From positions 1 to 62,481 of the IMG/VR virus record IMGVR_UViG_3300030103_001665: a DNA stretch of 62,481 bases; one strand, 5' to 3'. This document shows positions 1-62,481 of the stretch, one piece after another. The translations under genes were made by a program, and so were the position numbers. Under the pieces are notes generated by a model that saw only the letters and a list, made by a program, of their open reading frames with translations, was not told the DNA's origin and ran no database searches. The stretch's first letter is position 1; every line of letters starts with the position of its first letter. The stretch is from a virus. Taxonomy: Duplodnaviria; Caudoviricetes.

Positions 1-146
1 ATAGCACTTGTTTCTCCAAAACAAATAGCTCTAGTAGTTTGAGGAGTACCTAAAGTAACAGTGTAGTTACATGTAGTAGATAAGCTTCCAACTGATGAAA
101 CGCAAGATGATGATGCATCTGTCAATGTAGCTTGGAATTCATAATC
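1..146. repeat. Terminal direct repeat, left copy (circular assembly overlap)
   Basis: 1-146 equals 62336-62481 except A78 vs G62413, a synonymous Ser codon change in the gene spanning the join. Confidence 0.97.
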
Positions 147-3100
147 ACCATTTACTGTTGTTCCAGAGCTTAATGTTACAATTCCTGTTATTGAGTCTAT
201 AGAAAACACAGCGGTTGAACCTACTGGTGAAGAGATAATTGCTAAAGTATAGCATAATTCTTCTGTGTTATTAGTAACATCCGCGCTACCATTTACACCG
301 TTAGTAAATTGACCAAAAGATCCACTTGTTGAAGTAGTATATCCTGTAGATGTTCCTCCACATGCTTGTTGAACACCTGAATCTGTTCCAGTTGAAGGAG
401 TAAATCCTCCTATTGTAGGGGTTATATTTGTTAAATCAATAGTTATTTGATTGTTTAATGTATCTATAAAAGCACCACTATTATAACTAGTTTCAAAAGA
501 TACTTGAAATTGATTTGATTTTGATCCTGAAGAAGCTCCAAACCAAAATAATTGATTTGTTTGAATATCAAAATCTACTAATGAAGCACCACCACCAGTT
601 GATCTAATAGTAAATACTCCTGTCACATCAATACCATTACCATCAATAACTTGAGTTATAGTAGGAACAGAGTCAAGAGTTAATTGATTACCTGCAGAAT
701 CTGTAAAACTAAATGAAGTTATTATATTTGAAGGATTAGCAGCGTTTTCTGCAAAACTACCAGTTGAAACTGTAGTTCCTGAAACACCCGCGTATTCATT
801 TACCACTTGTGTATTTAGTGTTACAAAATTACCTGAAGTAGATGATTCGTAAAATATTTCTAATTGACTTTCTACAGGTGTAGTTTCTGAAACACTTAAA
901 AAAGGAGTCATACAACCATCTACTGTAAGCATACCTGAACCCCATGTATCGTCTGTTACTCTTGCACCTAGCGTATTAAGTTGCGGCGCACCTGCTTGAG
1001 TTAGCTGTGGTTGAGATTCTTCAGCACCAACTTTTAACCCCATTGCTATAGGAGTTTGTTCTTGATTATATAAACTTTGATACACACCAGTGGTTCCCCA
1101 TGGTATAGCTGCGGTAGCTACTGTATTATCAAAAGCTCCTGGAGCAGCGTTAGCAGTAAAAGGAGAGTTACCAAGTTGTAAACCACTTTGACCTATACTT
1201 CCAATAGTAACAGCCTCGTCATCTAGTCTTCCTGGAAAATATTGAGTATTCCACGGGTATGATCTAGTGTTATAATAGTTACCAGCTCCACTTTTATCAC
1301 GATTATCAATTGTTGGGTTATTAACTCTACCAATTAGATTAACAGAAGCTGAAAACTCATCTTGTAATGGTCCAACTTCATTTAAATCTCTAGGAACTTT
1401 ATTTATATTATCACCTAGTAAAACAGCAAATGCAACACTACCATATTCTTTAGAGTTTATTACTGGATAACCAGAAATATATCCTGGTAGATAAACATTG
1501 TAATATTCTTGTTCTTGTTGTTTTACAACTAATTTATATGATTGCCAACCTGTTGGGTTTGGATCGTTAACTATAGTTGTAACAACAGCCCCAGTACCTC
1601 CTGCTGGAGAGACAGATTGTTGAAATAATATTTGATCTGTTCCATAACCTGTACCAGCTGTAACTATTTCAATTCCTGTTATAACTCCTGCTGCAACTGC
1701 AGTTACTTTATATTCTAAATCAACACCGTATGCTAAATTTCCTGTAGGATAAGATGTTTTTATTACATCACCAACAGTATAACCTACTCCGCCACCGTTT
1801 AAAATTAAACCATCTACACTTGTGTCATCTTGAGATTTGTATAAGCCAGGTTCACCTGTTGTTGTATTTGGTATTGTTTGTGTAATACCATTATTAACTT
1901 TTACTCTTAAAACATTACCTAACCATTTATATATCGTTGTTGCGTCTGGTGAAATACCTGTAGCTATAGCACTGTTAGGACCACCAACATCACTCCAACT
2001 TTTATAAGGTACATATATTGTAGAACCATTTACATTAGGATCAGTATCGTTACTAGATAAAACAACACTAGACGCTCTACCGTACCTGTCAGCTAAAACA
2101 AATCCTACTTGGTAATTTCTATTTTGTTTAACAGAATGATTAGGATATTGAGCATAGTTATTATATTGTAGTGCTTTATTGTTGTTTGTAACTTCATAAT
2201 TTAAAGAGTTTGGAGGTGTATAACCTTGTACAAAGTTTCCGTAAATAACTCTATTAGCTGAAATTTCTTGTGCCAATGCTTTTACTGGAACATTATCATA
2301 AACTCTATTTTGTTCACTTGTAGGTAATGTACGATATGGTTTTATAGATTTATAGTCAAAGTTGTAGTACCACTGAGTTCCTGTAGCTGCTACTGTATTA
2401 GGTATTTCTTCTACTGAAGATACTATAGAATTAGTTACAGGTATAGTTTCTAATATTTTTACAGATGTAGCATCAGATTCTTTATATAAAATTTCTATAT
2501 CAGTAACTTTATAACCATCAATTAAACTAGCTACTGCTGTTGCAGCGCTAGTTCCATTATCTGGTAAAGGAACTTTTAAAGAAACAGTATCTATTTTATT
2601 TGTAAACCATTCTACAATAGTAGAATCATAAGTATTGAGCATGTCTTGTAATTGCTCTGGTTTACCTCCTCCAAAATAACCATCATTTTTAGGTATAAAA
2701 CAAATCTGTGTGTATGGAGCAGCTAGTGAATATTCGTTATCTTCATATTTAAATCTATAACTAAATCTTACAAATTTTTCTTCTATTAAATCTGGGTCTC
2801 CTGTAAAAGTAGAATTATAATTAGGGTTTGCTGAAATAGTTATATCATTTGTACCAGCCGCAACTGTTACATCTTTTGTTAATTCTAATACAATACTAGT
2901 GCCTGGAGTTATAGTTGTTACTTCAGAAATTAAAATTTCATTTGCTAAACTAACACCCATAGTTGTGCTTGTTATATAATCACCTACACGTGGGGTTGGT
3001 TGCGGTGTTTGTTCAGCATCAGTATTATTAAAATCATATACAATAGTAAGTGGATTACCCGCAGCTACAGGACCAGCTGCTGTAGAAACTGTAGTTTCAA

Positions 3101-4262
3101 AACCTCTTACTAATTTATCATCGTGAGAGTTTTTCATTGTGGTATTACTAAATGTAATAGGTATAGTAGTACCACCATATGAACCTGGGGTTTGACCAGC
3201 ACCTCCACTCTTAAAATTATTATATATAGTTACTGAAACACCTGGATTAATAAATATTACATTCCATAATTCTTGATCAAGTTGTGCTGGAAAACCAGTT
3301 GCTATATCTCCTATTTGAATGTTAGTAGTGTCAGCCATAGTTAAACTATATCCTTTTCTAACAGCATCTATAGCACCTCCAGTAATTTGTCTAATAGTTT
3401 GATGTAATACTAAAGGAGTTTCATAAGGATAATATTTAGCTACAGATATTTGATCTTCATTTACGTAATGAACAGGTGAAATTAAAGATGTCGGATTAGC
3501 ATTGTTTACATTTATTTTTCTAGGTTGATTCCTATTGTCTGTCCAAAACAATAAATCATCTATTAAATTAATTCCATATATTCTAAAATCTTGATGGAAA
3601 TTTAAAAAAGCACCTCTAACAAGTAAAGTGGTTACATCTGTATCAATATTATATCTATGTATAGTGTTAGTCCAACCTATATTTATTGTATTACCAGGAG
3701 CACCACCTGTATTAGCAAATACAACGTTTTGACTTATAGTTATATTATAATTTGGAGCTCCTCCAATACCTGTAACTATAGGGTCAACTCCTTGTCCACC
3801 TCCTGCAGAAGGTACACCATTCCAATTATCACCCCATAAAAGCATTCCTACTTGTATACCTACGACTGTAGGGTTTAATTGATTACCCGCAACATCAAAT
3901 ATTTGTATGGTTGTAGTAGCTGTAACCCCTGCTGGATCAGCATACACTACTAAATCTCTAGGACATCTTCCACTGCTAGAGTATCCAGCACTCATTATAT
4001 ATAAATTATTAGTAGTCTCATCTGTATATTGACCAATAATTTTACCAGCATAAAAATCTGGATTTGTTAAAGTGTTTTTACCTGTATATAAATATGTTAA
4101 TTCAGTATTACCTGGTATATTCTCAAACTCTCCTACATCAGCACCTTCTGATCTACTTATTTGTAGATTTTGAGCATCTCTATATTCACCGTTTGGTAAT
4201 ATTCTACTATCTAAGTCTTTATTCATCTTAGATTTTAGAAAAGTATTAACTATTTGTGGCAT
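1..4262 (-). CDS. Tail stabilisation/nozzle protein (P22 gp10-like), N-terminal part; continues across the circular join to 61678 (about 1639 aa in total)
   Basis: Missing from the ORF track because it runs off the edge. ATG at 4262 gives MPQIVNTFLKSKMNKDLDSRILPNGEYRDAQNLQISRSEG. Frame at positions 3-23 (CFGETSA) matches ORF 61678..62460; 4262+658=4920 nt is divisible by 3. The MNKD...GEYRDA start is typical of flavophage/crAss-like stabilisation proteins. Confidence 0.8.
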   Translation of the reverse strand, partial: MPQIVNTFLKSKMNKDLDSRILPNGEYRDAQNLQISRSEGADVGEFENIPGNTELTYLYTGKNTLTNPDFYAGKIIGQYTDETTNNLYIMSAGYSSSGRCPRDLVVYADPAGVTATTTIQIFDVAGNQLNPTVVGIQVGMLLWGDNWNGVPSAGGGQGVDPIVTGIGGAPNYNITISQNVVFANTGGAPGNTINIGWTNTIHRYNIDTDVTTLLVRGAFLNFHQDFRIYGINLIDDLLFWTDNRNQPRKINVNNANPTSLISPVHYVNEDQISVAKYYPYETPLVLHQTIRQITGGAIDAVRKGYSLTMADTTNIQIGDIATGFPAQLDQELWNVIFINPGVSVTIYNNFKSGGAGQTPGSYGGTTIPITFSNTTMKNSHDDKLVRGFETTVSTAAGPVAAGNPLTIVYDFNNTDAEQTPQPTPRVGDYITSTTMGVSLANEILISEVTTITPGTSIVLELTKDVTVAAGTNDITISANPNYNSTFTGDPDLIEEKFVRFSYRFKYEDNEYSLAAPYTQICFIPKNDGYFGGGKPEQLQDMLNTYDSTIVEWFTNKIDTVSLKVPLPDNGTSAATAVASLIDGYKVTDIEILYKESDATSVKILETIPVTNSIVSSVEEIPNTVAATGTQWYYNFDYKSIKPYRTLPTSEQNRVYDNVPVKALAQEISANRVIYGNFVQGYTPPNSLNYEVTNNNKALQYNNYAQYPNHSVKQNRNYQVGFVLADRYGRASSVVLSSNDTDPNVNGSTIYVPYKSWSDVGGPNSAIATGISPDATTIYKWLGNVLRVKVNNGITQTIPNTTTGEPGLYKSQDDTSVDGLILNGGGVGYTVGDVIKTSYPTGNLAYGVDLEYKVTAVAAGVITGIEIVTAGTGYGTDQILFQQSVSPAGGTGAVVTTIVNDPNPTGWQSYKLVVKQQEQEYYNVYLPGYISGYPVINSKEYGSVAFAVLLGDNINKVPRDLNEVGPLQDEFSASVNLIGRVNNPTIDNRDKSGAGNYYNTRSYPWNTQYFPGRLDDEAVTIGSIGQSGLQLGNSPFTANAAPGAFDNTVATAAIPWGTTGVYQSLYNQEQTPIAMGLKVGAEESQPQLTQAGAPQLNTLGARVTDDTWGSGMLTVDGCMTPFLSVSETTPVESQLEIFYESSTSGNFVTLNTQVVNEYAGVSGTTVSTGSFAENAANPSNIITSFSFTDSAGNQLTLDSVPTITQVIDGNGIDVTGVFTIRSTGGGASLVDFDIQTNQLFWFGASSGSKSNQFQVSFETSYNSGAFIDTLNNQITIDLTNITPTIGGFTPSTGTDSGVQQACGGTSTGYTTSTSGSFGQFTNGVNGSADVTNNTEELCYTLAIISSPVGSTAVFSIDSITGIVTLSSGTTVNGDYEFQATLTDASSSCVSSVGSLSTTCNYTVTLGTPQTTRAICFGETSA

Positions 4263-4265
4263 ATT

Positions 4266-5504
4266 TTATCTTTTTATCCATTTAGATTTTCCACGCATTA
4301 CTTGAACTATTTCATCAAGTTTTACATTAGATAATCTAATTTTAGCATTTCTTAATTTAGCACTTTTTTCTCTACGTAATCTTTGTACTATATACTCAGG
4401 TTGATTAATTCTAGTAGATATAATAGCATGTGAAATATATGCGTATAAAGCATCTTCTGCCATTTTAGGTATTCTACTATCTAAATCATAAGCAAGACCA
4501 TCTGATACATATTCTAGTATAATTATTTGACCTACTAAATTACTAGAAAAAGAAACTTTACCCTCTCTATCATTCATTGTAAACCAACCATTGTATTGAG
4601 CATATTGCGGTGACATACCATATTGTTCACCCCAACCCCAATACCAATAACCTCCATAACCCCAATTATAACCAGCCCAATCCATACCTTCATTATATAA
4701 TTGAAGATTAAAGTTTTGACTAATTAAATTAGTATTAGCATTTGCCCATCTTTCTTCTGTAATAGATGTGCCTTCTAGGTTTTCAGAAAAATTATCTTGT
4801 GTAGGTGTTCCATACCCATCTTGAATAGGCATTTCATATGGAGAACTAGTTAAGTTGTTTGAAGGATATATTATTCTTTGCACTCCTAAATCATCTATTC
4901 TAGATATTCTAACATAGTTTACATAATCTTGAGGTAATATTACACTTAAACTAGGTGGTATAGTAAGTTCTTGAGACTTAATAGATTTTAAAGTATCATA
5001 ACTAAATTCTTGTAAACCTCTTTTAGCATGGAATATTATATCAGTTCTTTTAGCGTTAGATATAAGTTTGTTTTCTCCTACAAAGCCTACAATAAAATTA
5101 TTAACTACATCTTGTAGTGTTAAATAAGAATAACTACCATAATTTTGTTCTACAGTTGTTCCATAAGCGTCTCTAGCGCCAAAGTTTCCACCATCAATAG
5201 TTTTTAATTGACAAACTAAAACATTATTTTGAGGTAGCGCAACTCCTAGTGTAATAACATTTCTGTCCACTGTATAAGTAGTAATATATTCTGTATAAGT
5301 AATACCATCTGCACTGGAGTATAATTTAAAATTATTTTTTCCATAATTAATATTGGTTGGATCAGAACTACCTAATATTAAATCTGTATTAAATGTAAAA
5401 GTAAATACTGTTTGACCTAACGCATTACTTACTACAAATCCCTGCGCTCCCGCGTAATATTGTTCATTAGTTTCGGTGATTAATCCACCATTTGGTGTTG
5501 GCAT
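4266..5504 (-). CDS. Virion tail/ring structural protein
   Basis: 412 aa, between the adaptor-like and gp10-like genes; LPQDYVNYVRIS and IILEYVSDG segments resemble tail-tube/ring proteins. Confidence 0.6.
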   Translation of the reverse strand: MPTPNGGLITETNEQYYAGAQGFVVSNALGQTVFTFTFNTDLILGSSDPTNINYGKNNFKLYSSADGITYTEYITTYTVDRNVITLGVALPQNNVLVCQLKTIDGGNFGARDAYGTTVEQNYGSYSYLTLQDVVNNFIVGFVGENKLISNAKRTDIIFHAKRGLQEFSYDTLKSIKSQELTIPPSLSVILPQDYVNYVRISRIDDLGVQRIIYPSNNLTSSPYEMPIQDGYGTPTQDNFSENLEGTSITEERWANANTNLISQNFNLQLYNEGMDWAGYNWGYGGYWYWGWGEQYGMSPQYAQYNGWFTMNDREGKVSFSSNLVGQIIILEYVSDGLAYDLDSRIPKMAEDALYAYISHAIISTRINQPEYIVQRLRREKSAKLRNAKIRLSNVKLDEIVQVMRGKSKWIKR

Positions 5505-5507
5505 ATC

Positions 5508-6242
5508 TTATTGTTTTTCGTTTGCGTCTTGTGTAGCGACTGCTTGAGAAGCTGCTTGTATTATTGTTGGATCTTGTATTATAACTCCTGCATAAGCTAA
5601 TATCCTTAATATTAATTCATCTTGCTCTGTTACGTCTAAATCAAACTGTATTGAAGAACCTGAAGAGTATAAATAAGCTCCTTGAGCGTTTGTGGTAAAA
5701 CCCCATACAACATTTAAAGGTTTAGCTAAATATGAAATAGTAATATCACTAATTATCGTAGTTGGATATAGTGTTATAATATTATTCTCATATGAATATA
5801 TAGGAAATTTTTCTGATGGTTGAGTTAAAGGGGAAAGTAATAATTGTTTTAACTCGTTAGGTTGTATGTATTGACCTAGATCTGTATTTTTATAAAAAAC
5901 AGAACCTAATCTGTATAATGTATCTGTAGTTCCAACAACAACTGGTGTGTCGGGAACTGCAAAGTCTAATAAAGTAAAACCACTAGTAGTGGCAATATTA
6001 GTAGGTGTAGCAGTTCTTTGAAAAAACTGTAACTTTTGTTCTATGTTTTTTACACGGTTTGCATATTCAGTATCATTTTGTGAAACTCTATATTGTTGAT
6101 TTAAATCACTTGCGTAACCTTCAAATATAGTTAATTGAGCTTGAGTAGCAGCTTTATTAAACTCATCAGGAGTCATATAACCTCTCTGCTGTTGGTTAAG
6201 GATCAATAATACCGTTTGATATACTGTATTTACGTTTACCAT
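5508..6242 (-). CDS. Head-tail adaptor/ring protein (P22 gp4-like position)
   Basis: 244 aa; N-terminal ILNQQQRGYMTPDEFN..A..AQ motif and position downstream of the capsid gene. Confidence 0.55.
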   Translation of the reverse strand: MVNVNTVYQTVLLILNQQQRGYMTPDEFNKAATQAQLTIFEGYASDLNQQYRVSQNDTEYANRVKNIEQKLQFFQRTATPTNIATTSGFTLLDFAVPDTPVVVGTTDTLYRLGSVFYKNTDLGQYIQPNELKQLLLSPLTQPSEKFPIYSYENNIITLYPTTIISDITISYLAKPLNVVWGFTTNAQGAYLYSSGSSIQFDLDVTEQDELILRILAYAGVIIQDPTIIQAASQAVATQDANEKQ

Positions 6243-6260
6243 TATATTTTTATTAATTTA

Positions 6261-6289
6261 ATACAAAGGCGGACGAATCCGCCTTGTAT
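6261..6289 (-). terminator. Stem-loop with UUCG tetraloop (terminator or processing hairpin)
   Basis: Minus strand ATACAAGGCGGA-TTCG-TCCGCCTTTGTAT, intergenic. Confidence 0.65.
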
Positions 6290-6298
6290 CATTTAGTG

Positions 6299-7120
6299 TT
6301 ATGCTAGTCTTTTATCTATTGACTTATATACTTCAACTCCTTCATCTGTTTTAAACCAAGCAGCTAATGCTGAATAAGGGTTTTCATCAAAAGGAACTGT
6401 CATTAATTTTCTATCATTACTAGCCCAATGTATAGATCTTTGATCTGGAGATATTCTTAAAATACCTTGTTCAACAGCGTTGATACCAAAGTTTCTTAAT
6501 TGTACATTTTCATCATTAGCTAAAGATAAAAATAATCTTGGGTTTCTTTTAGCAAGTATCATTAAGTCTCTTCTTAATTCTTTAGAGCTCAATTGTGTCA
6601 CTTTACTTCCCGCTTCTACTCTAACAATTGCTTCAGCCATATCTACATCCATATCTCTAGCTGCATTTAAAGCTTCAATTTCCCATTCAATTAATTCTAA
6701 ATCATTTTCAGCAATTGCAGCTGGTACAAATTCAGAATATTTTCTATCTTTCATAGGGTGATATAAAGATAATAATTTTTGTAAAATTACATTTTCTTTA
6801 GGAACGGATAATGATCCATCTCTAAAAGTAATATGACCTAGAGTAACCTCTCCTTTTTGTTCATCAACAAATGGAGATGACATATTAGTAGCATATCTTA
6901 ATTCTCTTTGAGTTTGTGATTTTGTATCAAACCACAACAAAGCATGCTTTTTGGTGTGTTTACTAGGTATAGTGAGAGTTAAAGGTTCTTTATTACCTTT
7001 TAGTATATACGTTCTATCTTTTATTTCCCAGTTATCTTTTTTTACAACTGGTTTTTCTTTTTTAGGGGTAGCAACCATAATTGATTCTTCTACCACTTCT
7101 TCTTTTTTATTTTTTGCCAT
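6299..7120 (-). CDS. Conserved hypothetical protein of the head module
   Basis: 273-aa ORF directly after the capsid gene, with A/T-rich leader. Confidence 0.7.
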   Translation of the reverse strand: MAKNKKEEVVEESIMVATPKKEKPVVKKDNWEIKDRTYILKGNKEPLTLTIPSKHTKKHALLWFDTKSQTQRELRYATNMSSPFVDEQKGEVTLGHITFRDGSLSVPKENVILQKLLSLYHPMKDRKYSEFVPAAIAENDLELIEWEIEALNAARDMDVDMAEAIVRVEAGSKVTQLSSKELRRDLMILAKRNPRLFLSLANDENVQLRNFGINAVEQGILRISPDQRSIHWASNDRKLMTVPFDENPYSALAAWFKTDEGVEVYKSIDKRLA

Positions 7121-7150
7121 AATATAATATAATTAAATAGTTTAAAAAAT

Positions 7151-7186
7151 AATAATTACCTCCACCCGAAGATGGAGGTTATTATT
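7151..7186 (-). terminator. Intrinsic terminator after the major capsid gene
   Basis: Minus strand AATAATAACCTCCATC-TTCG-GGTGGAGGTAATTATT (C-UUCG-G loop) followed by ATTTTTT. Confidence 0.75.
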
Positions 7187-7197
7187 AATGTGAATAA

Positions 7198-8655
7198 TTA
7201 CACTCCTTTGAATAATACAAAGTTGTTAGCAGCTTGAGTTACTAAACATCTTTCAGAAAGGAAGTTAACTTCCATTGCATCAAGAGTTGAAGTAAATGCA
7301 CCACCAACAGAACCTGTTAACCAAGATTTCATTCTTCTATCATCAGTTTGTGAAGCTCTATATCTTACGTGTAAGAAAGGTCTTCTGATGTTAGTTCCTA
7401 AAATTTGATCGTAAACAGTTGTAGTACCAGCAGGAACTAAAACTCCTTCAATAGAGTTTGGTCCAGTCACAGCACCACGAGTTGAAGCGTCATTAAGGTA
7501 TTTCCAGTCAGTCTTATAGAAATCATATGAACCTCTTCTAAAACCGCTAAAACCTAAGTTTAATGCCATTTCTTCTGAGTTTTCAAATAATCCATAAGCA
7601 GTACCACCTGAAGATCCAGATGAAATTGCAGCAAGCATATCATCAAAATCTAAAGCTGTTTGTCTGTCTAAGAATAACATGTTTTCTTCAATTGCTCCTT
7701 GAGTATCTAAGTTTCTAAGAATGTCGTCAAAGTCACTAATACCTGCAGCAGCCGAGAATCCAACTTGCACGTTACCTCTAGCTTGAATAGCAGCAAAAAG
7801 ACCTTCTGATCCTTGAGCTTCACCTACTGTAAGAGCAGATGCAGCAGCTACTAATTCAGCTTCTACACATACCATTTCTAAGTAGTCTTCAAATCTTAAT
7901 CTAGTTTCAGATTCAGCTTTAAGATACCATAAATAACCACCTGTTCCGTCTTCAGTTGAAACTTCAATCCAACCTATTTGAGCAGTATCAGAACCAGATA
8001 CAACATACTTGTCTCTGATTATTACTGGTCTATTACTGAACTGAGTAAGCGTAGGCTCAACACTAACCATATCATTTCCTGTAGCAGGAGCAGCGCCTTG
8101 CGCAGCATTAGGTGTAGTTTGTCCTTTTCTATATTCAGAACCGTAAACAAAGATTTTAAAAGCTCCAACAATTCCAGCAGCAGCTATAGTAGCAGCCGTG
8201 TAACAGTCTCCGTTTATTTGCACTGGTCCTGCACCTACGTTAGAATCACCTACTAGGAATTTTGCTTCGTTACCAAAATCATCCAATAATACAATTGTAG
8301 ATCTTGGAGAGATTACGTTAGTAACACCTGCTGGTATTTGAATACCATCAGAAAAACCTGCAGCAGGAGCAACTCTTGTACAGTTGTCATATGCAATGTG
8401 TAATCTATTTTGTTCTGACCAGATTACTTGGTCACTTGTCATTGGAAGTTCAGCACCGACCATTCTTAAAAATCCAGATAGTGTTCTGTTTCCATATCTC
8501 TCTACTTCTGCTTCGTAAATTTCAGGCAGATATTGTTGAGCGAAAGAATCAGAATCACCAGGATTTGCTCCTCCATTAAAGGATAAGAAATTAGTTGATA
8601 AAGCTTCCTGTACTTGACTCGGTACTATCGAGCCAAACTGTGGGGATAAAGCCAT
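7198..8655 (-). CDS. Major capsid protein
   Basis: 485 aa following portal and scaffold; QQYLPEIYEAEVERYGNR and C-terminal DAMEVNFLSERCL are typical of flavophage HK97-fold capsids; followed by a strong hairpin. Confidence 0.85.
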   Translation of the reverse strand: MALSPQFGSIVPSQVQEALSTNFLSFNGGANPGDSDSFAQQYLPEIYEAEVERYGNRTLSGFLRMVGAELPMTSDQVIWSEQNRLHIAYDNCTRVAPAAGFSDGIQIPAGVTNVISPRSTIVLLDDFGNEAKFLVGDSNVGAGPVQINGDCYTAATIAAAGIVGAFKIFVYGSEYRKGQTTPNAAQGAAPATGNDMVSVEPTLTQFSNRPVIIRDKYVVSGSDTAQIGWIEVSTEDGTGGYLWYLKAESETRLRFEDYLEMVCVEAELVAAASALTVGEAQGSEGLFAAIQARGNVQVGFSAAAGISDFDDILRNLDTQGAIEENMLFLDRQTALDFDDMLAAISSGSSGGTAYGLFENSEEMALNLGFSGFRRGSYDFYKTDWKYLNDASTRGAVTGPNSIEGVLVPAGTTTVYDQILGTNIRRPFLHVRYRASQTDDRRMKSWLTGSVGGAFTSTLDAMEVNFLSERCLVTQAANNFVLFKGV

Positions 8656-8667
8656 TTTTTTTAAATT

Positions 8668-9879
8668 TTAATTGTTAAATGTTCGTTTTTTGATTTTCAA
8701 TTTTGATGAATCTGCTCCACTAACAGCTTTAACCTTGAAACCACCTACATAAACGTCCCCACCTGCAACTTGCCTTGGTGCGTCCATACTTGGGTTTTTA
8801 GATTTCTGTACAATGGTTTTAACACCATCTGCTTTACCTTGCTCATAAAAATGAGAGGCGAGTTTATCAGTATTCATCGCAGCATATAAAGCTTTGTGAT
8901 AACCTGCTGTGTCACTAATCTTTCCATCTTTGTCTAAAAATTTTTCTACAAAATTAGAAATATTAGATTGAGTTTCAGCTATCTTACTCGGATCTTGAAC
9001 TTTATACCTAAACTTTTTATCTCCCACATTATAATCAAAACCTTTGAAATCAGTGTTAAATAATTTATCAGTACGATTTTTAAAATCCTCTTGAGTTTGC
9101 TTTATAGTTTCTTGCTGTTTATTGTAACGATTAAAAAAGTCCATTGCTTTTTGCTGATCTTGAGTAACACCAGGTCTTTGCTTTATTTCAGCATAGTACT
9201 GGGTTTTTCTTTTCTCTAAATCTTGCTTAGCTCCAGCAACCGCTTCTTTATAAGCTAACTTTTTTCTTCGTATGTCTTTTTGCTCATCTAATTCTTCATC
9301 ATATTTATAATCTTCCATTATAAGACTAATATCTTCAGAGTCTAAATGAGGTTTTGTTTTTCTTAAATATTCTTTTAAAAGTTGATCGTTGTTTAATTTA
9401 GAATAATCTTTATTTAATTCTACATAATCTTCAACTGTACCACCAGTTTCTTCCATAAACTTTACTAGTTTATCTACATTTTCTGGTAATTTAGATTGTT
9501 CTACAACTTTTTCTTTTACAATTTCTTTTTTTGGTTCTTCTTTTGATTCAACTATTTCTTCTATTATTTGGATCGGAGATTCTTCTTTAGCATCTGTATT
9601 GTCGACCCGTACTTCTTCGTCCACTTTTTTGCTATTTCCGGATGTTTCAACCACAGGTACTTCTTCTGTTTTTCGCTCTTGAACGGCATCTTTTTCTGGT
9701 TTTTTTGTTAAATCAACTTTTATTGGTTCTTGTATTTTAATATTAGGATCTTTAGATAAGTCTACTTTTGCTACTTCAACTTTTTTACCTAATTGTTTTG
9801 GTTTTTGAGATTTTACTTTATTTTTTAAAGTAAATTCACCTTCTTGTTTGACCTCTACGGCCGCTTTTTTTTGTGACAT
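8668..9879 (-). CDS. Putative scaffolding protein
   Basis: E/K-rich disordered N-terminus and helical C-terminus; lies between portal and capsid genes. Confidence 0.6.
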   Translation of the reverse strand: MSQKKAAVEVKQEGEFTLKNKVKSQKPKQLGKKVEVAKVDLSKDPNIKIQEPIKVDLTKKPEKDAVQERKTEEVPVVETSGNSKKVDEEVRVDNTDAKEESPIQIIEEIVESKEEPKKEIVKEKVVEQSKLPENVDKLVKFMEETGGTVEDYVELNKDYSKLNNDQLLKEYLRKTKPHLDSEDISLIMEDYKYDEELDEQKDIRRKKLAYKEAVAGAKQDLEKRKTQYYAEIKQRPGVTQDQQKAMDFFNRYNKQQETIKQTQEDFKNRTDKLFNTDFKGFDYNVGDKKFRYKVQDPSKIAETQSNISNFVEKFLDKDGKISDTAGYHKALYAAMNTDKLASHFYEQGKADGVKTIVQKSKNPSMDAPRQVAGGDVYVGGFKVKAVSGADSSKLKIKKRTFNN

Positions 9880-9904
9880 AATATAATATAATTAAAAATT
9901 AATA

Positions 9905-12298
9905 CTAAATAACTGGTGCTTGTCCTGCTTGATTTTCAAAATCTATTGGTAATAAATCATTTTTTCTTTGATCTATCATTTGACTTTGCTGTGTGCCAGC
10001 TATCCTTGTTCTTTTATCTTTACGATCTTCTATTTCTTGTTCTTTCATTGTTTCACGCTGAGTTTTCATTTGCTCTAATTGCAATTGATAATTAAACTCT
10101 TCAGCCATTAATTGACGTTTAATCTCAGCTTCTGTTTGCATACGTTGTATTTCAAATTGAGACTTTGCTTGTTCAAAGTTTACTTTCTCCGAAGTTAAAG
10201 CTTGTTGTTTTTGAACCTCTGCTTCTGCTGCTTTTTCCGCTGCAGCTGCATTAGCCTGAGCCTGTTGTTGAGCCATTTCAGATTGCATCTGTCTTTCTCT
10301 TTGTAATTTACGTCTTCGCTTTTGCTTTAACATTTGATTAGCTAGTTTTAAATTACGTATTTGACGTAACTCAATAGCGTCTTCTAAATCTATACCACCA
10401 CTAGATAAAGCAACTTGTATGTTTTGTTCTAATTTAGCTTTTTCTTCTTCATCTGGTTCTAAATCTAAAAATATACCAAAGTCATGTAGATTTAATTTAT
10501 CTATTTGTCTTAATGTAGAAGTGTTAAATATGTTTAAACTATCTCTTAATGCATTAGCCGTTAAAGGATAATCTAACATATCTTTTATTTTTTTAGAAAT
10601 ATTTTCACACATTCTTAATGTTAAAAATAAACTAGCATTGTTTATATGTTTAGTAGCTATATTAGATGCTTGAGCTGCAAGTTTTTGTAATCCAACTAGT
10701 GTATTACTATCTTGTATACTTCCATCTCTTGCTTCGTTTAATCCCGTCACATCTCTTATCATTTGTAAATAATAATTATATGTAGATATTAAACTTTGTA
10801 TTTTCGCCTGACCAGATCCGCTACTTAATTCTTGTACTGGAACTTTACCTCTATTTAATTCACCATCTTGAGTAAGTGATCTACCTACAACAGAACCAGT
10901 TTGAAAATACATATTCAAAGCTTCCTGTGGATTATAATTAGTACCATTTCCAAGATCAACCTCTGCTAAACCATCCATATCTAGAAATACACCATCTGGA
11001 ACCATTCTAGCAATTACTTGTTGAAGTTTTAAATGAGTTATTTGAATCATATCCGCAAACCCAGTTATTCTGCTAACTGTAGAATCAATACGTCCTTTGT
11101 ACATTCTTGGAGCACAAATCGCGTAATTCATTTCTACTTTAGTTGTATCCGCAAAAGGTCTTGTCATGTTTTTACACATCTCCCATTTTAACAACATATC
11201 AGTTCCTAAAACCTTAACACCTTTGTATAAAACCTCTATAGTTCTACCAACTCTTTCAAAGTTTTCATTTTCAGGTGGATTAAATGTATCTGGTTTTTCA
11301 ATAGCTTTAACTAACCCTTGTTCTGTTTGTTTTATCTTAAAAACCTGATCCATATATGTTTTATATTCAAAATATAAAACTGGTATAGTATTTTGATCAT
11401 TTGGTCCATTACCATATCCATACATGTATGTTCTATTACCTTGGTACTCTTGGATTTTTTTTAATTCACTATCTGATAAGTTTGGAAACTGTTTAGCAAT
11501 TTCAGGTAAAGTAACCATTTTATATTCACCAACATAATATATATCTTCAAAATTTGGATCTTCTGTATAAGAATATACTAAATTAGCAGGATCAACATAA
11601 TCAATAGTTATACCATTTGAAGTATTAAAATTTGTTTTTACAGCTCCTATACCACAAGTAACTAGATCATAGTTTATTCTTCTTCTAATTAAATCCCATC
11701 TATTTACATCTAATACTTGATTGATAGCTTCTTCTTCTGCTATTTCTATACCCTGCTTATAAGATAATTGCATGTGTAATTCTAATTCTTCTGCATTTTC
11801 AGGCATTTTATCTTCTGGTACATCTGTATTAAATAGATTAGAACCTAGAGTACTAGTTATTCTTTTCATTACATCTCTAGCAAACATATCTTGCGCTAGC
11901 ATTTCTGCATAGTTAGTTCTTTTTTCTACTGATGCAGGATCTTGAGCAAAAGCATTAACATCATAATCTTTATTAGATATACCATTTGTTAATATATCTA
12001 CAAATTTAGAAATAATAGGAACTGGTTTCCAATCTAAATTTAAATAAGATAAATCACCATTAATAGATAATTCATCTTTATATTTTTGAGTAGGTTGTTC
12101 ACCTCTTGCATACAACCTTAATCTATTGTAGTTATTCCAAGTAGTTAAATACCTATTACCATTAGTTCTTCCCTGAGAAAACCACTCTTGCTCTATAGCT
12201 TGAGCCACCTGCTCGCCATATTCAAAGCTTGCTTTTTCCGCGTCGCTAACCACTTGGCTAGGGAAAATACTACTACCGTTAGTGTATATACTCTTCAT
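9905..12298 (-). CDS. Portal protein
   Basis: 797 aa directly after TerL; LDWKPVPIISKFVDI, IRDVTGLNEARDG and a long Q/E/A-rich C-terminal coiled coil as in P22-type portals. Confidence 0.85.
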   Translation of the reverse strand: MKSIYTNGSSIFPSQVVSDAEKASFEYGEQVAQAIEQEWFSQGRTNGNRYLTTWNNYNRLRLYARGEQPTQKYKDELSINGDLSYLNLDWKPVPIISKFVDILTNGISNKDYDVNAFAQDPASVEKRTNYAEMLAQDMFARDVMKRITSTLGSNLFNTDVPEDKMPENAEELELHMQLSYKQGIEIAEEEAINQVLDVNRWDLIRRRINYDLVTCGIGAVKTNFNTSNGITIDYVDPANLVYSYTEDPNFEDIYYVGEYKMVTLPEIAKQFPNLSDSELKKIQEYQGNRTYMYGYGNGPNDQNTIPVLYFEYKTYMDQVFKIKQTEQGLVKAIEKPDTFNPPENENFERVGRTIEVLYKGVKVLGTDMLLKWEMCKNMTRPFADTTKVEMNYAICAPRMYKGRIDSTVSRITGFADMIQITHLKLQQVIARMVPDGVFLDMDGLAEVDLGNGTNYNPQEALNMYFQTGSVVGRSLTQDGELNRGKVPVQELSSGSGQAKIQSLISTYNYYLQMIRDVTGLNEARDGSIQDSNTLVGLQKLAAQASNIATKHINNASLFLTLRMCENISKKIKDMLDYPLTANALRDSLNIFNTSTLRQIDKLNLHDFGIFLDLEPDEEEKAKLEQNIQVALSSGGIDLEDAIELRQIRNLKLANQMLKQKRRRKLQRERQMQSEMAQQQAQANAAAAEKAAEAEVQKQQALTSEKVNFEQAKSQFEIQRMQTEAEIKRQLMAEEFNYQLQLEQMKTQRETMKEQEIEDRKDKRTRIAGTQQSQMIDQRKNDLLPIDFENQAGQAPVI

Positions 12299-14512
12299 TT
12301 ATTTTATTATTTTTGATAAAGAACCTCTATTATCATATTTTTTAATTCCTAAATTGTAACTCTGTCTAACTATTTTTGGAATAGGTCTATATTTATTTTT
12401 ATTACAAGCCATTAAAGCAAGTCCTGAACTAATAGAAGCATCATGAGTGGTTCTATTATTTATATCAAATCTACTCCAATCATTTAATGTGCGTTGAAAA
12501 TAAGTATCACCATGTGTGTTATCTGATCTTAACCCTACATAGTTTTCAATATAACTTTCTATCGCAGAAGCATGAGCCTGTTTAATATCTTCACTTGAAT
12601 TAGGTATTCCACCTATTTCTCTTTCGGTTACTGATAATTTATTATATATTTTATCAGGTCTATTCATTGCAAAACCTCTGTAACCTCTACGTTTAAAATG
12701 ATATAATAATCTTGGTTTATTGTTTTCAGCAAGTAATGGCATTCCATAAAATATACACGCCATAAGAACATCTTCAAAAAAGATCTCTGCTGTTTGTGGT
12801 CTTGCTATATATTCTAAAAAGAAGTGATTAGGTGGAACATCTTCCATGCTAAATTTAGTTAAACCATGAAGAGATCCTTTAGAACCTCTTTTATCTACAG
12901 TACCAGATATATCATAAGGGTCACATCCAAATGCTCCAAGTGTTTCATTTCCAGGATATTTAACACCTAGTTTATTTATTACATTATTTTGTAATCTTTT
13001 AGGCGGAACCCATGAAATAAAAAATCTTCCATTTTTATTTGGATTAAAAACTACTTCAGTATCTTTTATTCCTCCTATCCATTGAAAACTTCCTTGTGTT
13101 ATAATTGCTGAGTTTTTAACATCTTCATTCCAATCTATTTGCTCATAGATTTTTGTTAAATTAAACAATGATGATTTTGCTTCATCTCTAAAAGCATGTT
13201 CAGTTGTTCTTGGAAATTGTCTATAAAATTCATTTAAAGCATCTTGATCTTGTTTTAAACCATCAACTTCATTTTGCCAATAATCAACTACGCCTAATGT
13301 TATAGGAACTCCTTGTGGTCCTTTAATTAAATCTTTCGGTGTTTCAAATACAGGTATTCCATAAGAATCAATGTATCCTTCGTAGTTCCACTCCATAGGT
13401 ATGAACAAACTATATAATCCCGAACGAGTCTGTCCGTTGCGGTTTCTTTGTGTGACGTCTGAATCATTATATAATTTTTTAAAATTACTACCACCTTTAT
13501 CTAAAGCGTTTGATGTTGAACCCATCATACATTTACCGATAATTCTACTACCTAATCGTAAACAAGTTTTAGTAACTCTCCAGTTGTTTAATATATTGTT
13601 AGGTCTTTCCCATTTACCACTCTCATCGTGTACTAATAATTTTAATTTTTCACCATCATAACTATTATCACCTGTATTTTTCCAATCAATAGTAGTATCT
13701 AATCCTTGTAATTCTGGAAGTGTTTCATTTTGTGTAAGTTTACGTCTAGTAAATTTACTTGCTGGAACTCTATAAGCTAATTCTGTTTTAGGTCGATCCA
13801 TACCATCTTGAATCGGTTTAAAAAAGAAAGGATAATTAACTGATATAGGTACAACTTTATCAGTAAACATTGTTTTTGCATCAGGTCCTGATTTTGATAA
13901 TATACCGTATCTACTATCAGAAGATATTGTTGCTTGATTAACTGTTTCACCTGAAGCCATAAATGAAAAACCTGAACGTCTATTCTTAAGATAACACATT
14001 CCATAACATCTATCATCAGCTTTACAAGCTTCCCAGAATATAAAAAATAATCTGTTTGCTTGTCTAAAATCTGGTTTACCTACATCAATTTTACTCCATT
14101 GTAAATACATGTAATGGGTTCCAGTTATATAAGTTTTTACATCATTATTATAAAACCAAAATCCTTCATCTCTACGAATAAATTCTTTATCAATATAATC
14201 GTACCAAGTTTCTTTAAAATCTAAAGGATAATCTTCCCAATCAAAAATAGTTTTAATTCTTTTTAATTCTTTAGGTAGAGGTTGATACTCAAATTTATTA
14301 TCTTTAAATTTAATTATTTCTTTTTCTTTAGGTAAAGCTATTTTAAGGTTTTGTATTTCGTATATTTCACCTATTTCACCTGTTTTAGATATAACTATTA
14401 CATCATGTTCTACGTTATATCCATAATCCCATTTTTTATACCTATTATTTTTTTTAATAATTTTAGGTTTAATATGGTTATCTAATATTTTATATAAGGT
14501 TTGTTGATACAT
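12299..14512 (-). CDS. terL: Terminase large subunit
   Basis: KNRRSGFS Walker A variant, LLVHDESGK Walker B, MMGST coupling motif, FGCDPYD nuclease motif and C-terminal HDASISSG. Confidence 0.9.
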   Translation of the reverse strand: MYQQTLYKILDNHIKPKIIKKNNRYKKWDYGYNVEHDVIVISKTGEIGEIYEIQNLKIALPKEKEIIKFKDNKFEYQPLPKELKRIKTIFDWEDYPLDFKETWYDYIDKEFIRRDEGFWFYNNDVKTYITGTHYMYLQWSKIDVGKPDFRQANRLFFIFWEACKADDRCYGMCYLKNRRSGFSFMASGETVNQATISSDSRYGILSKSGPDAKTMFTDKVVPISVNYPFFFKPIQDGMDRPKTELAYRVPASKFTRRKLTQNETLPELQGLDTTIDWKNTGDNSYDGEKLKLLVHDESGKWERPNNILNNWRVTKTCLRLGSRIIGKCMMGSTSNALDKGGSNFKKLYNDSDVTQRNRNGQTRSGLYSLFIPMEWNYEGYIDSYGIPVFETPKDLIKGPQGVPITLGVVDYWQNEVDGLKQDQDALNEFYRQFPRTTEHAFRDEAKSSLFNLTKIYEQIDWNEDVKNSAIITQGSFQWIGGIKDTEVVFNPNKNGRFFISWVPPKRLQNNVINKLGVKYPGNETLGAFGCDPYDISGTVDKRGSKGSLHGLTKFSMEDVPPNHFFLEYIARPQTAEIFFEDVLMACIFYGMPLLAENNKPRLLYHFKRRGYRGFAMNRPDKIYNKLSVTEREIGGIPNSSEDIKQAHASAIESYIENYVGLRSDNTHGDTYFQRTLNDWSRFDINNRTTHDASISSGLALMACNKNKYRPIPKIVRQSYNLGIKKYDNRGSLSKIIK

Positions 14513-14790
14513 TACTTAGATCTTCCTTCAGCAAAACCTTTAAATTCTTTAGGTTTTTTAGTTTCTTGTTCAACTTTACCTTCTATGATATTTTCTTCTT
14601 CATTTATTTTTGATAAAATTTCAAAAGCATCAAATATAGCTAGTTTTTTTGTAGCTGCAGCATTTTTTAATCTGTCTGCGGAAATATCTGGTCCAAAATC
14701 TATAATCGGTTCTTTAGCAACTTTAATCAGTTCTTCAACTGCCACATGCCCAGCTTGGATTATATTCTTTTTTATTTTCTTTATCTCCAT
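14512..14790 (-). CDS. Helical protein coupled to terL; possible terminase small subunit
   Basis: 92 aa, overlaps the terL start; assignment by position only. Confidence 0.45.
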   Translation of the reverse strand: MEIKKIKKNIIQAGHVAVEELIKVAKEPIIDFGPDISADRLKNAAATKKLAIFDAFEILSKINEEENIIEGKVEQETKKPKEFKGFAEGRSK

Positions 14791-15340
14791 ACTTAATTAC
14801 AATATCATTTGATTTCATACAATAAAGGCGTTCTTCATCTATAAAAAACTCCCATTCAGCACCTGGTTTAAAACCTACCATATCACCTGGGTTAATTTTA
14901 GATGCTTCTAATGAATTATTACCAATTTTTAACAACCCAATATAAGGATCTTCTTTTCTATTCTTTAAAGAATCAGAATTTTTTAATGGTTTTATAAAAC
15001 ATCTTTCACCAAAAGATTTCCATGTATCTTTATTTTTGTATAAATATATTTGATCCATACTTGCAAAATACATATTATCTTTAAAATAAGATCTACTATT
15101 TTTTTGTACACCTTTCATATCATAGAATCTTCTAAATATGTTTTGATGAACAATAATAATATCTCCTTTTTTAATAGGTGTAGAAAAAGCAATTGGTGTT
15201 TCAATTACTTTTGCCAACCTATTTACAAATTTCCAAGATTCAACTTTTGTATTTAAAATTAAATCTTTTTTACCTACTTTTTTACTATTAGCATACCTAT
15301 CACCTATAGGTTCTATAATAAAATCATATAAACTTTTCAT
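14735..15340 (-). CDS. GroES-like co-chaperonin (two tandem GroES-like halves)
   Basis: Two repeats of an [I/C]FI.P...[K/P]GD..I/V...Y pattern resembling GroES. Confidence 0.5.
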   Translation of the reverse strand: MKSLYDFIIEPIGDRYANSKKVGKKDLILNTKVESWKFVNRLAKVIETPIAFSTPIKKGDIIIVHQNIFRRFYDMKGVQKNSRSYFKDNMYFASMDQIYLYKNKDTWKSFGERCFIKPLKNSDSLKNRKEDPYIGLLKIGNNSLEASKINPGDMVGFKPGAEWEFFIDEERLYCMKSNDIVIKYGDKENKKEYNPSWACGS

Positions 15341-15567
15341 TAATACTGTAAATCGTATTCAATAGAAATAGCCATTTGTGAGTTAAATTTTTTCCAAGGT
15401 AATATTTCGCCACTTTTCTTTATATGAATATTATATGAATTATCTTTCTCTTCAAATAAAATGTGAGAAATTATATGATTACCATATACTTCTTGACCCA
15501 CTGAATAATGCATGGCATTATTTTTATAATCAGCACCAATGCTAATTTTACGTATTACACTACTCAT
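15340..15567 (-). CDS. Hypothetical protein
   Basis: 75-aa ORF coupled to both neighbours. Confidence 0.7.
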   Translation of the reverse strand: MSSVIRKISIGADYKNNAMHYSVGQEVYGNHIISHILFEEKDNSYNIHIKKSGEILPWKKFNSQMAISIEYDLQY

Positions 15568-15820
15568 TTTCTTCTTCTTCTTCTGCTACAACATTTGTGT
15601 AAGAACCGTCTTCTAAATTTATATTTATTGAACCGTAATTATTTTCTAATTCTTTTTTGAATTCTTCTTGATCTTGATTAACACCAGCTAACTCATGTAA
15701 AAAACCGTGTTTTTGAGATTCTACTAATCCAATATTAAATACTATATTGTTTAATTTTGTTTGAAAATCTTTTACTGTTTCAAATTCTTTTTCTGTTATT
15801 TTTTTAATTTCTTCACTCAT
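15560..15820 (-). CDS. Hypothetical coiled-coil protein
   Basis: 86 aa with YGSININLEDGSY motif; in operon. Confidence 0.7.
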   Translation of the reverse strand: MSEEIKKITEKEFETVKDFQTKLNNIVFNIGLVESQKHGFLHELAGVNQDQEEFKKELENNYGSININLEDGSYTNVVAEEEEENE

Positions 15821-15830
15821 TTTATTTAAT

Positions 15831-16190
15831 TTAATTTGTTAATATCCAATGTCTTTTATACACTGTAATATGGTTTGCATCTCCTTCAAACTGGCAATGT
15901 AATTTTCCATCTACAAAACTATACTTTATAAATACTTCGTAATTTTTTTCTTTATTTATTAGTTTTGTTTTAATATAATTTTCACCTTCTTCAATTACTA
16001 TTTCTGGTAAAGATTTATTTTCAGCAAAAGAAAAATTAATAAATTCATAACCTTTTTTTTCATCATGTAATATAACTACATAATAACTTGTTTTGCCACT
16101 TGACCAGGTTCCTCTTAATTTGTCACCTAATTCTGTACTGTTTATAGCAATGCTAAATAGCATAACTATACATAATAATAATTTTTTCAT
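15831..16190 (-). CDS. Secreted protein (signal peptide; possibly lipocalin-like)
   Basis: MKKLLLCIVMLFSIAINS signal peptide followed by LRGTW. Confidence 0.6.
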   Translation of the reverse strand: MKKLLLCIVMLFSIAINSTELGDKLRGTWSSGKTSYYVVILHDEKKGYEFINFSFAENKSLPEIVIEEGENYIKTKLINKEKNYEVFIKYSFVDGKLHCQFEGDANHITVYKRHWILTN

Positions 16191-16227
16191 TTAATTTTAA
16201 TTAATTTAATTTAATACTTCTATAGAT

Positions 16228-16255
16228 ATAATCACTTGTTTTTATCTATATTTAC
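16228..16255 (-). promoter_or_regulatory. Putative late promoter (class B)
   Basis: GTAA-ATATAGATAAA-AAC-AAGTGATTAT; same spacing as four other copies; heads the terminase-portal-capsid operon. Confidence 0.65.
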
Positions 16256-16707
16256 CCTTTGAATATGCTTGTAACCTTTTCACTACTTCGACCACCGAAA
16301 TAAGCTAGAACAACAGCCATCATAACTTTTTCAAAAGTATCGTTCCATAATTCATTTATATGAAAAGGTATTGTTTCTACACTATCTAGTATACCCGCAA
16401 AAGAAAATACAACAATACACCATACTAAAACTAATGGACGTACATTTTTTGACATCCAAGAATCAGACATAGAATCTGCTTCCCACCTTGATGTTATAGC
16501 TTCTATTTCTTTATTCTGTTGTTCGTATATTATTTGTTGTAATTTTATCTTATCATCTGCAGGAGCATCTGATTTTATTATTTCAGTTATAGCTTCTTTA
16601 GGAGAAGTTACTCCTTGTAATACATTACCTAATGTAGGATTTATTACAGTTGCTGCGCCAAGCAATAATTGCCCAACGGTCGTATCTTTAAATGCTTTTT
16701 TTGACAT
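16252..16707 (-). CDS. Holin (3TM/GTA-holin-like)
   Basis: RWEADSMSDSWMSKNVRP, hydrophobic segments and AYFGGRSSEK motif. Confidence 0.7.
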   Translation of the reverse strand: MSKKAFKDTTVGQLLLGAATVINPTLGNVLQGVTSPKEAITEIIKSDAPADDKIKLQQIIYEQQNKEIEAITSRWEADSMSDSWMSKNVRPLVLVWCIVVFSFAGILDSVETIPFHINELWNDTFEKVMMAVVLAYFGGRSSEKVTSIFKG

Positions 16708-17993
16708 TAACTATTTTTATTAGTTGCACACCCAGCTTTACATCTACCTTTGTTAGTAAATACTACACCATCAATGACTGCTCTAATTCCACCCATTAAA
16801 TCAATATCAGGTATATGAAATCTAAAACTACCACCTGATGATTTACTACTTCCAGGAACTCCTAAATCTAAAGATGGAGGTGGTATTACATCTGGCTCTT
16901 CTACTGGTGTTGGTTCCGGTGGAAATACTTCTTCTGATACATTAACTATCTCTACAGCGTCAGTTTTTGGTGGACAATATCTATGTCCTTCTGGTTTTCC
17001 TGGTGAAGGACATGGAGCGTTAACAAACTCTTCCCATTCTTGATCAGGTTTAGCAGGATTATAAAAATCCTTACCTTCTCCCTCAATTCGTCTTCTACCA
17101 CCACCACCTGGTTCTTCTATAATTTCAGTTCCAGTTCCTGGTGTTACTATTCTTGTTATAATTTTATATCCTCCATCATCTAATTCTACTCTTTCTGTGG
17201 TAGTTACATTATCCTCAGGTCTATATACATAATCATAACCCTCTTGTTCATTGTTAGATCTTTCATCTGTACCATGATTTGATTGAAGAGGACTATTTTT
17301 CATCATGTTTAAAGCTGATCTTTCATCATCTTCAACTATAGTGTAACCTCTTGGAACAGCGTTATATCCTTCTCCTTTGTAATCTCCCATTACATAATTT
17401 TTATTAGGATTTCCAGCTACAAATTTTCCATCAACAATACTAACTACTCCTCCACCTTCTACCATCATTTCATATATTTGATCTCCAGTCATTTGCTCGG
17501 CAGGTATATTTTTATAAGCTTCTTTTTCTGAATCCCACTCTCCTTGTCTAACATTGTATTGACGTGTGCCAGATACACCTTTATTTTTTCTACCTCTATC
17601 AACTACAACCCTTCCATGTTGGTCTCTAAAAATATCTACACCTGTTAATCTACCAAAAAATCCTCTTTGTTTTTTAGATCTTTTAAAGTTTTTAATTTTA
17701 TCATAATCATCTGCTTTAAAATTACCACCAGCAATAGCTCCTTGATTATAATAATCTGCTAATTGATTAGCATACTCCATAGCTATTTCTTTTTCTGATC
17801 TTCCACCTCTAATTTTTTTATCGCCTCTTTGTCCAAACGTACTTTGTCCTTTTATTTCTCTAAACTGTCTTTGACCAGTAACATTTCTACCGTCATGCTG
17901 ATGTTCCCAGGGATTACCCGATCTATCTGTTACCCTGTGTTTTAAAGGACTTGTAATTTTGCCAAATGGATTGTTGTGTTGTTTATACCCCAT
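16707..17993 (-). CDS. Hypothetical modular protein with SP-motifs (candidate internal virion protein)
   Basis: 428 aa; MGYKQHNNPF start, SPLK and SPLQ motifs, Pro/Glu-rich C-terminal region. Confidence 0.65.
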   Translation of the reverse strand: MGYKQHNNPFGKITSPLKHRVTDRSGNPWEHQHDGRNVTGQRQFREIKGQSTFGQRGDKKIRGGRSEKEIAMEYANQLADYYNQGAIAGGNFKADDYDKIKNFKRSKKQRGFFGRLTGVDIFRDQHGRVVVDRGRKNKGVSGTRQYNVRQGEWDSEKEAYKNIPAEQMTGDQIYEMMVEGGGVVSIVDGKFVAGNPNKNYVMGDYKGEGYNAVPRGYTIVEDDERSALNMMKNSPLQSNHGTDERSNNEQEGYDYVYRPEDNVTTTERVELDDGGYKIITRIVTPGTGTEIIEEPGGGGRRRIEGEGKDFYNPAKPDQEWEEFVNAPCPSPGKPEGHRYCPPKTDAVEIVNVSEEVFPPEPTPVEEPDVIPPPSLDLGVPGSSKSSGGSFRFHIPDIDLMGGIRAVIDGVVFTNKGRCKAGCATNKNS

Positions 17994-17995
17994 AA

Positions 17996-18340
17996 TTAAT
18001 ATTTTTCAAATGGATCTGTTTTTGAATATGCTTCGGCTTCCCATGGTAAGTTTTGAGCGCCTTCTTTCATATCATCTCGTGAATATTTTTTACCTTTCCA
18101 ATAAACAAAATCTTCATCGTAATCTAAATCACCTCTTTGCATTTGATCTATGTGAACTTTTTCGTGTTCTATTACACTTTCTCTTTCTTCTGGATCGTTT
18201 ATTTTATTTGATACTAATATAGTACCATTTTTATTTGCTTTCCCTAAAACACCTTCTTCTAAATCAACATTATGTATAGGTGTATTATCTTCCATAAATG
18301 GAGCATTGATTTTAAAACCTTTACTTAATCTAAAAAACAT
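17996..18340 (-). CDS. Zincin-like metalloprotease
   Basis: VIEHEKVHIDQ (HExxH) with downstream PWEAEAY providing a candidate third ligand. Confidence 0.75.
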   Translation of the reverse strand: MFFRLSKGFKINAPFMEDNTPIHNVDLEEGVLGKANKNGTILVSNKINDPEERESVIEHEKVHIDQMQRGDLDYDEDFVYWKGKKYSRDDMKEGAQNLPWEAEAYSKTDPFEKY

Positions 18341-18344
18341 ATTA

Positions 18345-18497
18345 TTATTTATAAGGAAATTTTTTATTTAAATAGTTTTGTCTTTCTTGACAACCACAGG
18401 GTTTATTAAGGCTGCTGGCAATATTCTGCACAACAGCCTTAATACCTGTTTTGTTAGTGAACTTTGCGATTGAATCGCCTAATCCTCTAGACTTCAT
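18345..18497 (-). CDS. Small conserved phage protein (50 aa, CGC motif)
   Basis: Not in track; MKSRGLGDSIAKFTNKTGIKAVVQNIASSLNKPCGCQERQNYLNKKFPYK fills the gap exactly. Confidence 0.75.
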   Translation of the reverse strand: MKSRGLGDSIAKFTNKTGIKAVVQNIASSLNKPCGCQERQNYLNKKFPYK

Positions 18498-18499
18498 AC

Positions 18500-18901
18500 T
18501 TAAGCAACTTTAAATGATTTAAAGTAAACTCTTTTAGTAGGATCGTAAGCAGCGTTAACATCTGTTACGTCTTGTGGTAAAGTAACACTAGATTTTACGC
18601 CACCAGGATTAGCTGTAATAGCTCTATTAATAGCTTTTTTAACTTTATTAATATATCCTGTTGATGTTGGTTTAGCACTTGCAGCTCCAGGATCTGTAGC
18701 TTCTGCATCTACAGAAAAAAGAACTGTTACTGTTTTAGTAGCAGTAGTTAAAGTTGCAGACATTGCGTCTCCTGCTCCATTAGCCGCTACAGCTACAGTA
18801 AGAATAGAATCAGCTAATAATAAGTTGTCTCCATCTTCTGCTGGTACAGCACCTGAGTTGTCTTGTCCACCTGTTACGTGAAAATTAATCCATTTTGCCA
18901 T
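18500..18901 (-). CDS. Hypothetical protein, possible capsid decoration protein
   Basis: 133 aa, Ala/Thr-rich, long A/C-rich leader suggesting high expression. Confidence 0.6.
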   Translation of the reverse strand: MAKWINFHVTGGQDNSGAVPAEDGDNLLLADSILTVAVAANGAGDAMSATLTTATKTVTVLFSVDAEATDPGAASAKPTSTGYINKVKKAINRAITANPGGVKSSVTLPQDVTDVNAAYDPTKRVYFKSFKVA

Positions 18902-18967
18902 GATTTTTGTTTTTAATTGTTTTTGTTTTTGTTTTTGTTTTTGGTTTTATACAGTTCCATGACTGTT

Positions 18968-19384
18968 TTATTGTCCACCGAAAAGGGTGTGAATTTTAGT
19001 AGGTATATAACCTAACGAAACTGATGGATTAGAATTTACTTTTGAACCTTTTAACTTTTCCTCTCCTTTAGGAGCTCCATTTTTAGTATTGTCTTCTTTC
19101 TCTTCAGCTTCCTTTTTCTCTTTTTTCTTATCTTTATTTTCTTTAATAGCTTTACCTATATTAATTAAACCTTGAGTAAATTCTTTACCACCACTATTAA
19201 TAGAAGCATAGTTAGTTTTACTACTTAAACTGTAATCACCTGGATTAGCACTAACAGTAGGTACAGATATGAAATTTGTAGGCATACTGCTTTTATAACT
19301 AAATGGTGATCTATTATTAAACCCTATATTAAAAGAATTTTTATTACCTAAAAAGTTTGTTCTAAATTTTCCTATTGTTTCCAT
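18968..19384 (-). CDS. Hypothetical low-complexity protein
   Basis: 138 aa, K/E-rich patch, SPF motif. Confidence 0.6.
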   Translation of the reverse strand: METIGKFRTNFLGNKNSFNIGFNNRSPFSYKSSMPTNFISVPTVSANPGDYSLSSKTNYASINSGGKEFTQGLINIGKAIKENKDKKKEKKEAEEKEDNTKNGAPKGEEKLKGSKVNSNPSVSLGYIPTKIHTLFGGQ

Positions 19385-19385
19385 A

Positions 19386-19961
19386 TTATCCCGCGTGGTA
19401 ACCTCTTAAAGCAGCTTTTGCCTTTGATTCACTACCATATTTAGCTGGCCAAGGTTTATCTGTTTTGTTACTAATAACTCTCCATGCTCCACCCATTTGT
19501 TTAACACATCCGCTTCCACCTTCAGACTTTGCACATGCATTCATTGGTGAATCAGATCTTTCATCAATCATTTCATCAATCATTTGATTTCTTATTTCAC
19601 CTGATCTTTCGTCGTTTACTTTCACTTTTGGCTTAGGTCTTATGTGTCTAGTCATATTACCACGAGGTTGTGATCTTTCATCATCTACTTGAGCTTTTAA
19701 TTCATAATAAATATCTTGCTCATCTCCTTCATTTTTTCTAGCTATTTGCTTTGCTTCTCTTCTAATATGTCTATCATTATGTCTATGCATTGGCGAACAG
19801 TGCGAATTAGCTGGAGAATCATGATCATGTCTAACATTTTCTAAATAATGTAATCTTGCAGAATCTGACAAGTCTTTATTATATGCTTCTTTTGCATCAT
19901 ATCTCTCGTCTGCTCTTTTAGAAAAACGAGGGTGATTACCACTATATCTTTTATGTCCCAT
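19386..19961 (-). CDS. Hypothetical basic modular protein with SP-motifs
   Basis: 191 aa; SPAN, SPMH, SPMN and repeated DERS. Confidence 0.65.
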   Translation of the reverse strand: MGHKRYSGNHPRFSKRADERYDAKEAYNKDLSDSARLHYLENVRHDHDSPANSHCSPMHRHNDRHIRREAKQIARKNEGDEQDIYYELKAQVDDERSQPRGNMTRHIRPKPKVKVNDERSGEIRNQMIDEMIDERSDSPMNACAKSEGGSGCVKQMGGAWRVISNKTDKPWPAKYGSESKAKAALRGYHAG

Positions 19962-19963
19962 AA

Positions 19964-21010
19964 TTAACTCATTTTTGGATCAGAAGAGTAAGCTCCTTTT
20001 CCCATAGATTTTTTCATTCCTTTTGATTCGTCTCTACGATCTTTTAAAGATTGATTCATACTTGACTCTTTACCGTCTTTAGCTAAACTTTCGTCTAATC
20101 TCGCATTATATCCTTGTCTGTTAAATGGACTACTTTTGTGATGATGCTCATCTGCTTTAGTAGAATTTCTTGCTACGTGTTTTTTATAATCTTCATCACT
20201 TCCTGGATGATTTTTTCTTCCTCCTTTTGCTTTTACTGGTGAATTTGATCTTGGAGTTTTGTCATATTTTGGATGTTTAGCTGTGTGGTAAACCATTCCG
20301 TGATCTGTTGCTTCCCTTTTACTCATTTCACCATGTGACTTACCTGAATTTTTGTCTTTCATTTTAGCTGGTGATTTGGTAATAACAAAAGTTTCCCCAT
20401 GTAATACACCTTTTTTATGTCTACTAGTTTTTACTTTTCCTGAACCTGAAGCATCTCTAGTATCATAGTTTTCTATATTTATTCCACGTTTATCTGCTTT
20501 CTTTAATTTTCTTTTTAGAGATTTTAATTTTCTATCAAAACTTTTATCAACATTGTCAGTTCCAAAAGAAGCTTTTGCAGCATCAACTTGTTCTTGTTTT
20601 CTAGTAATACGTTTTTTAAGTCTATCTCCTTTTGCTTTTGCTGGAGAACCTTTAGCAGCTTCTTTCATTGGCTCAGTTTTATCACCATCTTTATCTAAAT
20701 CTAAAAAGTCTGGCTTAGCAGCTTTTGCCGGTGAATCTCCTTTTCTATGCATGTCATCTACGATAGGCATATATTTTAATTCATCAACTCCTTGAATTCC
20801 ATATTTGCTAGCGTTTTCCATAGGTGATTCATGACCTGCTTCCATAGGTGATTCGTGACCTGCTTCCATAGGTGATTCGTGACCTGCATACATTGGTGAA
20901 TTCATATACATAGCTGAATCTCTATGCATACCTTGCTTTTTTTCAGCTTTGTACACATGTAAAGCTGACTTCATCATTTTTACCGGGTTTTGTTTTTGTG
21001 AATAAGGCAT
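19964..21010 (-). CDS. Basic modular protein with multiple SP-motifs
   Basis: 348 aa; nine S-P-[MAVF] motifs and an EF-hand-like DLDKDGDKTE segment. Confidence 0.7.
   Translation of the reverse strand: MPYSQKQNPVKMMKSALHVYKAEKKQGMHRDSAMYMNSPMYAGHESPMEAGHESPMEAGHESPMENASKYGIQGVDELKYMPIVDDMHRKGDSPAKAAKPDFLDLDKDGDKTEPMKEAAKGSPAKAKGDRLKKRITRKQEQVDAAKASFGTDNVDKSFDRKLKSLKRKLKKADKRGINIENYDTRDASGSGKVKTSRHKKGVLHGETFVITKSPAKMKDKNSGKSHGEMSKREATDHGMVYHTAKHPKYDKTPRSNSPVKAKGGRKNHPGSDEDYKKHVARNSTKADEHHHKSSPFNRQGYNARLDESLAKDGKESSMNQSLKDRRDESKGMKKSMGKGAYSSDPKMS
20817..20887. repeat. 24-bp tandem repeat x3 encoding AGHESPME
   Basis: tccataggtgattc(a/g)tgacctgct repeated three times. Confidence 0.9.
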
Positions 21011-21043
21011 AATTGTTTTTTTTATTGTTGTTGTTTTTTTTAT

Positions 21044-21289
21044 TTATACTGGTAAATCTTCATACTTATCTGCATAGTCTGCAGGTAAATAAGATTCCAT
21101 AGAAGTTACTTGTTCAGCTGATAATTCTGTTTTATAAAAATCATTCATTAATACCCATTCAAAATGAGTTTTAATATTTTCTACATTATCATCATTTGCT
21201 ATTTGGGCTAATTGACCATCAATTTGACCTTTAATTACTTCTTTATGAGAATCCGGTGTATTTTCTGTTGTTATTACGTTTTTATACAT
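21044..21289 (-). CDS. Hypothetical acidic protein (possible tail-fibre accessory)
   Basis: 81 aa directly downstream of the tail fibre gene. Confidence 0.6.
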   Translation of the reverse strand: MYKNVITTENTPDSHKEVIKGQIDGQLAQIANDDNVENIKTHFEWVLMNDFYKTELSAEQVTSMESYLPADYADKYEDLPV

Positions 21290-21310
21290 TTTTAATTTTT
21301 TTTATTATTA

Positions 21311-24300
21311 TTAAGCGTTTTCTAATGCTGTTACTTTAGCTGATAAATCTTGTATTGCTTTTACTAACACAGGCACTAATCTTCCGTAGGTTGCTTCAAG
21401 TTTTTCAGGGTTAGCGTCATAGATTAAATTTAAAAAATCATCATCTACTGATTGTAGTTCTTGCGCAATAAACCCAATATCTTTTTTACCTTTATTAGCT
21501 GAATAAAACTCTACTTGCGTTTCATTTCCTTGTTCGTTAATTTCTGTTCTTGTTTCTGCTCTATTATCCCAAACAAATTTTCTTGGTTTTAAAGAATCAA
21601 CAAAATCTAATCCATATGGTAAATCTTCAATACTTGTTTTATCTCTTTCATCTGATAAAGCAGTTATGCCTGTTACTTGACATCTTAAAGTTCCTATTGA
21701 TGAATTACCTAAAGTTATTTCATCAGAAATACCTGCGGCAGATGGAGCAGCTGTATAACCTAAAGCCATACTATTACTTCCAGTAAACGCTGTGCCAACT
21801 AAAATATCTCTACCTACAAAAGTATTATTACTTCCAGTATGAATACCATTTATTAAACATTGATAACCAATTGCTATATTACCGCTTCCAGTAGTAGAAT
21901 TATTATAAGCACTAGCACCCATAGCAACATTAGCAAAACCAGTAGCACCACCTGAATTACCTCTACCAGCTTCGTTTCCAAAATAGGTATTCATGTTTGC
22001 TTCATTATATTGTCCTGAGCCATATCCCGCTACTGTATTACCAAATTTATCTACGGTAGTTTCTAAAGTACTAGTTCCAATAGCAACATTTTTAAACCCA
22101 GTACCTAAAACTTCACCAGATTTATAACCTACTAAAACGTTGTTTTCACCACTAGTTAAACCACCACCTGAACTAGCACCAACTGATACATTATAATCTC
22201 CAGTTGTAATTTGATACATTGAAATTCTACCAATAGCAGTATTATATCCTGCTGCTGAACCACCAGTTGTAGCACCTTCTAAAGCTCTAGTACCAACTGC
22301 TGTGTTATAAGCTGAGGAAATATATCTTCCTGCGCCATCTCCAACAAATACTGTTTCTTGTTTTGCTGAGCTATTACCACCACCCGCTAATCTACCTATA
22401 AGAACCGCACCATCACCAGTTGTGAATGCTTTACCTGCTTGATAACCTAAAGCGGTAACTCCACCAGCAACTAAACCAGCATCGGTTCCAGCTTCATATC
22501 CTATAAGTGTGTTCTGTACTGAAGTCGTTACTCCATACCCAGCTTTATAACCAACATTAGTACAACCTGTTGCTGAGGTTTGTGAATACCCAGCGTTATA
22601 CCCTATTGATACACCAGCACCAGTTGAAGAATTAATGCTACGCCCTGCATCCATTCCAATTAATACAGTATTAGTTTTATCATTACCAGAATAACCTGCT
22701 CTTTTACCAACTACTACAGAACCTGTTGCGGTTCCAGAATAAGCTGCTCCGTGTCCTACCGCAACTGCATCATTTGCTGTAAAACCAGTTCCGTGAGCAG
22801 AAGTCCCAATTGAAACTGAACCATCTTGATTACCAGCATAAGCTGCTTGATAACCTATACCAATAGCGTCATTACCAGTACAATTGAAAGCAGCTTCAGT
22901 ACCAATACCAATATTCATTGAATAAACTCCTGGGTATCTGTTAGCAGCATAACCAATTGCAATGTTATCACTTCCAGTTGATTTTTCTCTCATTGCTTGA
23001 AAACCTATTGCAACATTTTTATCACCACTAGTTAAAGCATTTGCTGCTTCTTCTCCTATCACTAAATTCTTTTCTGCACCAGATAAACCTGCTGGAATAT
23101 TTATAAAATAAGCTGAATCATTTGCTAAATCAACGCTTACATCACTCAATCCATTTAAGTCACTAGCACCACCACCACCAGCAGCTTGTAAAGTTATTAC
23201 TCCAGTACCTGAACTAAATGTAAGTACATCACCGTCAGACGCACCGGATTGTAAACCTGGTATTCTTAATGCTGTTATATTTGCATCACCAAAAGTTATT
23301 TCATTGTTAACATCAACAGCAGAAGCAGTGGCTTCATGACCTATTATAATATTATTACTACCTATTGTAACTGCATCTCCTGCTTGATACCCTAAAACAG
23401 TGTTATTTGAACCTGTAGTTACGGCTGTTGCAGCTTTATAACCTATTGCAACATTATTTGTGCGTGTACCACCTGATCGCAATGCTTCAGAACCAATAGC
23501 TACATTGTAATTACTCGCTCCAGTTGGCGCTTGATTTGCTAAATATCCTATAGCAACATTATCTGTACCTGTATGTCCAAAGCCACCACCAAATGCGCCT
23601 TTACCAACAGCTGTATTTTTTTCACCACTTGCTGAATAACCTGTTTGGTCGCCCATGTAAGTATTGTTGTCAGATGTGGTATTACTATATCCTGATCTTT
23701 CTCCAACAAAAGTATTAGAACCACCACTTGTGTTTGAATAACCAGCTTGATAACCTATCATTATTACTCTATCTGCCGTATTACTTCTTCCTGATTCATA
23801 GCCAACAAATACACTTGCCTCACCTGTTGCTAAATACCCTGCATAAGCGCCAACAGCTACGTTTTTGTCTGAATCTAAACTTCTATATGCTTCTAATCCA
23901 ATAGCTACGTTATTAGATGCGTTTCCTAATCTACCAGGATAAGAACCTAAAAGAGTATTACCTGTACCATTAGTTATAGATTCTCCTGCATCATTTCCTA
24001 ATATAGTGTTATTGCCGGGGTTTCCAGATAACCCAGCAGGTATATTTACTAGATAACTTGAAGTTCCATCTATTAAACAATCAGTTAATCCGTTTAAATC
24101 AGTAGCTCCTCCGCCTCCGGCAGCTTGTAAAGTAATATTACCAGTTCCTGAAGAAAATGTTAAAACATCCCCATCAGATGCACCTGATTGTAATCCTGGG
24201 ATTCTTAGTGAATTTATAGTTGAATCACCAAATGTTATTTCATTATCAATTGTTGCGGAACTTGGTTCAGCATCATAACCTATAACAATATTATTATCAG

Positions 24301-24988
24301 AAGTTGTCATTGAAGCTCCTGCTCCAGCTCCAATTACTACATTTTTAGCCCCTGTGTGATCTCTACCAGCATCAGATCCTATTGCCACATTATAACTTCC
24401 AGTAGTAAATGCACCTGCTTGATAACCTATATTAGTGTTCTGTTCTGCTGTTGTGTTGCTATAACCTGCTCTATAACCAACACCAACATTTCTAGTACCA
24501 GATGTGTTAGAATAACCAGCTTGATAACCTATAGATGTAATACCAGAAGAAGTATTAACTCTAGCCGCTTCATATCCAATTCCAATTGAATTATTACCAG
24601 TAGCAGTATATAAAGCAAATTTTCCTATTCCTATAGATTGTGTCATGTTTCCTGTAAGACCTGCTGAACTACCAATAAGTGTAGTAGAATTTCCTGAAGT
24701 ATGACCTCTACCCGCATAGTGTCCAAAAGCAGTATTACCATCACCACTAGTTAAATCCTTTAAAGTTTCTACTCCAAAACTTACGTTGGAAAAAGAGCTA
24801 TTAGTTTGTCCTACAGGAATACTATAACCATATAAAGATTCTGCAGTAGCATTATATAGATAAGGTAATCCAGTGCTTATATTATTAGGTGCTATTCTTT
24901 TCATAGTGGTTCCTTGATAACCAGCTAAAAAATCTATTTGAGTAGGATCTGTTTCAGCTGTAAATGCTGAAAATTTTATATTTGCCAT
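21311..24988 (-). CDS. Tail fibre with Gly-rich repeats and C-terminal intramolecular chaperone (peptidase S74)
   Basis: Dozens of N-x-x-(I/V)-G-Y-x-A-G repeats; C-terminal SDERDKTSIEDL...GFIAQELQ...LVPVLVKAIQDL. Confidence 0.9.
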   Translation of the reverse strand: MANIKFSAFTAETDPTQIDFLAGYQGTTMKRIAPNNISTGLPYLYNATAESLYGYSIPVGQTNSSFSNVSFGVETLKDLTSGDGNTAFGHYAGRGHTSGNSTTLIGSSAGLTGNMTQSIGIGKFALYTATGNNSIGIGYEAARVNTSSGITSIGYQAGYSNTSGTRNVGVGYRAGYSNTTAEQNTNIGYQAGAFTTGSYNVAIGSDAGRDHTGAKNVVIGAGAGASMTTSDNNIVIGYDAEPSSATIDNEITFGDSTINSLRIPGLQSGASDGDVLTFSSGTGNITLQAAGGGGATDLNGLTDCLIDGTSSYLVNIPAGLSGNPGNNTILGNDAGESITNGTGNTLLGSYPGRLGNASNNVAIGLEAYRSLDSDKNVAVGAYAGYLATGEASVFVGYESGRSNTADRVIMIGYQAGYSNTSGGSNTFVGERSGYSNTTSDNNTYMGDQTGYSASGEKNTAVGKGAFGGGFGHTGTDNVAIGYLANQAPTGASNYNVAIGSEALRSGGTRTNNVAIGYKAATAVTTGSNNTVLGYQAGDAVTIGSNNIIIGHEATASAVDVNNEITFGDANITALRIPGLQSGASDGDVLTFSSGTGVITLQAAGGGGASDLNGLSDVSVDLANDSAYFINIPAGLSGAEKNLVIGEEAANALTSGDKNVAIGFQAMREKSTGSDNIAIGYAANRYPGVYSMNIGIGTEAAFNCTGNDAIGIGYQAAYAGNQDGSVSIGTSAHGTGFTANDAVAVGHGAAYSGTATGSVVVGKRAGYSGNDKTNTVLIGMDAGRSINSSTGAGVSIGYNAGYSQTSATGCTNVGYKAGYGVTTSVQNTLIGYEAGTDAGLVAGGVTALGYQAGKAFTTGDGAVLIGRLAGGGNSSAKQETVFVGDGAGRYISSAYNTAVGTRALEGATTGGSAAGYNTAIGRISMYQITTGDYNVSVGASSGGGLTSGENNVLVGYKSGEVLGTGFKNVAIGTSTLETTVDKFGNTVAGYGSGQYNEANMNTYFGNEAGRGNSGGATGFANVAMGASAYNNSTTGSGNIAIGYQCLINGIHTGSNNTFVGRDILVGTAFTGSNSMALGYTAAPSAAGISDEITLGNSSIGTLRCQVTGITALSDERDKTSIEDLPYGLDFVDSLKPRKFVWDNRAETRTEINEQGNETQVEFYSANKGKKDIGFIAQELQSVDDDFLNLIYDANPEKLEATYGRLVPVLVKAIQDLSAKVTALENA

Positions 24989-25010
24989 TTGTTGTTTTGT
25001 TTAATTTTTT

Positions 25011-25184
25011 TTATGGTGCTACTTCTTGTACCATGAGATTACCACCTGCTTCTGTTTCACATATATCACCGTTCTCTGCTAAAATAAAAAATGTAACAGG
25101 ACTAGGACCACCTCCACCTTGTATAGTTAAAGGTATTGCTAATATCGCATTGGCGTTAGCCAACATACTTGGTCCACCTGGCAT
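25011..25184 (-). CDS. Small virion-associated protein (57 aa)
   Basis: Not in track; MPGGPSMLANANAILAIPLTIQGGGGPSPVTFFILAENGDICETEAGGNLMVQEVAP fills the gap. Confidence 0.65.
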   Translation of the reverse strand: MPGGPSMLANANAILAIPLTIQGGGGPSPVTFFILAENGDICETEAGGNLMVQEVAP

Positions 25185-25185
25185 T

Positions 25186-25677
25186 TTAGTTAAGTGCTAA
25201 AATGTTACTACAAGTTGTATCAGTTGCAAAAACTCTTATAGCTTGCAAAGGAATAAATGAAGAATCAGGTATGTTATTTAAAATTACATCATCTCCTGCT
25301 GGAGTTCTTAATTTTAATGTTGAACCTGCTCCTCCTGTGCCTATAAATAAAGTAAAAGCAGTGTCTCCGCTTATATTTCCTTTATATATATCATAAGTAG
25401 TAGCAGCTGTACTACTTTGCATTGTCAATGTAGTTGGTGATGCTATTGCTAGTATTTCATTAATTGCACCTCCAGCATATACTACATCTCCACCTCTAAT
25501 ATTGTAACCGCTAGGTGAAGCTGAGTTTGTAGTTGCGTTTGTAAAGTCTTGCCCAGCGTCAGTTAAAGTAGTTCCTACTGTAGCATTTGTTCCAGATGTT
25601 ATAATTCCAGGTTGTGGAATATTAAGTGTATCACTAGGGATAACAGGAACTGAACTGAATGGTTGATTGTTTGCCAT
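25186..25677 (-). CDS. Putative structural protein
   Basis: 163 aa, Thr/Gly-rich; LFIG.GG...FIPLQAIRVFATDT pattern seen in small phage tail/spike-base proteins. Confidence 0.55.
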   Translation of the reverse strand: MANNQPFSSVPVIPSDTLNIPQPGIITSGTNATVGTTLTDAGQDFTNATTNSASPSGYNIRGGDVVYAGGAINEILAIASPTTLTMQSSTAATTYDIYKGNISGDTAFTLFIGTGGAGSTLKLRTPAGDDVILNNIPDSSFIPLQAIRVFATDTTCSNILALN

Positions 25678-25691
25678 GTTAGTTTTTATTA

Positions 25692-25919
25692 TTATTTATA
25701 TACTTTTGCTTTTTGTGTAATTGGACCCATACCAGAAAAAGGAACAGCACCAAGTTTTAGTTTCATACCGTATATACCTGAACTAGACCCTTCACCGTGC
25801 AGTCTACCTGCTTGGCTTAATGGTCCGTCCCATATATGAGTTTCTCCAACTATTCCACCTCTTTTACCACCCATATCTTTAGTGTGGCCTGGATCTATTT
25901 TAAAATCTTTGTGATTCAT
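25692..25919 (-). CDS. Hypothetical protein
   Basis: 75 aa, Gly-rich, in operon. Confidence 0.65.
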   Translation of the reverse strand: MNHKDFKIDPGHTKDMGGKRGGIVGETHIWDGPLSQAGRLHGEGSSSGIYGMKLKLGAVPFSGMGPITQKAKVYK

Positions 25920-25923
25920 AATT

Positions 25924-26229
25924 TTATAAGTTTATTAATGGTTTAGGTTTTTGAAATAAACCTCTTTGTTGTTCTGTTCCATAAATTCCTGCTGCTGCTT
26001 GCTGAGCAGAAGGATTAAAATTACCGGCTGTTGCCGCTGGCATTTCACCTACTACTGTATTTTCCATAGGCATTATTTCAGAACCTGGTTGATTCAAACT
26101 ATTAATTCCTTGACTTGCTAATTGTTGATTAGCTATTTGTTGAGCTGTCATTCCAGGCATCATGCCTCCAAACATAGCTCCAGCTGTAGGTATTGTGAAC
26201 ATATTATCTATTTTTATCTTTATTAACAT
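25924..26229 (-). CDS. Hypothetical low-complexity protein (true start probably 26202, MFTIP)
   Basis: M/Q/A/G-rich ORF in operon. Confidence 0.6.
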   Translation of the reverse strand: MLIKIKIDNMFTIPTAGAMFGGMMPGMTAQQIANQQLASQGINSLNQPGSEIMPMENTVVGEMPAATAGNFNPSAQQAAAGIYGTEQQRGLFQKPKPLINL

Positions 26230-26650
26230 TATGTATAGAAGTTTGTAAAACTTTATCCATATATGTATTTCCTTTCATTATACTGTTTCTTCTTTCACTA
26301 GTTGGAATATCATCTTCACCTAGCATAATTCGGTAAATTCTTTGTATTAATTGTTTACCTTTAAAAGAAACCTTGTATATATTATATTTTTGAGTTGTTC
26401 TGTTTCTGTTTCTCCATACTACAACCCAATCACCTTGTATTAATCTATTCCATCTTCTATTTTCCCAACTATAAGAATAACTTCCCATTTTAAAATCTTG
26501 TATTGTAAATAAATCAATACAATCTAAATAAATTAATAATTCAAGGTCACTATCAGTTAAGCCGTTGTTTTTACAAGCCCATTTGCGTATTATACGGTAA
26601 TGTTTTAGCAAGTTTAAATCTTTAAGATCTCTTGCTTCTAGCTTTTTCAT
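26204..26650 (-). CDS. Putative winged-helix (MarR-like) DNA-binding protein
   Basis: GLTDSDLELLIYL...RLIQGDWV...YKVSFKGKQLI matches the wHTH pattern. Confidence 0.55.
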   Translation of the reverse strand: MKKLEARDLKDLNLLKHYRIIRKWACKNNGLTDSDLELLIYLDCIDLFTIQDFKMGSYSYSWENRRWNRLIQGDWVVVWRNRNRTTQKYNIYKVSFKGKQLIQRIYRIMLGEDDIPTSERRNSIMKGNTYMDKVLQTSIHNVNKDKNR

Positions 26651-26910
26651 AAAACAACGACGACGTCTTGCGCCTTAATAACATGATATAATTTTTTGTT
26701 TATTTCTATTTGATGACCAGCATGACGATCAAAAAATATTTTATTATCTTTTTTTAACCCTACAACTTCTTCACCAACAGAAACAACATTAGCTTCTATG
26801 TATCTAATATCACTTCTATCGTTTTTATTAAGAAGTAAACCACCTTCTGATTTAGTTATTCCTTCTTCTTCTGTTTTTTGTATAATTAAATTTCTACCTA
26901 TTGCTTTCAT
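26647..26910 (-). CDS. groES: Co-chaperonin GroES
   Basis: MKAIGRNLIIQK, TKSEGGLLL mobile loop, VVSVGEEV. Confidence 0.85.
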   Translation of the reverse strand: MKAIGRNLIIQKTEEEGITKSEGGLLLNKNDRSDIRYIEANVVSVGEEVVGLKKDNKIFFDRHAGHQIEINKKLYHVIKAQDVVVVL

Positions 26911-28435
26911 TGCTACGTATATTATTAATTACACAATCAGTCGATAAAATAGTTGTTGCTACAGAAGCCGCGTTAGTTAAAGCACTTTTTGTAACTAGTA
27001 GAGGGTCTATAATACCTGCTTTAATCATATGTACCATATTTCCTGTAACTACATTTAGACCAAATCCTTCTTTTTCAGGTTCTGTATTTTTAATACCAGC
27101 ATTATCTAGTATTGTATAATAAGGAGATTTTACAGCATTGTAAAGAATATTTTCTCCTATATTATTTTGATCTAAAACTTTTGAAGCGTTTAATAAAGCA
27201 ATACCACCACCAGAAACTATACCTTCTTTAATTGCGGCTTTAGTAGCACAGATAGCATCTTCAATTCTATCTTGTTTTTCTTTTAACTCAATATCAGAAT
27301 TAGCTCCTACTTTTACAACAGCAACTTTAGCACTTAACCTTGCTAGTCTTTGTTCTAATCCTACAACTTCATGAGGTTTTAATTTTTTAGTTAACTTATT
27401 CTTAATATTGTTAATTATTTTTTCAACCTCTTCGTTTACTCCTTCTATTTGTATAATACTCTGATGTTTCTCAGTAGTAACCTTTGAACATGTACCTAAA
27501 TAGTCTACTTGTATTGTATTTAAATCGTCTCCAAGATTTTCATCTATAATTTGAGAATTTGTAAGTAATGCTAAATCTTCTAATATTTCTTTACGTCTTA
27601 AGCCGAAAGCTGGAGCATCTAAAACATTTACTTTTATATTACCTTTTATTTTATTCATTACAAGTGCTGATAAAACCGGAGGTTCTATTTCACCAATAAT
27701 TAATAAAGGTTTGTTTTGTTTTATAACATGCTCTAGTACTGATTGGATTTGTCTGATAGATTCTATTTTAGAATCAACTATCATTACTAAAGGGTTTTGC
27801 AGTTCGCAAATACCTTTATCTTTATCTGTTATAAAATTAGGATTTAACAACCCTTTATTATATTCTACACCTTCTACAACTTCTACTTTTGTTTCTCCAG
27901 CACTAGATGGTTCCATTATAACAATACCGGTTTTTCCTACTGAATTAAATGCATTTGCAATTAAATCACCAAGCTCTTTATCGTTATTAGTAGATATAGT
28001 AGCTATTTGCTCTATTCTATCATCTACAGGAACTGATTTACCTGCAATATGTTTTATAATTTTTTCAACACCATTTAAAATACCTTCTTTTATCTCTCTA
28101 GTATTTGTGTTATTTAATTCCTTATATGCTTCTTTTAATATAGCATGTGCTAATACGGTTGCGGTAGTTGTACCGTCTCCAGCTTCTTTAACTGTTTTGC
28201 GTGCTGCCTCTTTAATTAAAGTAGCACCTAGGTTTTCTACAGGATCTAAAAGGACAATAGAATCAGCTACTGTTACACCATCTTTAGTTATTACTGGATT
28301 TCCTTGTTGGTCTTCAAGAATAACACACTTGCCGCTAGCTCCTAAAGTGGAACTAACAGCATTAGTGAGTTTTTCAATACCTTTAAAGACCTGATTCTTG
28401 GCATTATCGCCAAAATTTAGGTTTTTTACTATCAT
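26894..28435 (-). CDS. groEL: Chaperonin GroEL
   Basis: ITKDGVTVA, AGDGTTTATVLA, APAFG, EGIVSGGG, GIIDPLLVTKSAL; no GGM tail. Confidence 0.95.
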   Translation of the reverse strand: MIVKNLNFGDNAKNQVFKGIEKLTNAVSSTLGASGKCVILEDQQGNPVITKDGVTVADSIVLLDPVENLGATLIKEAARKTVKEAGDGTTTATVLAHAILKEAYKELNNTNTREIKEGILNGVEKIIKHIAGKSVPVDDRIEQIATISTNNDKELGDLIANAFNSVGKTGIVIMEPSSAGETKVEVVEGVEYNKGLLNPNFITDKDKGICELQNPLVMIVDSKIESIRQIQSVLEHVIKQNKPLLIIGEIEPPVLSALVMNKIKGNIKVNVLDAPAFGLRRKEILEDLALLTNSQIIDENLGDDLNTIQVDYLGTCSKVTTEKHQSIIQIEGVNEEVEKIINNIKNKLTKKLKPHEVVGLEQRLARLSAKVAVVKVGANSDIELKEKQDRIEDAICATKAAIKEGIVSGGGIALLNASKVLDQNNIGENILYNAVKSPYYTILDNAGIKNTEPEKEGFGLNVVTGNMVHMIKAGIIDPLLVTKSALTNAASVATTILSTDCVINNIRSNESNR

Positions 28436-28462
28436 TTGATTGAATTTAATTTGATTTAATTA

Positions 28463-28747
28463 TTACTTAAAGGTTTTTACGACTTTCGGCCCGTTTAAGA
28501 ACTCAAGCTTCTTTGTATAATGATCTACTGATGCATCTATTGCTTGTTCCGCTCCTTCTAAGGTCTCTCTTCGTGTTACATCTACCCAGTTTTCATCTAA
28601 ATCTAGGTATTCTGTTTGGTAAAAACCATTAGGTAACTGAGTTATTCTCCAATTACTTTTTTCAGCTACATGCTTCCAAAGGTCTATGGTTTCTTTTGTT
28701 ATTTGTGGTTGACTATTCCACGTTTTAGTCTGATAATAAAACGTCAT
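28463..28747 (-). CDS. Conserved hypothetical protein
   Basis: 94 aa upstream of groEL. Confidence 0.7.
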   Translation of the reverse strand: MTFYYQTKTWNSQPQITKETIDLWKHVAEKSNWRITQLPNGFYQTEYLDLDENWVDVTRRETLEGAEQAIDASVDHYTKKLEFLNGPKVVKTFK

Positions 28748-28806
28748 TTGGTTTAGGTTTTATGTTAATGTTTGGTTTGTTGCTCTTTACCCGAGCCGGT
28801 TATGTT

Positions 28807-29334
28807 TTATGTATATACTCTAAGTTCTAGAAATATTTTCATGTTATCTGATTTTGTAGCAGCACCGGATTGTGCTAATACAAAATGATTTATCTGTACT
28901 GTACTTACTGTTGGAAACGTTACGATCTGTTGTCCTGGCCATTCATTAGTATCTAGAACACCATTTACTCCGTTTGCTCCAATAGATGGATTACTTACAA
29001 TCTGTGATTGGCTTGATGCCCAGGATTTCCCTGTCGTGAATGCATTTAATAGTGTCCCGGTGTAAACACCCACACTATTTCTTGTCCAAACTATATTTCC
29101 AACGCCGTTTGACATAATCGTAGCGGTTGGTGCAACTGCACCTCCACCGAAATTACTTAATTCTGCTACGTATGTAGTATATCCCAGTCCTAATGTCCCA
29201 GCTAAAGAAGAAAGATCTGATACAGTAAACTGTACAGTTCTATTCTGAGGTACGCTTGTTGAGGATTTCTGTGTACCTAAAACCAAGTCAGCTGAAACTG
29301 GAGTAACTTGTGGATATGAAATTATTTGTGCCAT
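28807..29334 (-). CDS. Putative structural protein, first late gene
   Basis: 175 aa; MAQIISYPQVTP...DLVLGT and WTRNSVGVYTGTL resemble tail/baseplate-attachment domains. Confidence 0.55.
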   Translation of the reverse strand: MAQIISYPQVTPVSADLVLGTQKSSTSVPQNRTVQFTVSDLSSLAGTLGLGYTTYVAELSNFGGGAVAPTATIMSNGVGNIVWTRNSVGVYTGTLLNAFTTGKSWASSQSQIVSNPSIGANGVNGVLDTNEWPGQQIVTFPTVSTVQINHFVLAQSGAATKSDNMKIFLELRVYT

Positions 29335-29361
29335 AGTATTTTGTTATTTGTCTATAGATAT

Positions 29362-29389
29362 ATACTTACACGTTAAAATAATAATTTAC
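29362..29389 (-). promoter_or_regulatory. Putative late promoter (class B)
   Basis: GTAA-ATTATTATTTT-AAC-GTGTAAGTAT at the head of the minus-strand late region. Confidence 0.65.
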
Positions 29390-29412
29390 AATATATTTTA
29401 TGTATTATTTAA

Positions 29413-29440
29413 GTAAATTTAAAAATAACTGTGTAATATA
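29413..29440 (+). promoter_or_regulatory. Putative class B promoter pointing into a non-coding structured region
   Basis: GTAA-N16-GTAATATA; same GTAA-to-GTRA distance as the other copies, but AAC is shifted by 1 nt. Confidence 0.45.
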
Positions 29441-29611
29441 GGTTATCTATTATATAATACCTTACTCCTATCTAGATATTATACGTAGTATAATATCATT
29501 AAGGGGGAGATATATTCGGTACCTCACATATCTAATGTACTGGTACCCTTGACTTTTTAGAAAGCTGCTTACATATAGAGAAGTAGGGCGTTCCCCCTCC
29601 ACTTTTTTTTT
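29441..29611 (+). ncRNA. Candidate structured non-coding RNA or cis element
   Basis: No ORF. Perfect 10-bp hairpin 29475-29497; GGTACC/GGTACC stem 29518-29547; AGGGGGAG (29502-09) complementary to TTCCCCCT (29591-98); ends in T9. Confidence 0.4.
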
Positions 29612-29728
29612 GTCATTTTGTCATAAAACTCATTTTATTTCACATACGGGCACTATTTTAATGACATTTTGTCACTATATATACAACTTTTTTATATATT
29701 ACTAAAATACTTTTTAAGTTTTTTATAT

Positions 29729-29759
29729 CGAAAGTTAATACTAATATACTAAGATAATA
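29729..29759 (+). promoter_or_regulatory. Putative early promoter A1
   Basis: CGAAA-GT-TAATAC-TAATATACTAA-GATAATA. Confidence 0.8.
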
Positions 29760-29785
29760 TAAATGTAACAAATAAAAACTATACA

Positions 29786-29863
29786 ATGCAAACAACTAAT
29801 ATATCACATAACTATTATATAATTAACAATGATAATACTATTACTTATATTAGAGACTTATAG
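29786..29863 (+). CDS. Possible 25-aa peptide
   Basis: MQTTNISHNYYIINNDNTITYIRDL, directly after promoter A1 with an A-rich leader. Confidence 0.35.
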   Translation: MQTTNISHNYYIINNDNTITYIRDL

Positions 29864-29957
29864 TCTATGACATATTGTCACACTACTATGACATTAAGAC
29901 ATATAGTGCAATGACATCTTGACATATTAAACACATAAACAAACAAACACTTATAAT

Positions 29958-29988
29958 CGAAAGATAATACTAATAATACTAGATAATA
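29958..29988 (+). promoter_or_regulatory. Putative early promoter A2
   Basis: CGAAA-GA-TAATAC-TAATAATACTA-GATAATA. Confidence 0.8.
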
Positions 29989-30013
29989 TAATAAACAATT
30001 AATACTTAATACT

Positions 30014-30256
30014 ATGACTACAATTAACTCAAAGAGATTTGTAATAAGAAAATCTCTAATAAACAAAAACACAACTATTAATGTTGAATTCAAAAATGGT
30101 AAAACGTGCTCTTATAATCATGACGAGGTGTACAATATAATGAAAGATACACTTGAAAAATTACCTTGCTTCATAAAGTATAGCTCTTATACTTCATCAA
30201 CTAATGTACCAGTGATGGCAAGAGAGATAGTACAAATAATAAATCCAACTGTATAA
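30014..30256 (+). CDS. Early hypothetical protein
   Basis: 80 aa after promoter A2. Confidence 0.7.
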   Translation: MTTINSKRFVIRKSLINKNTTINVEFKNGKTCSYNHDEVYNIMKDTLEKLPCFIKYSSYTSSTNVPVMAREIVQIINPTV

Positions 30257-30477
30257 TGAGAATAATAAAATACATTAACCCTTGCTTTCCTGAGAAAGAT
30301 TGGTACAGGTGTAATATCAAGAATGAAACTTATTCATCTCCTCATAGAGAACAGGTTGAACTGTGGCGAGATGATAAGCTAATCAATGCTGATTACTATA
30401 AAGAACTAGAAGAATTAAACAATAAATCTATACAATATATGTATGATAACAACCACAATAATTGGACAGGAGATTAA
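30256..30477 (+). CDS. Early hypothetical protein
   Basis: 73 aa, TAATG-coupled. Confidence 0.65.
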   Translation: MRIIKYINPCFPEKDWYRCNIKNETYSSPHREQVELWRDDKLINADYYKELEELNNKSIQYMYDNNHNNWTGD

Positions 30478-30478
30478 T

Positions 30479-30592
30479 ATGACTATAATAAATAAATATA
30501 CAGGTAGAGATATATCTACAGAATACTTAGCTTTAATGACAGGTATTATAACTAATGATGAATTTGAATTAATAACTTTAACAATTAAATAA
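30479..30592 (+). CDS. Early small protein (37 aa)
   Basis: Not in track; MTIINKYTGRDISTEYLALMTGIITNDEFELITLTIK fills the gap. Confidence 0.55.
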   Translation: MTIINKYTGRDISTEYLALMTGIITNDEFELITLTIK

Positions 30593-30600
30593 AGAATATT

Positions 30601-30631
30601 CGAAACATAATACAAATAAAGTAGGATAATA
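30601..30631 (+). promoter_or_regulatory. Putative early promoter A3
   Basis: CGAAA-CA-TAATAC-AAATAAAGTAG-GATAATA. Confidence 0.8.
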
Positions 30632-30646
30632 TAATAAATAACAAAT

Positions 30647-30859
30647 ATGAATACAATTAAATTTACATCTAAAACAACTTGCCGCTTAAATGGTATTGAC
30701 TACAAAGGTTATACAGTTGGTGACTTACCCAACTCATTTGGCTTCAAAGAAAAATATCTTGGTCTTGATGAAGAAGGTAATGATCAATACAAATACGGTA
30801 AATCACAATGGTTTAAGTATAAAGGTTTAACATTTATAGAAGCTCCATTAAAATGGTAG
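30647..30859 (+). CDS. Early hypothetical protein
   Basis: 70 aa after promoter A3. Confidence 0.7.
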   Translation: MNTIKFTSKTTCRLNGIDYKGYTVGDLPNSFGFKEKYLGLDEEGNDQYKYGKSQWFKYKGLTFIEAPLKW

Positions 30860-31044
30860 TTACTAATATGAAAGAATTATGCGAGTATGGTAGACAAAAG
30901 AAACTATCTCGTAAGCATAAACACTTAGAAATGATTAAAATCTATGGTGAGTGTAAAGGTATGGGAGACAAGAATTATAAATTACCGCAAAAATCTTCGT
31001 TCCCTAAACAATATAAAGCGGCTTATAATAAAATATGGAAATGA
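30853..31044 (+). CDS. Early hypothetical basic protein
   Basis: 63 aa, overlapping both neighbours. Confidence 0.6.
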   Translation: MVVTNMKELCEYGRQKKLSRKHKHLEMIKIYGECKGMGDKNYKLPQKSSFPKQYKAAYNKIWK

Positions 31045-31289
31045 AAATAAATAAAAATCTAAAAAGAGTCTTAGTCACTTTAGCTCTTATAACTGTAGGA
31101 TTTACTGCAGGTAAACAACAAGGTGAGCAAACTATATTAGATAGATGGGAAAATAGATGGTTTGAATCTGAATGGTATGACATTAGATCAATAGAAGAAT
31201 TCCTGTATGATATTGATTACTCTATAGAACTTGGAAGTAAAGTAGCAGTTGTAAATGGGAATAATCGAAACGTAATACGAATCAAGTAA
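31035..31289 (+). CDS. Early protein with N-terminal membrane anchor or signal
   Basis: KRVLVTLALITVGFTAG hydrophobic stretch. Confidence 0.6.
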   Translation: MEMKINKNLKRVLVTLALITVGFTAGKQQGEQTILDRWENRWFESEWYDIRSIEEFLYDIDYSIELGSKVAVVNGNNRNVIRIK

Positions 31290-31296
31290 GATAATA
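31266..31296 (+). promoter_or_regulatory. Putative early promoter A4
   Basis: CGAAA-CG-TAATAC-GAATCAAGTAA-GATAATA. Confidence 0.8.
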
Positions 31297-31313
31297 TAAT
31301 AAACAAACAAAAT

Positions 31314-31502
31314 ATGTATTGTAAATGTGGAACTCTTGTGCACCCAGTGCGATTAGAATTAGGTTATAAAAATTGTGTTAGTTGTAGTAATACGGAAACT
31401 TACTCATACGTGCCTATTATCACCCATAAAACTGGTAATACTATACAAATAGTATCGCAAGCAGTTTCCGCATCAGTACATAAAGCGTGGAGGCGTAAAT
31501 AA
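31314..31502 (+). CDS. C4 zinc-finger protein (DksA/TraR-like finger)
   Basis: CKCG...VRLELGYKNCVSC. Confidence 0.6.
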   Translation: MYCKCGTLVHPVRLELGYKNCVSCSNTETYSYVPIITHKTGNTIQIVSQAVSASVHKAWRRK

Positions 31503-31503
31503 T

Positions 31504-31617
31504 ATGAGATATAATTTTAAATCATCACAAGATGAAGCGTTACATTTCTTACATCTTAGAATAAAAAAATTAGTAGAGGAAAATAAAAAATTAAAAGAAA
31601 AATTAAATGGACAGTAA
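31504..31617 (+). CDS. Early small coiled-coil protein (37 aa)
   Basis: Not in track; MRYNFKSSQDEALHFLHLRIKKLVEENKKLKEKLNGQ. Confidence 0.55.
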   Translation: MRYNFKSSQDEALHFLHLRIKKLVEENKKLKEKLNGQ

Positions 31618-31795
31618 AAAAGCATATGAGATTATGAAAGAAGAGTATATAAATAAAGAAGCATTAGAACTTTGTAATCAAATAGAAAGACAACTAGAAA
31701 GAATAGTATCTTATGATGACGGGTTTTTAAATGATAAAACTTTTAATGAAATTAAAACACACGCCATAAAATTATTAAAAGAATGGCACTTGTAA
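31607..31795 (+). CDS. Early hypothetical protein
   Basis: 62 aa. Confidence 0.6.
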   Translation: MDSKKAYEIMKEEYINKEALELCNQIERQLERIVSYDDGFLNDKTFNEIKTHAIKLLKEWHL

Positions 31796-31886
31796 TCTAG
31801 TAGACGAGTAGGTTAATTAGCGTTGTCCTATAAAGCATTTGCATATACGAGACAACACATAACTGAATTGCTAAATAGATTACTGA

Positions 31887-31990
31887 TAACTAGGTATGGG
31901 AATAATAGTATTGGTGAGGGATCGTTATGAACTCAATACAATTATAACTACTGACGAGTATTGAGGTTCGATTCCTCAACTAGTTACTAA
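31887..31990 (+). ncRNA. tRNA-like element (T-arm plus acceptor-like stem, no canonical D/anticodon arms)
   Basis: TTGAGG-TTCGATT-CCTCAA at 31961-79; TAACTAG (31887-93) pairs with CTAGTTA (31980-86). Confidence 0.4.
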
Positions 31991-31991
31991 A

Positions 31992-32077
31992 TACCGACTA
32001 CCTAACAGGTAAATCGACAACTTGGCTTCCTTGAGGTATCAGTTGTACAAAGCCAGTCGTAGTGAAAGTGGTCGGTA
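31992..32077 (+). ncRNA. Candidate structured RNA
   Basis: 10-bp closing stem TACCGACTAC/GTGGTCGGTA; inner CGAC/GTCG and TGGCTT/AAGCCA; alternative ACAACT/AGTTGT. Confidence 0.45.
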
Positions 32078-32102
32078 AAATATTATGTGACAAAATGTCA
32101 CG

Positions 32103-32133
32103 CGAAACATAATACGAATAAAGAAAGATAATA
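32103..32133 (+). promoter_or_regulatory. Putative early promoter A5
   Basis: CGAAA-CA-TAATAC-GAATAAAGAAA-GATAATA, preceded by a TGACAaaaTGTCA box at 32088-32100. Confidence 0.8.
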
Positions 32134-32138
32134 ATAAT

Positions 32139-32372
32139 ATGAAACAAAAAACAATTTACGACTCATTATTACCTAACATTAAATCAAATTTTAAAGTTAG
32201 TGTTAGAAAATACGATACAGCTAAAAGACTAAAGTATGTTCTCATGTCTAAGTCTCTTTGGTATCAACTAACTATTGATGAACTAAGAGAATTAATAACT
32301 TATGCTGATATACAAGTATCTAACCTAGATAAATATAGTTTTATGTACGGTGATAATATAATAAAAAATTAA
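32139..32372 (+). CDS. Early hypothetical protein
   Basis: 77 aa; ATG 5 nt after promoter A5, possibly leaderless. Confidence 0.65.
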   Translation: MKQKTIYDSLLPNIKSNFKVSVRKYDTAKRLKYVLMSKSLWYQLTIDELRELITYADIQVSNLDKYSFMYGDNIIKN

Positions 32373-32373
32373 T

Positions 32374-32631
32374 ATGAAACAAACTGATAACACTTTACCG
32401 AACTGGTTTGAAGGTACGGTATATGACGAAGGAGATAATATAACAAATCCTTTTACTGGTGAATCTTATTATTTAAATGCAGGAGAAACATCTATGTACG
32501 ATTTAATTATGGGAATTAATTATGTTGGTGATCATAGAGGGTGGGACGATGAAATGATTGAGCTGCATCAAAAAGCTTTATCTTGGTTTAGAAAAGTAAA
32601 CCCGCAAGCTTATATGGTATTATTAGATTAA
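32374..32631 (+). CDS. Early hypothetical protein
   Basis: 85 aa; NPFTGE and WFRKVNPQAYMVLLD motifs. Confidence 0.7.
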   Translation: MKQTDNTLPNWFEGTVYDEGDNITNPFTGESYYLNAGETSMYDLIMGINYVGDHRGWDDEMIELHQKALSWFRKVNPQAYMVLLD

Positions 32632-32641
32632 AATTAAAATT

Positions 32642-33121
32642 ATGGCAACAAGAAACTTAGTAATGGTCGTAGACCGAAAACACAGTAGTAATTATCCACA
32701 AGGATTTAGCGTACATCCTGATATAGTAATGAAACATAGCTATGTTAACATGTATCAACACCATGACGGTTATCCTCAATGGCAAGGAGTACAAATAGCT
32801 AATTGGTTACTCGCAATGAATAATGGATGCCAAGATGGTAGTAGATTAGCCGCTAAATTTATACATGATATGTATTATGATAGTTGTTACTTATATAATA
32901 GTCCTGATGCAATAGATCACGAGTATAGATATATTATATGGTCAGGTAATAAAGATAAAATTCATGTAAGTTGTTGGAATATGTATAAAGGAGAGATTGT
33001 GTTTGTATTAACACCTGAAAAAATTATATCTAAATATATGGACGATATGGAATATACTGATTTTGCTAATGGTGAAATTAGGATGGGTAGAGTATGTAAA
33101 TGTACCTCAGACAATACATAG
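32642..33121 (+). CDS. Conserved phage hypothetical protein (MATR...YxHxDGYP type)
   Basis: MATRNLV...YQHHDGYPQWQG...EYRYII. Confidence 0.7.
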   Translation: MATRNLVMVVDRKHSSNYPQGFSVHPDIVMKHSYVNMYQHHDGYPQWQGVQIANWLLAMNNGCQDGSRLAAKFIHDMYYDSCYLYNSPDAIDHEYRYIIWSGNKDKIHVSCWNMYKGEIVFVLTPEKIISKYMDDMEYTDFANGEIRMGRVCKCTSDNT

Positions 33122-33186
33122 ATAAATATTTCATATTTATAATGAATATAATTATATAATCACATGTTTAAAACAAGAATTACAAT

Positions 33187-33217
33187 CGAAAATTAATACG
33201 AAAAAAGACAGATAATA
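33187..33217 (+). promoter_or_regulatory. Putative early promoter A6
   Basis: CGAAA-AT-TAATAC-GAAAAAAGACA-GATAATA; its last base overlaps the ATG at 33217. Confidence 0.75.
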
Positions 33218-33459
33218 TGACTGATGAACAAATTGAACAATTAGCTCAACGTGTAGCAAAATTAATAATTAATAATTTACACGAAGGATTAATTAGTGGA
33301 TTAAATGAATGGGAACCAGATGAAGAAGAAGATCTATTAGCTGAATTAGCTAAATGCATGACTTTGTTAGATAAGTATTTAAAAGCAGAGCAATATGAAA
33401 AATGCGAAATAATTAAAAATAAAATAAAAACAATAGAAAATAAACTTAGAAGATTATGA
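33217..33459 (+). CDS. Hypothetical protein with UVR-like C-terminal coiled coil
   Basis: LDKYLKAEQYEKCEIIKNKI resembles the UvrB/UvrC motif. Confidence 0.55.
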   Translation: MTDEQIEQLAQRVAKLIINNLHEGLISGLNEWEPDEEEDLLAELAKCMTLLDKYLKAEQYEKCEIIKNKIKTIENKLRRL

Positions 33460-34292
33460 TGAAACCAATGTTAGCACACAAGTTTGATATTAAAAGAGTT
33501 GATTACTCTGAACCTGTGTATATTCAACCTAAACTAGACGGCGTCCGTTGTCTATTTACTAAAGATGGTGCTTTTTCTCGCACCGGTAAACAATTTATGA
33601 ATGTAGCTCATATTCATGCAGAGCTTATACCATTTTTTCAACAACAACCAGACGTTGTACTTGATGGTGAATTATACAATCATAAATTAAAAAATGATTT
33701 TGAAAAAATTATATCATTAGTACGTAAACAAAAACCTACAGCTGATGATAGATTAGAAGCTAGACAACTTGTACAGTTTCACGTGTATGATTATTTTGAT
33801 GGTGTTATGTATGATAATTATGAACAACGCATGAATCAACTAAACTGTGTTAATTTTTATGGTAAAAGTATAAAATATGTACCATCTTACAAAGTAAACA
33901 AACATGAAGAAGCTCTTAATATGCATCATGATGGTTTTCTAGCTGATGGTTATGAAGGTTCAATACTAAGACTAAATGGTTTATATAAACACGGTAGATC
34001 TTATGATCTTATGAAATTTAAAGACTTCAGCGATACTGAAGCAACTATTATAGGTTATGAAACAGGTAAAGGTAAACGCGAAGGTACTATTGGTAAATTC
34101 TTAATGCAAGATGATGAAGGTGTTAAGTTCGGTTGTCCTCCAGGTAAAGGCTACAACTACAAAGACCTAGCTAATATACTTGATAACATTGGCGATTATA
34201 TTGGCAAACGTGCTACCTTTACTTATTTCCAACGAACACAAGCAGGTTCATACAGACACCCGCTATTTAAATGTATTAGAAATTATGAATAA
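33456..34292 (+). CDS. ATP-dependent DNA ligase
   Basis: QPKLDGVR, VLDGELY, FHVYDY, EGSILR and LMKFKD motifs, plus OB-fold C-terminus. Confidence 0.92.
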   Translation: MMKPMLAHKFDIKRVDYSEPVYIQPKLDGVRCLFTKDGAFSRTGKQFMNVAHIHAELIPFFQQQPDVVLDGELYNHKLKNDFEKIISLVRKQKPTADDRLEARQLVQFHVYDYFDGVMYDNYEQRMNQLNCVNFYGKSIKYVPSYKVNKHEEALNMHHDGFLADGYEGSILRLNGLYKHGRSYDLMKFKDFSDTEATIIGYETGKGKREGTIGKFLMQDDEGVKFGCPPGKGYNYKDLANILDNIGDYIGKRATFTYFQRTQAGSYRHPLFKCIRNYE

Positions 34293-34395
34293 ATTAATAT
34301 GGCAATTATACAACGACAATATGATAAGCGAAGAGGTAGCAAACCTCTTATTAGACAAACATTATAATAGACTAAATCACAAACGATATAGATGA
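34285..34395 (+). CDS. Small hypothetical protein (36 aa)
   Basis: MNKLIWQLYNDNMISEEVANLLLDKHYNRLNHKRYR; shorter start within track ORF 34180..34395. Confidence 0.55.
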   Translation: MNKLIWQLYNDNMISEEVANLLLDKHYNRLNHKRYR

Positions 34396-34904
34396 ATATA
34401 TTTTATTTACATTCTGACCCAGTTAAAGCTGCAAATATACAATACAATAAACATGTAGTTAAAATGATCTTAGAATCAGCTCAAATGCTTTGTACAGCTC
34501 ATCATCATTATGCTGAATTGTTAAATTATGATGCAGATTATATACCTTATAAAAAAGCACATTATAATCATCCGTCAACAATATGGACTAGACAAAACAG
34601 TAGACAATACTATTGGCTTTTTCATCATATGTTGGCTCTTGGTAATGAGTACACTAAACGTTATGGTAAGAAACATCTTAGTATAACAAAGTGTTTTGAT
34701 GCTCTTAAAAATTGTCCTGTAGGTATGCCTTTAGGCGGTGAGTTTAACGAACCACCTCAAGCTATGCCTGATGAGTACAAAGTTCCAGGTTGTAGCATCA
34801 CAGCTTATTGGAATTATTATGAAGGTGAAAAATATTTAGTAGCAGGAGCTACAGAAGAATTAATAACAAGAAATAAACTATATGACACGAAGAAAATTAT
34901 ATGA
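34392..34904 (+). CDS. Pyrimidine-dimer DNA glycosylase/endonuclease V family protein
   Basis: MNIFYL...KHVVKMILESAQML...HYNHPSTIW...EYTKRYGKKH. Confidence 0.8.
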   Translation: MNIFYLHSDPVKAANIQYNKHVVKMILESAQMLCTAHHHYAELLNYDADYIPYKKAHYNHPSTIWTRQNSRQYYWLFHHMLALGNEYTKRYGKKHLSITKCFDALKNCPVGMPLGGEFNEPPQAMPDEYKVPGCSITAYWNYYEGEKYLVAGATEELITRNKLYDTKKII

Positions 34905-34983
34905 ACACTTAATGAGTACCAATATTTTTGGTATAAAAGATAAAATAAAACAATTTAAAAAAGCAAAAAAGAGGAAAAAATGA
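34882..34983 (+). CDS. Small basic protein (33 aa)
   Basis: MTRRKLYEHLMSTNIFGIKDKIKQFKKAKKRKK; its TGA overlaps the sigma ATG. Confidence 0.5.
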   Translation: MTRRKLYEHLMSTNIFGIKDKIKQFKKAKKRKK

Positions 34984-35723
34984 AAAAATATAATATACAA
35001 AATTATATTCGATATAAAGAAGATTTAAAAGAATCTATACCAATTGACAAGCTTTATAAAGAATATAGTAGAAACCAACTTATAGTTAAATTTTTACCTT
35101 TAGTAGAAACTATGGCTAGAAAATTTTCAACTAGTCAACAAGCTTCTGGTATTTTAACAATCATGGATTTAATACAAATAGGTAGTTTAGGATTAACTAA
35201 AGCTGTTGACAAATTAGATTGGGATAAACTAGAAGAATCAGAAGATATAGAAAAAACATTAAAATCTTTTTTTAGTAAAAGAATTAAAGGTGCTATACGT
35301 AGACAAATTGACCAATTAAGAGGCAACATAAGAATACCAGAGCATAAACTTAATGAAATTAGAAATAGTAAAGATAAAAAAATGGTAGCAATGTTTTTTA
35401 ATTCTATATTTTTAAGTATTGACGTAAAAGTAAATGATGAAGATTTATTTAATCAAATACCTGATAAATCAGAACCATATAACATACCATTAATGAATGC
35501 TTATTTAAAAAGTTTAATGAGTAAACATCTTAGTGATTCACAATATGAAGTATTAAGATTATCTTATGGACTTGATTGTGATAAGTATTCAGCAAAAGAA
35601 ATTGCTGCAGAACTTAAGCTTGAAGGAAGCGGTAGTTATGTAAGAGTTTCTGAGCTAAAAAAACAAGCCGTACAGACTTTAATAGATAATGTAGATCACT
35701 CGCAAGTGCTTGACTATCTATAA
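34980..35723 (+). CDS. RNA polymerase sigma-70-family factor
   Basis: Region 2 LPLVETMARKF...DLIQIGSLGLTKAVDK...RIKGAIRR, NIRIPEH, and region 4 VLRLSYGL...SAKEIA...RVSELKKQA. Confidence 0.9.
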   Translation: MKKYNIQNYIRYKEDLKESIPIDKLYKEYSRNQLIVKFLPLVETMARKFSTSQQASGILTIMDLIQIGSLGLTKAVDKLDWDKLEESEDIEKTLKSFFSKRIKGAIRRQIDQLRGNIRIPEHKLNEIRNSKDKKMVAMFFNSIFLSIDVKVNDEDLFNQIPDKSEPYNIPLMNAYLKSLMSKHLSDSQYEVLRLSYGLDCDKYSAKEIAAELKLEGSGSYVRVSELKKQAVQTLIDNVDHSQVLDYL

Positions 35724-35732
35724 GTTAGATAT

Positions 35733-35760
35733 GTAAATTAAACTAATAACATGTAATTAT
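35733..35760 (+). promoter_or_regulatory. Putative class B (middle/late) promoter for the replication operon
   Basis: GTAA-ATTAAACTAAT-AAC-ATGTAATTAT, directly after the sigma gene. Confidence 0.65.
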
Positions 35761-35766
35761 ATTAAT

Positions 35767-36279
35767 ATGACCATTAACGAAAAATTATCAACAATTCAGA
35801 CAAAGTTTAAATCGAAAAAAAGTAGATTTAACTCATTCGGTAAATATTACTTCCGGTCAGCCGAAGACATTCTCGAAGCAACAAAACCCTACTTATTAGA
35901 GTTAGGAGTATCAGTAGTAATTAATGAAGAACTTATTCCAAATGAATATGTTACTGTATTAAAAACAACTGCAACTATAACTGATGGTAAAGAAACAATT
36001 AATGCAACAGCAATAGTTGGGGTAGATCTAGAACAAAAAGGTATGCAAATGCCTCAGCGTTTTGGTTCCGCATCGAGCTATGGGAAGAAATATGCATTAG
36101 GAAATTTATTCCTAATTGACGATACTAAAGATAGTGATGCTACTAATACACACGGAAAAGATAAACTTAAAGACATTAACAAAGCTAAAAGTTATATTCA
36201 ATCTGGAGGTAAAATAGATGCTATTAAAAAGAAGTATCAACTAACGCCTGATCAAGAACAGGCACTTAAAACACTTTAA
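35767..36279 (+). CDS. ERF-family ssDNA-annealing protein
   Basis: FNSFGKYYFRSAEDILEA...GSASSYGKKYALGNLFLIDDTKDSDA. Confidence 0.85.
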   Translation: MTINEKLSTIQTKFKSKKSRFNSFGKYYFRSAEDILEATKPYLLELGVSVVINEELIPNEYVTVLKTTATITDGKETINATAIVGVDLEQKGMQMPQRFGSASSYGKKYALGNLFLIDDTKDSDATNTHGKDKLKDINKAKSYIQSGGKIDAIKKKYQLTPDQEQALKTL

Positions 36280-37010
36280 TGAAAAAAGAAGATGTAATTA
36301 AAAAGTTACGTAATGATGAAGATTACTATGGAAATTTTGGTAAAAAATATCTTAGTAATTCTGATATTAGTGCTTTACTTACAAATCCTTTAGCTTTAGG
36401 ACAGCAGCAAGCTCAGCGACCTGCATTTCTAGTTGGTGGATACTTTCATACCGCTATACTAGAACCAGATAAACTGAAAAAGTACAAGGTTATACCTTCG
36501 TCAACTAGAAACACTAAAGCTTATAAAGAGATGTCTGGTGGTGAACTATGTTTATTACAGCACGAAGTCGATGCAATAGAACTTATGACTGACAAAATGT
36601 TAGACAATACAGTTTGTAAAGCAATGATACGTGATGCTAATACAGAGTACGAACTACCAAGTATTAAAGAGATTGAGGGTGAAATGTGGAAAGGAAAAGC
36701 AGATATTGTAAATCACAATGAGAAGCTAGTCATTGATTTGAAAACGACAGCTGACATAACTAAATTTAAATGGTCTGCATCCAAATACAATTACGATTCT
36801 CAAGCTTATATTTATAGTGAGTTGTTTGGTTATGAGATGGTTTTTATTGTAATAGATAAAAATACTCATCAACTAGGCATCTTTGACTGCTCACCAGAAT
36901 TTTATGCAAAAGGTCAAGACAAAGTCCAACGAGCAGTGGAATCTTATAGATTATTTTATAAGAACGATAACTTTGACCCAAAGCAATATTTTATTAATAA
37001 AACCTTATAA
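36279..37010 (+). CDS. PD-(D/E)XK exonuclease (RecE/exonuclease VIII-like)
   Basis: LSNSDI, GGYFHTAILEP, KGKADIV, VIDLKTT, YDSQAYIY. Confidence 0.85.
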   Translation: MKKEDVIKKLRNDEDYYGNFGKKYLSNSDISALLTNPLALGQQQAQRPAFLVGGYFHTAILEPDKLKKYKVIPSSTRNTKAYKEMSGGELCLLQHEVDAIELMTDKMLDNTVCKAMIRDANTEYELPSIKEIEGEMWKGKADIVNHNEKLVIDLKTTADITKFKWSASKYNYDSQAYIYSELFGYEMVFIVIDKNTHQLGIFDCSPEFYAKGQDKVQRAVESYRLFYKNDNFDPKQYFINKTL

Positions 37011-37011
37011 C

Positions 37012-37191
37012 ATGGCAAGAACCAGAAAAAACCAAACAAAAGTTTGTAGCGTAACAGGATTAGAAACTAGTGTAAATAATTTTTACAATAATCAAACTCA
37101 TGTTAAAGCTGTAGACAATTTAAGAAGAACGACAGGGGCTACTAAAGAGCAATTGTCAAGAATGTTTAACCAAATTAATCAATACGTATAA
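37012..37191 (+). CDS. Hypothetical protein (59 aa)
   Basis: MARTRKNQTKVCSVTG...; shorter start within track ORF 36883..37191. Confidence 0.6.
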   Translation: MARTRKNQTKVCSVTGLETSVNNFYNNQTHVKAVDNLRRTTGATKEQLSRMFNQINQYV

Positions 37192-37192
37192 T

Positions 37193-37504
37193 ATGGCAGG
37201 TATAATTAAAGGTAGTATTAATTTATCAGAAATACCTAAGGATAAAATTATTCCAGGTAAAAAAGGTAAATATCTACCAATATCAATTACGATAAACGAT
37301 GAAATCGATCAGTTCGGTAACTTCGGTCCAATCATAGTTGATCAATCAAAAGAGGAAAGAGAAGCTAAAGTTGCTAAGAAATATCTTGGTAATGTTAGAG
37401 TTGTATGGAGCAACGGAACTTTTCCTGAAGCACCAAAACAAGGTGCACCAGCTCCAGCACTAAAAGCTGCAGCAGTAAAAGTAGAAGACGATTTACCATT
37501 TTAA
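37193..37504 (+). CDS. Single-stranded DNA-binding protein
   Basis: OB-like GKKGKYL...YLGN and acidic C-terminal EDDLPF tail. Confidence 0.75.
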   Translation: MAGIIKGSINLSEIPKDKIIPGKKGKYLPISITINDEIDQFGNFGPIIVDQSKEEREAKVAKKYLGNVRVVWSNGTFPEAPKQGAPAPALKAAAVKVEDDLPF

Positions 37505-37514
37505 ATTAAATTAA

Positions 37515-39230
37515 ATGCAAGTAGAACAATACGAGATTAATGGATTTGCTATTGATACATTCAATCAGCATGGCCTAGAAGTTGGCAAGAAACAAGGGAC
37601 GTGTCCTTTGTGCTCACATACTAGGAAACCTAAGAATCAGAAGCTTAAATGTGCTTCTTATGATTGGGAACGGGGTCTCGGAACTTGTCACAATTGTAAT
37701 TCTACTTTTCAATTACATACATATAACCGTAAGGGATCAAACGAAAAGGAATATGTAAGGCCAGAGATGACTAAATATCTTTGTGTAAAAGATAAAACTC
37801 AACAATGGTTTGAAAGTAGAGGTATAACTCAACAGACCTTGGACGATCTTAAAGTTGGTCAAGGTCTTGAGTATATGCCACAAACTGGCAAGCAAGAGAA
37901 CACAATACAATTTAACTATGTAATTGGTAATCAACTTATTAATGTAAAATATAGAGACGGTAGAAAAAACTTTAAATTATATAAAGGTGCTGAAAAAATA
38001 TTTTATAACATTAATAGTGTTGTAGGATATGACAGTTGCGTTATAACTGAAGGAGAAATGGATGTATTAGCTTTGCATGAAGCTGGTGTAAAAAATGCTA
38101 TATCAGTTCCTAATGGCGCAACATTAAGTCATAACAATTTAGATTACTTAGATAATTGTATAGATTATTTTGATGATAAAACAAAGATAATACTAGCATT
38201 AGATACTGATGATCCAGGTTTAGCATTAAGAGCAGAGTTAGTTAGAAGACTAGGTGCTGAAACTTGTTATCTTGTAGATTTTGAAGACTGTAAAGATGCT
38301 AATGAATATCTTATAAAATATGGTAAAGAAAAGCTTAAACAAGTTATTAGTAAAGCAAGATCTTATCCATTAGAAAATGTAACCACATTTAAAGATATTG
38401 AAGGAGATGTTAAAGACTTTGTTAAAAACGGTTTTAAACCAGGTTATCAAGTAGGTTTATCAAACTTTGATGCAATATTTAGTACATATACTAGTCAGTT
38501 TATAACTGTTACTGGTATACCAAGTTCTGGTAAATCAGATTTTGTAGATCAAATGGTTGTAGGTTATAATAAAAACTATGGTTGGAAAACAGGTTTTGCT
38601 TCACCAGAAAACAGTCCTAATTATTTGCATGCTCATAAATTGATGCGTAAATGCTGGGGTAATATGCCTGAAGTAGAAGATATTGATTCAGATAAATGGA
38701 AAGAAGTTGGTAGTCATGTTAATGATAATTTCTTTTTTATTGATATGGATAAGTATAGTCTTGAATCAGTGTTACGTAAAGGTGCTGAGCTAGTTAAACG
38801 TAAAGGCATTAAATGCTTAGTCATTGACCCTTTTAATAAAGTTAGAGATAAAAACGCTAGCTCCTTAGATGTTAATACATATACTATGGAGTATTTAACT
38901 AAAATAGAAAACTTTGCTAAAAAGTTTGATGTATTAGTTTTTATTGTGGCTCATCCAACTAAAATGTATAAAGATAAAGACGGACAAATTGAAGAACCAA
39001 ATATGTATAACATTAAAGGTGGTGGTGAATGGTATGATGCTAGTTACCACGGTATATTAGTTCATAGAGATTATGATGCTAAAACAGTTAAAGCAAAAGT
39101 ACTTAAAGTTAAGTTTCAAAACCTTGGTGAAAATGGTGCTGAAGCTCATTTTAAATGGGAACCAAAATCAGGCTCATTTATACCACATGTCATAGATAAA
39201 ATTAAAGATGAACCAATGCCTTGGGAATAA
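37515..39230 (+). CDS. T7 gp4/Twinkle-like primase-helicase
   Basis: Zn ribbon CPLC...CHNC, TOPRIM ITEGEMD and LDTDDPG, Walker A GIPSSGKS, Walker B LVIDP, IVAHP. Confidence 0.92.
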   Translation: MQVEQYEINGFAIDTFNQHGLEVGKKQGTCPLCSHTRKPKNQKLKCASYDWERGLGTCHNCNSTFQLHTYNRKGSNEKEYVRPEMTKYLCVKDKTQQWFESRGITQQTLDDLKVGQGLEYMPQTGKQENTIQFNYVIGNQLINVKYRDGRKNFKLYKGAEKIFYNINSVVGYDSCVITEGEMDVLALHEAGVKNAISVPNGATLSHNNLDYLDNCIDYFDDKTKIILALDTDDPGLALRAELVRRLGAETCYLVDFEDCKDANEYLIKYGKEKLKQVISKARSYPLENVTTFKDIEGDVKDFVKNGFKPGYQVGLSNFDAIFSTYTSQFITVTGIPSSGKSDFVDQMVVGYNKNYGWKTGFASPENSPNYLHAHKLMRKCWGNMPEVEDIDSDKWKEVGSHVNDNFFFIDMDKYSLESVLRKGAELVKRKGIKCLVIDPFNKVRDKNASSLDVNTYTMEYLTKIENFAKKFDVLVFIVAHPTKMYKDKDGQIEEPNMYNIKGGGEWYDASYHGILVHRDYDAKTVKAKVLKVKFQNLGENGAEAHFKWEPKSGSFIPHVIDKIKDEPMPWE

Positions 39231-39479
39231 ATGCCACGAAAGAAAGATGTAATGGGACAATATATGCCTAGCGAAAAAGATAGAGAAGCTTACGCTTGGT
39301 GTATAAACAACGGAATATATATATCACCGTTTGCAAATGGAGAAGGAGCTTGGTATATAGAAATTAAAATGAATAATAAAATAAATAGATCTCCATTAAC
39401 ATATGGTCCAGTTTCAATATGGATACAGATGTATGAGTTCTATAAATACTATTATAAAAAATATGCGCAGAAAATTTAA
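39231..39479 (+). CDS. Hypothetical protein
   Basis: 82 aa. Confidence 0.65.
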   Translation: MPRKKDVMGQYMPSEKDREAYAWCINNGIYISPFANGEGAWYIEIKMNNKINRSPLTYGPVSIWIQMYEFYKYYYKKYAQKI

Positions 39480-40104
39480 AAATGCAGAAGAAGCTTATAA
39501 TTATTTTCTAGATAAGATTATAATTGAAGGTGTTACATTTGGTGATACTAAAGCTTTATTTAATGTAGGTTTTACAATGGAAAATCCATTAGATAACCAC
39601 ATTATTAATAAAGAACGTAATTGGAAACTAGACTATGCTGAGGCTGAATGGCAATGGTATTTGTCTGGTGATCCTAATATTAAAAAACTAGGAGAAATAT
39701 ATGGTAAAATACCTGCTATATGGGAACGTATGGCTGATAGTAAAGGATATGTTAATTCTAATTATGGTTGGCAATGGCAGCGTTATGATCAAATAGATTA
39801 TGTTGTTGCAAAACTTAAAAATGTAAAAGATACAAGACATGCCGCAATATCTATTTATGATGCAAAAGAACATGATAGTTATGCTAAAGATACACCTTGT
39901 ACTTACGCGGTTCAGTTTACAATATTAAACAATAGACTAAATATGGCTGTTCTAATGCGTTCTAATGATCTCTGGTATGGTTTCTGTAATGACCAATACC
40001 AATTTAGTAACTTACAAAAATTAATTGCAGATAAATTAGATATTAAAGTTGGTGAATATTATCATTATGCACACAACTTGCATCTCTATAATAATAAATT
40101 ATAA
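39463..40104 (+). CDS. Thymidylate-synthase-fold enzyme, probably dCMP hydroxymethylase/methylase
   Basis: Start MRRKF; catalytic PC, NSNYGW, RSNDLWYGFCND (Asp at the specificity position), HLY. Confidence 0.75.
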   Translation: MRRKFKNAEEAYNYFLDKIIIEGVTFGDTKALFNVGFTMENPLDNHIINKERNWKLDYAEAEWQWYLSGDPNIKKLGEIYGKIPAIWERMADSKGYVNSNYGWQWQRYDQIDYVVAKLKNVKDTRHAAISIYDAKEHDSYAKDTPCTYAVQFTILNNRLNMAVLMRSNDLWYGFCNDQYQFSNLQKLIADKLDIKVGEYYHYAHNLHLYNNKL

Positions 40105-40106
40105 AT

Positions 40107-40892
40107 ATGTATTATTTATATCACATTCCTGGTAAAAAGATTGGTGTTACGTGTAATCTTAATAAAAGAGTTACGTTAACGCAGGGTTATAACCCAGATG
40201 AATATGAAGTTCTTGATCAGTCCGATGATATAGATTATATATCAGAGAAAGAGATAGAACTTCAACAGTCTTATGGCTATAAGATAGATCGTAAAAAATA
40301 TAATGAACTATTTAAATTTAATAAAAAAATGAAAATAAACGTAACAGAACAAACTACTACGTTTCCATGTCCAGTTAATAAATTAAAAGGACAACTGTTA
40401 GATAATATAGGTATGGAGTGGGAGACCGAACATGGTACTTTACATATCACAGAGAAAACAGTTCCTTGGATAATGAAAAACGTTAAAACATCTATGTATA
40501 ACAACAATAGATGCTACGTGTATAATAAAGCTTTTGCAAGATTATACGATAATAATAATTTGTTTTCAGAACCAATAATGGTTCAATGTGAAGATGATGC
40601 AATGTTTAGTAGAATTAGAGAATGGGCACAGGATAGAGGATTATACGATAAGGGTAATGCTCATACTCAATATGTAAAGCTTCAAGAAGAAGCTGGTGAA
40701 TTAGCTAAAGCATTACTTAAAGAAGACAAACCTGAAATTATAGATGCTATTGGAGATATGGTTGTTGTATTAACAAATTTGTCACACATGCAAGGTGTTA
40801 CAATAGAACACTGTATTGATAGCGCTTATAAAGTTATTAGTAAACGAACAGGTAAAATGATTAACGGAACATTTGTAAAAGATGAAAATTAA
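40107..40892 (+). CDS. MazG-like NTP pyrophosphohydrolase with N-terminal extension
   Basis: C-terminal EWAQDRGL...KLQEEAGELA...DAIGDMVVVL; N-terminal YYLYHIPGKKIGVTCNLNKR. Confidence 0.8.
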   Translation: MYYLYHIPGKKIGVTCNLNKRVTLTQGYNPDEYEVLDQSDDIDYISEKEIELQQSYGYKIDRKKYNELFKFNKKMKINVTEQTTTFPCPVNKLKGQLLDNIGMEWETEHGTLHITEKTVPWIMKNVKTSMYNNNRCYVYNKAFARLYDNNNLFSEPIMVQCEDDAMFSRIREWAQDRGLYDKGNAHTQYVKLQEEAGELAKALLKEDKPEIIDAIGDMVVVLTNLSHMQGVTIEHCIDSAYKVISKRTGKMINGTFVKDEN

Positions 40893-41178
40893 AACTAAAG
40901 ACAAGATAGTACAAACTGTACTAAGGAAGATGGACGAACGTAGTTTAATAGGCCAAAAGAAATATGGAGCTACAATGATGCAAGAAATTGAAGGTCAAGA
41001 AAAAGATCTTAATCGTTTTCTAATTGATGTACAAGAAGAATTAATGGATGCATTATTATATATTGAAGCAGCTAAACGCTGTTTAACTGATGAAATAGAA
41101 GAATGCATGATCAATAGACAAAAAAGTTTTAATGATAACATTTCAAATATCGAAGTATACGATGAAAAAGAGTTATAA
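40882..41178 (+). CDS. All-alpha NTP-pyrophosphatase-like protein
   Basis: RSLIGQKKYG...QEELMDALLY (EExxD motif). Confidence 0.55.
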   Translation: MKIKTKDKIVQTVLRKMDERSLIGQKKYGATMMQEIEGQEKDLNRFLIDVQEELMDALLYIEAAKRCLTDEIEECMINRQKSFNDNISNIEVYDEKEL

Positions 41179-41602
41179 AAGAAAACGTGGACCTGTACAA
41201 GCAAAAAAGGTAACATATGATGGTATCAAATTTGCTTCAGGTCTTGAGCGTTATATGTATCAAGCTTTAAAAAAAGCTAAAATCAAAGCTACTTATGAAG
41301 GAAAAACATTTGAAATCGTAAGTGGTTTTGAGTTTGATACCACTTGTATTGCTAGATCAGCAAATGGAAAAGGAGATTATAAAGATAGAGGTAATAAGAA
41401 AATACTACCTATTAAATATACTCCAGATTTTATTGGTTGTAACTTTATAATAGAATGTAAAGGTAGAGCTAATGAGTCGTTTCCATTACGTTGGAAGTTG
41501 TTTAAAAAACATTTAAAAGATAACAATATAGATACAACCCTATATAAACCACAAAATCAAAAAGAATGCGACAGAACCGTAGAGTTAATCCTAAACTTGT
41601 AA
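41162..41602 (+). CDS. T7 endonuclease I-like PD-(D/E)XK nuclease
   Basis: FASGLE...YTPDF...IIECKG. Confidence 0.8.
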   Translation: MKKSYKRKRGPVQAKKVTYDGIKFASGLERYMYQALKKAKIKATYEGKTFEIVSGFEFDTTCIARSANGKGDYKDRGNKKILPIKYTPDFIGCNFIIECKGRANESFPLRWKLFKKHLKDNNIDTTLYKPQNQKECDRTVELILNL

Positions 41603-41739
41603 AAGTAACAGCTAGAAATAACTATCGTGATCGTCAAGTAGACAAATGGTGGAAATGGTCATGGGAACAAAGAGGAAAAATTAAATATAAAGAACTTGTG
41701 AAATATCAAGATAAATATAAATTAAAAGTTTATGGATAA
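41566..41739 (+). CDS. Small basic Trp-rich protein (57 aa)
   Basis: Not in track; MRQNRRVNPK...DKWWKWSWEQRG... Confidence 0.55.
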   Translation: MRQNRRVNPKLVKVTARNNYRDRQVDKWWKWSWEQRGKIKYKELVKYQDKYKLKVYG

Positions 41740-41878
41740 AGAAAAATGGAATTGGTCTTTGTCAATAGGTTTTTATCCAGGTATATTATTTGGATTAAGA
41801 GCTTACGAAGAAGAACAAAGTATAACCTATGTGTTGTATGTACCTTTAGTAGATATAGCATTAGAATTACCTTATTAA
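41732..41878 (+). CDS. Small hypothetical protein (48 aa)
   Basis: Not in track; MDKEKWNWSLSIGFYPGILFGLRAY...LYVPLVDIALELPY. Confidence 0.6.
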   Translation: MDKEKWNWSLSIGFYPGILFGLRAYEEEQSITYVLYVPLVDIALELPY

Positions 41879-41879
41879 T

Positions 41880-42848
41880 ATGAGTTTATTTAAAGAAAGA
41901 ATACCTTACAAACCGTTTGAATACCCAATATATTACACAGAAGGTTGGTTAAAACAAGCGCAGGCATTTTGGTTACATACAGAAATACCTATGTCAGGTG
42001 ATGTAAAAGACTGGAACGAAAAATTAACACCAGAAGAAAAAAACTTAGTAGGAAATATACTATTAGGTTTTGCTCAAACTGAATGTGCAGTATCTGATTA
42101 CTGGACACAAAAAGTCGTATCATGGTTTCCAAAACATGAGATACAGCAAATGGCTATGATGTTCGGCTCACAAGAAACAATACATGCTGTAGCTTATAGT
42201 TATTTAAATGAAACACTTGGACTTGAAGATTTTGAAGCGTTTTTACACGAACCCGCAACTGCGGAGAGATTTGATAACCTGGTTGGTTATGACGGCTCTG
42301 ATCCTGTGGGGATTGGTAGAAGCTTGGCTATATTTTCTGCTTTTGCAGAAGGTGTTAGTCTTTACAGTGCTTTTGCTGTTCTTTATTCTTTTCAGTTACG
42401 TAATCTTCTCAAAGGAGTAGGACAACAAATGAAATGGTCTGTAAGAGACGAATCATTACATAGTAGAATGGGTTGTCAACTATACAGACATATGTGTGAA
42501 GAAATACCAGATCTTAAAAACGATTGTAAAGAAGATATATATACAGCAGCTAAAATCATGGTTGATCTTGAAGAAAAATATATTGACAAAATGTTTGAAA
42601 TGGGTGATATTGAAAACTTAAAATCATATGACTTAAAACAATTTATTAGAAAAAGAACAAATGAAAAGCTACAAGAACTTGGTTACTCAGACAAAAGAAG
42701 ATTTTTCAACTATGACAAGGACGCAGCAGCGAATCTTGATTGGTTCTATCATCTTACTGGGGGTCACACTCACACTGACTTTTTTGCGATTAGGCCAACT
42801 GACTATAGTAAAGCAAATGAAGGAGAAGATTTTGAAGACATATGGTAA
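41880..42848 (+). CDS. nrdB: Class I ribonucleotide reductase, beta subunit
   Basis: QETIHAVAY, AEGVSLYSAF, RDESLH diiron motifs; HTDFF C-terminus. Confidence 0.93.
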   Translation: MSLFKERIPYKPFEYPIYYTEGWLKQAQAFWLHTEIPMSGDVKDWNEKLTPEEKNLVGNILLGFAQTECAVSDYWTQKVVSWFPKHEIQQMAMMFGSQETIHAVAYSYLNETLGLEDFEAFLHEPATAERFDNLVGYDGSDPVGIGRSLAIFSAFAEGVSLYSAFAVLYSFQLRNLLKGVGQQMKWSVRDESLHSRMGCQLYRHMCEEIPDLKNDCKEDIYTAAKIMVDLEEKYIDKMFEMGDIENLKSYDLKQFIRKRTNEKLQELGYSDKRRFFNYDKDAAANLDWFYHLTGGHTHTDFFAIRPTDYSKANEGEDFEDIW

Positions 42849-43111
42849 TGACAAGAAAAAGAAGATGGAGGTATAGATTATTGAAATTTTTAAGATATAC
42901 AAATAAATTAACTAGTTACCAGAAGTTTGCATCACGTGTAGGATATATGGGTGCTGCATTTTTAATAGCTGGTCAATGGACATTAGATCCTAGGTTATTT
43001 ATAATAGGATTTTGTTGTGTGATTGTACAGGTATCATCACGTAAACAATGGAACTTAGTTGCACTAAACTTAAATGGTTTAGTAGCATGGATAAATCATT
43101 TTTTAAAATAA
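42842..43111 (+). CDS. Small multi-pass membrane protein
   Basis: Basic N-terminus followed by three hydrophobic segments. Confidence 0.6.
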   Translation: MVMTRKRRWRYRLLKFLRYTNKLTSYQKFASRVGYMGAAFLIAGQWTLDPRLFIIGFCCVIVQVSSRKQWNLVALNLNGLVAWINHFLK

Positions 43112-43114
43112 ATT

Positions 43115-43351
43115 ATGGCACAAAATAAATTAAAACAAAAAGTAGAATCATTAACAAAAGTTGTACAAGCTTTAATAAAAGAACTACAACACAATGTAAG
43201 CATGGCTCAAGGAACATTAACAGCTTTTCAATTACACGTAGGTAAAGAAGAGTGGGAAAAAATTGTAGAAGAATTAAAAGACGTAGAAAAAAGAAAACAC
43301 GCAGCAGCCGCTGGTATTAACGAAAAAAAATTAGACTTAGATGTGGAATAA
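43115..43351 (+). CDS. Hypothetical coiled-coil protein
   Basis: 78 aa. Confidence 0.65.
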   Translation: MAQNKLKQKVESLTKVVQALIKELQHNVSMAQGTLTAFQLHVGKEEWEKIVEELKDVEKRKHAAAAGINEKKLDLDVE

Positions 43352-45035
43352 TGAATGGATTAAAGGAGTAGATTATCCTGAATGGGGAGATAATGAAGTT
43401 TATAAAAAAACAATAGGAGGAGGTTATTTATATAATGAAGAAACACCTAAAGAAGCTTATAAAAGAGTTTCAAAAACAGTTGCAAGAAGGTTACAAAAAC
43501 CTGAAATGGCTGATTCATTTTTTAATTACATTTGGAAAGGTTGGCTTTGCTTGGCTTCGCCGGTTCTTTCAAATACTGGGACTGATCGCGGGCTTCCTAT
43601 CAGTTGCTTTGGTATTGATGTTGCTGACAGTATTATCGATATTGGACAGAAGAACTTAGAGATGATGCTACTCGCTAAACACGGCGGTGGAGTTGGTATC
43701 GGTATAAATCAAATAAGACCCGCCGGAGCTAAAATAACAGGTAATGGAACAAGTGACGGAGTTGTACCTTTTTGTAAAATATATGATTCAACTATACTCG
43801 CAACGAATCAAGGATCTGTCAGAAGAGGAGCTGCATCAGTTAATATCAACATTGAACATGACGATTTTGAAGAATGGCTCGAGATTAGAGAACCAAAAGG
43901 AGATGTCAACAGACAGTCTCTTAACTTACATCAATGCGCAGTCGTCGGTGATAAGTTCATGCGAAGACTTACTTCAGGAGATCAGAACGCAAGAAGAAAA
44001 TGGGGTAAACTCTTACAGAAACGTAAAGCAACTGGTGAACCTTATATTTTATTTAAAGGAAATACAAATAAGCAAAACCCAACAGCTTACAAAGAAAACG
44101 CATTAAAAGTACATATGACAAACATCTGTAGTGAAATAGTTTTACATACAGATGAAAATCACTCATTCGTTTGTTGTCTATCTAGCTTAAACCTAGCTAA
44201 GTATGACGAATGGAAAAATACAAATATCATTTATGACTCAATATGGTTTTTAGATGGTGTGCTTGAAGAATTTATACAAAGAGCTAAATACAGAAAAGGT
44301 TTTGAAAACTCTGTAAGGTTTGCCGAAAAAGGTAGAGCATTAGGTCTTGGTGTACTTGGTTGGCACACTCATTTACAAGAAAAAGGTTTACCATTTGAGG
44401 GTTTATTATCACAATATGAAACTAGAAGAATTTTTAGTCAAATCAAAATTGAATCTGAAAGAGCTAGCATGGCTCTTGCTGATGCTTATGGAGAACCTCT
44501 TTGGTGTGTTGGTACTGGTTTTCGTAATACCCATTTACGCGCTATTGCTCCCACTGTTAGTAATAGCAAACTTTCTGGAAATGTTAGTCCCGGGATTGAA
44601 CCCTGGGCAGCTAATGTATTCACGGAGCAATCTGCTAAAGGTACGTTTATTAGGAAAAATCCTACGCTTGTTAAAGTTTTGGAAGAAATAGGAATAAATA
44701 ATAAAGAAACATGGGACAAAATATTGGCAGATGGTGGTTCGGTACAGGATATAAAAGAATTAGACGAAGATACCAAAGAAGTATTTAAAACATTTAAAGA
44801 GATTAATCAATTAGAATTAGTTAGGCAAGCTGGTATACGTCAGCAATATATAGATCAAAGTGTAAGTCTTAATTTAGCATTTCCACAAGAAGCAAACCCT
44901 AAATGGATAAATCAAGTTCATTTAGACGCGTGGAAAAAAGGTGTTAAAACTTTATACTATATGAGAACAGAGTCCGTTCTTCGTGGAGATATAGCTAATA
45001 AAGCTATGGAAGACTGTGTAGCCTGTGATGGATAA
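43341..45035 (+). CDS. nrdA: Class I ribonucleotide reductase, alpha subunit (short, no ATP cone)
   Basis: PISCF, TNICSEI, APTVSNS, DQSVSLN, KTLYY, C-terminal CVAC. Confidence 0.95.
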   Translation: MWNNEWIKGVDYPEWGDNEVYKKTIGGGYLYNEETPKEAYKRVSKTVARRLQKPEMADSFFNYIWKGWLCLASPVLSNTGTDRGLPISCFGIDVADSIIDIGQKNLEMMLLAKHGGGVGIGINQIRPAGAKITGNGTSDGVVPFCKIYDSTILATNQGSVRRGAASVNINIEHDDFEEWLEIREPKGDVNRQSLNLHQCAVVGDKFMRRLTSGDQNARRKWGKLLQKRKATGEPYILFKGNTNKQNPTAYKENALKVHMTNICSEIVLHTDENHSFVCCLSSLNLAKYDEWKNTNIIYDSIWFLDGVLEEFIQRAKYRKGFENSVRFAEKGRALGLGVLGWHTHLQEKGLPFEGLLSQYETRRIFSQIKIESERASMALADAYGEPLWCVGTGFRNTHLRAIAPTVSNSKLSGNVSPGIEPWAANVFTEQSAKGTFIRKNPTLVKVLEEIGINNKETWDKILADGGSVQDIKELDEDTKEVFKTFKEINQLELVRQAGIRQQYIDQSVSLNLAFPQEANPKWINQVHLDAWKKGVKTLYYMRTESVLRGDIANKAMEDCVACDG

Positions 45036-45039
45036 TAAT

Positions 45040-45067
45040 AAAGGGGAACTCGATTGAGCTCCCCTTT
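45040..45067. terminator. Bidirectional terminator between convergent blocks
   Basis: AAAGGGGAACTC-GATT-GAGCTCCCCTTT. Confidence 0.8.
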
Positions 45068-45112
45068 GGTTACAGGATCTTCGGGTATGGTACGCCCGTT
45101 ATATTTTGATCC

Positions 45113-45733
45113 TTAACATCTCCATCTTGCTCTTGCAGCTCTACCTCTTTCTCCTGTCCAACCTTTTGATCTAGCACAAAATGATTTTCTTCTAGCTTTT
45201 TCTTTTTCACTCAACTCACTAACTGGTCCAGTTACAGCTGTTTTTAAATTGCTACCAGGATTTTTTCTTTTATATTCTTTAACACCAGCTTCAGTCATAC
45301 CGGCTCCTTCTTCTACTGTTCTAAAATTACGACCTTTACCTTTAGTGGTTTTAGCGGGTTCTTTAGATGATTTTCTAGTAGGAGCACCACATTCTTCACC
45401 AGTCTTTACATTAACCCAGTTTTCCTTTTCAAACCAGTCTTTTAATGTGGCTCCTTTTTTACGAGCTCCACTTACTTCTGACTGTTGAGATCTTTCTCTT
45501 CTACCTGATCTACCAGCTGATTCTTTAGCTCTAATAACTTTTTGCCTTTGTTCTTCACTCATGTTATTTACCTTAGATTTAGGTAAACAAACCTTAGTTG
45601 TACCACCACCTTTTGTAGCTTTAGCTGGTGATGATTTTCTACAACTACCTTTAGCACCTGGTTGTGTGCCTGGAACTCTTTCATAACCTTTCCAACAGTT
45701 AAGTGGTGATATGTTTCTATACGGATGTGCCAT
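45113..45733 (-). CDS. Basic modular protein with SP-motifs
   Basis: SPLN-CWKGY..., SSPAKA..., LKDWFEKENWV, RRKSFCARS modules. Confidence 0.7.
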   Translation of the reverse strand: MAHPYRNISPLNCWKGYERVPGTQPGAKGSCRKSSPAKATKGGGTTKVCLPKSKVNNMSEEQRQKVIRAKESAGRSGRRERSQQSEVSGARKKGATLKDWFEKENWVNVKTGEECGAPTRKSSKEPAKTTKGKGRNFRTVEEGAGMTEAGVKEYKRKNPGSNLKTAVTGPVSELSEKEKARRKSFCARSKGWTGERGRAARARWRC

Positions 45734-45735
45734 TA

Positions 45736-46749
45736 TTATTTCTTTTTACCTACGCCCCAATTTGAAGCTCCTCTTTTTCTACATTGAACTAATTGACCTG
45801 ATGCATAAGCGCTTGGCCAAACCTTTACAGCTGCTTTTACTTTATGATAACACGCATCTTTTTCACCTTTTTTTTTTAATGGAGACATCTTTAATTCTTT
45901 TAACTCTTTTTTACGCATAAAGTAATTGCTTCTAGGTTTATCAGCTTCGTAATGTGATTTTCTTTCCTTCATTGTAGTTCCATATAAAACAGAGGTTTTT
46001 AATTTCTCATCTTTTTTTTTTACTGGTTTTTTCTTTGCAAAAGGATCTATGTTTAATGGAGACATAGATGATTTTCTATTTGGAGCTAATTGCCATTTTT
46101 TAATTCCAGTTAGATCTTTTTCCTCAGCATCATTAGTAGGTATAAGTCTTAACTTCTTTTTAACAACATCATAATATTTTTCTCCTTTTTCCATATCATA
46201 TTCTTTTTGACCATCCGGTTTTTTAAGATATAATTCTTTTTCTCTTTTCCAAGCGTTTGATGCTGCTATACTATCATTTTCAGTAGCTGCTAACGGAGTA
46301 GCGTGCGGCATTTTAAATGTACCTATATTTTCTCTCATTTTTTCATTATGTTTAATTCCTTCTTTATTACCAGTTGTTCCTGGACTATTATATTTTCTTA
46401 CTTTACCCCAACCACCTGAGTGCATCATTTCTGAATCACAGTGATTAAATGGTGAAGATGATTCTCTTTTAAGTGCTGCTTTTAAAAATTTATAACCTTT
46501 ACTTAATCCTTTTGCAGCTAATCCAGCGGGTGCAAATGTTGTTGCAGCTTCTAATCCTAATTCCCATGGTTTTACCTTCTTATCACCGTCCCAATCTAAA
46601 TAATTTGTAACACGGTCAATAATTTTTTCACCTAGTTTTAATTTTTTTTTGTATGAACTTGGATTTTCTAATTTTCTTTTTTGAGTCATATTAGTACCCG
46701 GATCTCTATTTGCCCATTTAGCATCTGAATTTAACGGTGATTTTTTCAT
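45736..46749 (-). CDS. Basic modular protein with SP-motifs
   Basis: SPLN, SPFN, TPLA, SPLN, SPLK; last module KDACYHKVK...WPSAYASGQLVQCRK. Confidence 0.7.
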   Translation of the reverse strand: MKKSPLNSDAKWANRDPGTNMTQKRKLENPSSYKKKLKLGEKIIDRVTNYLDWDGDKKVKPWELGLEAATTFAPAGLAAKGLSKGYKFLKAALKRESSSPFNHCDSEMMHSGGWGKVRKYNSPGTTGNKEGIKHNEKMRENIGTFKMPHATPLAATENDSIAASNAWKREKELYLKKPDGQKEYDMEKGEKYYDVVKKKLRLIPTNDAEEKDLTGIKKWQLAPNRKSSMSPLNIDPFAKKKPVKKKDEKLKTSVLYGTTMKERKSHYEADKPRSNYFMRKKELKELKMSPLKKKGEKDACYHKVKAAVKVWPSAYASGQLVQCRKRGASNWGVGKKK

Positions 46750-47204
46750 ATTACTTTATACTTTGTTTTTCTATCGTCTTTATATGCTTTAAGACATCTG
46801 TTTCTGTTATCTTCTTCTGACACATATGATATATGTACCCAGTTCGGATTCATGTCCGTACCAAATTCCCAAATCATTTGATCAAAATCTAAATTTTCTT
46901 TTATCCAATTATACATTTCAGCGTTTGTTTTATAACCAAATACATCGTCAATGTCAATTGCTTGTCCTTTACAATGTTGAGATGTTTTTGACCCACCGAT
47001 CTTAGTGTTAAGTTCAGATGATCTAAAAAATGAATTTACTTTTATTGGACCTCCAACCCATTCTCTTAATGGTTCAAATATTTTTTCTGCTAAAATCTTC
47101 ATATTTTCTACCTGCGTAGGATTAGGAGTATTATCTATACATCTACGTTTAGCAGTATTAGAATGTATTGCTTCCGCGTACGTTATGTGATTACTTATTT
47201 TCAT
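46746..47204 (-). CDS. Endolysin, peptidase M15 family
   Basis: Start MKISNH; SFFRS, SQHCKGQAIDI and WVHISY zinc-peptidase motifs. Confidence 0.88.
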   Translation of the reverse strand: MKISNHITYAEAIHSNTAKRRCIDNTPNPTQVENMKILAEKIFEPLREWVGGPIKVNSFFRSSELNTKIGGSKTSQHCKGQAIDIDDVFGYKTNAEMYNWIKENLDFDQMIWEFGTDMNPNWVHISYVSEEDNRNRCLKAYKDDRKTKYKVI

Positions 47205-47208
47205 ATTA

Positions 47209-47352
47209 TTAACTTCCATTAAATACAGCGTAAGCATTAACTTTACGCTTTTTACCAAAAGATATTGTAGCTATTAATTCTCTTCTATCTTTTGATTTTT
47301 CTTCTTGTGGGTAATACTTAGGATTAGTACTGTTTAGTTTTCTTTTTTTCAT
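47209..47352 (-). CDS. Small basic protein (47 aa)
   Basis: Not in track; MKKRKLNSTNPKYYPQEEKSKDRRELIATISFGKKRKVNAYAVFNGS. Confidence 0.55.
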   Translation of the reverse strand: MKKRKLNSTNPKYYPQEEKSKDRRELIATISFGKKRKVNAYAVFNGS

Positions 47353-47372
47353 TTTAAAAAATAATTAACTAC

Positions 47373-47735
47373 CTATCTACCGTAATAATTTCTTACAGGC
47401 TTTTTCGGAAGTTTAGTAACCTCTTTTGACATTAAGTTATTTTCATTTTTTCCTAAAATATACCCACCTGTTGCTGCGGCGGCACCACCTATTCTCGATG
47501 TTAGAGATGGCTTTTTTAAAGTACCTACAACCGGAACATTTGTCGGTTTAATAGTTGCTTCAAAAGGAATTCTATTTTTATTTAAAAGTTTTAAATTTTT
47601 AGCAGGTACAGCCATAGGCTTTGATTGCTTTTTTAGGTGTTTCTTTAAAAAGTATTTTCCTATGTCTTTAAAAGGATTAAATTGAGCTGGACTACTTGTA
47701 CCAGCTTTTCCTGTATTTCTATATGGATTTGCCAT
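47373..47735 (-). CDS. Basic protein with MANPY...SSPAQ leader
   Basis: N-terminus resembles that of 45113..45733 (MAHPYRN). Confidence 0.65.
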   Translation of the reverse strand: MANPYRNTGKAGTSSPAQFNPFKDIGKYFLKKHLKKQSKPMAVPAKNLKLLNKNRIPFEATIKPTNVPVVGTLKKPSLTSRIGGAAAATGGYILGKNENNLMSKEVTKLPKKPVRNYYGR

Positions 47736-47737
47736 TG

Positions 47738-48148
47738 TTAAAATTTATTTGCGTTATTTATTTCGTTTATTGATTCTTGTATTTCTTTTAAGTCTGCTGG
47801 CATAACAAGATCTAAACCAGCTTTGAACACGATTTCTTTAACGCCATCTTTAAATATAATTAAAGTTGGTGCCATACGTACTCTATATTTTTTCTTTGCT
47901 TCAGGGGCTTTTGATATATCTACTCTATAATAAATTACATCTTTTAGCTCTTGCCACTCAGCAAAACAATTTGCTTCATTAAACTTAGCCCAAAACTCTA
48001 CCACAACTGGTTTTGTTTTATCATCACCAAAAGCTTTATTAGTATTAATAGCTTTTTCAAAACTACTATCATCTATCCAATATTCCTCAGGAACATCTTG
48101 TTGACTAAAAGATAAAAAAGGTATTAAAAGTAAAATTAAGTATTTCAT
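47738..48148 (-). CDS. Secreted thioredoxin-fold protein lacking CxxC
   Basis: Signal peptide; KPVVVEFWAKFN...RVDI...MAPTLIIFKDG. Confidence 0.75.
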   Translation of the reverse strand: MKYLILLLIPFLSFSQQDVPEEYWIDDSSFEKAINTNKAFGDDKTKPVVVEFWAKFNEANCFAEWQELKDVIYYRVDISKAPEAKKKYRVRMAPTLIIFKDGVKEIVFKAGLDLVMPADLKEIQESINEINNANKF

Positions 48149-48435
48149 TATCTATTTTTTTGAATGTCATATAATCTTTCATCAATCTTACCAAGATCTT
48201 GTAGTATTTTATCTACATCTTCTTGAGTATCCATAATTGTTTGACGAATTAACTCGTCCTTTAAATCATATTCAACTCTATCAATAACAGGTTCAGGCAT
48301 TTGCATAGCAAGAGCAATATCCGATTGTAGCGCAAACCACATTGTGGTTAATGATACAACTCCTCCAATTATTATTCCTATTGTTTTAAGATCTAGTGTT
48401 ATTTTAGTTGATTCCCCTATTTGTGGTGCTTCCAT
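48148..48435 (-). CDS. Single-TM membrane protein with coiled coil
   Basis: IGIIIGGVVSLTTMWFAL followed by a heptad-like C-terminus. Confidence 0.65.
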   Translation of the reverse strand: MEAPQIGESTKITLDLKTIGIIIGGVVSLTTMWFALQSDIALAMQMPEPVIDRVEYDLKDELIRQTIMDTQEDVDKILQDLGKIDERLYDIQKNR

Positions 48436-49117
48436 TGCCTCTACTTATGTTGTTATTACTTGGTTTACTCATTGATGGTGAATAGCTTGGTTTAGAATAA
48501 GTAGGTGTAGAATTATAACTAGGTCGAGAATAATTGTTACTAGGTTTATAATTATTACTAGGTTTATAATTATTAGTAGGTTTATATACTGGTGGTTTAT
48601 AAGAATTATTTACAGGTTTAATTCTTGGTATAATAACTATAGGTTTTACTCTAGGTTTAGCTCTATTATTTGCTATTGCAGTTTCTAAAGATCTAGAGGT
48701 TCTTCTACTATTATTATATACTATGTTATAACTTTGATTATGAAATGGTCCTTGTAACATAGGATCTTGCCAAGGTCTTTGCCATCTCCAAGGTCTCATA
48801 TACCAATCCCAATAATTCCAAGGTCTATAGAAAAAAGAATTGTAACCAAAAACCCATGGATCATATATAAAGTTATAATCTAACCACAAAGGTCTAGTAT
48901 GCCAATAAGAATAATAAGGTTGATAATAGTGTAATCTAGGTTTTATAGGTTTAAACTCTAGTCTTATTATATTAGCATTATAACTTGTAAATATAGAAGT
49001 AGCATCTTGACCTTCTTCTAAATATATAGTATCTGATTGTGTAATAAGCTTATAGCTACTGCAACTAGCAAACGCCGCAATAACCGCCGCATAAAGGACA
49101 ATTTTCCATAATTTCAT
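48404..49117 (-). CDS. Lipoprotein with W/Y/P-rich region and YKPSNN repeats
   Basis: Lipobox FASC; repeats at about 48520-48605. Confidence 0.7.
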   Translation of the reverse strand: MKLWKIVLYAAVIAAFASCSSYKLITQSDTIYLEEGQDATSIFTSYNANIIRLEFKPIKPRLHYYQPYYSYWHTRPLWLDYNFIYDPWVFGYNSFFYRPWNYWDWYMRPWRWQRPWQDPMLQGPFHNQSYNIVYNNSRRTSRSLETAIANNRAKPRVKPIVIIPRIKPVNNSYKPPVYKPTNNYKPSNNYKPSNNYSRPSYNSTPTYSKPSYSPSMSKPSNNNISRGNGSTTNRGIN

Positions 49118-50307
49118 TATTTAAGTGTTATGTTCAGACCAACTGAACTGTTATATATTTTACTATCCCAAAACTTAGTATACTCTCCTTCAAAAAATAT
49201 ACCCATATTTTTACTAAGCTTCCAACCAAATTGTACTCCGGTTTGATAATCTTCCCATTGTTCTTTCTCAGCATCTTCTACTAATCCACCAAGTCCCCAG
49301 TTGTTTCTATTGTGATAACTAAAAGCCTCATCACCTTTTACATAATCATGATATGGTAATAAGTAAGAACCATAAGCATGGAGCCAAAAGTTATTTTTAT
49401 AATGATAATAGTCAAAACCGACCACAGGTGATACAACACCAAAAGCATCTATACCTTCCCATATTTCATCATTATAACGATTCATCAAATCAGTAAATAC
49501 TGTTTGCCTGAACTGTAAATCAGTATAAGCTACGGTTTCACCTTGTTCATTAATCCAATACCAATCAGATACTGTTTCGCCTGTATAATCATCTTCATAT
49601 GTATAATAGATGTCATCATAACCATAATAAAAACCAAGTGTATACCACGGGTTTACTGCAAAACCGTCCTCAGTAGTTTCATTCAACCATATTTCTACAG
49701 GATTGTAACCATAAGGACGCTCATGAGTTCTAAAAATAGCGCCTGCACTTAATGAAAACTTTTTACCAATAGGTAGTTTAGCTCTTACCTCAGCAGATTT
49801 ATAATCAAAGTTTATTTTACCTTGTTTTCTGCTTTCAACTTTTATCATGTGGTATTTACCACTATGTTTTAAAAAATATCTGTGATTTTTAAATACATCA
49901 TTTCTAGTTCTTTCTTTTTCAGTATGAAATATATATTCAAAACCTTTAATAGATGAATTAGGAGCTGTCATAGCTACGTTAGATTCACCACCATCATAAT
50001 ATTGTTTACCTTTTATTTCATAATCAAACCTCGCGATCTTACGAACACCAAATCCGTAACGATAATCATAGTCATAATAATCAGTTCCATCTACTACAAC
50101 AGGAACATCATATAAACTTCCATTAGGATTTGTTCTTACAAAATAACTTGGTGCATTTTCTTTTGCATTTTTAACATCACCAGCTACATAAAACGTACCG
50201 TATTTAAATAATTCATTATAAATAGATTTAAAAAATTTACCTTTTTCTTTTTCTTGAGCTGATAAAGAAAAGCTTAGTAGAAATATAATAGCTAATATTT
50301 TTTTCAT
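49117..50307 (-). CDS. Putative outer-membrane beta-barrel protein
   Basis: Signal peptide ending SAQ; aromatic-rich alternating strands (TGVQFGWKL, GIFFEGEY, SSVGLNITLK). Confidence 0.6.
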   Translation of the reverse strand: MKKILAIIFLLSFSLSAQEKEKGKFFKSIYNELFKYGTFYVAGDVKNAKENAPSYFVRTNPNGSLYDVPVVVDGTDYYDYDYRYGFGVRKIARFDYEIKGKQYYDGGESNVAMTAPNSSIKGFEYIFHTEKERTRNDVFKNHRYFLKHSGKYHMIKVESRKQGKINFDYKSAEVRAKLPIGKKFSLSAGAIFRTHERPYGYNPVEIWLNETTEDGFAVNPWYTLGFYYGYDDIYYTYEDDYTGETVSDWYWINEQGETVAYTDLQFRQTVFTDLMNRYNDEIWEGIDAFGVVSPVVGFDYYHYKNNFWLHAYGSYLLPYHDYVKGDEAFSYHNRNNWGLGGLVEDAEKEQWEDYQTGVQFGWKLSKNMGIFFEGEYTKFWDSKIYNSSVGLNITLK

Positions 50308-50522
50308 TTATTTTTTGTTTTACGTGATTTTCTTTTTCTTTGTAAAGAATCCCACTCTTTTTTTAATATTGTTTTTATAGTTATAACATTTTTACATGTA
50401 TCTGTTGTTATAACTTTTACTCGGTAATTTTCAATTTTTTCTACTTTAACTGTAATACATTTTTTTTGCGCATTAATTGTTAAAGAAAAAGATAATAATA
50501 AGATTAGAATAATATTTTTCAT
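50304..50522 (-). CDS. Small secreted basic protein
   Basis: Signal peptide ending NAQ; two Cys; K/R-rich tail. Confidence 0.6.
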   Translation of the reverse strand: MKNIILILLLSFSLTINAQKKCITVKVEKIENYRVKVITTDTCKNVITIKTILKKEWDSLQRKRKSRKTKNK

Positions 50523-50612
50523 TTATTTATATTTTTTAAACATTAATTTATATAGCAATTTGTTCCAAGCTTGCTGTAACTTGTCGATAAATAGTTTTAT
50601 TTTTTGTTTCAT
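50523..50612 (-). CDS. 29-aa cationic amphipathic peptide
   Basis: Not in track; MKQKIKLFIDKLQQAWNKLLYKLMFKKYK fills the gap exactly. Confidence 0.5.
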   Translation of the reverse strand: MKQKIKLFIDKLQQAWNKLLYKLMFKKYK

Positions 50613-50615
50613 AGT

Positions 50616-53600
50616 TTATTTTTTAGGCATTAACCAATATTCTAAATCACCCGTAGGTCTTGCGATTTGTATAAAATCTACATTTAACTTTCCATCAGGT
50701 TTACCTTTTGTCATTGGTATTCTTTTATAACCTTTAGTTTTTAATTTATTAGCTTCATTTTTATATTTTGTTTTTACAGCTTCATCTTCATCTTTTTCTT
50801 TATCAATAGTTGTTTGTAATCCCCAGTATGGTAAACCAAGTTCCCAACCAGAATATCCAAACATTAAAGATACTCTTTGCCAAATTTCAGTATCTTTATC
50901 TACAGCTTGCTTTAAGTTCATCATTATTCTTGCTGCTCTATCTAAAGGAATATTAGTTGTAGCTGATACAATTTGAGCAATAGATAAATAAGCTGGATTA
51001 TCTAAATTAAACCCTCTACGTTTAATCTCTTTTCTATTCCAAGAAAAAGTTTTTGCTGCACTTCTAAGTTTTCTAACTTTAGAATCAATAGCTGGTGAAA
51101 AATTAAACACTTCACTTACAGCATCTTCATACTTAGGATTTTTCTTAGCTCCTTGTTGTGTTAGTTTAATTATAACATCTTTAACTGTTGCAACAGCTGC
51201 ACCACCATACCCTAAACCTCTTAATATAGAATCAACCATACCATTAGCTATATTACCAGCTCTATCTTCTGCTGTTCTTTCTTCTTCATCATCTGATCCA
51301 AAAGCCAAAGCAAACACCGCTTGTTGCATAGCGTTAAATATTAAGTTTTGTACAAAACCATAATAAGCTATTTTAGATAAGTTTGTTTTCCAATCGCCTC
51401 TACCATTAGCTAAGTCTAATGCAGATTTTTTCATTATTCTAGCGTACTGCATAGGAGTGTTAGCAAAGTTAAGTATTAATCTACCAATACTACTTGCTTG
51501 TTGCATTGATATTCTATCAGTTCTACTTGATTGCTGTGATTCTTCTGATATTTGATAAAAATCATCAAATGCTTTAGCTTCTGCTTCAGCTTTAGTATAA
51601 ACATTACCTGTATCTATATTTACTTGTTTTAGTAAAGCATTTACTCTATTTCTATAAAAACTTGCACCACCAGTTGCTATTGCCATACTATCTGCAAATC
51701 TTGTTAATACAAAACCTTTATTAAGTAAATAAGCTATAGTACCTTTCATACCACCTTTTCTAGCGGCTTCTGCTATTTCTGATTCAGCAACGTTTATTTT
51801 TAAACCATTACGTCTTTGTACTAAATAATCAGAGTTTAACAACGTCATTACATCTGACCAGTATTGCTTTTGATTAGCAAACGCTTTTGATGCAGCTACT
51901 GGATTATTATCTGACCAGTTTAAAAAGTTTACACTAGATATAAGCTGTAATGTAGCAGATCTCATATTTAAAAACATAACTGCACCAACAGAATTATTTA
52001 ACCAATCTAACAAGTTGTTAACTTGAGGGTTCATACCTATTGGTCTGTTACTACCAGATTTCATTCTACCTAAAGAATTTTTCAATGCTAGTATAAAATT
52101 ATTTCCGTATAAAGCTTCTAGTTTATTTAGGTTTTTATCAGAGAATATTATATCTACATTTTGTTGCCAATTTTGTAACGCTTCTTTTCTACCTGCTTTA
52201 TTTAAATTTTGTATAATATCACTAGTAATATTACCAGCCACCCAATTATTTCCAGGTTTTGGATATGATTTACCTTTTTGAATAAATGCTATTTTTTCTG
52301 CAAATACTTTTAAATCAGCATTGTTTTCTATTTTATCAACTAATCTATTTAAATCTCTTGTAGAAAGCCCAGGTATTTCCATACCCTGCATGTTCCATAT
52401 ATAAACTCTTAAAGCTTGTGAGTGAGTAAAATTACCTACACCAACTGGTTTGTTTAAGTTTTTAGGAATATTATCTATATTTTTTCTTAAAGCTTGAAAA
52501 TCATTTGCCACAGATATTTTATCTGATATTACTTGTTGTTCTGCTTTATTAAATGGATCAAATAAATTATCTTTAAACCATTTTTTAGCTAAGTTACCTT
52601 TTTCACCTTTTGGTAATATTTTATATAATAAACCAGCAAAGTCTTCTGCTGATGGTGGAATAAAGAACTCAAATGTACCTACTTTTCTACCAGTTGTTTT
52701 AGCTCTAGCTTCTGAATAAGTTTTATACCATTTTTTTCCGCTTTGTTGCTCTATTATAACATTAAACTCTTTATCTAAGTTTTTTACTTTATTTTTCTTG
52801 GCCTGCTGTACTTTAGATTTAACATCTACTTGGTCAAGAATGTTTTTTACAGCTTGAACATTGGGTAAAGCATCGTCAGCAAAATAAAAATCATTATATC
52901 CTTGAGCTGTTTTATCTAGTACCCATAACGCTTTGGCATCAGGTGATCCATCTTCTAAACCTGTTATGTTTTCTAAAGGTATGTTTAAACCAATACCATC
53001 TAAAAACGCTTTAATAGATACCGCAGAAGCTTGTGGTCTAGCTGTTAAAACAAATATATCACCACTCCCAAACTTTTCTTGACGCTTTAAAGCTAAATCA
53101 GCTAATGGTCCTTTTTTTCCTTTTATTACTTTGTTAAATTCACTAAAATCAAATTCAGCACCTTGCTCTTGTAAGTTTTCAGATTCAACAGCAAACTCAG
53201 CTGGTGTAATTTTTTTAATACTACCATCAGGCATATTAACAATTACTTTGCTTTTGCTATAAGCTAACGTATCATCAAAATCAAATACACTAATACCTTT
53301 TGTAGGAGTATTAATATCTCTAGCTTTTTGAGCAGTTTGATCTGCATTAGACATGTCAACTATAGATTGCTCTGTAGTACCATTTTCTTTTATTAAACCA
53401 AATATTTTTTCTTTATTGTTATTTACTTGTTTAAAAGATTTTTTATTTGTTTTGTTTGCAGCTTCTAATTCTTTTTTAGCTTTATTTATAGTAGTTTCGC
53501 CTTTAAAAACCTTAACTAATAAATTATTCTGCATGTTTATATTATCAGTATTTTGATTAGCTTTAGATAAACCAAGTCCTAAACTTTCAGCGATAGTTAC

Positions 53601-56600
53601 TATTTCTCCATCTTTATAAGTAACATATTCATTTAAATTTATTTCAGGATTTCCTAATAAATATCTTACCCAAGTATTAGGTTTGTCCATGCTAAAAAAA
53701 TCACTAGGCAACTGACTTCTATAACCAGCTAAAGCTATAATGTCATCATCAGTTTTTAATAATTGACCTTGTGTATAATTATCTTTTAAAAATTTAAAAT
53801 CTTTATTTACGCTATTATTAATAAGCATTTCTAACACAACCTTAGTAGCGTTGCTTGACGGTAAAGTATGTTCAGCTACAAAATTTTTAGCATTAGAATC
53901 CAGTTGATTATTAGTTGAGAAAAATTTAATAGGAGCTAAAACTCTCATAGGATGTGTTGATATATTACCTTGAGTATTCAACCAAGTTCCCCAAAACTCT
54001 AATCTTTCTTTTATTATTTTACCATTACTATCTCTTATATCAGTATTTATACCGTCTATTATCTTTTTTAATACTTTAATTTTATTTTCTTGAAGCTCTA
54101 TAAATTTCTTGTCTTTTAATAAAGCTTTTCTTTTTTCAGGCTTCATCTTAGCGTATTTAGCTTGTTCAGCTTCTGCTTCTTTTAATATATTAAAATCTTG
54201 TTCAGTAAAAATTTTACCATATTTTGGACCTGAAAACAAAGATGTTTTAGATAAATCAGTTAATTCGTTTATATTTTGTTTTACTCTTTTATTAAATATA
54301 GATCTACCACTATCAGCCCAAGATTTTGTATTTAAGAAAAAAGCTGTTCCAAAATTATCTAAGTTTCTTATAACGCTTTCATCTCTGTTTCTTTTTTGCT
54401 CTGCATTAAAACCATTAGATAAAGCTTTGCCTTTTTTCTTAGCAGGATATAAATCATAACCAGCAATATTTGCTAATTGTCTAACACTCGATTTAACTAC
54501 ATTACCTATTTTTTTTAATTCATCTATTGTAAGTTTAGGTTTTTTAGCTGCAGGTTTTTTAATAAAGTCTTTTATTGATTTTGTAAAATCTTTAAGAGCA
54601 GAAGCTAAAGATCTACCAGCATTTCTAGCAGCTCTAAGTGTTCTAAGTCCAGCTTCAACAACACCAGTTAAAGCATTCATAGATAAGTTTGTTTTTCTAA
54701 ATGTTTCTAACTGTGAGATAGCGTCACTTAAAAAGTCCGCTTCAATGTCATTTATATTTTCTTCTGTTATTCTATTATTAATAACATCTTCAACAGTATT
54801 TTCTACAACATCTAAAGATGTATCTTCTAGATTTCTTTTATCTAAATTATATTCAACTTCATTTATAAATTGCTCTGCAGTTAGATTTGATCCTTTTAAT
54901 TCTAATCTACCTTGTAAATCAGTCATAAACTGCTGATCACCTCTTAATTCTTGCATTTGCTCTATAGCAATGCCTTCACCTAACAGACTATATAATGATT
55001 GTTGACGTTTTTCATTAGCTTTGAAATAATCTTTTACAGCTTCTAGTTGAGCATCTGTTATAGCTGGTATTTTATAAACTTGTTTTCTAAAGTCAGTTCT
55101 TTTACCATCTTCTATCTTAGTAGTAGGTGTAGTACCAGTTTGTTGAATATTAAATAATTTACCAAATCTTCTTTTTATCTGAGCAATAGGGATTGTAGCA
55201 ATAAAATCTTTAGTAACTAAACGATCTACATTGTTATTGTATTGTTCGCTGTTCCATTTACCAAGTTTATCTTTTATAAGTTTTCTATAAGCAGGTGTTT
55301 GAGTTTGCTTAACAATAGATTGTGCTACAACTTTTGGTGAAGTGCTTTCAGTTGCTACAGCTCTATTAATATCGTCTTTAATTTTAACTGTTTGCTCTGA
55401 TCTTACTTCAGGTGTAATATTTTCAGTTATTACTTCTAATGTAGCAGGATAAACTTTAGCTCTTGCAGTTTCAGTTGGCGCTACATCTATATCTACTTCT
55501 TCAGCTACAACTTCTCTAGCTTCTTGCTTATCAAGAGTTGTTATATCTCTTTGACCTATATATTTATCATAAATACCTTGTGCTTTAGGAGCAATATTAG
55601 CAGTTACAAATGTAGAAAAAGATCCTTTGTCTGGAGACCATCTTTCCATTATACCCGCAAACTCCTTGTTTATTTCAGCTATAGCATCTTCTCTAGCCAT
55701 ATCACCTTTCCGAGTATCAAACATGATAGCTGCTAAACCTATTTTATTGTATTGATCTAGTAAAGCCTCAACATCTACATTAGCAGGGTTTTCTTGATAT
55801 TGTCTAGCTAATTCATCGGCTTTTATTGATGGTTTTCTAGTTGGTAAAATACTCATACCAACAGTTGCATCTCTTTCTGCCTGTACTTCATTAACAAGTG
55901 TTCCTAATTCAACATCTATTTCTTTAACTCTATTAGTTTGATTTTGAGTTAACGCAGCATCATTTACTTCTTTAATAGTTTTTTGTAAAATATTTTTTTC
56001 TTTCAATAAACCAACTGCAGTTGCGTTAAGATTTAATCCAACAGGTTTTAATTGATTAACAGCGCTTTGCGTGTTTCTATAATTTAATTTTATTTGATCA
56101 GCAGTGTTTCTGTTTATTTCACCTATTTCAATTTTTTTAGTAATTTGATCATCAAGTATTTGTTGAGAATTTGATATTTGAGTTATATTTAAACCTTGTA
56201 TAGGAATTGTTTGGTTAAAATCTGGATTATAAATAGTTGTTATATCACTTATGTTATAATCTTCATTTATAGCTTTTAAATTATTGTTTATCTTATTTAT
56301 ATTTACAGCTTCTTTTAAACCACTTGTAACTTGCATAATATTTATAGGTCCAGCATATGTAGCTCCTCCACCTACTCCCAATAAAAAAGCATCACTAACC
56401 CCTTCAAATGGATCTTTACCTTTTATCATGTTTTGTGTAATCTGGGTTGCTACTTCTTCTATACCTTCTCCTAAAGCACCAGCTGGAGCTCCTATTTTTT
56501 TAAGAGCTGTGGAATACATTTCAATTAGTCCATTTTTAAATACTTTAACGCCTTCTTTTTTACCTACTTTTAATATTATATCTTTGTAAACTCTTCCTAT

Positions 56601-57539
56601 AGTACCTGTTCCAATCATTTCATAAAATGTTTCTGCAGCTCCTAAACCTAAAGCTTGAGCTATAAGTATACCATCGTTAGTGTCAGGGTTTTCTTCTTTT
56701 AATTGTTTATATTCTTGAGAAGCAAAAGGAACTGTATATTTTTGAAGCATTTGCATTCTTGTCATACCTCCTATTCCACTCATTAACATTGCAATACTTG
56801 TAGCAGAACTTTCTGCTAAACCACTTCCCATTTGTTGAAAACCCTCTTTCCAGTTACCTTTTTTAAAATTTTCAGTAATCCCTTGTATATCATAATTATC
56901 GTCATTCCATATAGCTTGTTGATTTTCTAGTTTTGTTGTTTCTTCTTCATAAAAATCTAATAAAGTACGTCTAAATGGAATATCAATTTTAATATCTTTT
57001 TTAAAAGCTTCAGCTGGTGTTTCTCCAGGTTCTCCTTGCCTCCATTCTTTATCTAAAACACCAAGATCAACTAATTGGTTTTGAGGCCAAGAAAAGACAT
57101 TATACGCAAATTCAGGAAGTCCTAATACCATTTCTCCTAAACGCGTACTGCTTAACATTAAATCAACACCAAAAACTTTTTCTAAATAACTTTTTTTTAA
57201 AGTTTTCTCTCTTTCTTCTCTTTCTGTTTTTTCTTCTAAATTTTCAGTAAATTCTTCTAACGCTTGTTCATCTTCAACTTCTTCAGTTTGGTCAACTACT
57301 TCGTCTGGAACTACTGAAACTTCTGATACTGTCCCCGTAGGTTGATCTTCTTGTATGTTACGAATTTCATCTTCAGTTTTTATTTTAGTTGTATAATCAG
57401 GACTACTAAGCAATAAGGCTTGTATTGCAGAAATTTCTTCTTCTTTTTCTTCTTCATTTACCGCAACTTCACTTATTAAAGGTTTAATAAAAAGTTGAGC
57501 AAGAGGATCTAGGTTGTTTTCTTCTGTATGATTCGACAT
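50616..57539 (-). CDS. Giant multidomain DNA-ejection/internal virion protein (sigma-region-2-like segment, HAD domain)
   Basis: 2307 aa, last of the three genes after the GNAT gene; GEGIEEVATQ glycine-rich region; FDFDDT/LTAR/FADD HAD motifs; EDAIAEIN...WSPDKGSFSTFV. Confidence 0.75.
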   Translation of the reverse strand: MSNHTEENNLDPLAQLFIKPLISEVAVNEEEKEEEISAIQALLLSSPDYTTKIKTEDEIRNIQEDQPTGTVSEVSVVPDEVVDQTEEVEDEQALEEFTENLEEKTEREEREKTLKKSYLEKVFGVDLMLSSTRLGEMVLGLPEFAYNVFSWPQNQLVDLGVLDKEWRQGEPGETPAEAFKKDIKIDIPFRRTLLDFYEEETTKLENQQAIWNDDNYDIQGITENFKKGNWKEGFQQMGSGLAESSATSIAMLMSGIGGMTRMQMLQKYTVPFASQEYKQLKEENPDTNDGILIAQALGLGAAETFYEMIGTGTIGRVYKDIILKVGKKEGVKVFKNGLIEMYSTALKKIGAPAGALGEGIEEVATQITQNMIKGKDPFEGVSDAFLLGVGGGATYAGPINIMQVTSGLKEAVNINKINNNLKAINEDYNISDITTIYNPDFNQTIPIQGLNITQISNSQQILDDQITKKIEIGEINRNTADQIKLNYRNTQSAVNQLKPVGLNLNATAVGLLKEKNILQKTIKEVNDAALTQNQTNRVKEIDVELGTLVNEVQAERDATVGMSILPTRKPSIKADELARQYQENPANVDVEALLDQYNKIGLAAIMFDTRKGDMAREDAIAEINKEFAGIMERWSPDKGSFSTFVTANIAPKAQGIYDKYIGQRDITTLDKQEAREVVAEEVDIDVAPTETARAKVYPATLEVITENITPEVRSEQTVKIKDDINRAVATESTSPKVVAQSIVKQTQTPAYRKLIKDKLGKWNSEQYNNNVDRLVTKDFIATIPIAQIKRRFGKLFNIQQTGTTPTTKIEDGKRTDFRKQVYKIPAITDAQLEAVKDYFKANEKRQQSLYSLLGEGIAIEQMQELRGDQQFMTDLQGRLELKGSNLTAEQFINEVEYNLDKRNLEDTSLDVVENTVEDVINNRITEENINDIEADFLSDAISQLETFRKTNLSMNALTGVVEAGLRTLRAARNAGRSLASALKDFTKSIKDFIKKPAAKKPKLTIDELKKIGNVVKSSVRQLANIAGYDLYPAKKKGKALSNGFNAEQKRNRDESVIRNLDNFGTAFFLNTKSWADSGRSIFNKRVKQNINELTDLSKTSLFSGPKYGKIFTEQDFNILKEAEAEQAKYAKMKPEKRKALLKDKKFIELQENKIKVLKKIIDGINTDIRDSNGKIIKERLEFWGTWLNTQGNISTHPMRVLAPIKFFSTNNQLDSNAKNFVAEHTLPSSNATKVVLEMLINNSVNKDFKFLKDNYTQGQLLKTDDDIIALAGYRSQLPSDFFSMDKPNTWVRYLLGNPEINLNEYVTYKDGEIVTIAESLGLGLSKANQNTDNINMQNNLLVKVFKGETTINKAKKELEAANKTNKKSFKQVNNNKEKIFGLIKENGTTEQSIVDMSNADQTAQKARDINTPTKGISVFDFDDTLAYSKSKVIVNMPDGSIKKITPAEFAVESENLQEQGAEFDFSEFNKVIKGKKGPLADLALKRQEKFGSGDIFVLTARPQASAVSIKAFLDGIGLNIPLENITGLEDGSPDAKALWVLDKTAQGYNDFYFADDALPNVQAVKNILDQVDVKSKVQQAKKNKVKNLDKEFNVIIEQQSGKKWYKTYSEARAKTTGRKVGTFEFFIPPSAEDFAGLLYKILPKGEKGNLAKKWFKDNLFDPFNKAEQQVISDKISVANDFQALRKNIDNIPKNLNKPVGVGNFTHSQALRVYIWNMQGMEIPGLSTRDLNRLVDKIENNADLKVFAEKIAFIQKGKSYPKPGNNWVAGNITSDIIQNLNKAGRKEALQNWQQNVDIIFSDKNLNKLEALYGNNFILALKNSLGRMKSGSNRPIGMNPQVNNLLDWLNNSVGAVMFLNMRSATLQLISSVNFLNWSDNNPVAASKAFANQKQYWSDVMTLLNSDYLVQRRNGLKINVAESEIAEAARKGGMKGTIAYLLNKGFVLTRFADSMAIATGGASFYRNRVNALLKQVNIDTGNVYTKAEAEAKAFDDFYQISEESQQSSRTDRISMQQASSIGRLILNFANTPMQYARIMKKSALDLANGRGDWKTNLSKIAYYGFVQNLIFNAMQQAVFALAFGSDDEEERTAEDRAGNIANGMVDSILRGLGYGGAAVATVKDVIIKLTQQGAKKNPKYEDAVSEVFNFSPAIDSKVRKLRSAAKTFSWNRKEIKRRGFNLDNPAYLSIAQIVSATTNIPLDRAARIMMNLKQAVDKDTEIWQRVSLMFGYSGWELGLPYWGLQTTIDKEKDEDEAVKTKYKNEANKLKTKGYKRIPMTKGKPDGKLNVDFIQIARPTGDLEYWLMPKK

Positions 57540-57548
57540 AATATTTAA

Positions 57549-59102
57549 TTAAGAATACTGTTCGATTAAAGCTGCTGTTTGTTCATCTAATTCTGCTGGA
57601 AGTTCTGAAACTTCTTCAGGTAGTTGTTGATAATATATTGGCATACCTTCTTGCCACTCATTAATACCTAACATGTCTTTGTAAAATTCTGGTAAAGGCA
57701 TTTCATTATCATTTAATGCTTTGATTAAATCTCTGCCTCTTTGAGTAAAACTTTCTAATGTTTCTTTAACCATAGTAGGTTGACCAGCAGGTGATGGTTG
57801 TGGTAACTTAACATCTAATGCATGATCTAATATAGCTTGCATCAACCAAGCTTTCTGAGCATCTACTAAACTTATTTTCTGACTACTATAAGGACTGATT
57901 TTATTAAATGCATATCTATTACCTACAAAATTTACTTTACCTTCAGGTGATAAATCTGTGTATAGTTTTTCTAAGTCATCTGTAACATATTCATTTATAC
58001 CTAATGGTAAATCTAAACCTAATCTTTTATTAGAATAACCTGATAGCACAGATACATTACCACTTGCAACTGCAAATAATCCAGCTATATGTGAATTTAT
58101 TTGAGATGTATAAGCAGGGGTTTTATTTATAGCTTCTGTGTTTATAGGTTTAATAAAATACCTTTTTATTTTATTATCATCAACAGAATACATAGGAATT
58201 TTTATAGATGTATCTTGTTCAGGATCTGAAGCATCTTGACTAAGAACAGAACCACCCAGGAAATATTGAGGTTGTAAAGTAGCATTTCTAGTTATACCAG
58301 CATTTTCAAATACATCCCCTAGTTTTAAACCTTGAGGAACCTCGCTTATATATAAATCTAATATTTCACCGGTTTCTACTTGAAAAGAATCTATTTCACC
58401 TGTTATTCTATAATATCCTTCACCATCTTCTTTGATAACTATATTTTTATTATTTAAAAAATCATTTACTACATAAGGTTTTTTATGTAAATATTTTTTA
58501 AAAGTTTTACCTTTAATTAAAAAATCTATATTTTGTTCTATAACAGCTATTTCTCCTGTTTTAGTTTGTTCAAAATAAAAATCACTTGTTACAGTTACAT
58601 CATCAAAATAATTAAACAACTTAGCAAAACCTGCAGCCATAAACATATTTCTATCTTTAACTTTTTCACTTGTACCGTTTATATTAATGTTTTCATAATT
58701 AGAAATAAAAGCTGGTAAGTTTTCTGGAGCTACAGCTTCTACACCTACAATTGTATAACCAACTAATTTAACCATTTGATCTAATCTACTAAAATAGTTA
58801 TCTATAAATCTTTTATCTTCTTTTATTTGTTCTTGAGACATGTTTTTAATGTCTAGACTTAATCTTGTTTGTCTTGCAATAACACCATCTAATGGTCTTT
58901 GTGCTTCTTCAATAAAGTTTTCTTTAGCTATTTCAGTTAAACTAGCGTCTTCATCTAAATTTATAGCAAGAGGGTAATTTAAAAAATCACGATATTTATT
59001 ACTAGCATCAGTAAAAAAATCCATTTCTAAAGTTCTTCTAGATCTAGAAACGTTAACTAATCTATTTAGTTTTTCCGTATTTGCTTTGATTAATTTATTC
59101 AT
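57549..59102 (-). CDS. Putative internal virion/ejection protein
   Basis: 517 aa, between the pilot-like and giant genes; position only. Confidence 0.5.
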   Translation of the reverse strand: MNKLIKANTEKLNRLVNVSRSRRTLEMDFFTDASNKYRDFLNYPLAINLDEDASLTEIAKENFIEEAQRPLDGVIARQTRLSLDIKNMSQEQIKEDKRFIDNYFSRLDQMVKLVGYTIVGVEAVAPENLPAFISNYENININGTSEKVKDRNMFMAAGFAKLFNYFDDVTVTSDFYFEQTKTGEIAVIEQNIDFLIKGKTFKKYLHKKPYVVNDFLNNKNIVIKEDGEGYYRITGEIDSFQVETGEILDLYISEVPQGLKLGDVFENAGITRNATLQPQYFLGGSVLSQDASDPEQDTSIKIPMYSVDDNKIKRYFIKPINTEAINKTPAYTSQINSHIAGLFAVASGNVSVLSGYSNKRLGLDLPLGINEYVTDDLEKLYTDLSPEGKVNFVGNRYAFNKISPYSSQKISLVDAQKAWLMQAILDHALDVKLPQPSPAGQPTMVKETLESFTQRGRDLIKALNDNEMPLPEFYKDMLGINEWQEGMPIYYQQLPEEVSELPAELDEQTAALIEQYS

Positions 59103-59115
59103 AATTTTAAATTAT

Positions 59116-59802
59116 TTATGTCCCTGGAGTTAGCAATGCTGTAGCAAAATTAGTTATATTAGTACCCATTTGACCAACTGAACTTGCAGATGCCATAGAT
59201 GCTGCTGCTTGGTTTGCTGCAAAACCTTGATACATAGAGTTATACATGTTAATATCTGCATTAGTTCTTGCTTCTTGTGCTTGGTATTGGAATATTTCAC
59301 CCGCAATATCAGCATCTTGTACTCTTTGTCCTTGTTCTATTTGAACATCTTGAAACCTAGTAGTTGCCGCTACTCTTTGAGCTTGCGCAGCTTGTTCACC
59401 TTGAGCTTTCATTTGAGCATTTTGTGCTTCTTGTTTTTCTATACTAGCGGAAACTTGTTGTTTAGATTTTAAAGCAGCCATTGCTAAAGCTGTTGCTCCA
59501 CCTGCACTAGCACCAGTTTGTTCTAGTGTTTCTAATGTATTAGCTAATGCAATATCAGATTCTTCAGCTTGCATTTCTGCAGCAGCAGTAGATACTTGAA
59601 GATTTTCAAAAGGATTAGTTATTTGACTAGCTAAGTCACTTGCTAAACCAGATAAATCTGTTACTCCAGCATAAGGATTAATTATACCTTGTCTGTCTTC
59701 TATAGCTTGATCCATGTTAGCTCTTGCCTCACGTTTTAAAGATCTTTGCCTACGCATTTCTCTATGCTGTTTCCCAGACGCTATTGCACTAAATACTGCC
59801 AT
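59116..59802 (-). CDS. Putative DNA-ejection (pilot) protein
   Basis: A/Q-rich helical, GASAGGATALA hydrophobic segment, Gly/Ala-rich ends. Confidence 0.6.
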   Translation of the reverse strand: MAVFSAIASGKQHREMRRQRSLKREARANMDQAIEDRQGIINPYAGVTDLSGLASDLASQITNPFENLQVSTAAAEMQAEESDIALANTLETLEQTGASAGGATALAMAALKSKQQVSASIEKQEAQNAQMKAQGEQAAQAQRVAATTRFQDVQIEQGQRVQDADIAGEIFQYQAQEARTNADINMYNSMYQGFAANQAAASMASASSVGQMGTNITNFATALLTPGT

Positions 59803-60209
59803 TATTCTAAATTTTTAATTATTTCATAAGATGATTTAGTATCTACTGACCATCCTAATTTTTCGTGTGTTTCTCTTAAATGTTTACTTCTACCTATTGT
59901 AAACATATATTTTTTATTTTCTTTTCTACAAACTTGCTCAGACACGTTAATCAGCATCTCTATCGCGTCTTTTCTGTCACTTTCTTTATACTTGGGATTA
60001 GATACTATCCATTCAAGTAAAACCATTTCTGAGTTAGTAAAATATAAAAACCCTGCTACTACAGAAATATTATTTTTTTCAATTATTATACCACCAGTTC
60101 CATTATTTGGTAATAAATTTTTTGATGGAGGGGACCAACGCCACCACTTCCACCAATCTACTAACATGCTATAATCTTGCTCTGTTAGCTTTCTTGCATT
60201 AAATTTCAT
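59802..60209 (-). CDS. GNAT-fold acetyltransferase-like protein
   Basis: VVAGFLY...LEWIVSNPKY...HEKLGW; same position as in P22/T7-like tail-ejection modules. Confidence 0.6.
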   Translation of the reverse strand: MKFNARKLTEQDYSMLVDWWKWWRWSPPSKNLLPNNGTGGIIIEKNNISVVAGFLYFTNSEMVLLEWIVSNPKYKESDRKDAIEMLINVSEQVCRKENKKYMFTIGRSKHLRETHEKLGWSVDTKSSYEIIKNLE

Positions 60210-60214
60210 ATAAT

Positions 60215-61648
60215 TTATCTATTGTTGTAACTAGAACCAACGCTAAAAAGCTGAACAGGATCGGTGTCTGTAGCGTTATTTCCAGTTTTTAATCTTACAT
60301 TTAAAAACATACCTTTAATACCGGTAGTTGCATTATTAATTAATACTTGTTGAGGTATATTAAATGAAGATCCTTTTAAAGCTGCATAATATACATTTTG
60401 TTTTCTATCAAAACCAGCTCTATATTGTACGTTTGTATTTGGATCTACATAATAACCATCATCATAATTAAGAATATCAATACCCGGATATGTAGCGTTT
60501 GTATTAGGTAGTGATGGGTCTTGTGGATTTGTATCTATACCAGTTTTATCTGTAGTTATATTTGTAGCTGACCAACCATTACTACCAGTATAACTAATAG
60601 TTTTAAAAGTTTTAGTAATAGTAGGTATTGGATTAAATACAAAATCTACTGAAGATCCATATTGTTTTCCGTAAAAATTGTTGTATAAATTACTACTATA
60701 TTGTAACCATATTGCGTTATTTTTAAAGGTGTAATATTGACCTTGAGAACTAGTAGATAATTGAGGTGTATAGTCTTGGAAACTAACCCAACCATTTATT
60801 AAAGGATCAAAGTGTAAAGTTCTTAATCCACCTAATGTAACTACATAATTTTTTTGATATATGTCAAATCCTCCAGTTATTTCATTAGATAATGAAAGTG
60901 TAGTAACTGGTTCATTGCCACCAAGATTTTGCAATATATCTCTAAAATAATCTATCATACCATAATTAGATATTTCAGTGATTCCATTAGCGCCTAATTT
61001 TAACACAGCGCTTCTATCTCTATCTACAAAATATTTATTATAACCATATACAGCAAAAGATCCGGGATCTTGAGATATACCAAAATTACCTTCAAAAGCA
61101 GTAGGAGTTCCTATTACTAATCTACTATTCGCTTGTAATGGTTGACCTTCTTGAGTAAATATAACATCTTTATCTATTGGTGCTCTATTTACTTTACGCT
61201 CTTGTAGTATGATTAAATTAGTATTTTCTGCATATAGTTTTTGTATACTACCAGATGCTGGATCAACAGACCTTGTAATATCTTCACCAATAGGGAATTG
61301 ATTAGTATTATTAATACCATTTTTAGCATTATAAACACCTGAATATATTAAAGCATTTTGTCTTGTAATTTGTTTACTTTCTTCTTCTACAATATAAGCT
61401 TTATTACCAAAATCAACACTAGTATTATTATAACCACCTTTTATTCTAGCTTCTTCTACAAACCAATCTTCATAAGAGTTGTTATTAATATATCCTGCAC
61501 CTGTAACTAAATTAGGTGTACCTGTAGTTGTACCACCACTAGTACTAGTCACCGCGCCATCTTGTTCTCTTTTTTGTTCTTGAGCAAAGTTTTTTAATCT
61601 TTTTAACCAAAAGGTGTTAAAGTATGATACTTCTAATGTAGTTGCCAT
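60215..61648 (-). CDS. Tail stabilisation protein (gp10-like C-terminal portion as a separate gene)
   Basis: LIYSGVYN...INNTNQF...GSIQKLYA...FGISQDPGSFAVYG...WVSF. Confidence 0.7.
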   Translation of the reverse strand: MATTLEVSYFNTFWLKRLKNFAQEQKREQDGAVTSTSGGTTTGTPNLVTGAGYINNNSYEDWFVEEARIKGGYNNTSVDFGNKAYIVEEESKQITRQNALIYSGVYNAKNGINNTNQFPIGEDITRSVDPASGSIQKLYAENTNLIILQERKVNRAPIDKDVIFTQEGQPLQANSRLVIGTPTAFEGNFGISQDPGSFAVYGYNKYFVDRDRSAVLKLGANGITEISNYGMIDYFRDILQNLGGNEPVTTLSLSNEITGGFDIYQKNYVVTLGGLRTLHFDPLINGWVSFQDYTPQLSTSSQGQYYTFKNNAIWLQYSSNLYNNFYGKQYGSSVDFVFNPIPTITKTFKTISYTGSNGWSATNITTDKTGIDTNPQDPSLPNTNATYPGIDILNYDDGYYVDPNTNVQYRAGFDRKQNVYYAALKGSSFNIPQQVLINNATTGIKGMFLNVRLKTGNNATDTDPVQLFSVGSSYNNR

Positions 61649-61653
61649 ATATT

Positions 61654-61681
61654 ATTATTACTCGTTTTATTAAATTATTAC
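61654..61681 (-). promoter_or_regulatory. Putative late promoter (class B)
   Basis: GTAA-TAATTTAATAA-AAC-GAGTAATAAT, 5 nt before the ATG at 61648. Confidence 0.6.
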
Positions 61682-62481
61682 AGTGGTCCACTGCAGTCTG
61701 CACAAGGATTAGCAGTTACAGTACCACTATCAAAAAACTCTACTGTAACCGAAGGAGCTGTTGGATCTGTACCACACCCCGGACTACCAATATTTTGTAC
61801 CCCATTAGTTCTAACTGCATATTCACCCGCTGTATTAAATTGAAAAGTAGCGCTGTCAGTAACTGATCCAGAACCAGATACTTCTAATAAAACAAAATTT
61901 CCAACAACCACAGAACTTGAATCTGTAGCTAATTGCCAAGGGTCAGTAGAAGAAGGTCTATATAGTATTGTAAAACGAGTAGCAAAATCTGTTGTAGTTG
62001 CTGTAACAGCTTTAGTTAATTTAACTACAACTGTCATTATTCCTTGAGTTAAAGAACCATTTGTAAAAGCTGGTGCTGGTCCAGGAAAACAATATAATGG
62101 AGCTACGTAAAAAGATAAAGCTTCTGATAAAACATTATAATATCTTAAAGCGCTTCCACCACTTGATGTTGTAGTATAACTAATACTTCCACTACCTGCA
62201 GATCCAGGTAGAGTAGATAAAAATGCATCGGTTTTACTTCCAGTTATTGTTCCATTTGAAACGGATTGGCTTACACCAAAAAATACTTCTAAAGGTAAAC
62301 CAGTACCCGCTTGACACGAAGTGTCTAAAGCAGCCATAGCACTTGTTTCTCCAAAACAAATAGCTCTAGTAGTTTGAGGAGTACCTAAAGTAACAGTGTA
62401 GTTACATGTAGTGGATAAGCTTCCAACTGATGAAACGCAAGATGATGATGCATCTGTCAATGTAGCTTGGAATTCATAATC
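61678..62481 (-). CDS. C-terminal end of the tail protein that starts at 4262 (wraps the join)
   Basis: In frame with 1..4262 through the terminal overlap. Confidence 0.85.
   Translation of the reverse strand, partial: DYEFQATLTDASSSCVSSVGSLSTTCNYTVTLGTPQTTRAICFGETSAMAALDTSCQAGTGLPLEVFFGVSQSVSNGTITGSKTDAFLSTLPGSAGSGSISYTTTSSGGSALRYYNVLSEALSFYVAPLYCFPGPAPAFTNGSLTQGIMTVVVKLTKAVTATTTDFATRFTILYRPSSTDPWQLATDSSSVVVGNFVLLEVSGSGSVTDSATFQFNTAGEYAVRTNGVQNIGSPGCGTDPTAPSVTVEFFDSGTVTANPCADCSGPL
62336..62481. repeat. Terminal direct repeat, right copy
   Basis: Matches 1-146 with one mismatch. Confidence 0.97.

Follow-up and report, generated by a model that had tools for sequence, protein, structure and literature searches.

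A recurrent Ser-Pro motif at module boundaries of basic phage proteins: most likely a packing and cutting signal for virion cargo

Results

Motif-bearing genes of the window

The window, the whole 62,481-nucleotide stretch analysed here (IMG/VR record IMGVR_UViG_3300030103_001665), is a near-complete 62-kb podophage genome whose kin are Flavobacteriia phages. Seven motif-bearing genes lie on its minus strand, four at 16707-21010 (cluster 1) and three, encoding P1, P2 and P3, at 45113-47735 (cluster 2) (Table 1). The original prediction had described cluster 2 as three ORFs carrying SP motifs; all three were recovered at those coordinates, on the minus strand, with exactly the motifs listed, and the leaders compared there (MAHPYRNISPLN, MANPYRNTGKAGTSSPAQ, MGYKQHNNPF, MPYSQKQNPV) and every quoted module were present. 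P2 also has an SPGT at residue 122, inside a conserved module, that was not in the earlier list. The cluster 2 genes belong to a late minus-strand block of which P1 is the last gene, bounded by a hairpin on the side of a convergent RNR gene. The muzzle domain at 60215-61648 provides the context of a crass-like tail with space for cargo; the Crassvirales likeness of the window's virion rests on this domain, the one hallmark examined.

Table 1. Coordinates of the genes, junctions and modules described in the text
Feature	Coordinates	Strand	Evidence or remark
Cluster 1 protein, 428 aa, leader MGYKQHNNPFGKITSPLK	16707..17993	-	ORF, motif and leader scans
HExxH zincin-like protein, 114 aa; HEKVH at 18152-18166; tagged N-terminus MFFRLSKGFKINAPF	17996..18340	-	
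Cluster 1 protein, 138 aa; conserved N-terminal 28 aa ending NNRSPF	18968..19384	-	
Cluster 1 protein, 191 aa, 3 motifs; SPMN immediately before conserved CAKSEGGSGC module	19386..19961	-	
Cluster 1 protein, 348 aa, 9 motifs; GHESPMEA octapeptide repeats; KPDFLDLDKDGD module	19964..21010	-	
Terminator-like hairpin, 12-bp stem	45040..45067	.	Between convergent RNR gene and P1
P1, 206 aa, 24% K+R	45113..45733	-	ORF; SPLN at residue 9, SPAK at residue 35
P1 DUF6321 (PF19846) module, residues 142-195	45149..45310	-	Pfam, 46.5 bits vs 28.5, E 5.8e-12
P1 degenerate junction RKSSKEPAK before DUF6321 module	45350..45376	-	Orthologue alignment
P1 SPAK junction before KGGGT unit	45620..45631	-	Orthologue alignment
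P1 SPLN junction immediately before CWKGYE module	45698..45709	-	SPFN in L005, L006, L008
P2, 337 aa, 23% K+R	45736..46749	-	SPLN at residue 4, SPFN at 99, SPLN at 230, SPLK at 289
P2 KDACYHKVK..WPSAYASG..CRK module	45751..45873	-	blastn, tblastn
P2 SPLK junction before KKGEKDACYHKVK	45874..45885	-	Glu in T4-like phages, e.g. IQE-KKGEKDA
P2 SPFN junction immediately before HC.SEMMH module	46444..46455	-	SPMN, TPLN, SPAK or SPLN in relatives
Peptidase M15 endolysin, between P2 and P3 (lysis-gene context)	46746..47258	-	Pfam, 1.1e-16; PHROG endolysin, 1.2e-33
P3, 120 aa, leader MANPYRNTGKAGTS-SPAQ-FNPF	47373..47735	-	SPAQ at residue 15
Virion protein, crassvirus muzzle C-terminal domain	60215..61648	-	PF25729, 52.8 bits vs cut-off 27

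P1 consists of the leader MAHPYRNI, SPLN, a CWKGYE module, SPAK, a KGGGT...LKDWFEKENWV...CG unit, a degenerate junction and a DUF6321 module, so the motif stands only at its first two internal junctions. At the DUF6321 junction, orthologues carry TTPFQK, TSPVDK or a gene start (MAYIQNNPFSR). LKDWF, proposed earlier as a module, is not a separate one: it is the second half of the KGGGT...CG unit. P2 has the order MKK-SPLN, lineage-specific N-terminal part, SPFN, HCxSEMMH module, middle part, SPLN, SPLK and KDACYHKVK..WPSAYASG..CRK module, and partially matched phrog_727, phrog_3477 and phrog_38880. P3 is an orphan, with no relatives in IMG/VR or among the fetched loci.

The cluster proteins are basic (20-26% K+R). 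Among cultured phages, the protein at 16707-17993 had no match and that at 19964-21010 a single module match, its KPDFLDLDKDGD module being shared only with a 'virion protein' of cyanophage S-SCSM1 (two records). The GHESPMEA repeats of the latter protein have an eight-residue spacing that would be odd for cleavage products and counts against a tag-and-cleave function.

The Ser-Pro motif marks module boundaries

The motif recurring in both clusters is S-P-[A/M/L/F]-[N/K], with [S/T/N]-P-[A/M/L/F]-[N/K] as its fuller junction form. SP[LAMFVI] was observed 7 times in cluster 2 (0.66 expected) and 15 times in cluster 1 (1.14 expected); in 20,000 composition-preserving shuffles, such a count was never attained for either cluster. 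The seven cluster proteins hold 22 of the 30 occurrences among the 75 listed ORFs. The residue after SP was hydrophobic in 7/8 cases in cluster 2 and 15/16 in cluster 1, against a background of ~0.25. Relatives showed 1.58 motifs per 100 aa in 73 motif-rich proteins vs 0.089 in 882 others, and 90% of the residues following SP were A, M, L, F, I or V.

Both the Ser codons (TCA, TCT, TCG, AGT) and the Pro codons (CCA, CCT, CCG) of the motif vary. This variation indicates selection on the protein, and a conserved DNA linker or recombination site was rejected on the same ground, AGT being used beside TCN. The Bacteroidota O-glycosylation motif is D-S/T-hydrophobic; it was rejected as an explanation because Pro intervenes here and the proteins are without a signal peptide.

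In IMG/VR relatives, the motif stood 0-4 residues upstream of module starts, directly adjoining the first conserved residue in SPFN-HC... and SPLN-CWKGY. It also marked points of gene fission, insertion and deletion. In locus L007, three modules are separate genes, each opening with a short leader and the motif; one of them, HC.SEMMH, starts MENKKGSPAK. In L006, an inserted module has SPLN on one side and SPVD on the other; the ends of a deletion in L008 meet at SPLK; and in L160 the HExxH protein has a fused C-terminal extension that begins after TPF. Stand-alone untagged KGGGT genes start with M plus 2-5 aa immediately before KGGGT, which is the N-terminus that a cut at the junction would leave. 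Some junctions are degenerate, namely 7/23 KGGGT contexts and the DUF6321 junction of the window itself.

A portable N-terminal leader

With N-termini taken from the first ATG of each ORF, the leader consensus was M-A/G/S-F/Y-K-x(2-4)-[N/S/P]-P-[F/L/Y]. The corresponding regular expression matched 105 of 1,368 distinct proteins, and 86 of these 105 had the motif within 30 aa, vs 168 of the 1,263 others. As a sequence pattern, the leader recurs across proteins that are otherwise unrelated, in at least 23 families (23 of the 210 defined by sequence; in the HExxH family, 39 of 72 members have it).

Shared modules follow Glu or Ser-Pro according to lineage

The KDACYHKVK module matched 365 phage records in tblastn and showed 73-81% DNA identity to T4-like cyanophage genes in blastn. 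The DUF6321 module was found alone in pelagiphages and others by tblastn, HTVC010P gp43 among them, and homologues in cyanophages bear the annotation of structural or virion proteins. Judged from sequence, the modules are drawn from a pool common to marine phages, including T4-like ones.

The original prediction held that similar modules occur behind Glu-type cleavage sites in T4-like marine phages, and a survey of module contexts bore this out. In T4-like loci, Glu lay ≤6 residues upstream of the KDACYHKVK module in 14/18 distinct contexts and of the CWKGY module in 13/14; in loci of unassigned type the figure for KDACYHKVK was 21/21. In the window lineage, the same modules followed [S/T/N]-P-hydrophobic (8/10, 9/14, and 5/5 for HCxSEMMH), and the boundaries are of this type, not L/I-x-E.

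The junction types track different candidate proteases. Peptidase_S77 (PF03420) was present in 5/5 Glu-type contigs and in 0/5 window-type genomes ≥95% complete, the window included, and an HExxH protein of 100-115 aa in 13/15 window-type contigs (the two misses being 72% and 59% complete) and 0/5 Glu-type contigs; since loci were fetched with P1, P2 and HExxH queries, those families are over-represented, and the co-occurrence counts are phylogenetically non-independent. The proposed pool of re-tagged, putative cargo modules is thus supported in its comparative part: the modules have homologues in outside contexts, their boundaries coincide with the motif, and the junctions are lineage-specific.

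The HExxH protein

The related phages MW202828 and elemoE have neither motif-rich proteins nor the HExxH gene. The gene is also present in the five contigs with an untagged KGGGT module, and so it tracks the lineage, not the tag on a given gene. H59, E60, H63, E101 and E103 were invariant in 34 sequences of the family, making E101 and E103 candidate third metal ligands. The family comprises 1,636 protein clusters in a 5.8-billion-protein collection and occurs on 286 IMG/VR stretches.

An AF2 model made with an alignment had a pLDDT of 78; that from the single sequence (39.9) was unusable. The top structural matches of the model were almost all zincins, but weak ones, with a best Foldseek E of 0.2, VIA Z scores of 4-6.2 (below the tool's safe level) and 9-19% identity to the structural matches; the nearest folds include IrrE/PprI, CapP and SPRTN/Wss1. 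No Pfam family matched the protein, and its profile gave only a chance-level match to PDB sequences. Complex prediction with P1 residues 1-42 scored 0.11, which is not evidence either way. In the late genes scanned with profiles, no protease family other than HExxH came up, and the giant 2307-aa protein had no match among PDB sequences. The 114-aa HExxH protein is the best candidate for the processing protease; alternatively, it may be another cargo.

Neither the major capsid protein nor its scaffold-like companion had a conserved motif, so the system is not one of classical head maturation. The scaffold-like protein at 8668-9879 was rejected as a substrate, its single SPIQ being kept in the closest relatives only, and the N-terminal SPQF of the capsid protein was rejected as a junction, being outside the motif pattern.

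Discussion

Proposed function and alternatives

The Ser-Pro tag most likely signals where proteins inside the virus particle are cut and that they are to be packed. P1, P2, P3 and the proteins of the 16707-21010 cluster would be late-expressed, basic, largely disordered carriers of small Cys-containing modules, each protein opening with a short portable leader and each module lying behind a four-residue junction. The leader would take the protein into the assembling particle, as the T4 capsid-targeting sequence (CTS) does. A phage protease, for which the HExxH protein is the best candidate, would then cut at the junctions, either behind Pro or behind the fourth residue, and the resulting small basic peptides would stay with the DNA or be ejected with it. 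We give about an even chance to a CTS-like system of this kind, in which virion cargo is tagged and cleaved by way of a new signal and possibly by a metalloprotease; that the proteins are cleaved and packaged, and by which protease, is what we infer. A more specific form of it is doubtful: a large clade of uncultured marine Bacteroidota podophages would have a cargo system without a described counterpart, in which the leader would load at least 20 unrelated families, and a packaged, itself-addressed mini-zincin of ~110 aa, possibly DNA-activated like SprT-type or adenovirus proteases, would release small basic peptides by cutting polyproteins wherever a Ser-Pro-hydrophobic junction occurs.

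The motif might instead be an uncut docking or packaging signal whose copies bind a pocket on the capsid, portal, ring, scaffold or an HExxH adaptor and so hold multi-module proteins inside the particle. A docking signal would have to be retained in stand-alone genes, as the motif is, and the strictly hydrophobic residue after Pro would suit any binding pocket; there is a precedent in crAss001, whose cargo C1 is described as binding portal wing loops and ring proteins via short segments (PMC10172136). We nevertheless consider docking unlikely, because it leaves unexplained the exact place of the motif at module starts, its replacement of Glu junctions found in phages with a Glu-cutting protease, and the untagged genes that start where a cut would fall. 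It is very improbable that the motif is a mere linker or turn, or an SPXX-type DNA contact in basic DNA-binding proteins, with no role in targeting or cleavage and in proteins that need not be in the virion. The S/T-P-X-X turns of histone tails contact the DNA minor groove, and the K+R content of the cluster proteins would fit such a role. However, Pro is followed here by a hydrophobic residue and then N, K or H, not by the two basic residues of SPKK; moreover, a linker would have no need for a conserved leader across 23 families and would not switch to Glu along with the protease type.

The junctions might also be cut by an enzyme of the host, or by one of the phage that escaped recognition; the HExxH protein would then be tagged cargo, e.g. 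an ejected effector protease directed against host proteins. The HExxH protein does have the leader that cargo has, some copies are fused to cargo-like tails, and its nearest folds act on cellular targets. Another enzyme could be the conserved 201-aa protein at 14735-15340, which matched Peptidase_S24 below the threshold (E 0.021, 14.9 bits vs a cut-off of 23.3); however, this protein is also found in MW202828 and elemoE, both without tagged proteins, and the late genes scanned revealed no further protease family. A leader on the enzyme is also to be expected if it is the protease, since T4 gp21 is described as having a site fitting its own logo near its N-terminus (PMC9026906). We therefore regard cutting by another enzyme as quite unlikely.

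Implications

If the tag-and-cleave reading is true, the loading of phage heads by this route has more than one origin and more than one chemistry, and small cargo modules from a common pool are taken up by several phage families and given a new address in each. In the more specific form above, virion processing in the window lineage would be the first to be metalloprotease-based and proline-directed, a convergent counterpart, on the same module pool, of the Glu-directed system that T4-like phages run with a serine protease. Literature searches listed no report of phage cargo being processed by a metalloprotease or at a Ser-Pro tag, and no paper on DUF6321. If the tag-and-cleave reading is true, the motif and leader would also give a sequence rule for predicting which proteins an abundant group of uncultured ocean phages packages and injects, including candidate anti-defence or DNA-condensing peptides. 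The T4 CTS has been used to load foreign proteins into particles, and the compact leader could be tested for the same use.

Comparison with known systems

T4 gp21 is described as cleaving L/I-x-E sites behind the Glu, and internal proteins as being targeted by a CTS of 10 residues (PMC9026906). The window resembles this system (IPI-III, Alt, gp67, gp68) in three respects that the cited account covers: a leader of ~10 residues on unrelated, fast-evolving basic proteins, a short recognition motif recurring inside core proteins, and an enzyme with a matching site near its own N-terminus (PMC9026906). It differs in that its signal is [S/T/N]-P-hydrophobic, with no Peptidase_S77 in the window, and its candidate enzyme is an HExxH protein of ~110 aa, whereas that of T4 is a serine protease. 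In addition, the capsid and scaffold of the window are without the site, and the phage is a podophage with crass-like tail parts. In phiKZ and SPN3US, many packaged proteins, among them inner-body and ejection proteins, are likewise described as cut by prohead proteases at a short lineage-specific motif (PMC9026906); however, their enzymes are gp21 homologues cutting after Glu, and the window has a motif without Glu and no such homologue.

The candidate enzyme, as modelled, resembles the minimal zincins (proabylysin, selecase), SprT/Wss1, IrrE/PprI and CapP in that a small beta-sheet precedes the long helix bearing HExxH, in its size of ~100 aa and in conserving a Glu downstream, although the structural likeness is weak (Z 4-6.2, 9-19% identity) and there is no sequence-family match. 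crAss001 is described as storing cargo proteins in capsid and tail (PMC10172136). Its cargo proteins gp45 and gp46 offer a parallel in Bacteroidota podophages with a muzzle-type tail and space for protein cargo, but they have no sequence relation to P1-P3, and the portions of that account used here report no processing or tag (PMC10172136).

The modules themselves find their counterpart in the Lys-rich virion protein encoded between g16 and g17 of T4-like cyanophages (S-E7 'T4 GC0119'; ACG-2014f gp131; phrog_727/phrog_3477, which P1 and P2 partly match). There, KDACYHKVK..WPSAYASG, CWKGYE, LRDWF and DUF6321 are strung together in one late protein. In contrast to the window, the junctions of this protein are of the Glu type, a gp21-type protease is present in the genome, and the order and number of modules differ; the window divides its modules among several genes, and every one of these has a leader of its own.

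Results

Ser-Pro motifs in clusters 1 and 2

All elements of the original prediction, namely three neighbouring ORFs (P1, P2 and P3; cluster 2) with recurring Ser-Pro motifs, similar leaders and interchangeable modules, were found in the window. The best form of the motif was S-P-[A/M/L/F/I/V]-[N/K/H...]. Cluster 2 had 7 copies (0.66 expected from composition) and cluster 1, the proteins at 16707-21010, had 15 (1.14 expected); in neither case did any of 20,000 shuffles give as many. Seven proteins held 22 of the 30 copies (75 window ORFs). Motif density was 1.58 per 100 aa in 73 motif-rich proteins vs 0.089 in the remainder (955 distinct proteins). The Ser and Pro codons differed from copy to copy; therefore, constraint acts on the peptide.

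One cluster 1 protein contains, at residues 38-66 and downstream of NSPMYA, three GHESPME(A/N) octapeptide repeats with a high content of His, Glu and Met. Similar MGHSPME runs were seen in relatives. These repeats could be metal binding or a string of very short cleavage units.

Features of the window discussed in the text
Feature	Position	Strand	Remarks
201-aa protein	14735-15340	-	sub-threshold Peptidase_S24 match, E 0.021; beside terminase in all relatives, conserved
HExxH protein, 114 aa	17996-18340	-	H59, E60, H63, E101, E103 invariant
Octapeptide-repeat protein	19964-21010	-	
GroES + GroEL pair	26647-28435	-	translations; pair likewise annotated in MW202828 and elemoE
P1	45113-45733	-	
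P2	45736-46749	-	
47-aa basic ORF	47209-47352	-	overlaps M15 endolysin gene start; 51-85% identity in L005, L006, L007, L169
P3	47373-47735	-	
Signal-peptide/lipoprotein-like gene run	47738-50522	-	beside endolysin
2307-aa protein	50616-57539	-	giants of 2133-3859 aa at equivalent place in relatives

Genome and gene setting

The window, 62,481 bases in one contig, is the entire record for the virus (CheckV completeness 97%). The large terminase shares 62% identity with that of uncultured podophage MW202828 and 45% with those of Flavobacterium elemoviruses; every one of the 87 phage records matching it came from a phage of Flavobacterium, Cellulophaga, Tenacibaculum or Maribacter, or from MW202828. 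Also encoded are a portal, PHROG "virion structural proteins", a tailspike, GroEL/GroES and ribonucleotide reductase (RNR). One virion protein has a crassvirus muzzle C-terminal domain.

P1, P2 and P3 sit at the 3′ end of a long minus-strand late block, in the order 2307-aa giant, small lipoprotein- or membrane-type genes, thioredoxin-like gene, P3, M15 endolysin, P2 and P1, and the block closes with a strong hairpin, which faces the convergent RNR gene. The giant had no match in Pfam, PHROG or PDB sequence searches; by analogy with crass-like phages, it might be a virion-packaged enzyme. The gene run beside the endolysin encodes thioredoxin-like, 95-aa membrane (phrog_1009), 237-aa Tyr/Pro/Asn-rich lipoprotein-like, 396-aa and 72-aa proteins, and may serve as a cassette for lysis or for the envelope. 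The 47-aa ORF is probably a real small gene, because it is kept in four relatives.

Junctions in relatives

IMG/VR scans yielded at least 80 loci with P2, 43 with P1 and at least 80 with the neighbouring HExxH protein; because loci were fetched with these same proteins and genomes are related, all junction and co-occurrence counts are from non-independent samples. Four P2 loci (L005-L008) belonged to the window lineage. In this lineage, the HC.SEMMH module was always directly preceded by SPFN, SPMN, TPLN, SPAK or SPLN; in L007 it is its own gene, starting MENKKGSPAK. The DUF6321 module of these relatives followed TTPFQK or TSPVDK or was its own gene starting MAYIQNNPFSR; the window copy of this junction is degenerate. 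An additional module in L006 is flanked by SPLN and SPVD, and a deletion joint in L008 is SPLK. In the wider locus set, many independent arrangements had the motif 0-4 residues ahead of the start of a CWKGY, KGGGT or DUF6321 module. Stand-alone KGGGT genes lacking the tag start with M, 2-5 residues ahead of KGGGT; judging from sequence, this would be about the N-terminus expected from a cut at the junction.

Modules shared with T4-like phages

The original prediction placed similar modules in T4-like marine phage proteins, and they were indeed found in T4-like cyanophages. The KDAC module (KDACYHKVK..WPSAYASG) occurred in 365 phage records, T4-like cyanophages nearly throughout, and was detectable at the DNA level (73-81% identity). 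In ACG-2014f a 926-aa protein combines the P1 modules, as does a 529-aa "structural protein, T4 GC0119" in S-E7. Both genes come after that for the small terminase, and ACG-2014f has its large-terminase gene farther downstream, with one gene between. DUF6321 by itself was found in pelagiphages. In the Atlas, KDAC lay near DUF5872-labelled clusters (label on only 13-19% of members) and was joined in viral proteins to a number of other domains, in agreement with a mobile module. Residues upstream of the modules were counted after removal of duplicates, and an exact correspondence could be drawn between T4-like IQE-KKGEKDA and window SPLK-KKGEKDA.

Sequence context upstream of modules (non-independent loci)
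Module	Loci	Context
KDAC	T4-like	Glu within 6 residues 14/18; Glu 8-10 residues back in remaining 4
KDAC	unassigned	Glu 21/21
KDAC	window-like	xP-hydrophobic 8/10; Glu 1; neither 1
CWKGY	T4-like	Glu 13/14
CWKGY	unassigned	Glu 20; xP-hydrophobic 3
CWKGY	window-like	xP-hydrophobic 9/14; motif farther upstream in 3 more
HC.SEMMH	window-like	xP-hydrophobic 5/5
DUF6321	window-like	xP-hydrophobic 9/18; G-P-L 5 (outside pattern used); gene starts 2; other 2
KGGGT	window-like	xP-hydrophobic 5; gene starts 11; degenerate or other 7

Three IMG/VR contigs of jumbo-phage size (L009, L019 and L073; 300-328 kb) encode Peptidase_S77 and carry the KDACYHKVK module, with FDEAAGEKDA at its junction. The tag-less relative MW202828 (L004) encodes, at 38779-39069, a 96-aa basic protein with an RKSFRARH stretch similar to the DUF6321 core.

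Candidate protease and shared leader

Peptidase_S77 was present in all five Glu-type contigs, those with Glu before the modules (174-328 kb), and the HExxH protein in none of them. Peptidase_S77 was found in none of five window-type genomes at least 95% complete, the window among them. A scan of late genes for further protease families gave nothing beyond the sub-threshold S24 match of the 201-aa protein, which also occurs in the tag-less relatives and bears a GroES-like annotation in elemoE.

The HExxH gene lies within cluster 1 with conserved synteny. A search of 15 window-type contigs recovered the protein from 13; MW202828 and elemoE lack it and also lack motif-rich basic proteins. Its fold predicted from the alignment (pLDDT 78) had as best structural neighbours nearly all zincins (PprI/IrrE, SPRTN, proabylysin, CapP, lugdulysin, Wss1 and selecase), with weak matches (Foldseek E ≥0.2, Z ≤6.2). 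In L216 and L217 (IMG/VR contigs, 51.8 and 46.3 kb), the HExxH domain is followed by a ~260-aa C-terminal tail ending in a Cys-rich basic module; in L160 an extension begins after a TPF motif.

HExxH proteins start with MAFKINPPY, MAFKMNGAPY, MAFKMDSPI and similar sequences (window copy ...GFKINAPF). A like start, then the motif within 30 residues, heads DUF6321, CWKGY and KGGGT modules and many other proteins (e.g., MAFKLKGFTPY, MAFKMKSPL, MAYIQNNPF, MGYKQHNNPF). The leader pattern matched 105 of 1,368 distinct proteins. When families were built from residue 26 onward, 23 of 210 had members with the leader, none of these a core structural family. By their sequences, MAHPYRN, MANPYRN, MGYKQHNNPF and MPYSQKQNPV of the window are variants of this leader.

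Discussion

Taken together, our results fit a tag-and-cleave cargo system that, by analogy, would be T4-like in kind, with another signal and probably another enzyme class. The predicted cut would fall after junction residue four, which agrees best with Glu-type N-termini, or after Pro. A cut after Pro would invariably leave a hydrophobic residue at P1′, and zincins usually prefer a hydrophobic residue at this position.

Other explanations are possible. The motif recurring before the modules may be a docking signal without cleavage, or a plain linker. Alternatively, the junctions may be cut by another enzyme, and the HExxH protein, which itself begins with the shared leader, may be mere cargo. 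The modules are small and basic, with 2-4 Cys; a role in DNA condensation or, once injected, in anti-defence would be a guess drawn from T4 internal proteins.

As described in a review (PMC9026906), T4 gp21, the prohead protease, belongs to the serine proteases and cleaves L/I-x-E sites behind the Glu, and residues 1-10 of IPIII serve as a capsid targeting sequence. The same review notes a site matching gp21's own logo near the gp21 N-terminus and suggests that it may target gp21 to the prohead. In the window lineage, the putative signal is Pro-based rather than Glu, and the enzyme candidate is zincin-like rather than a serine protease.
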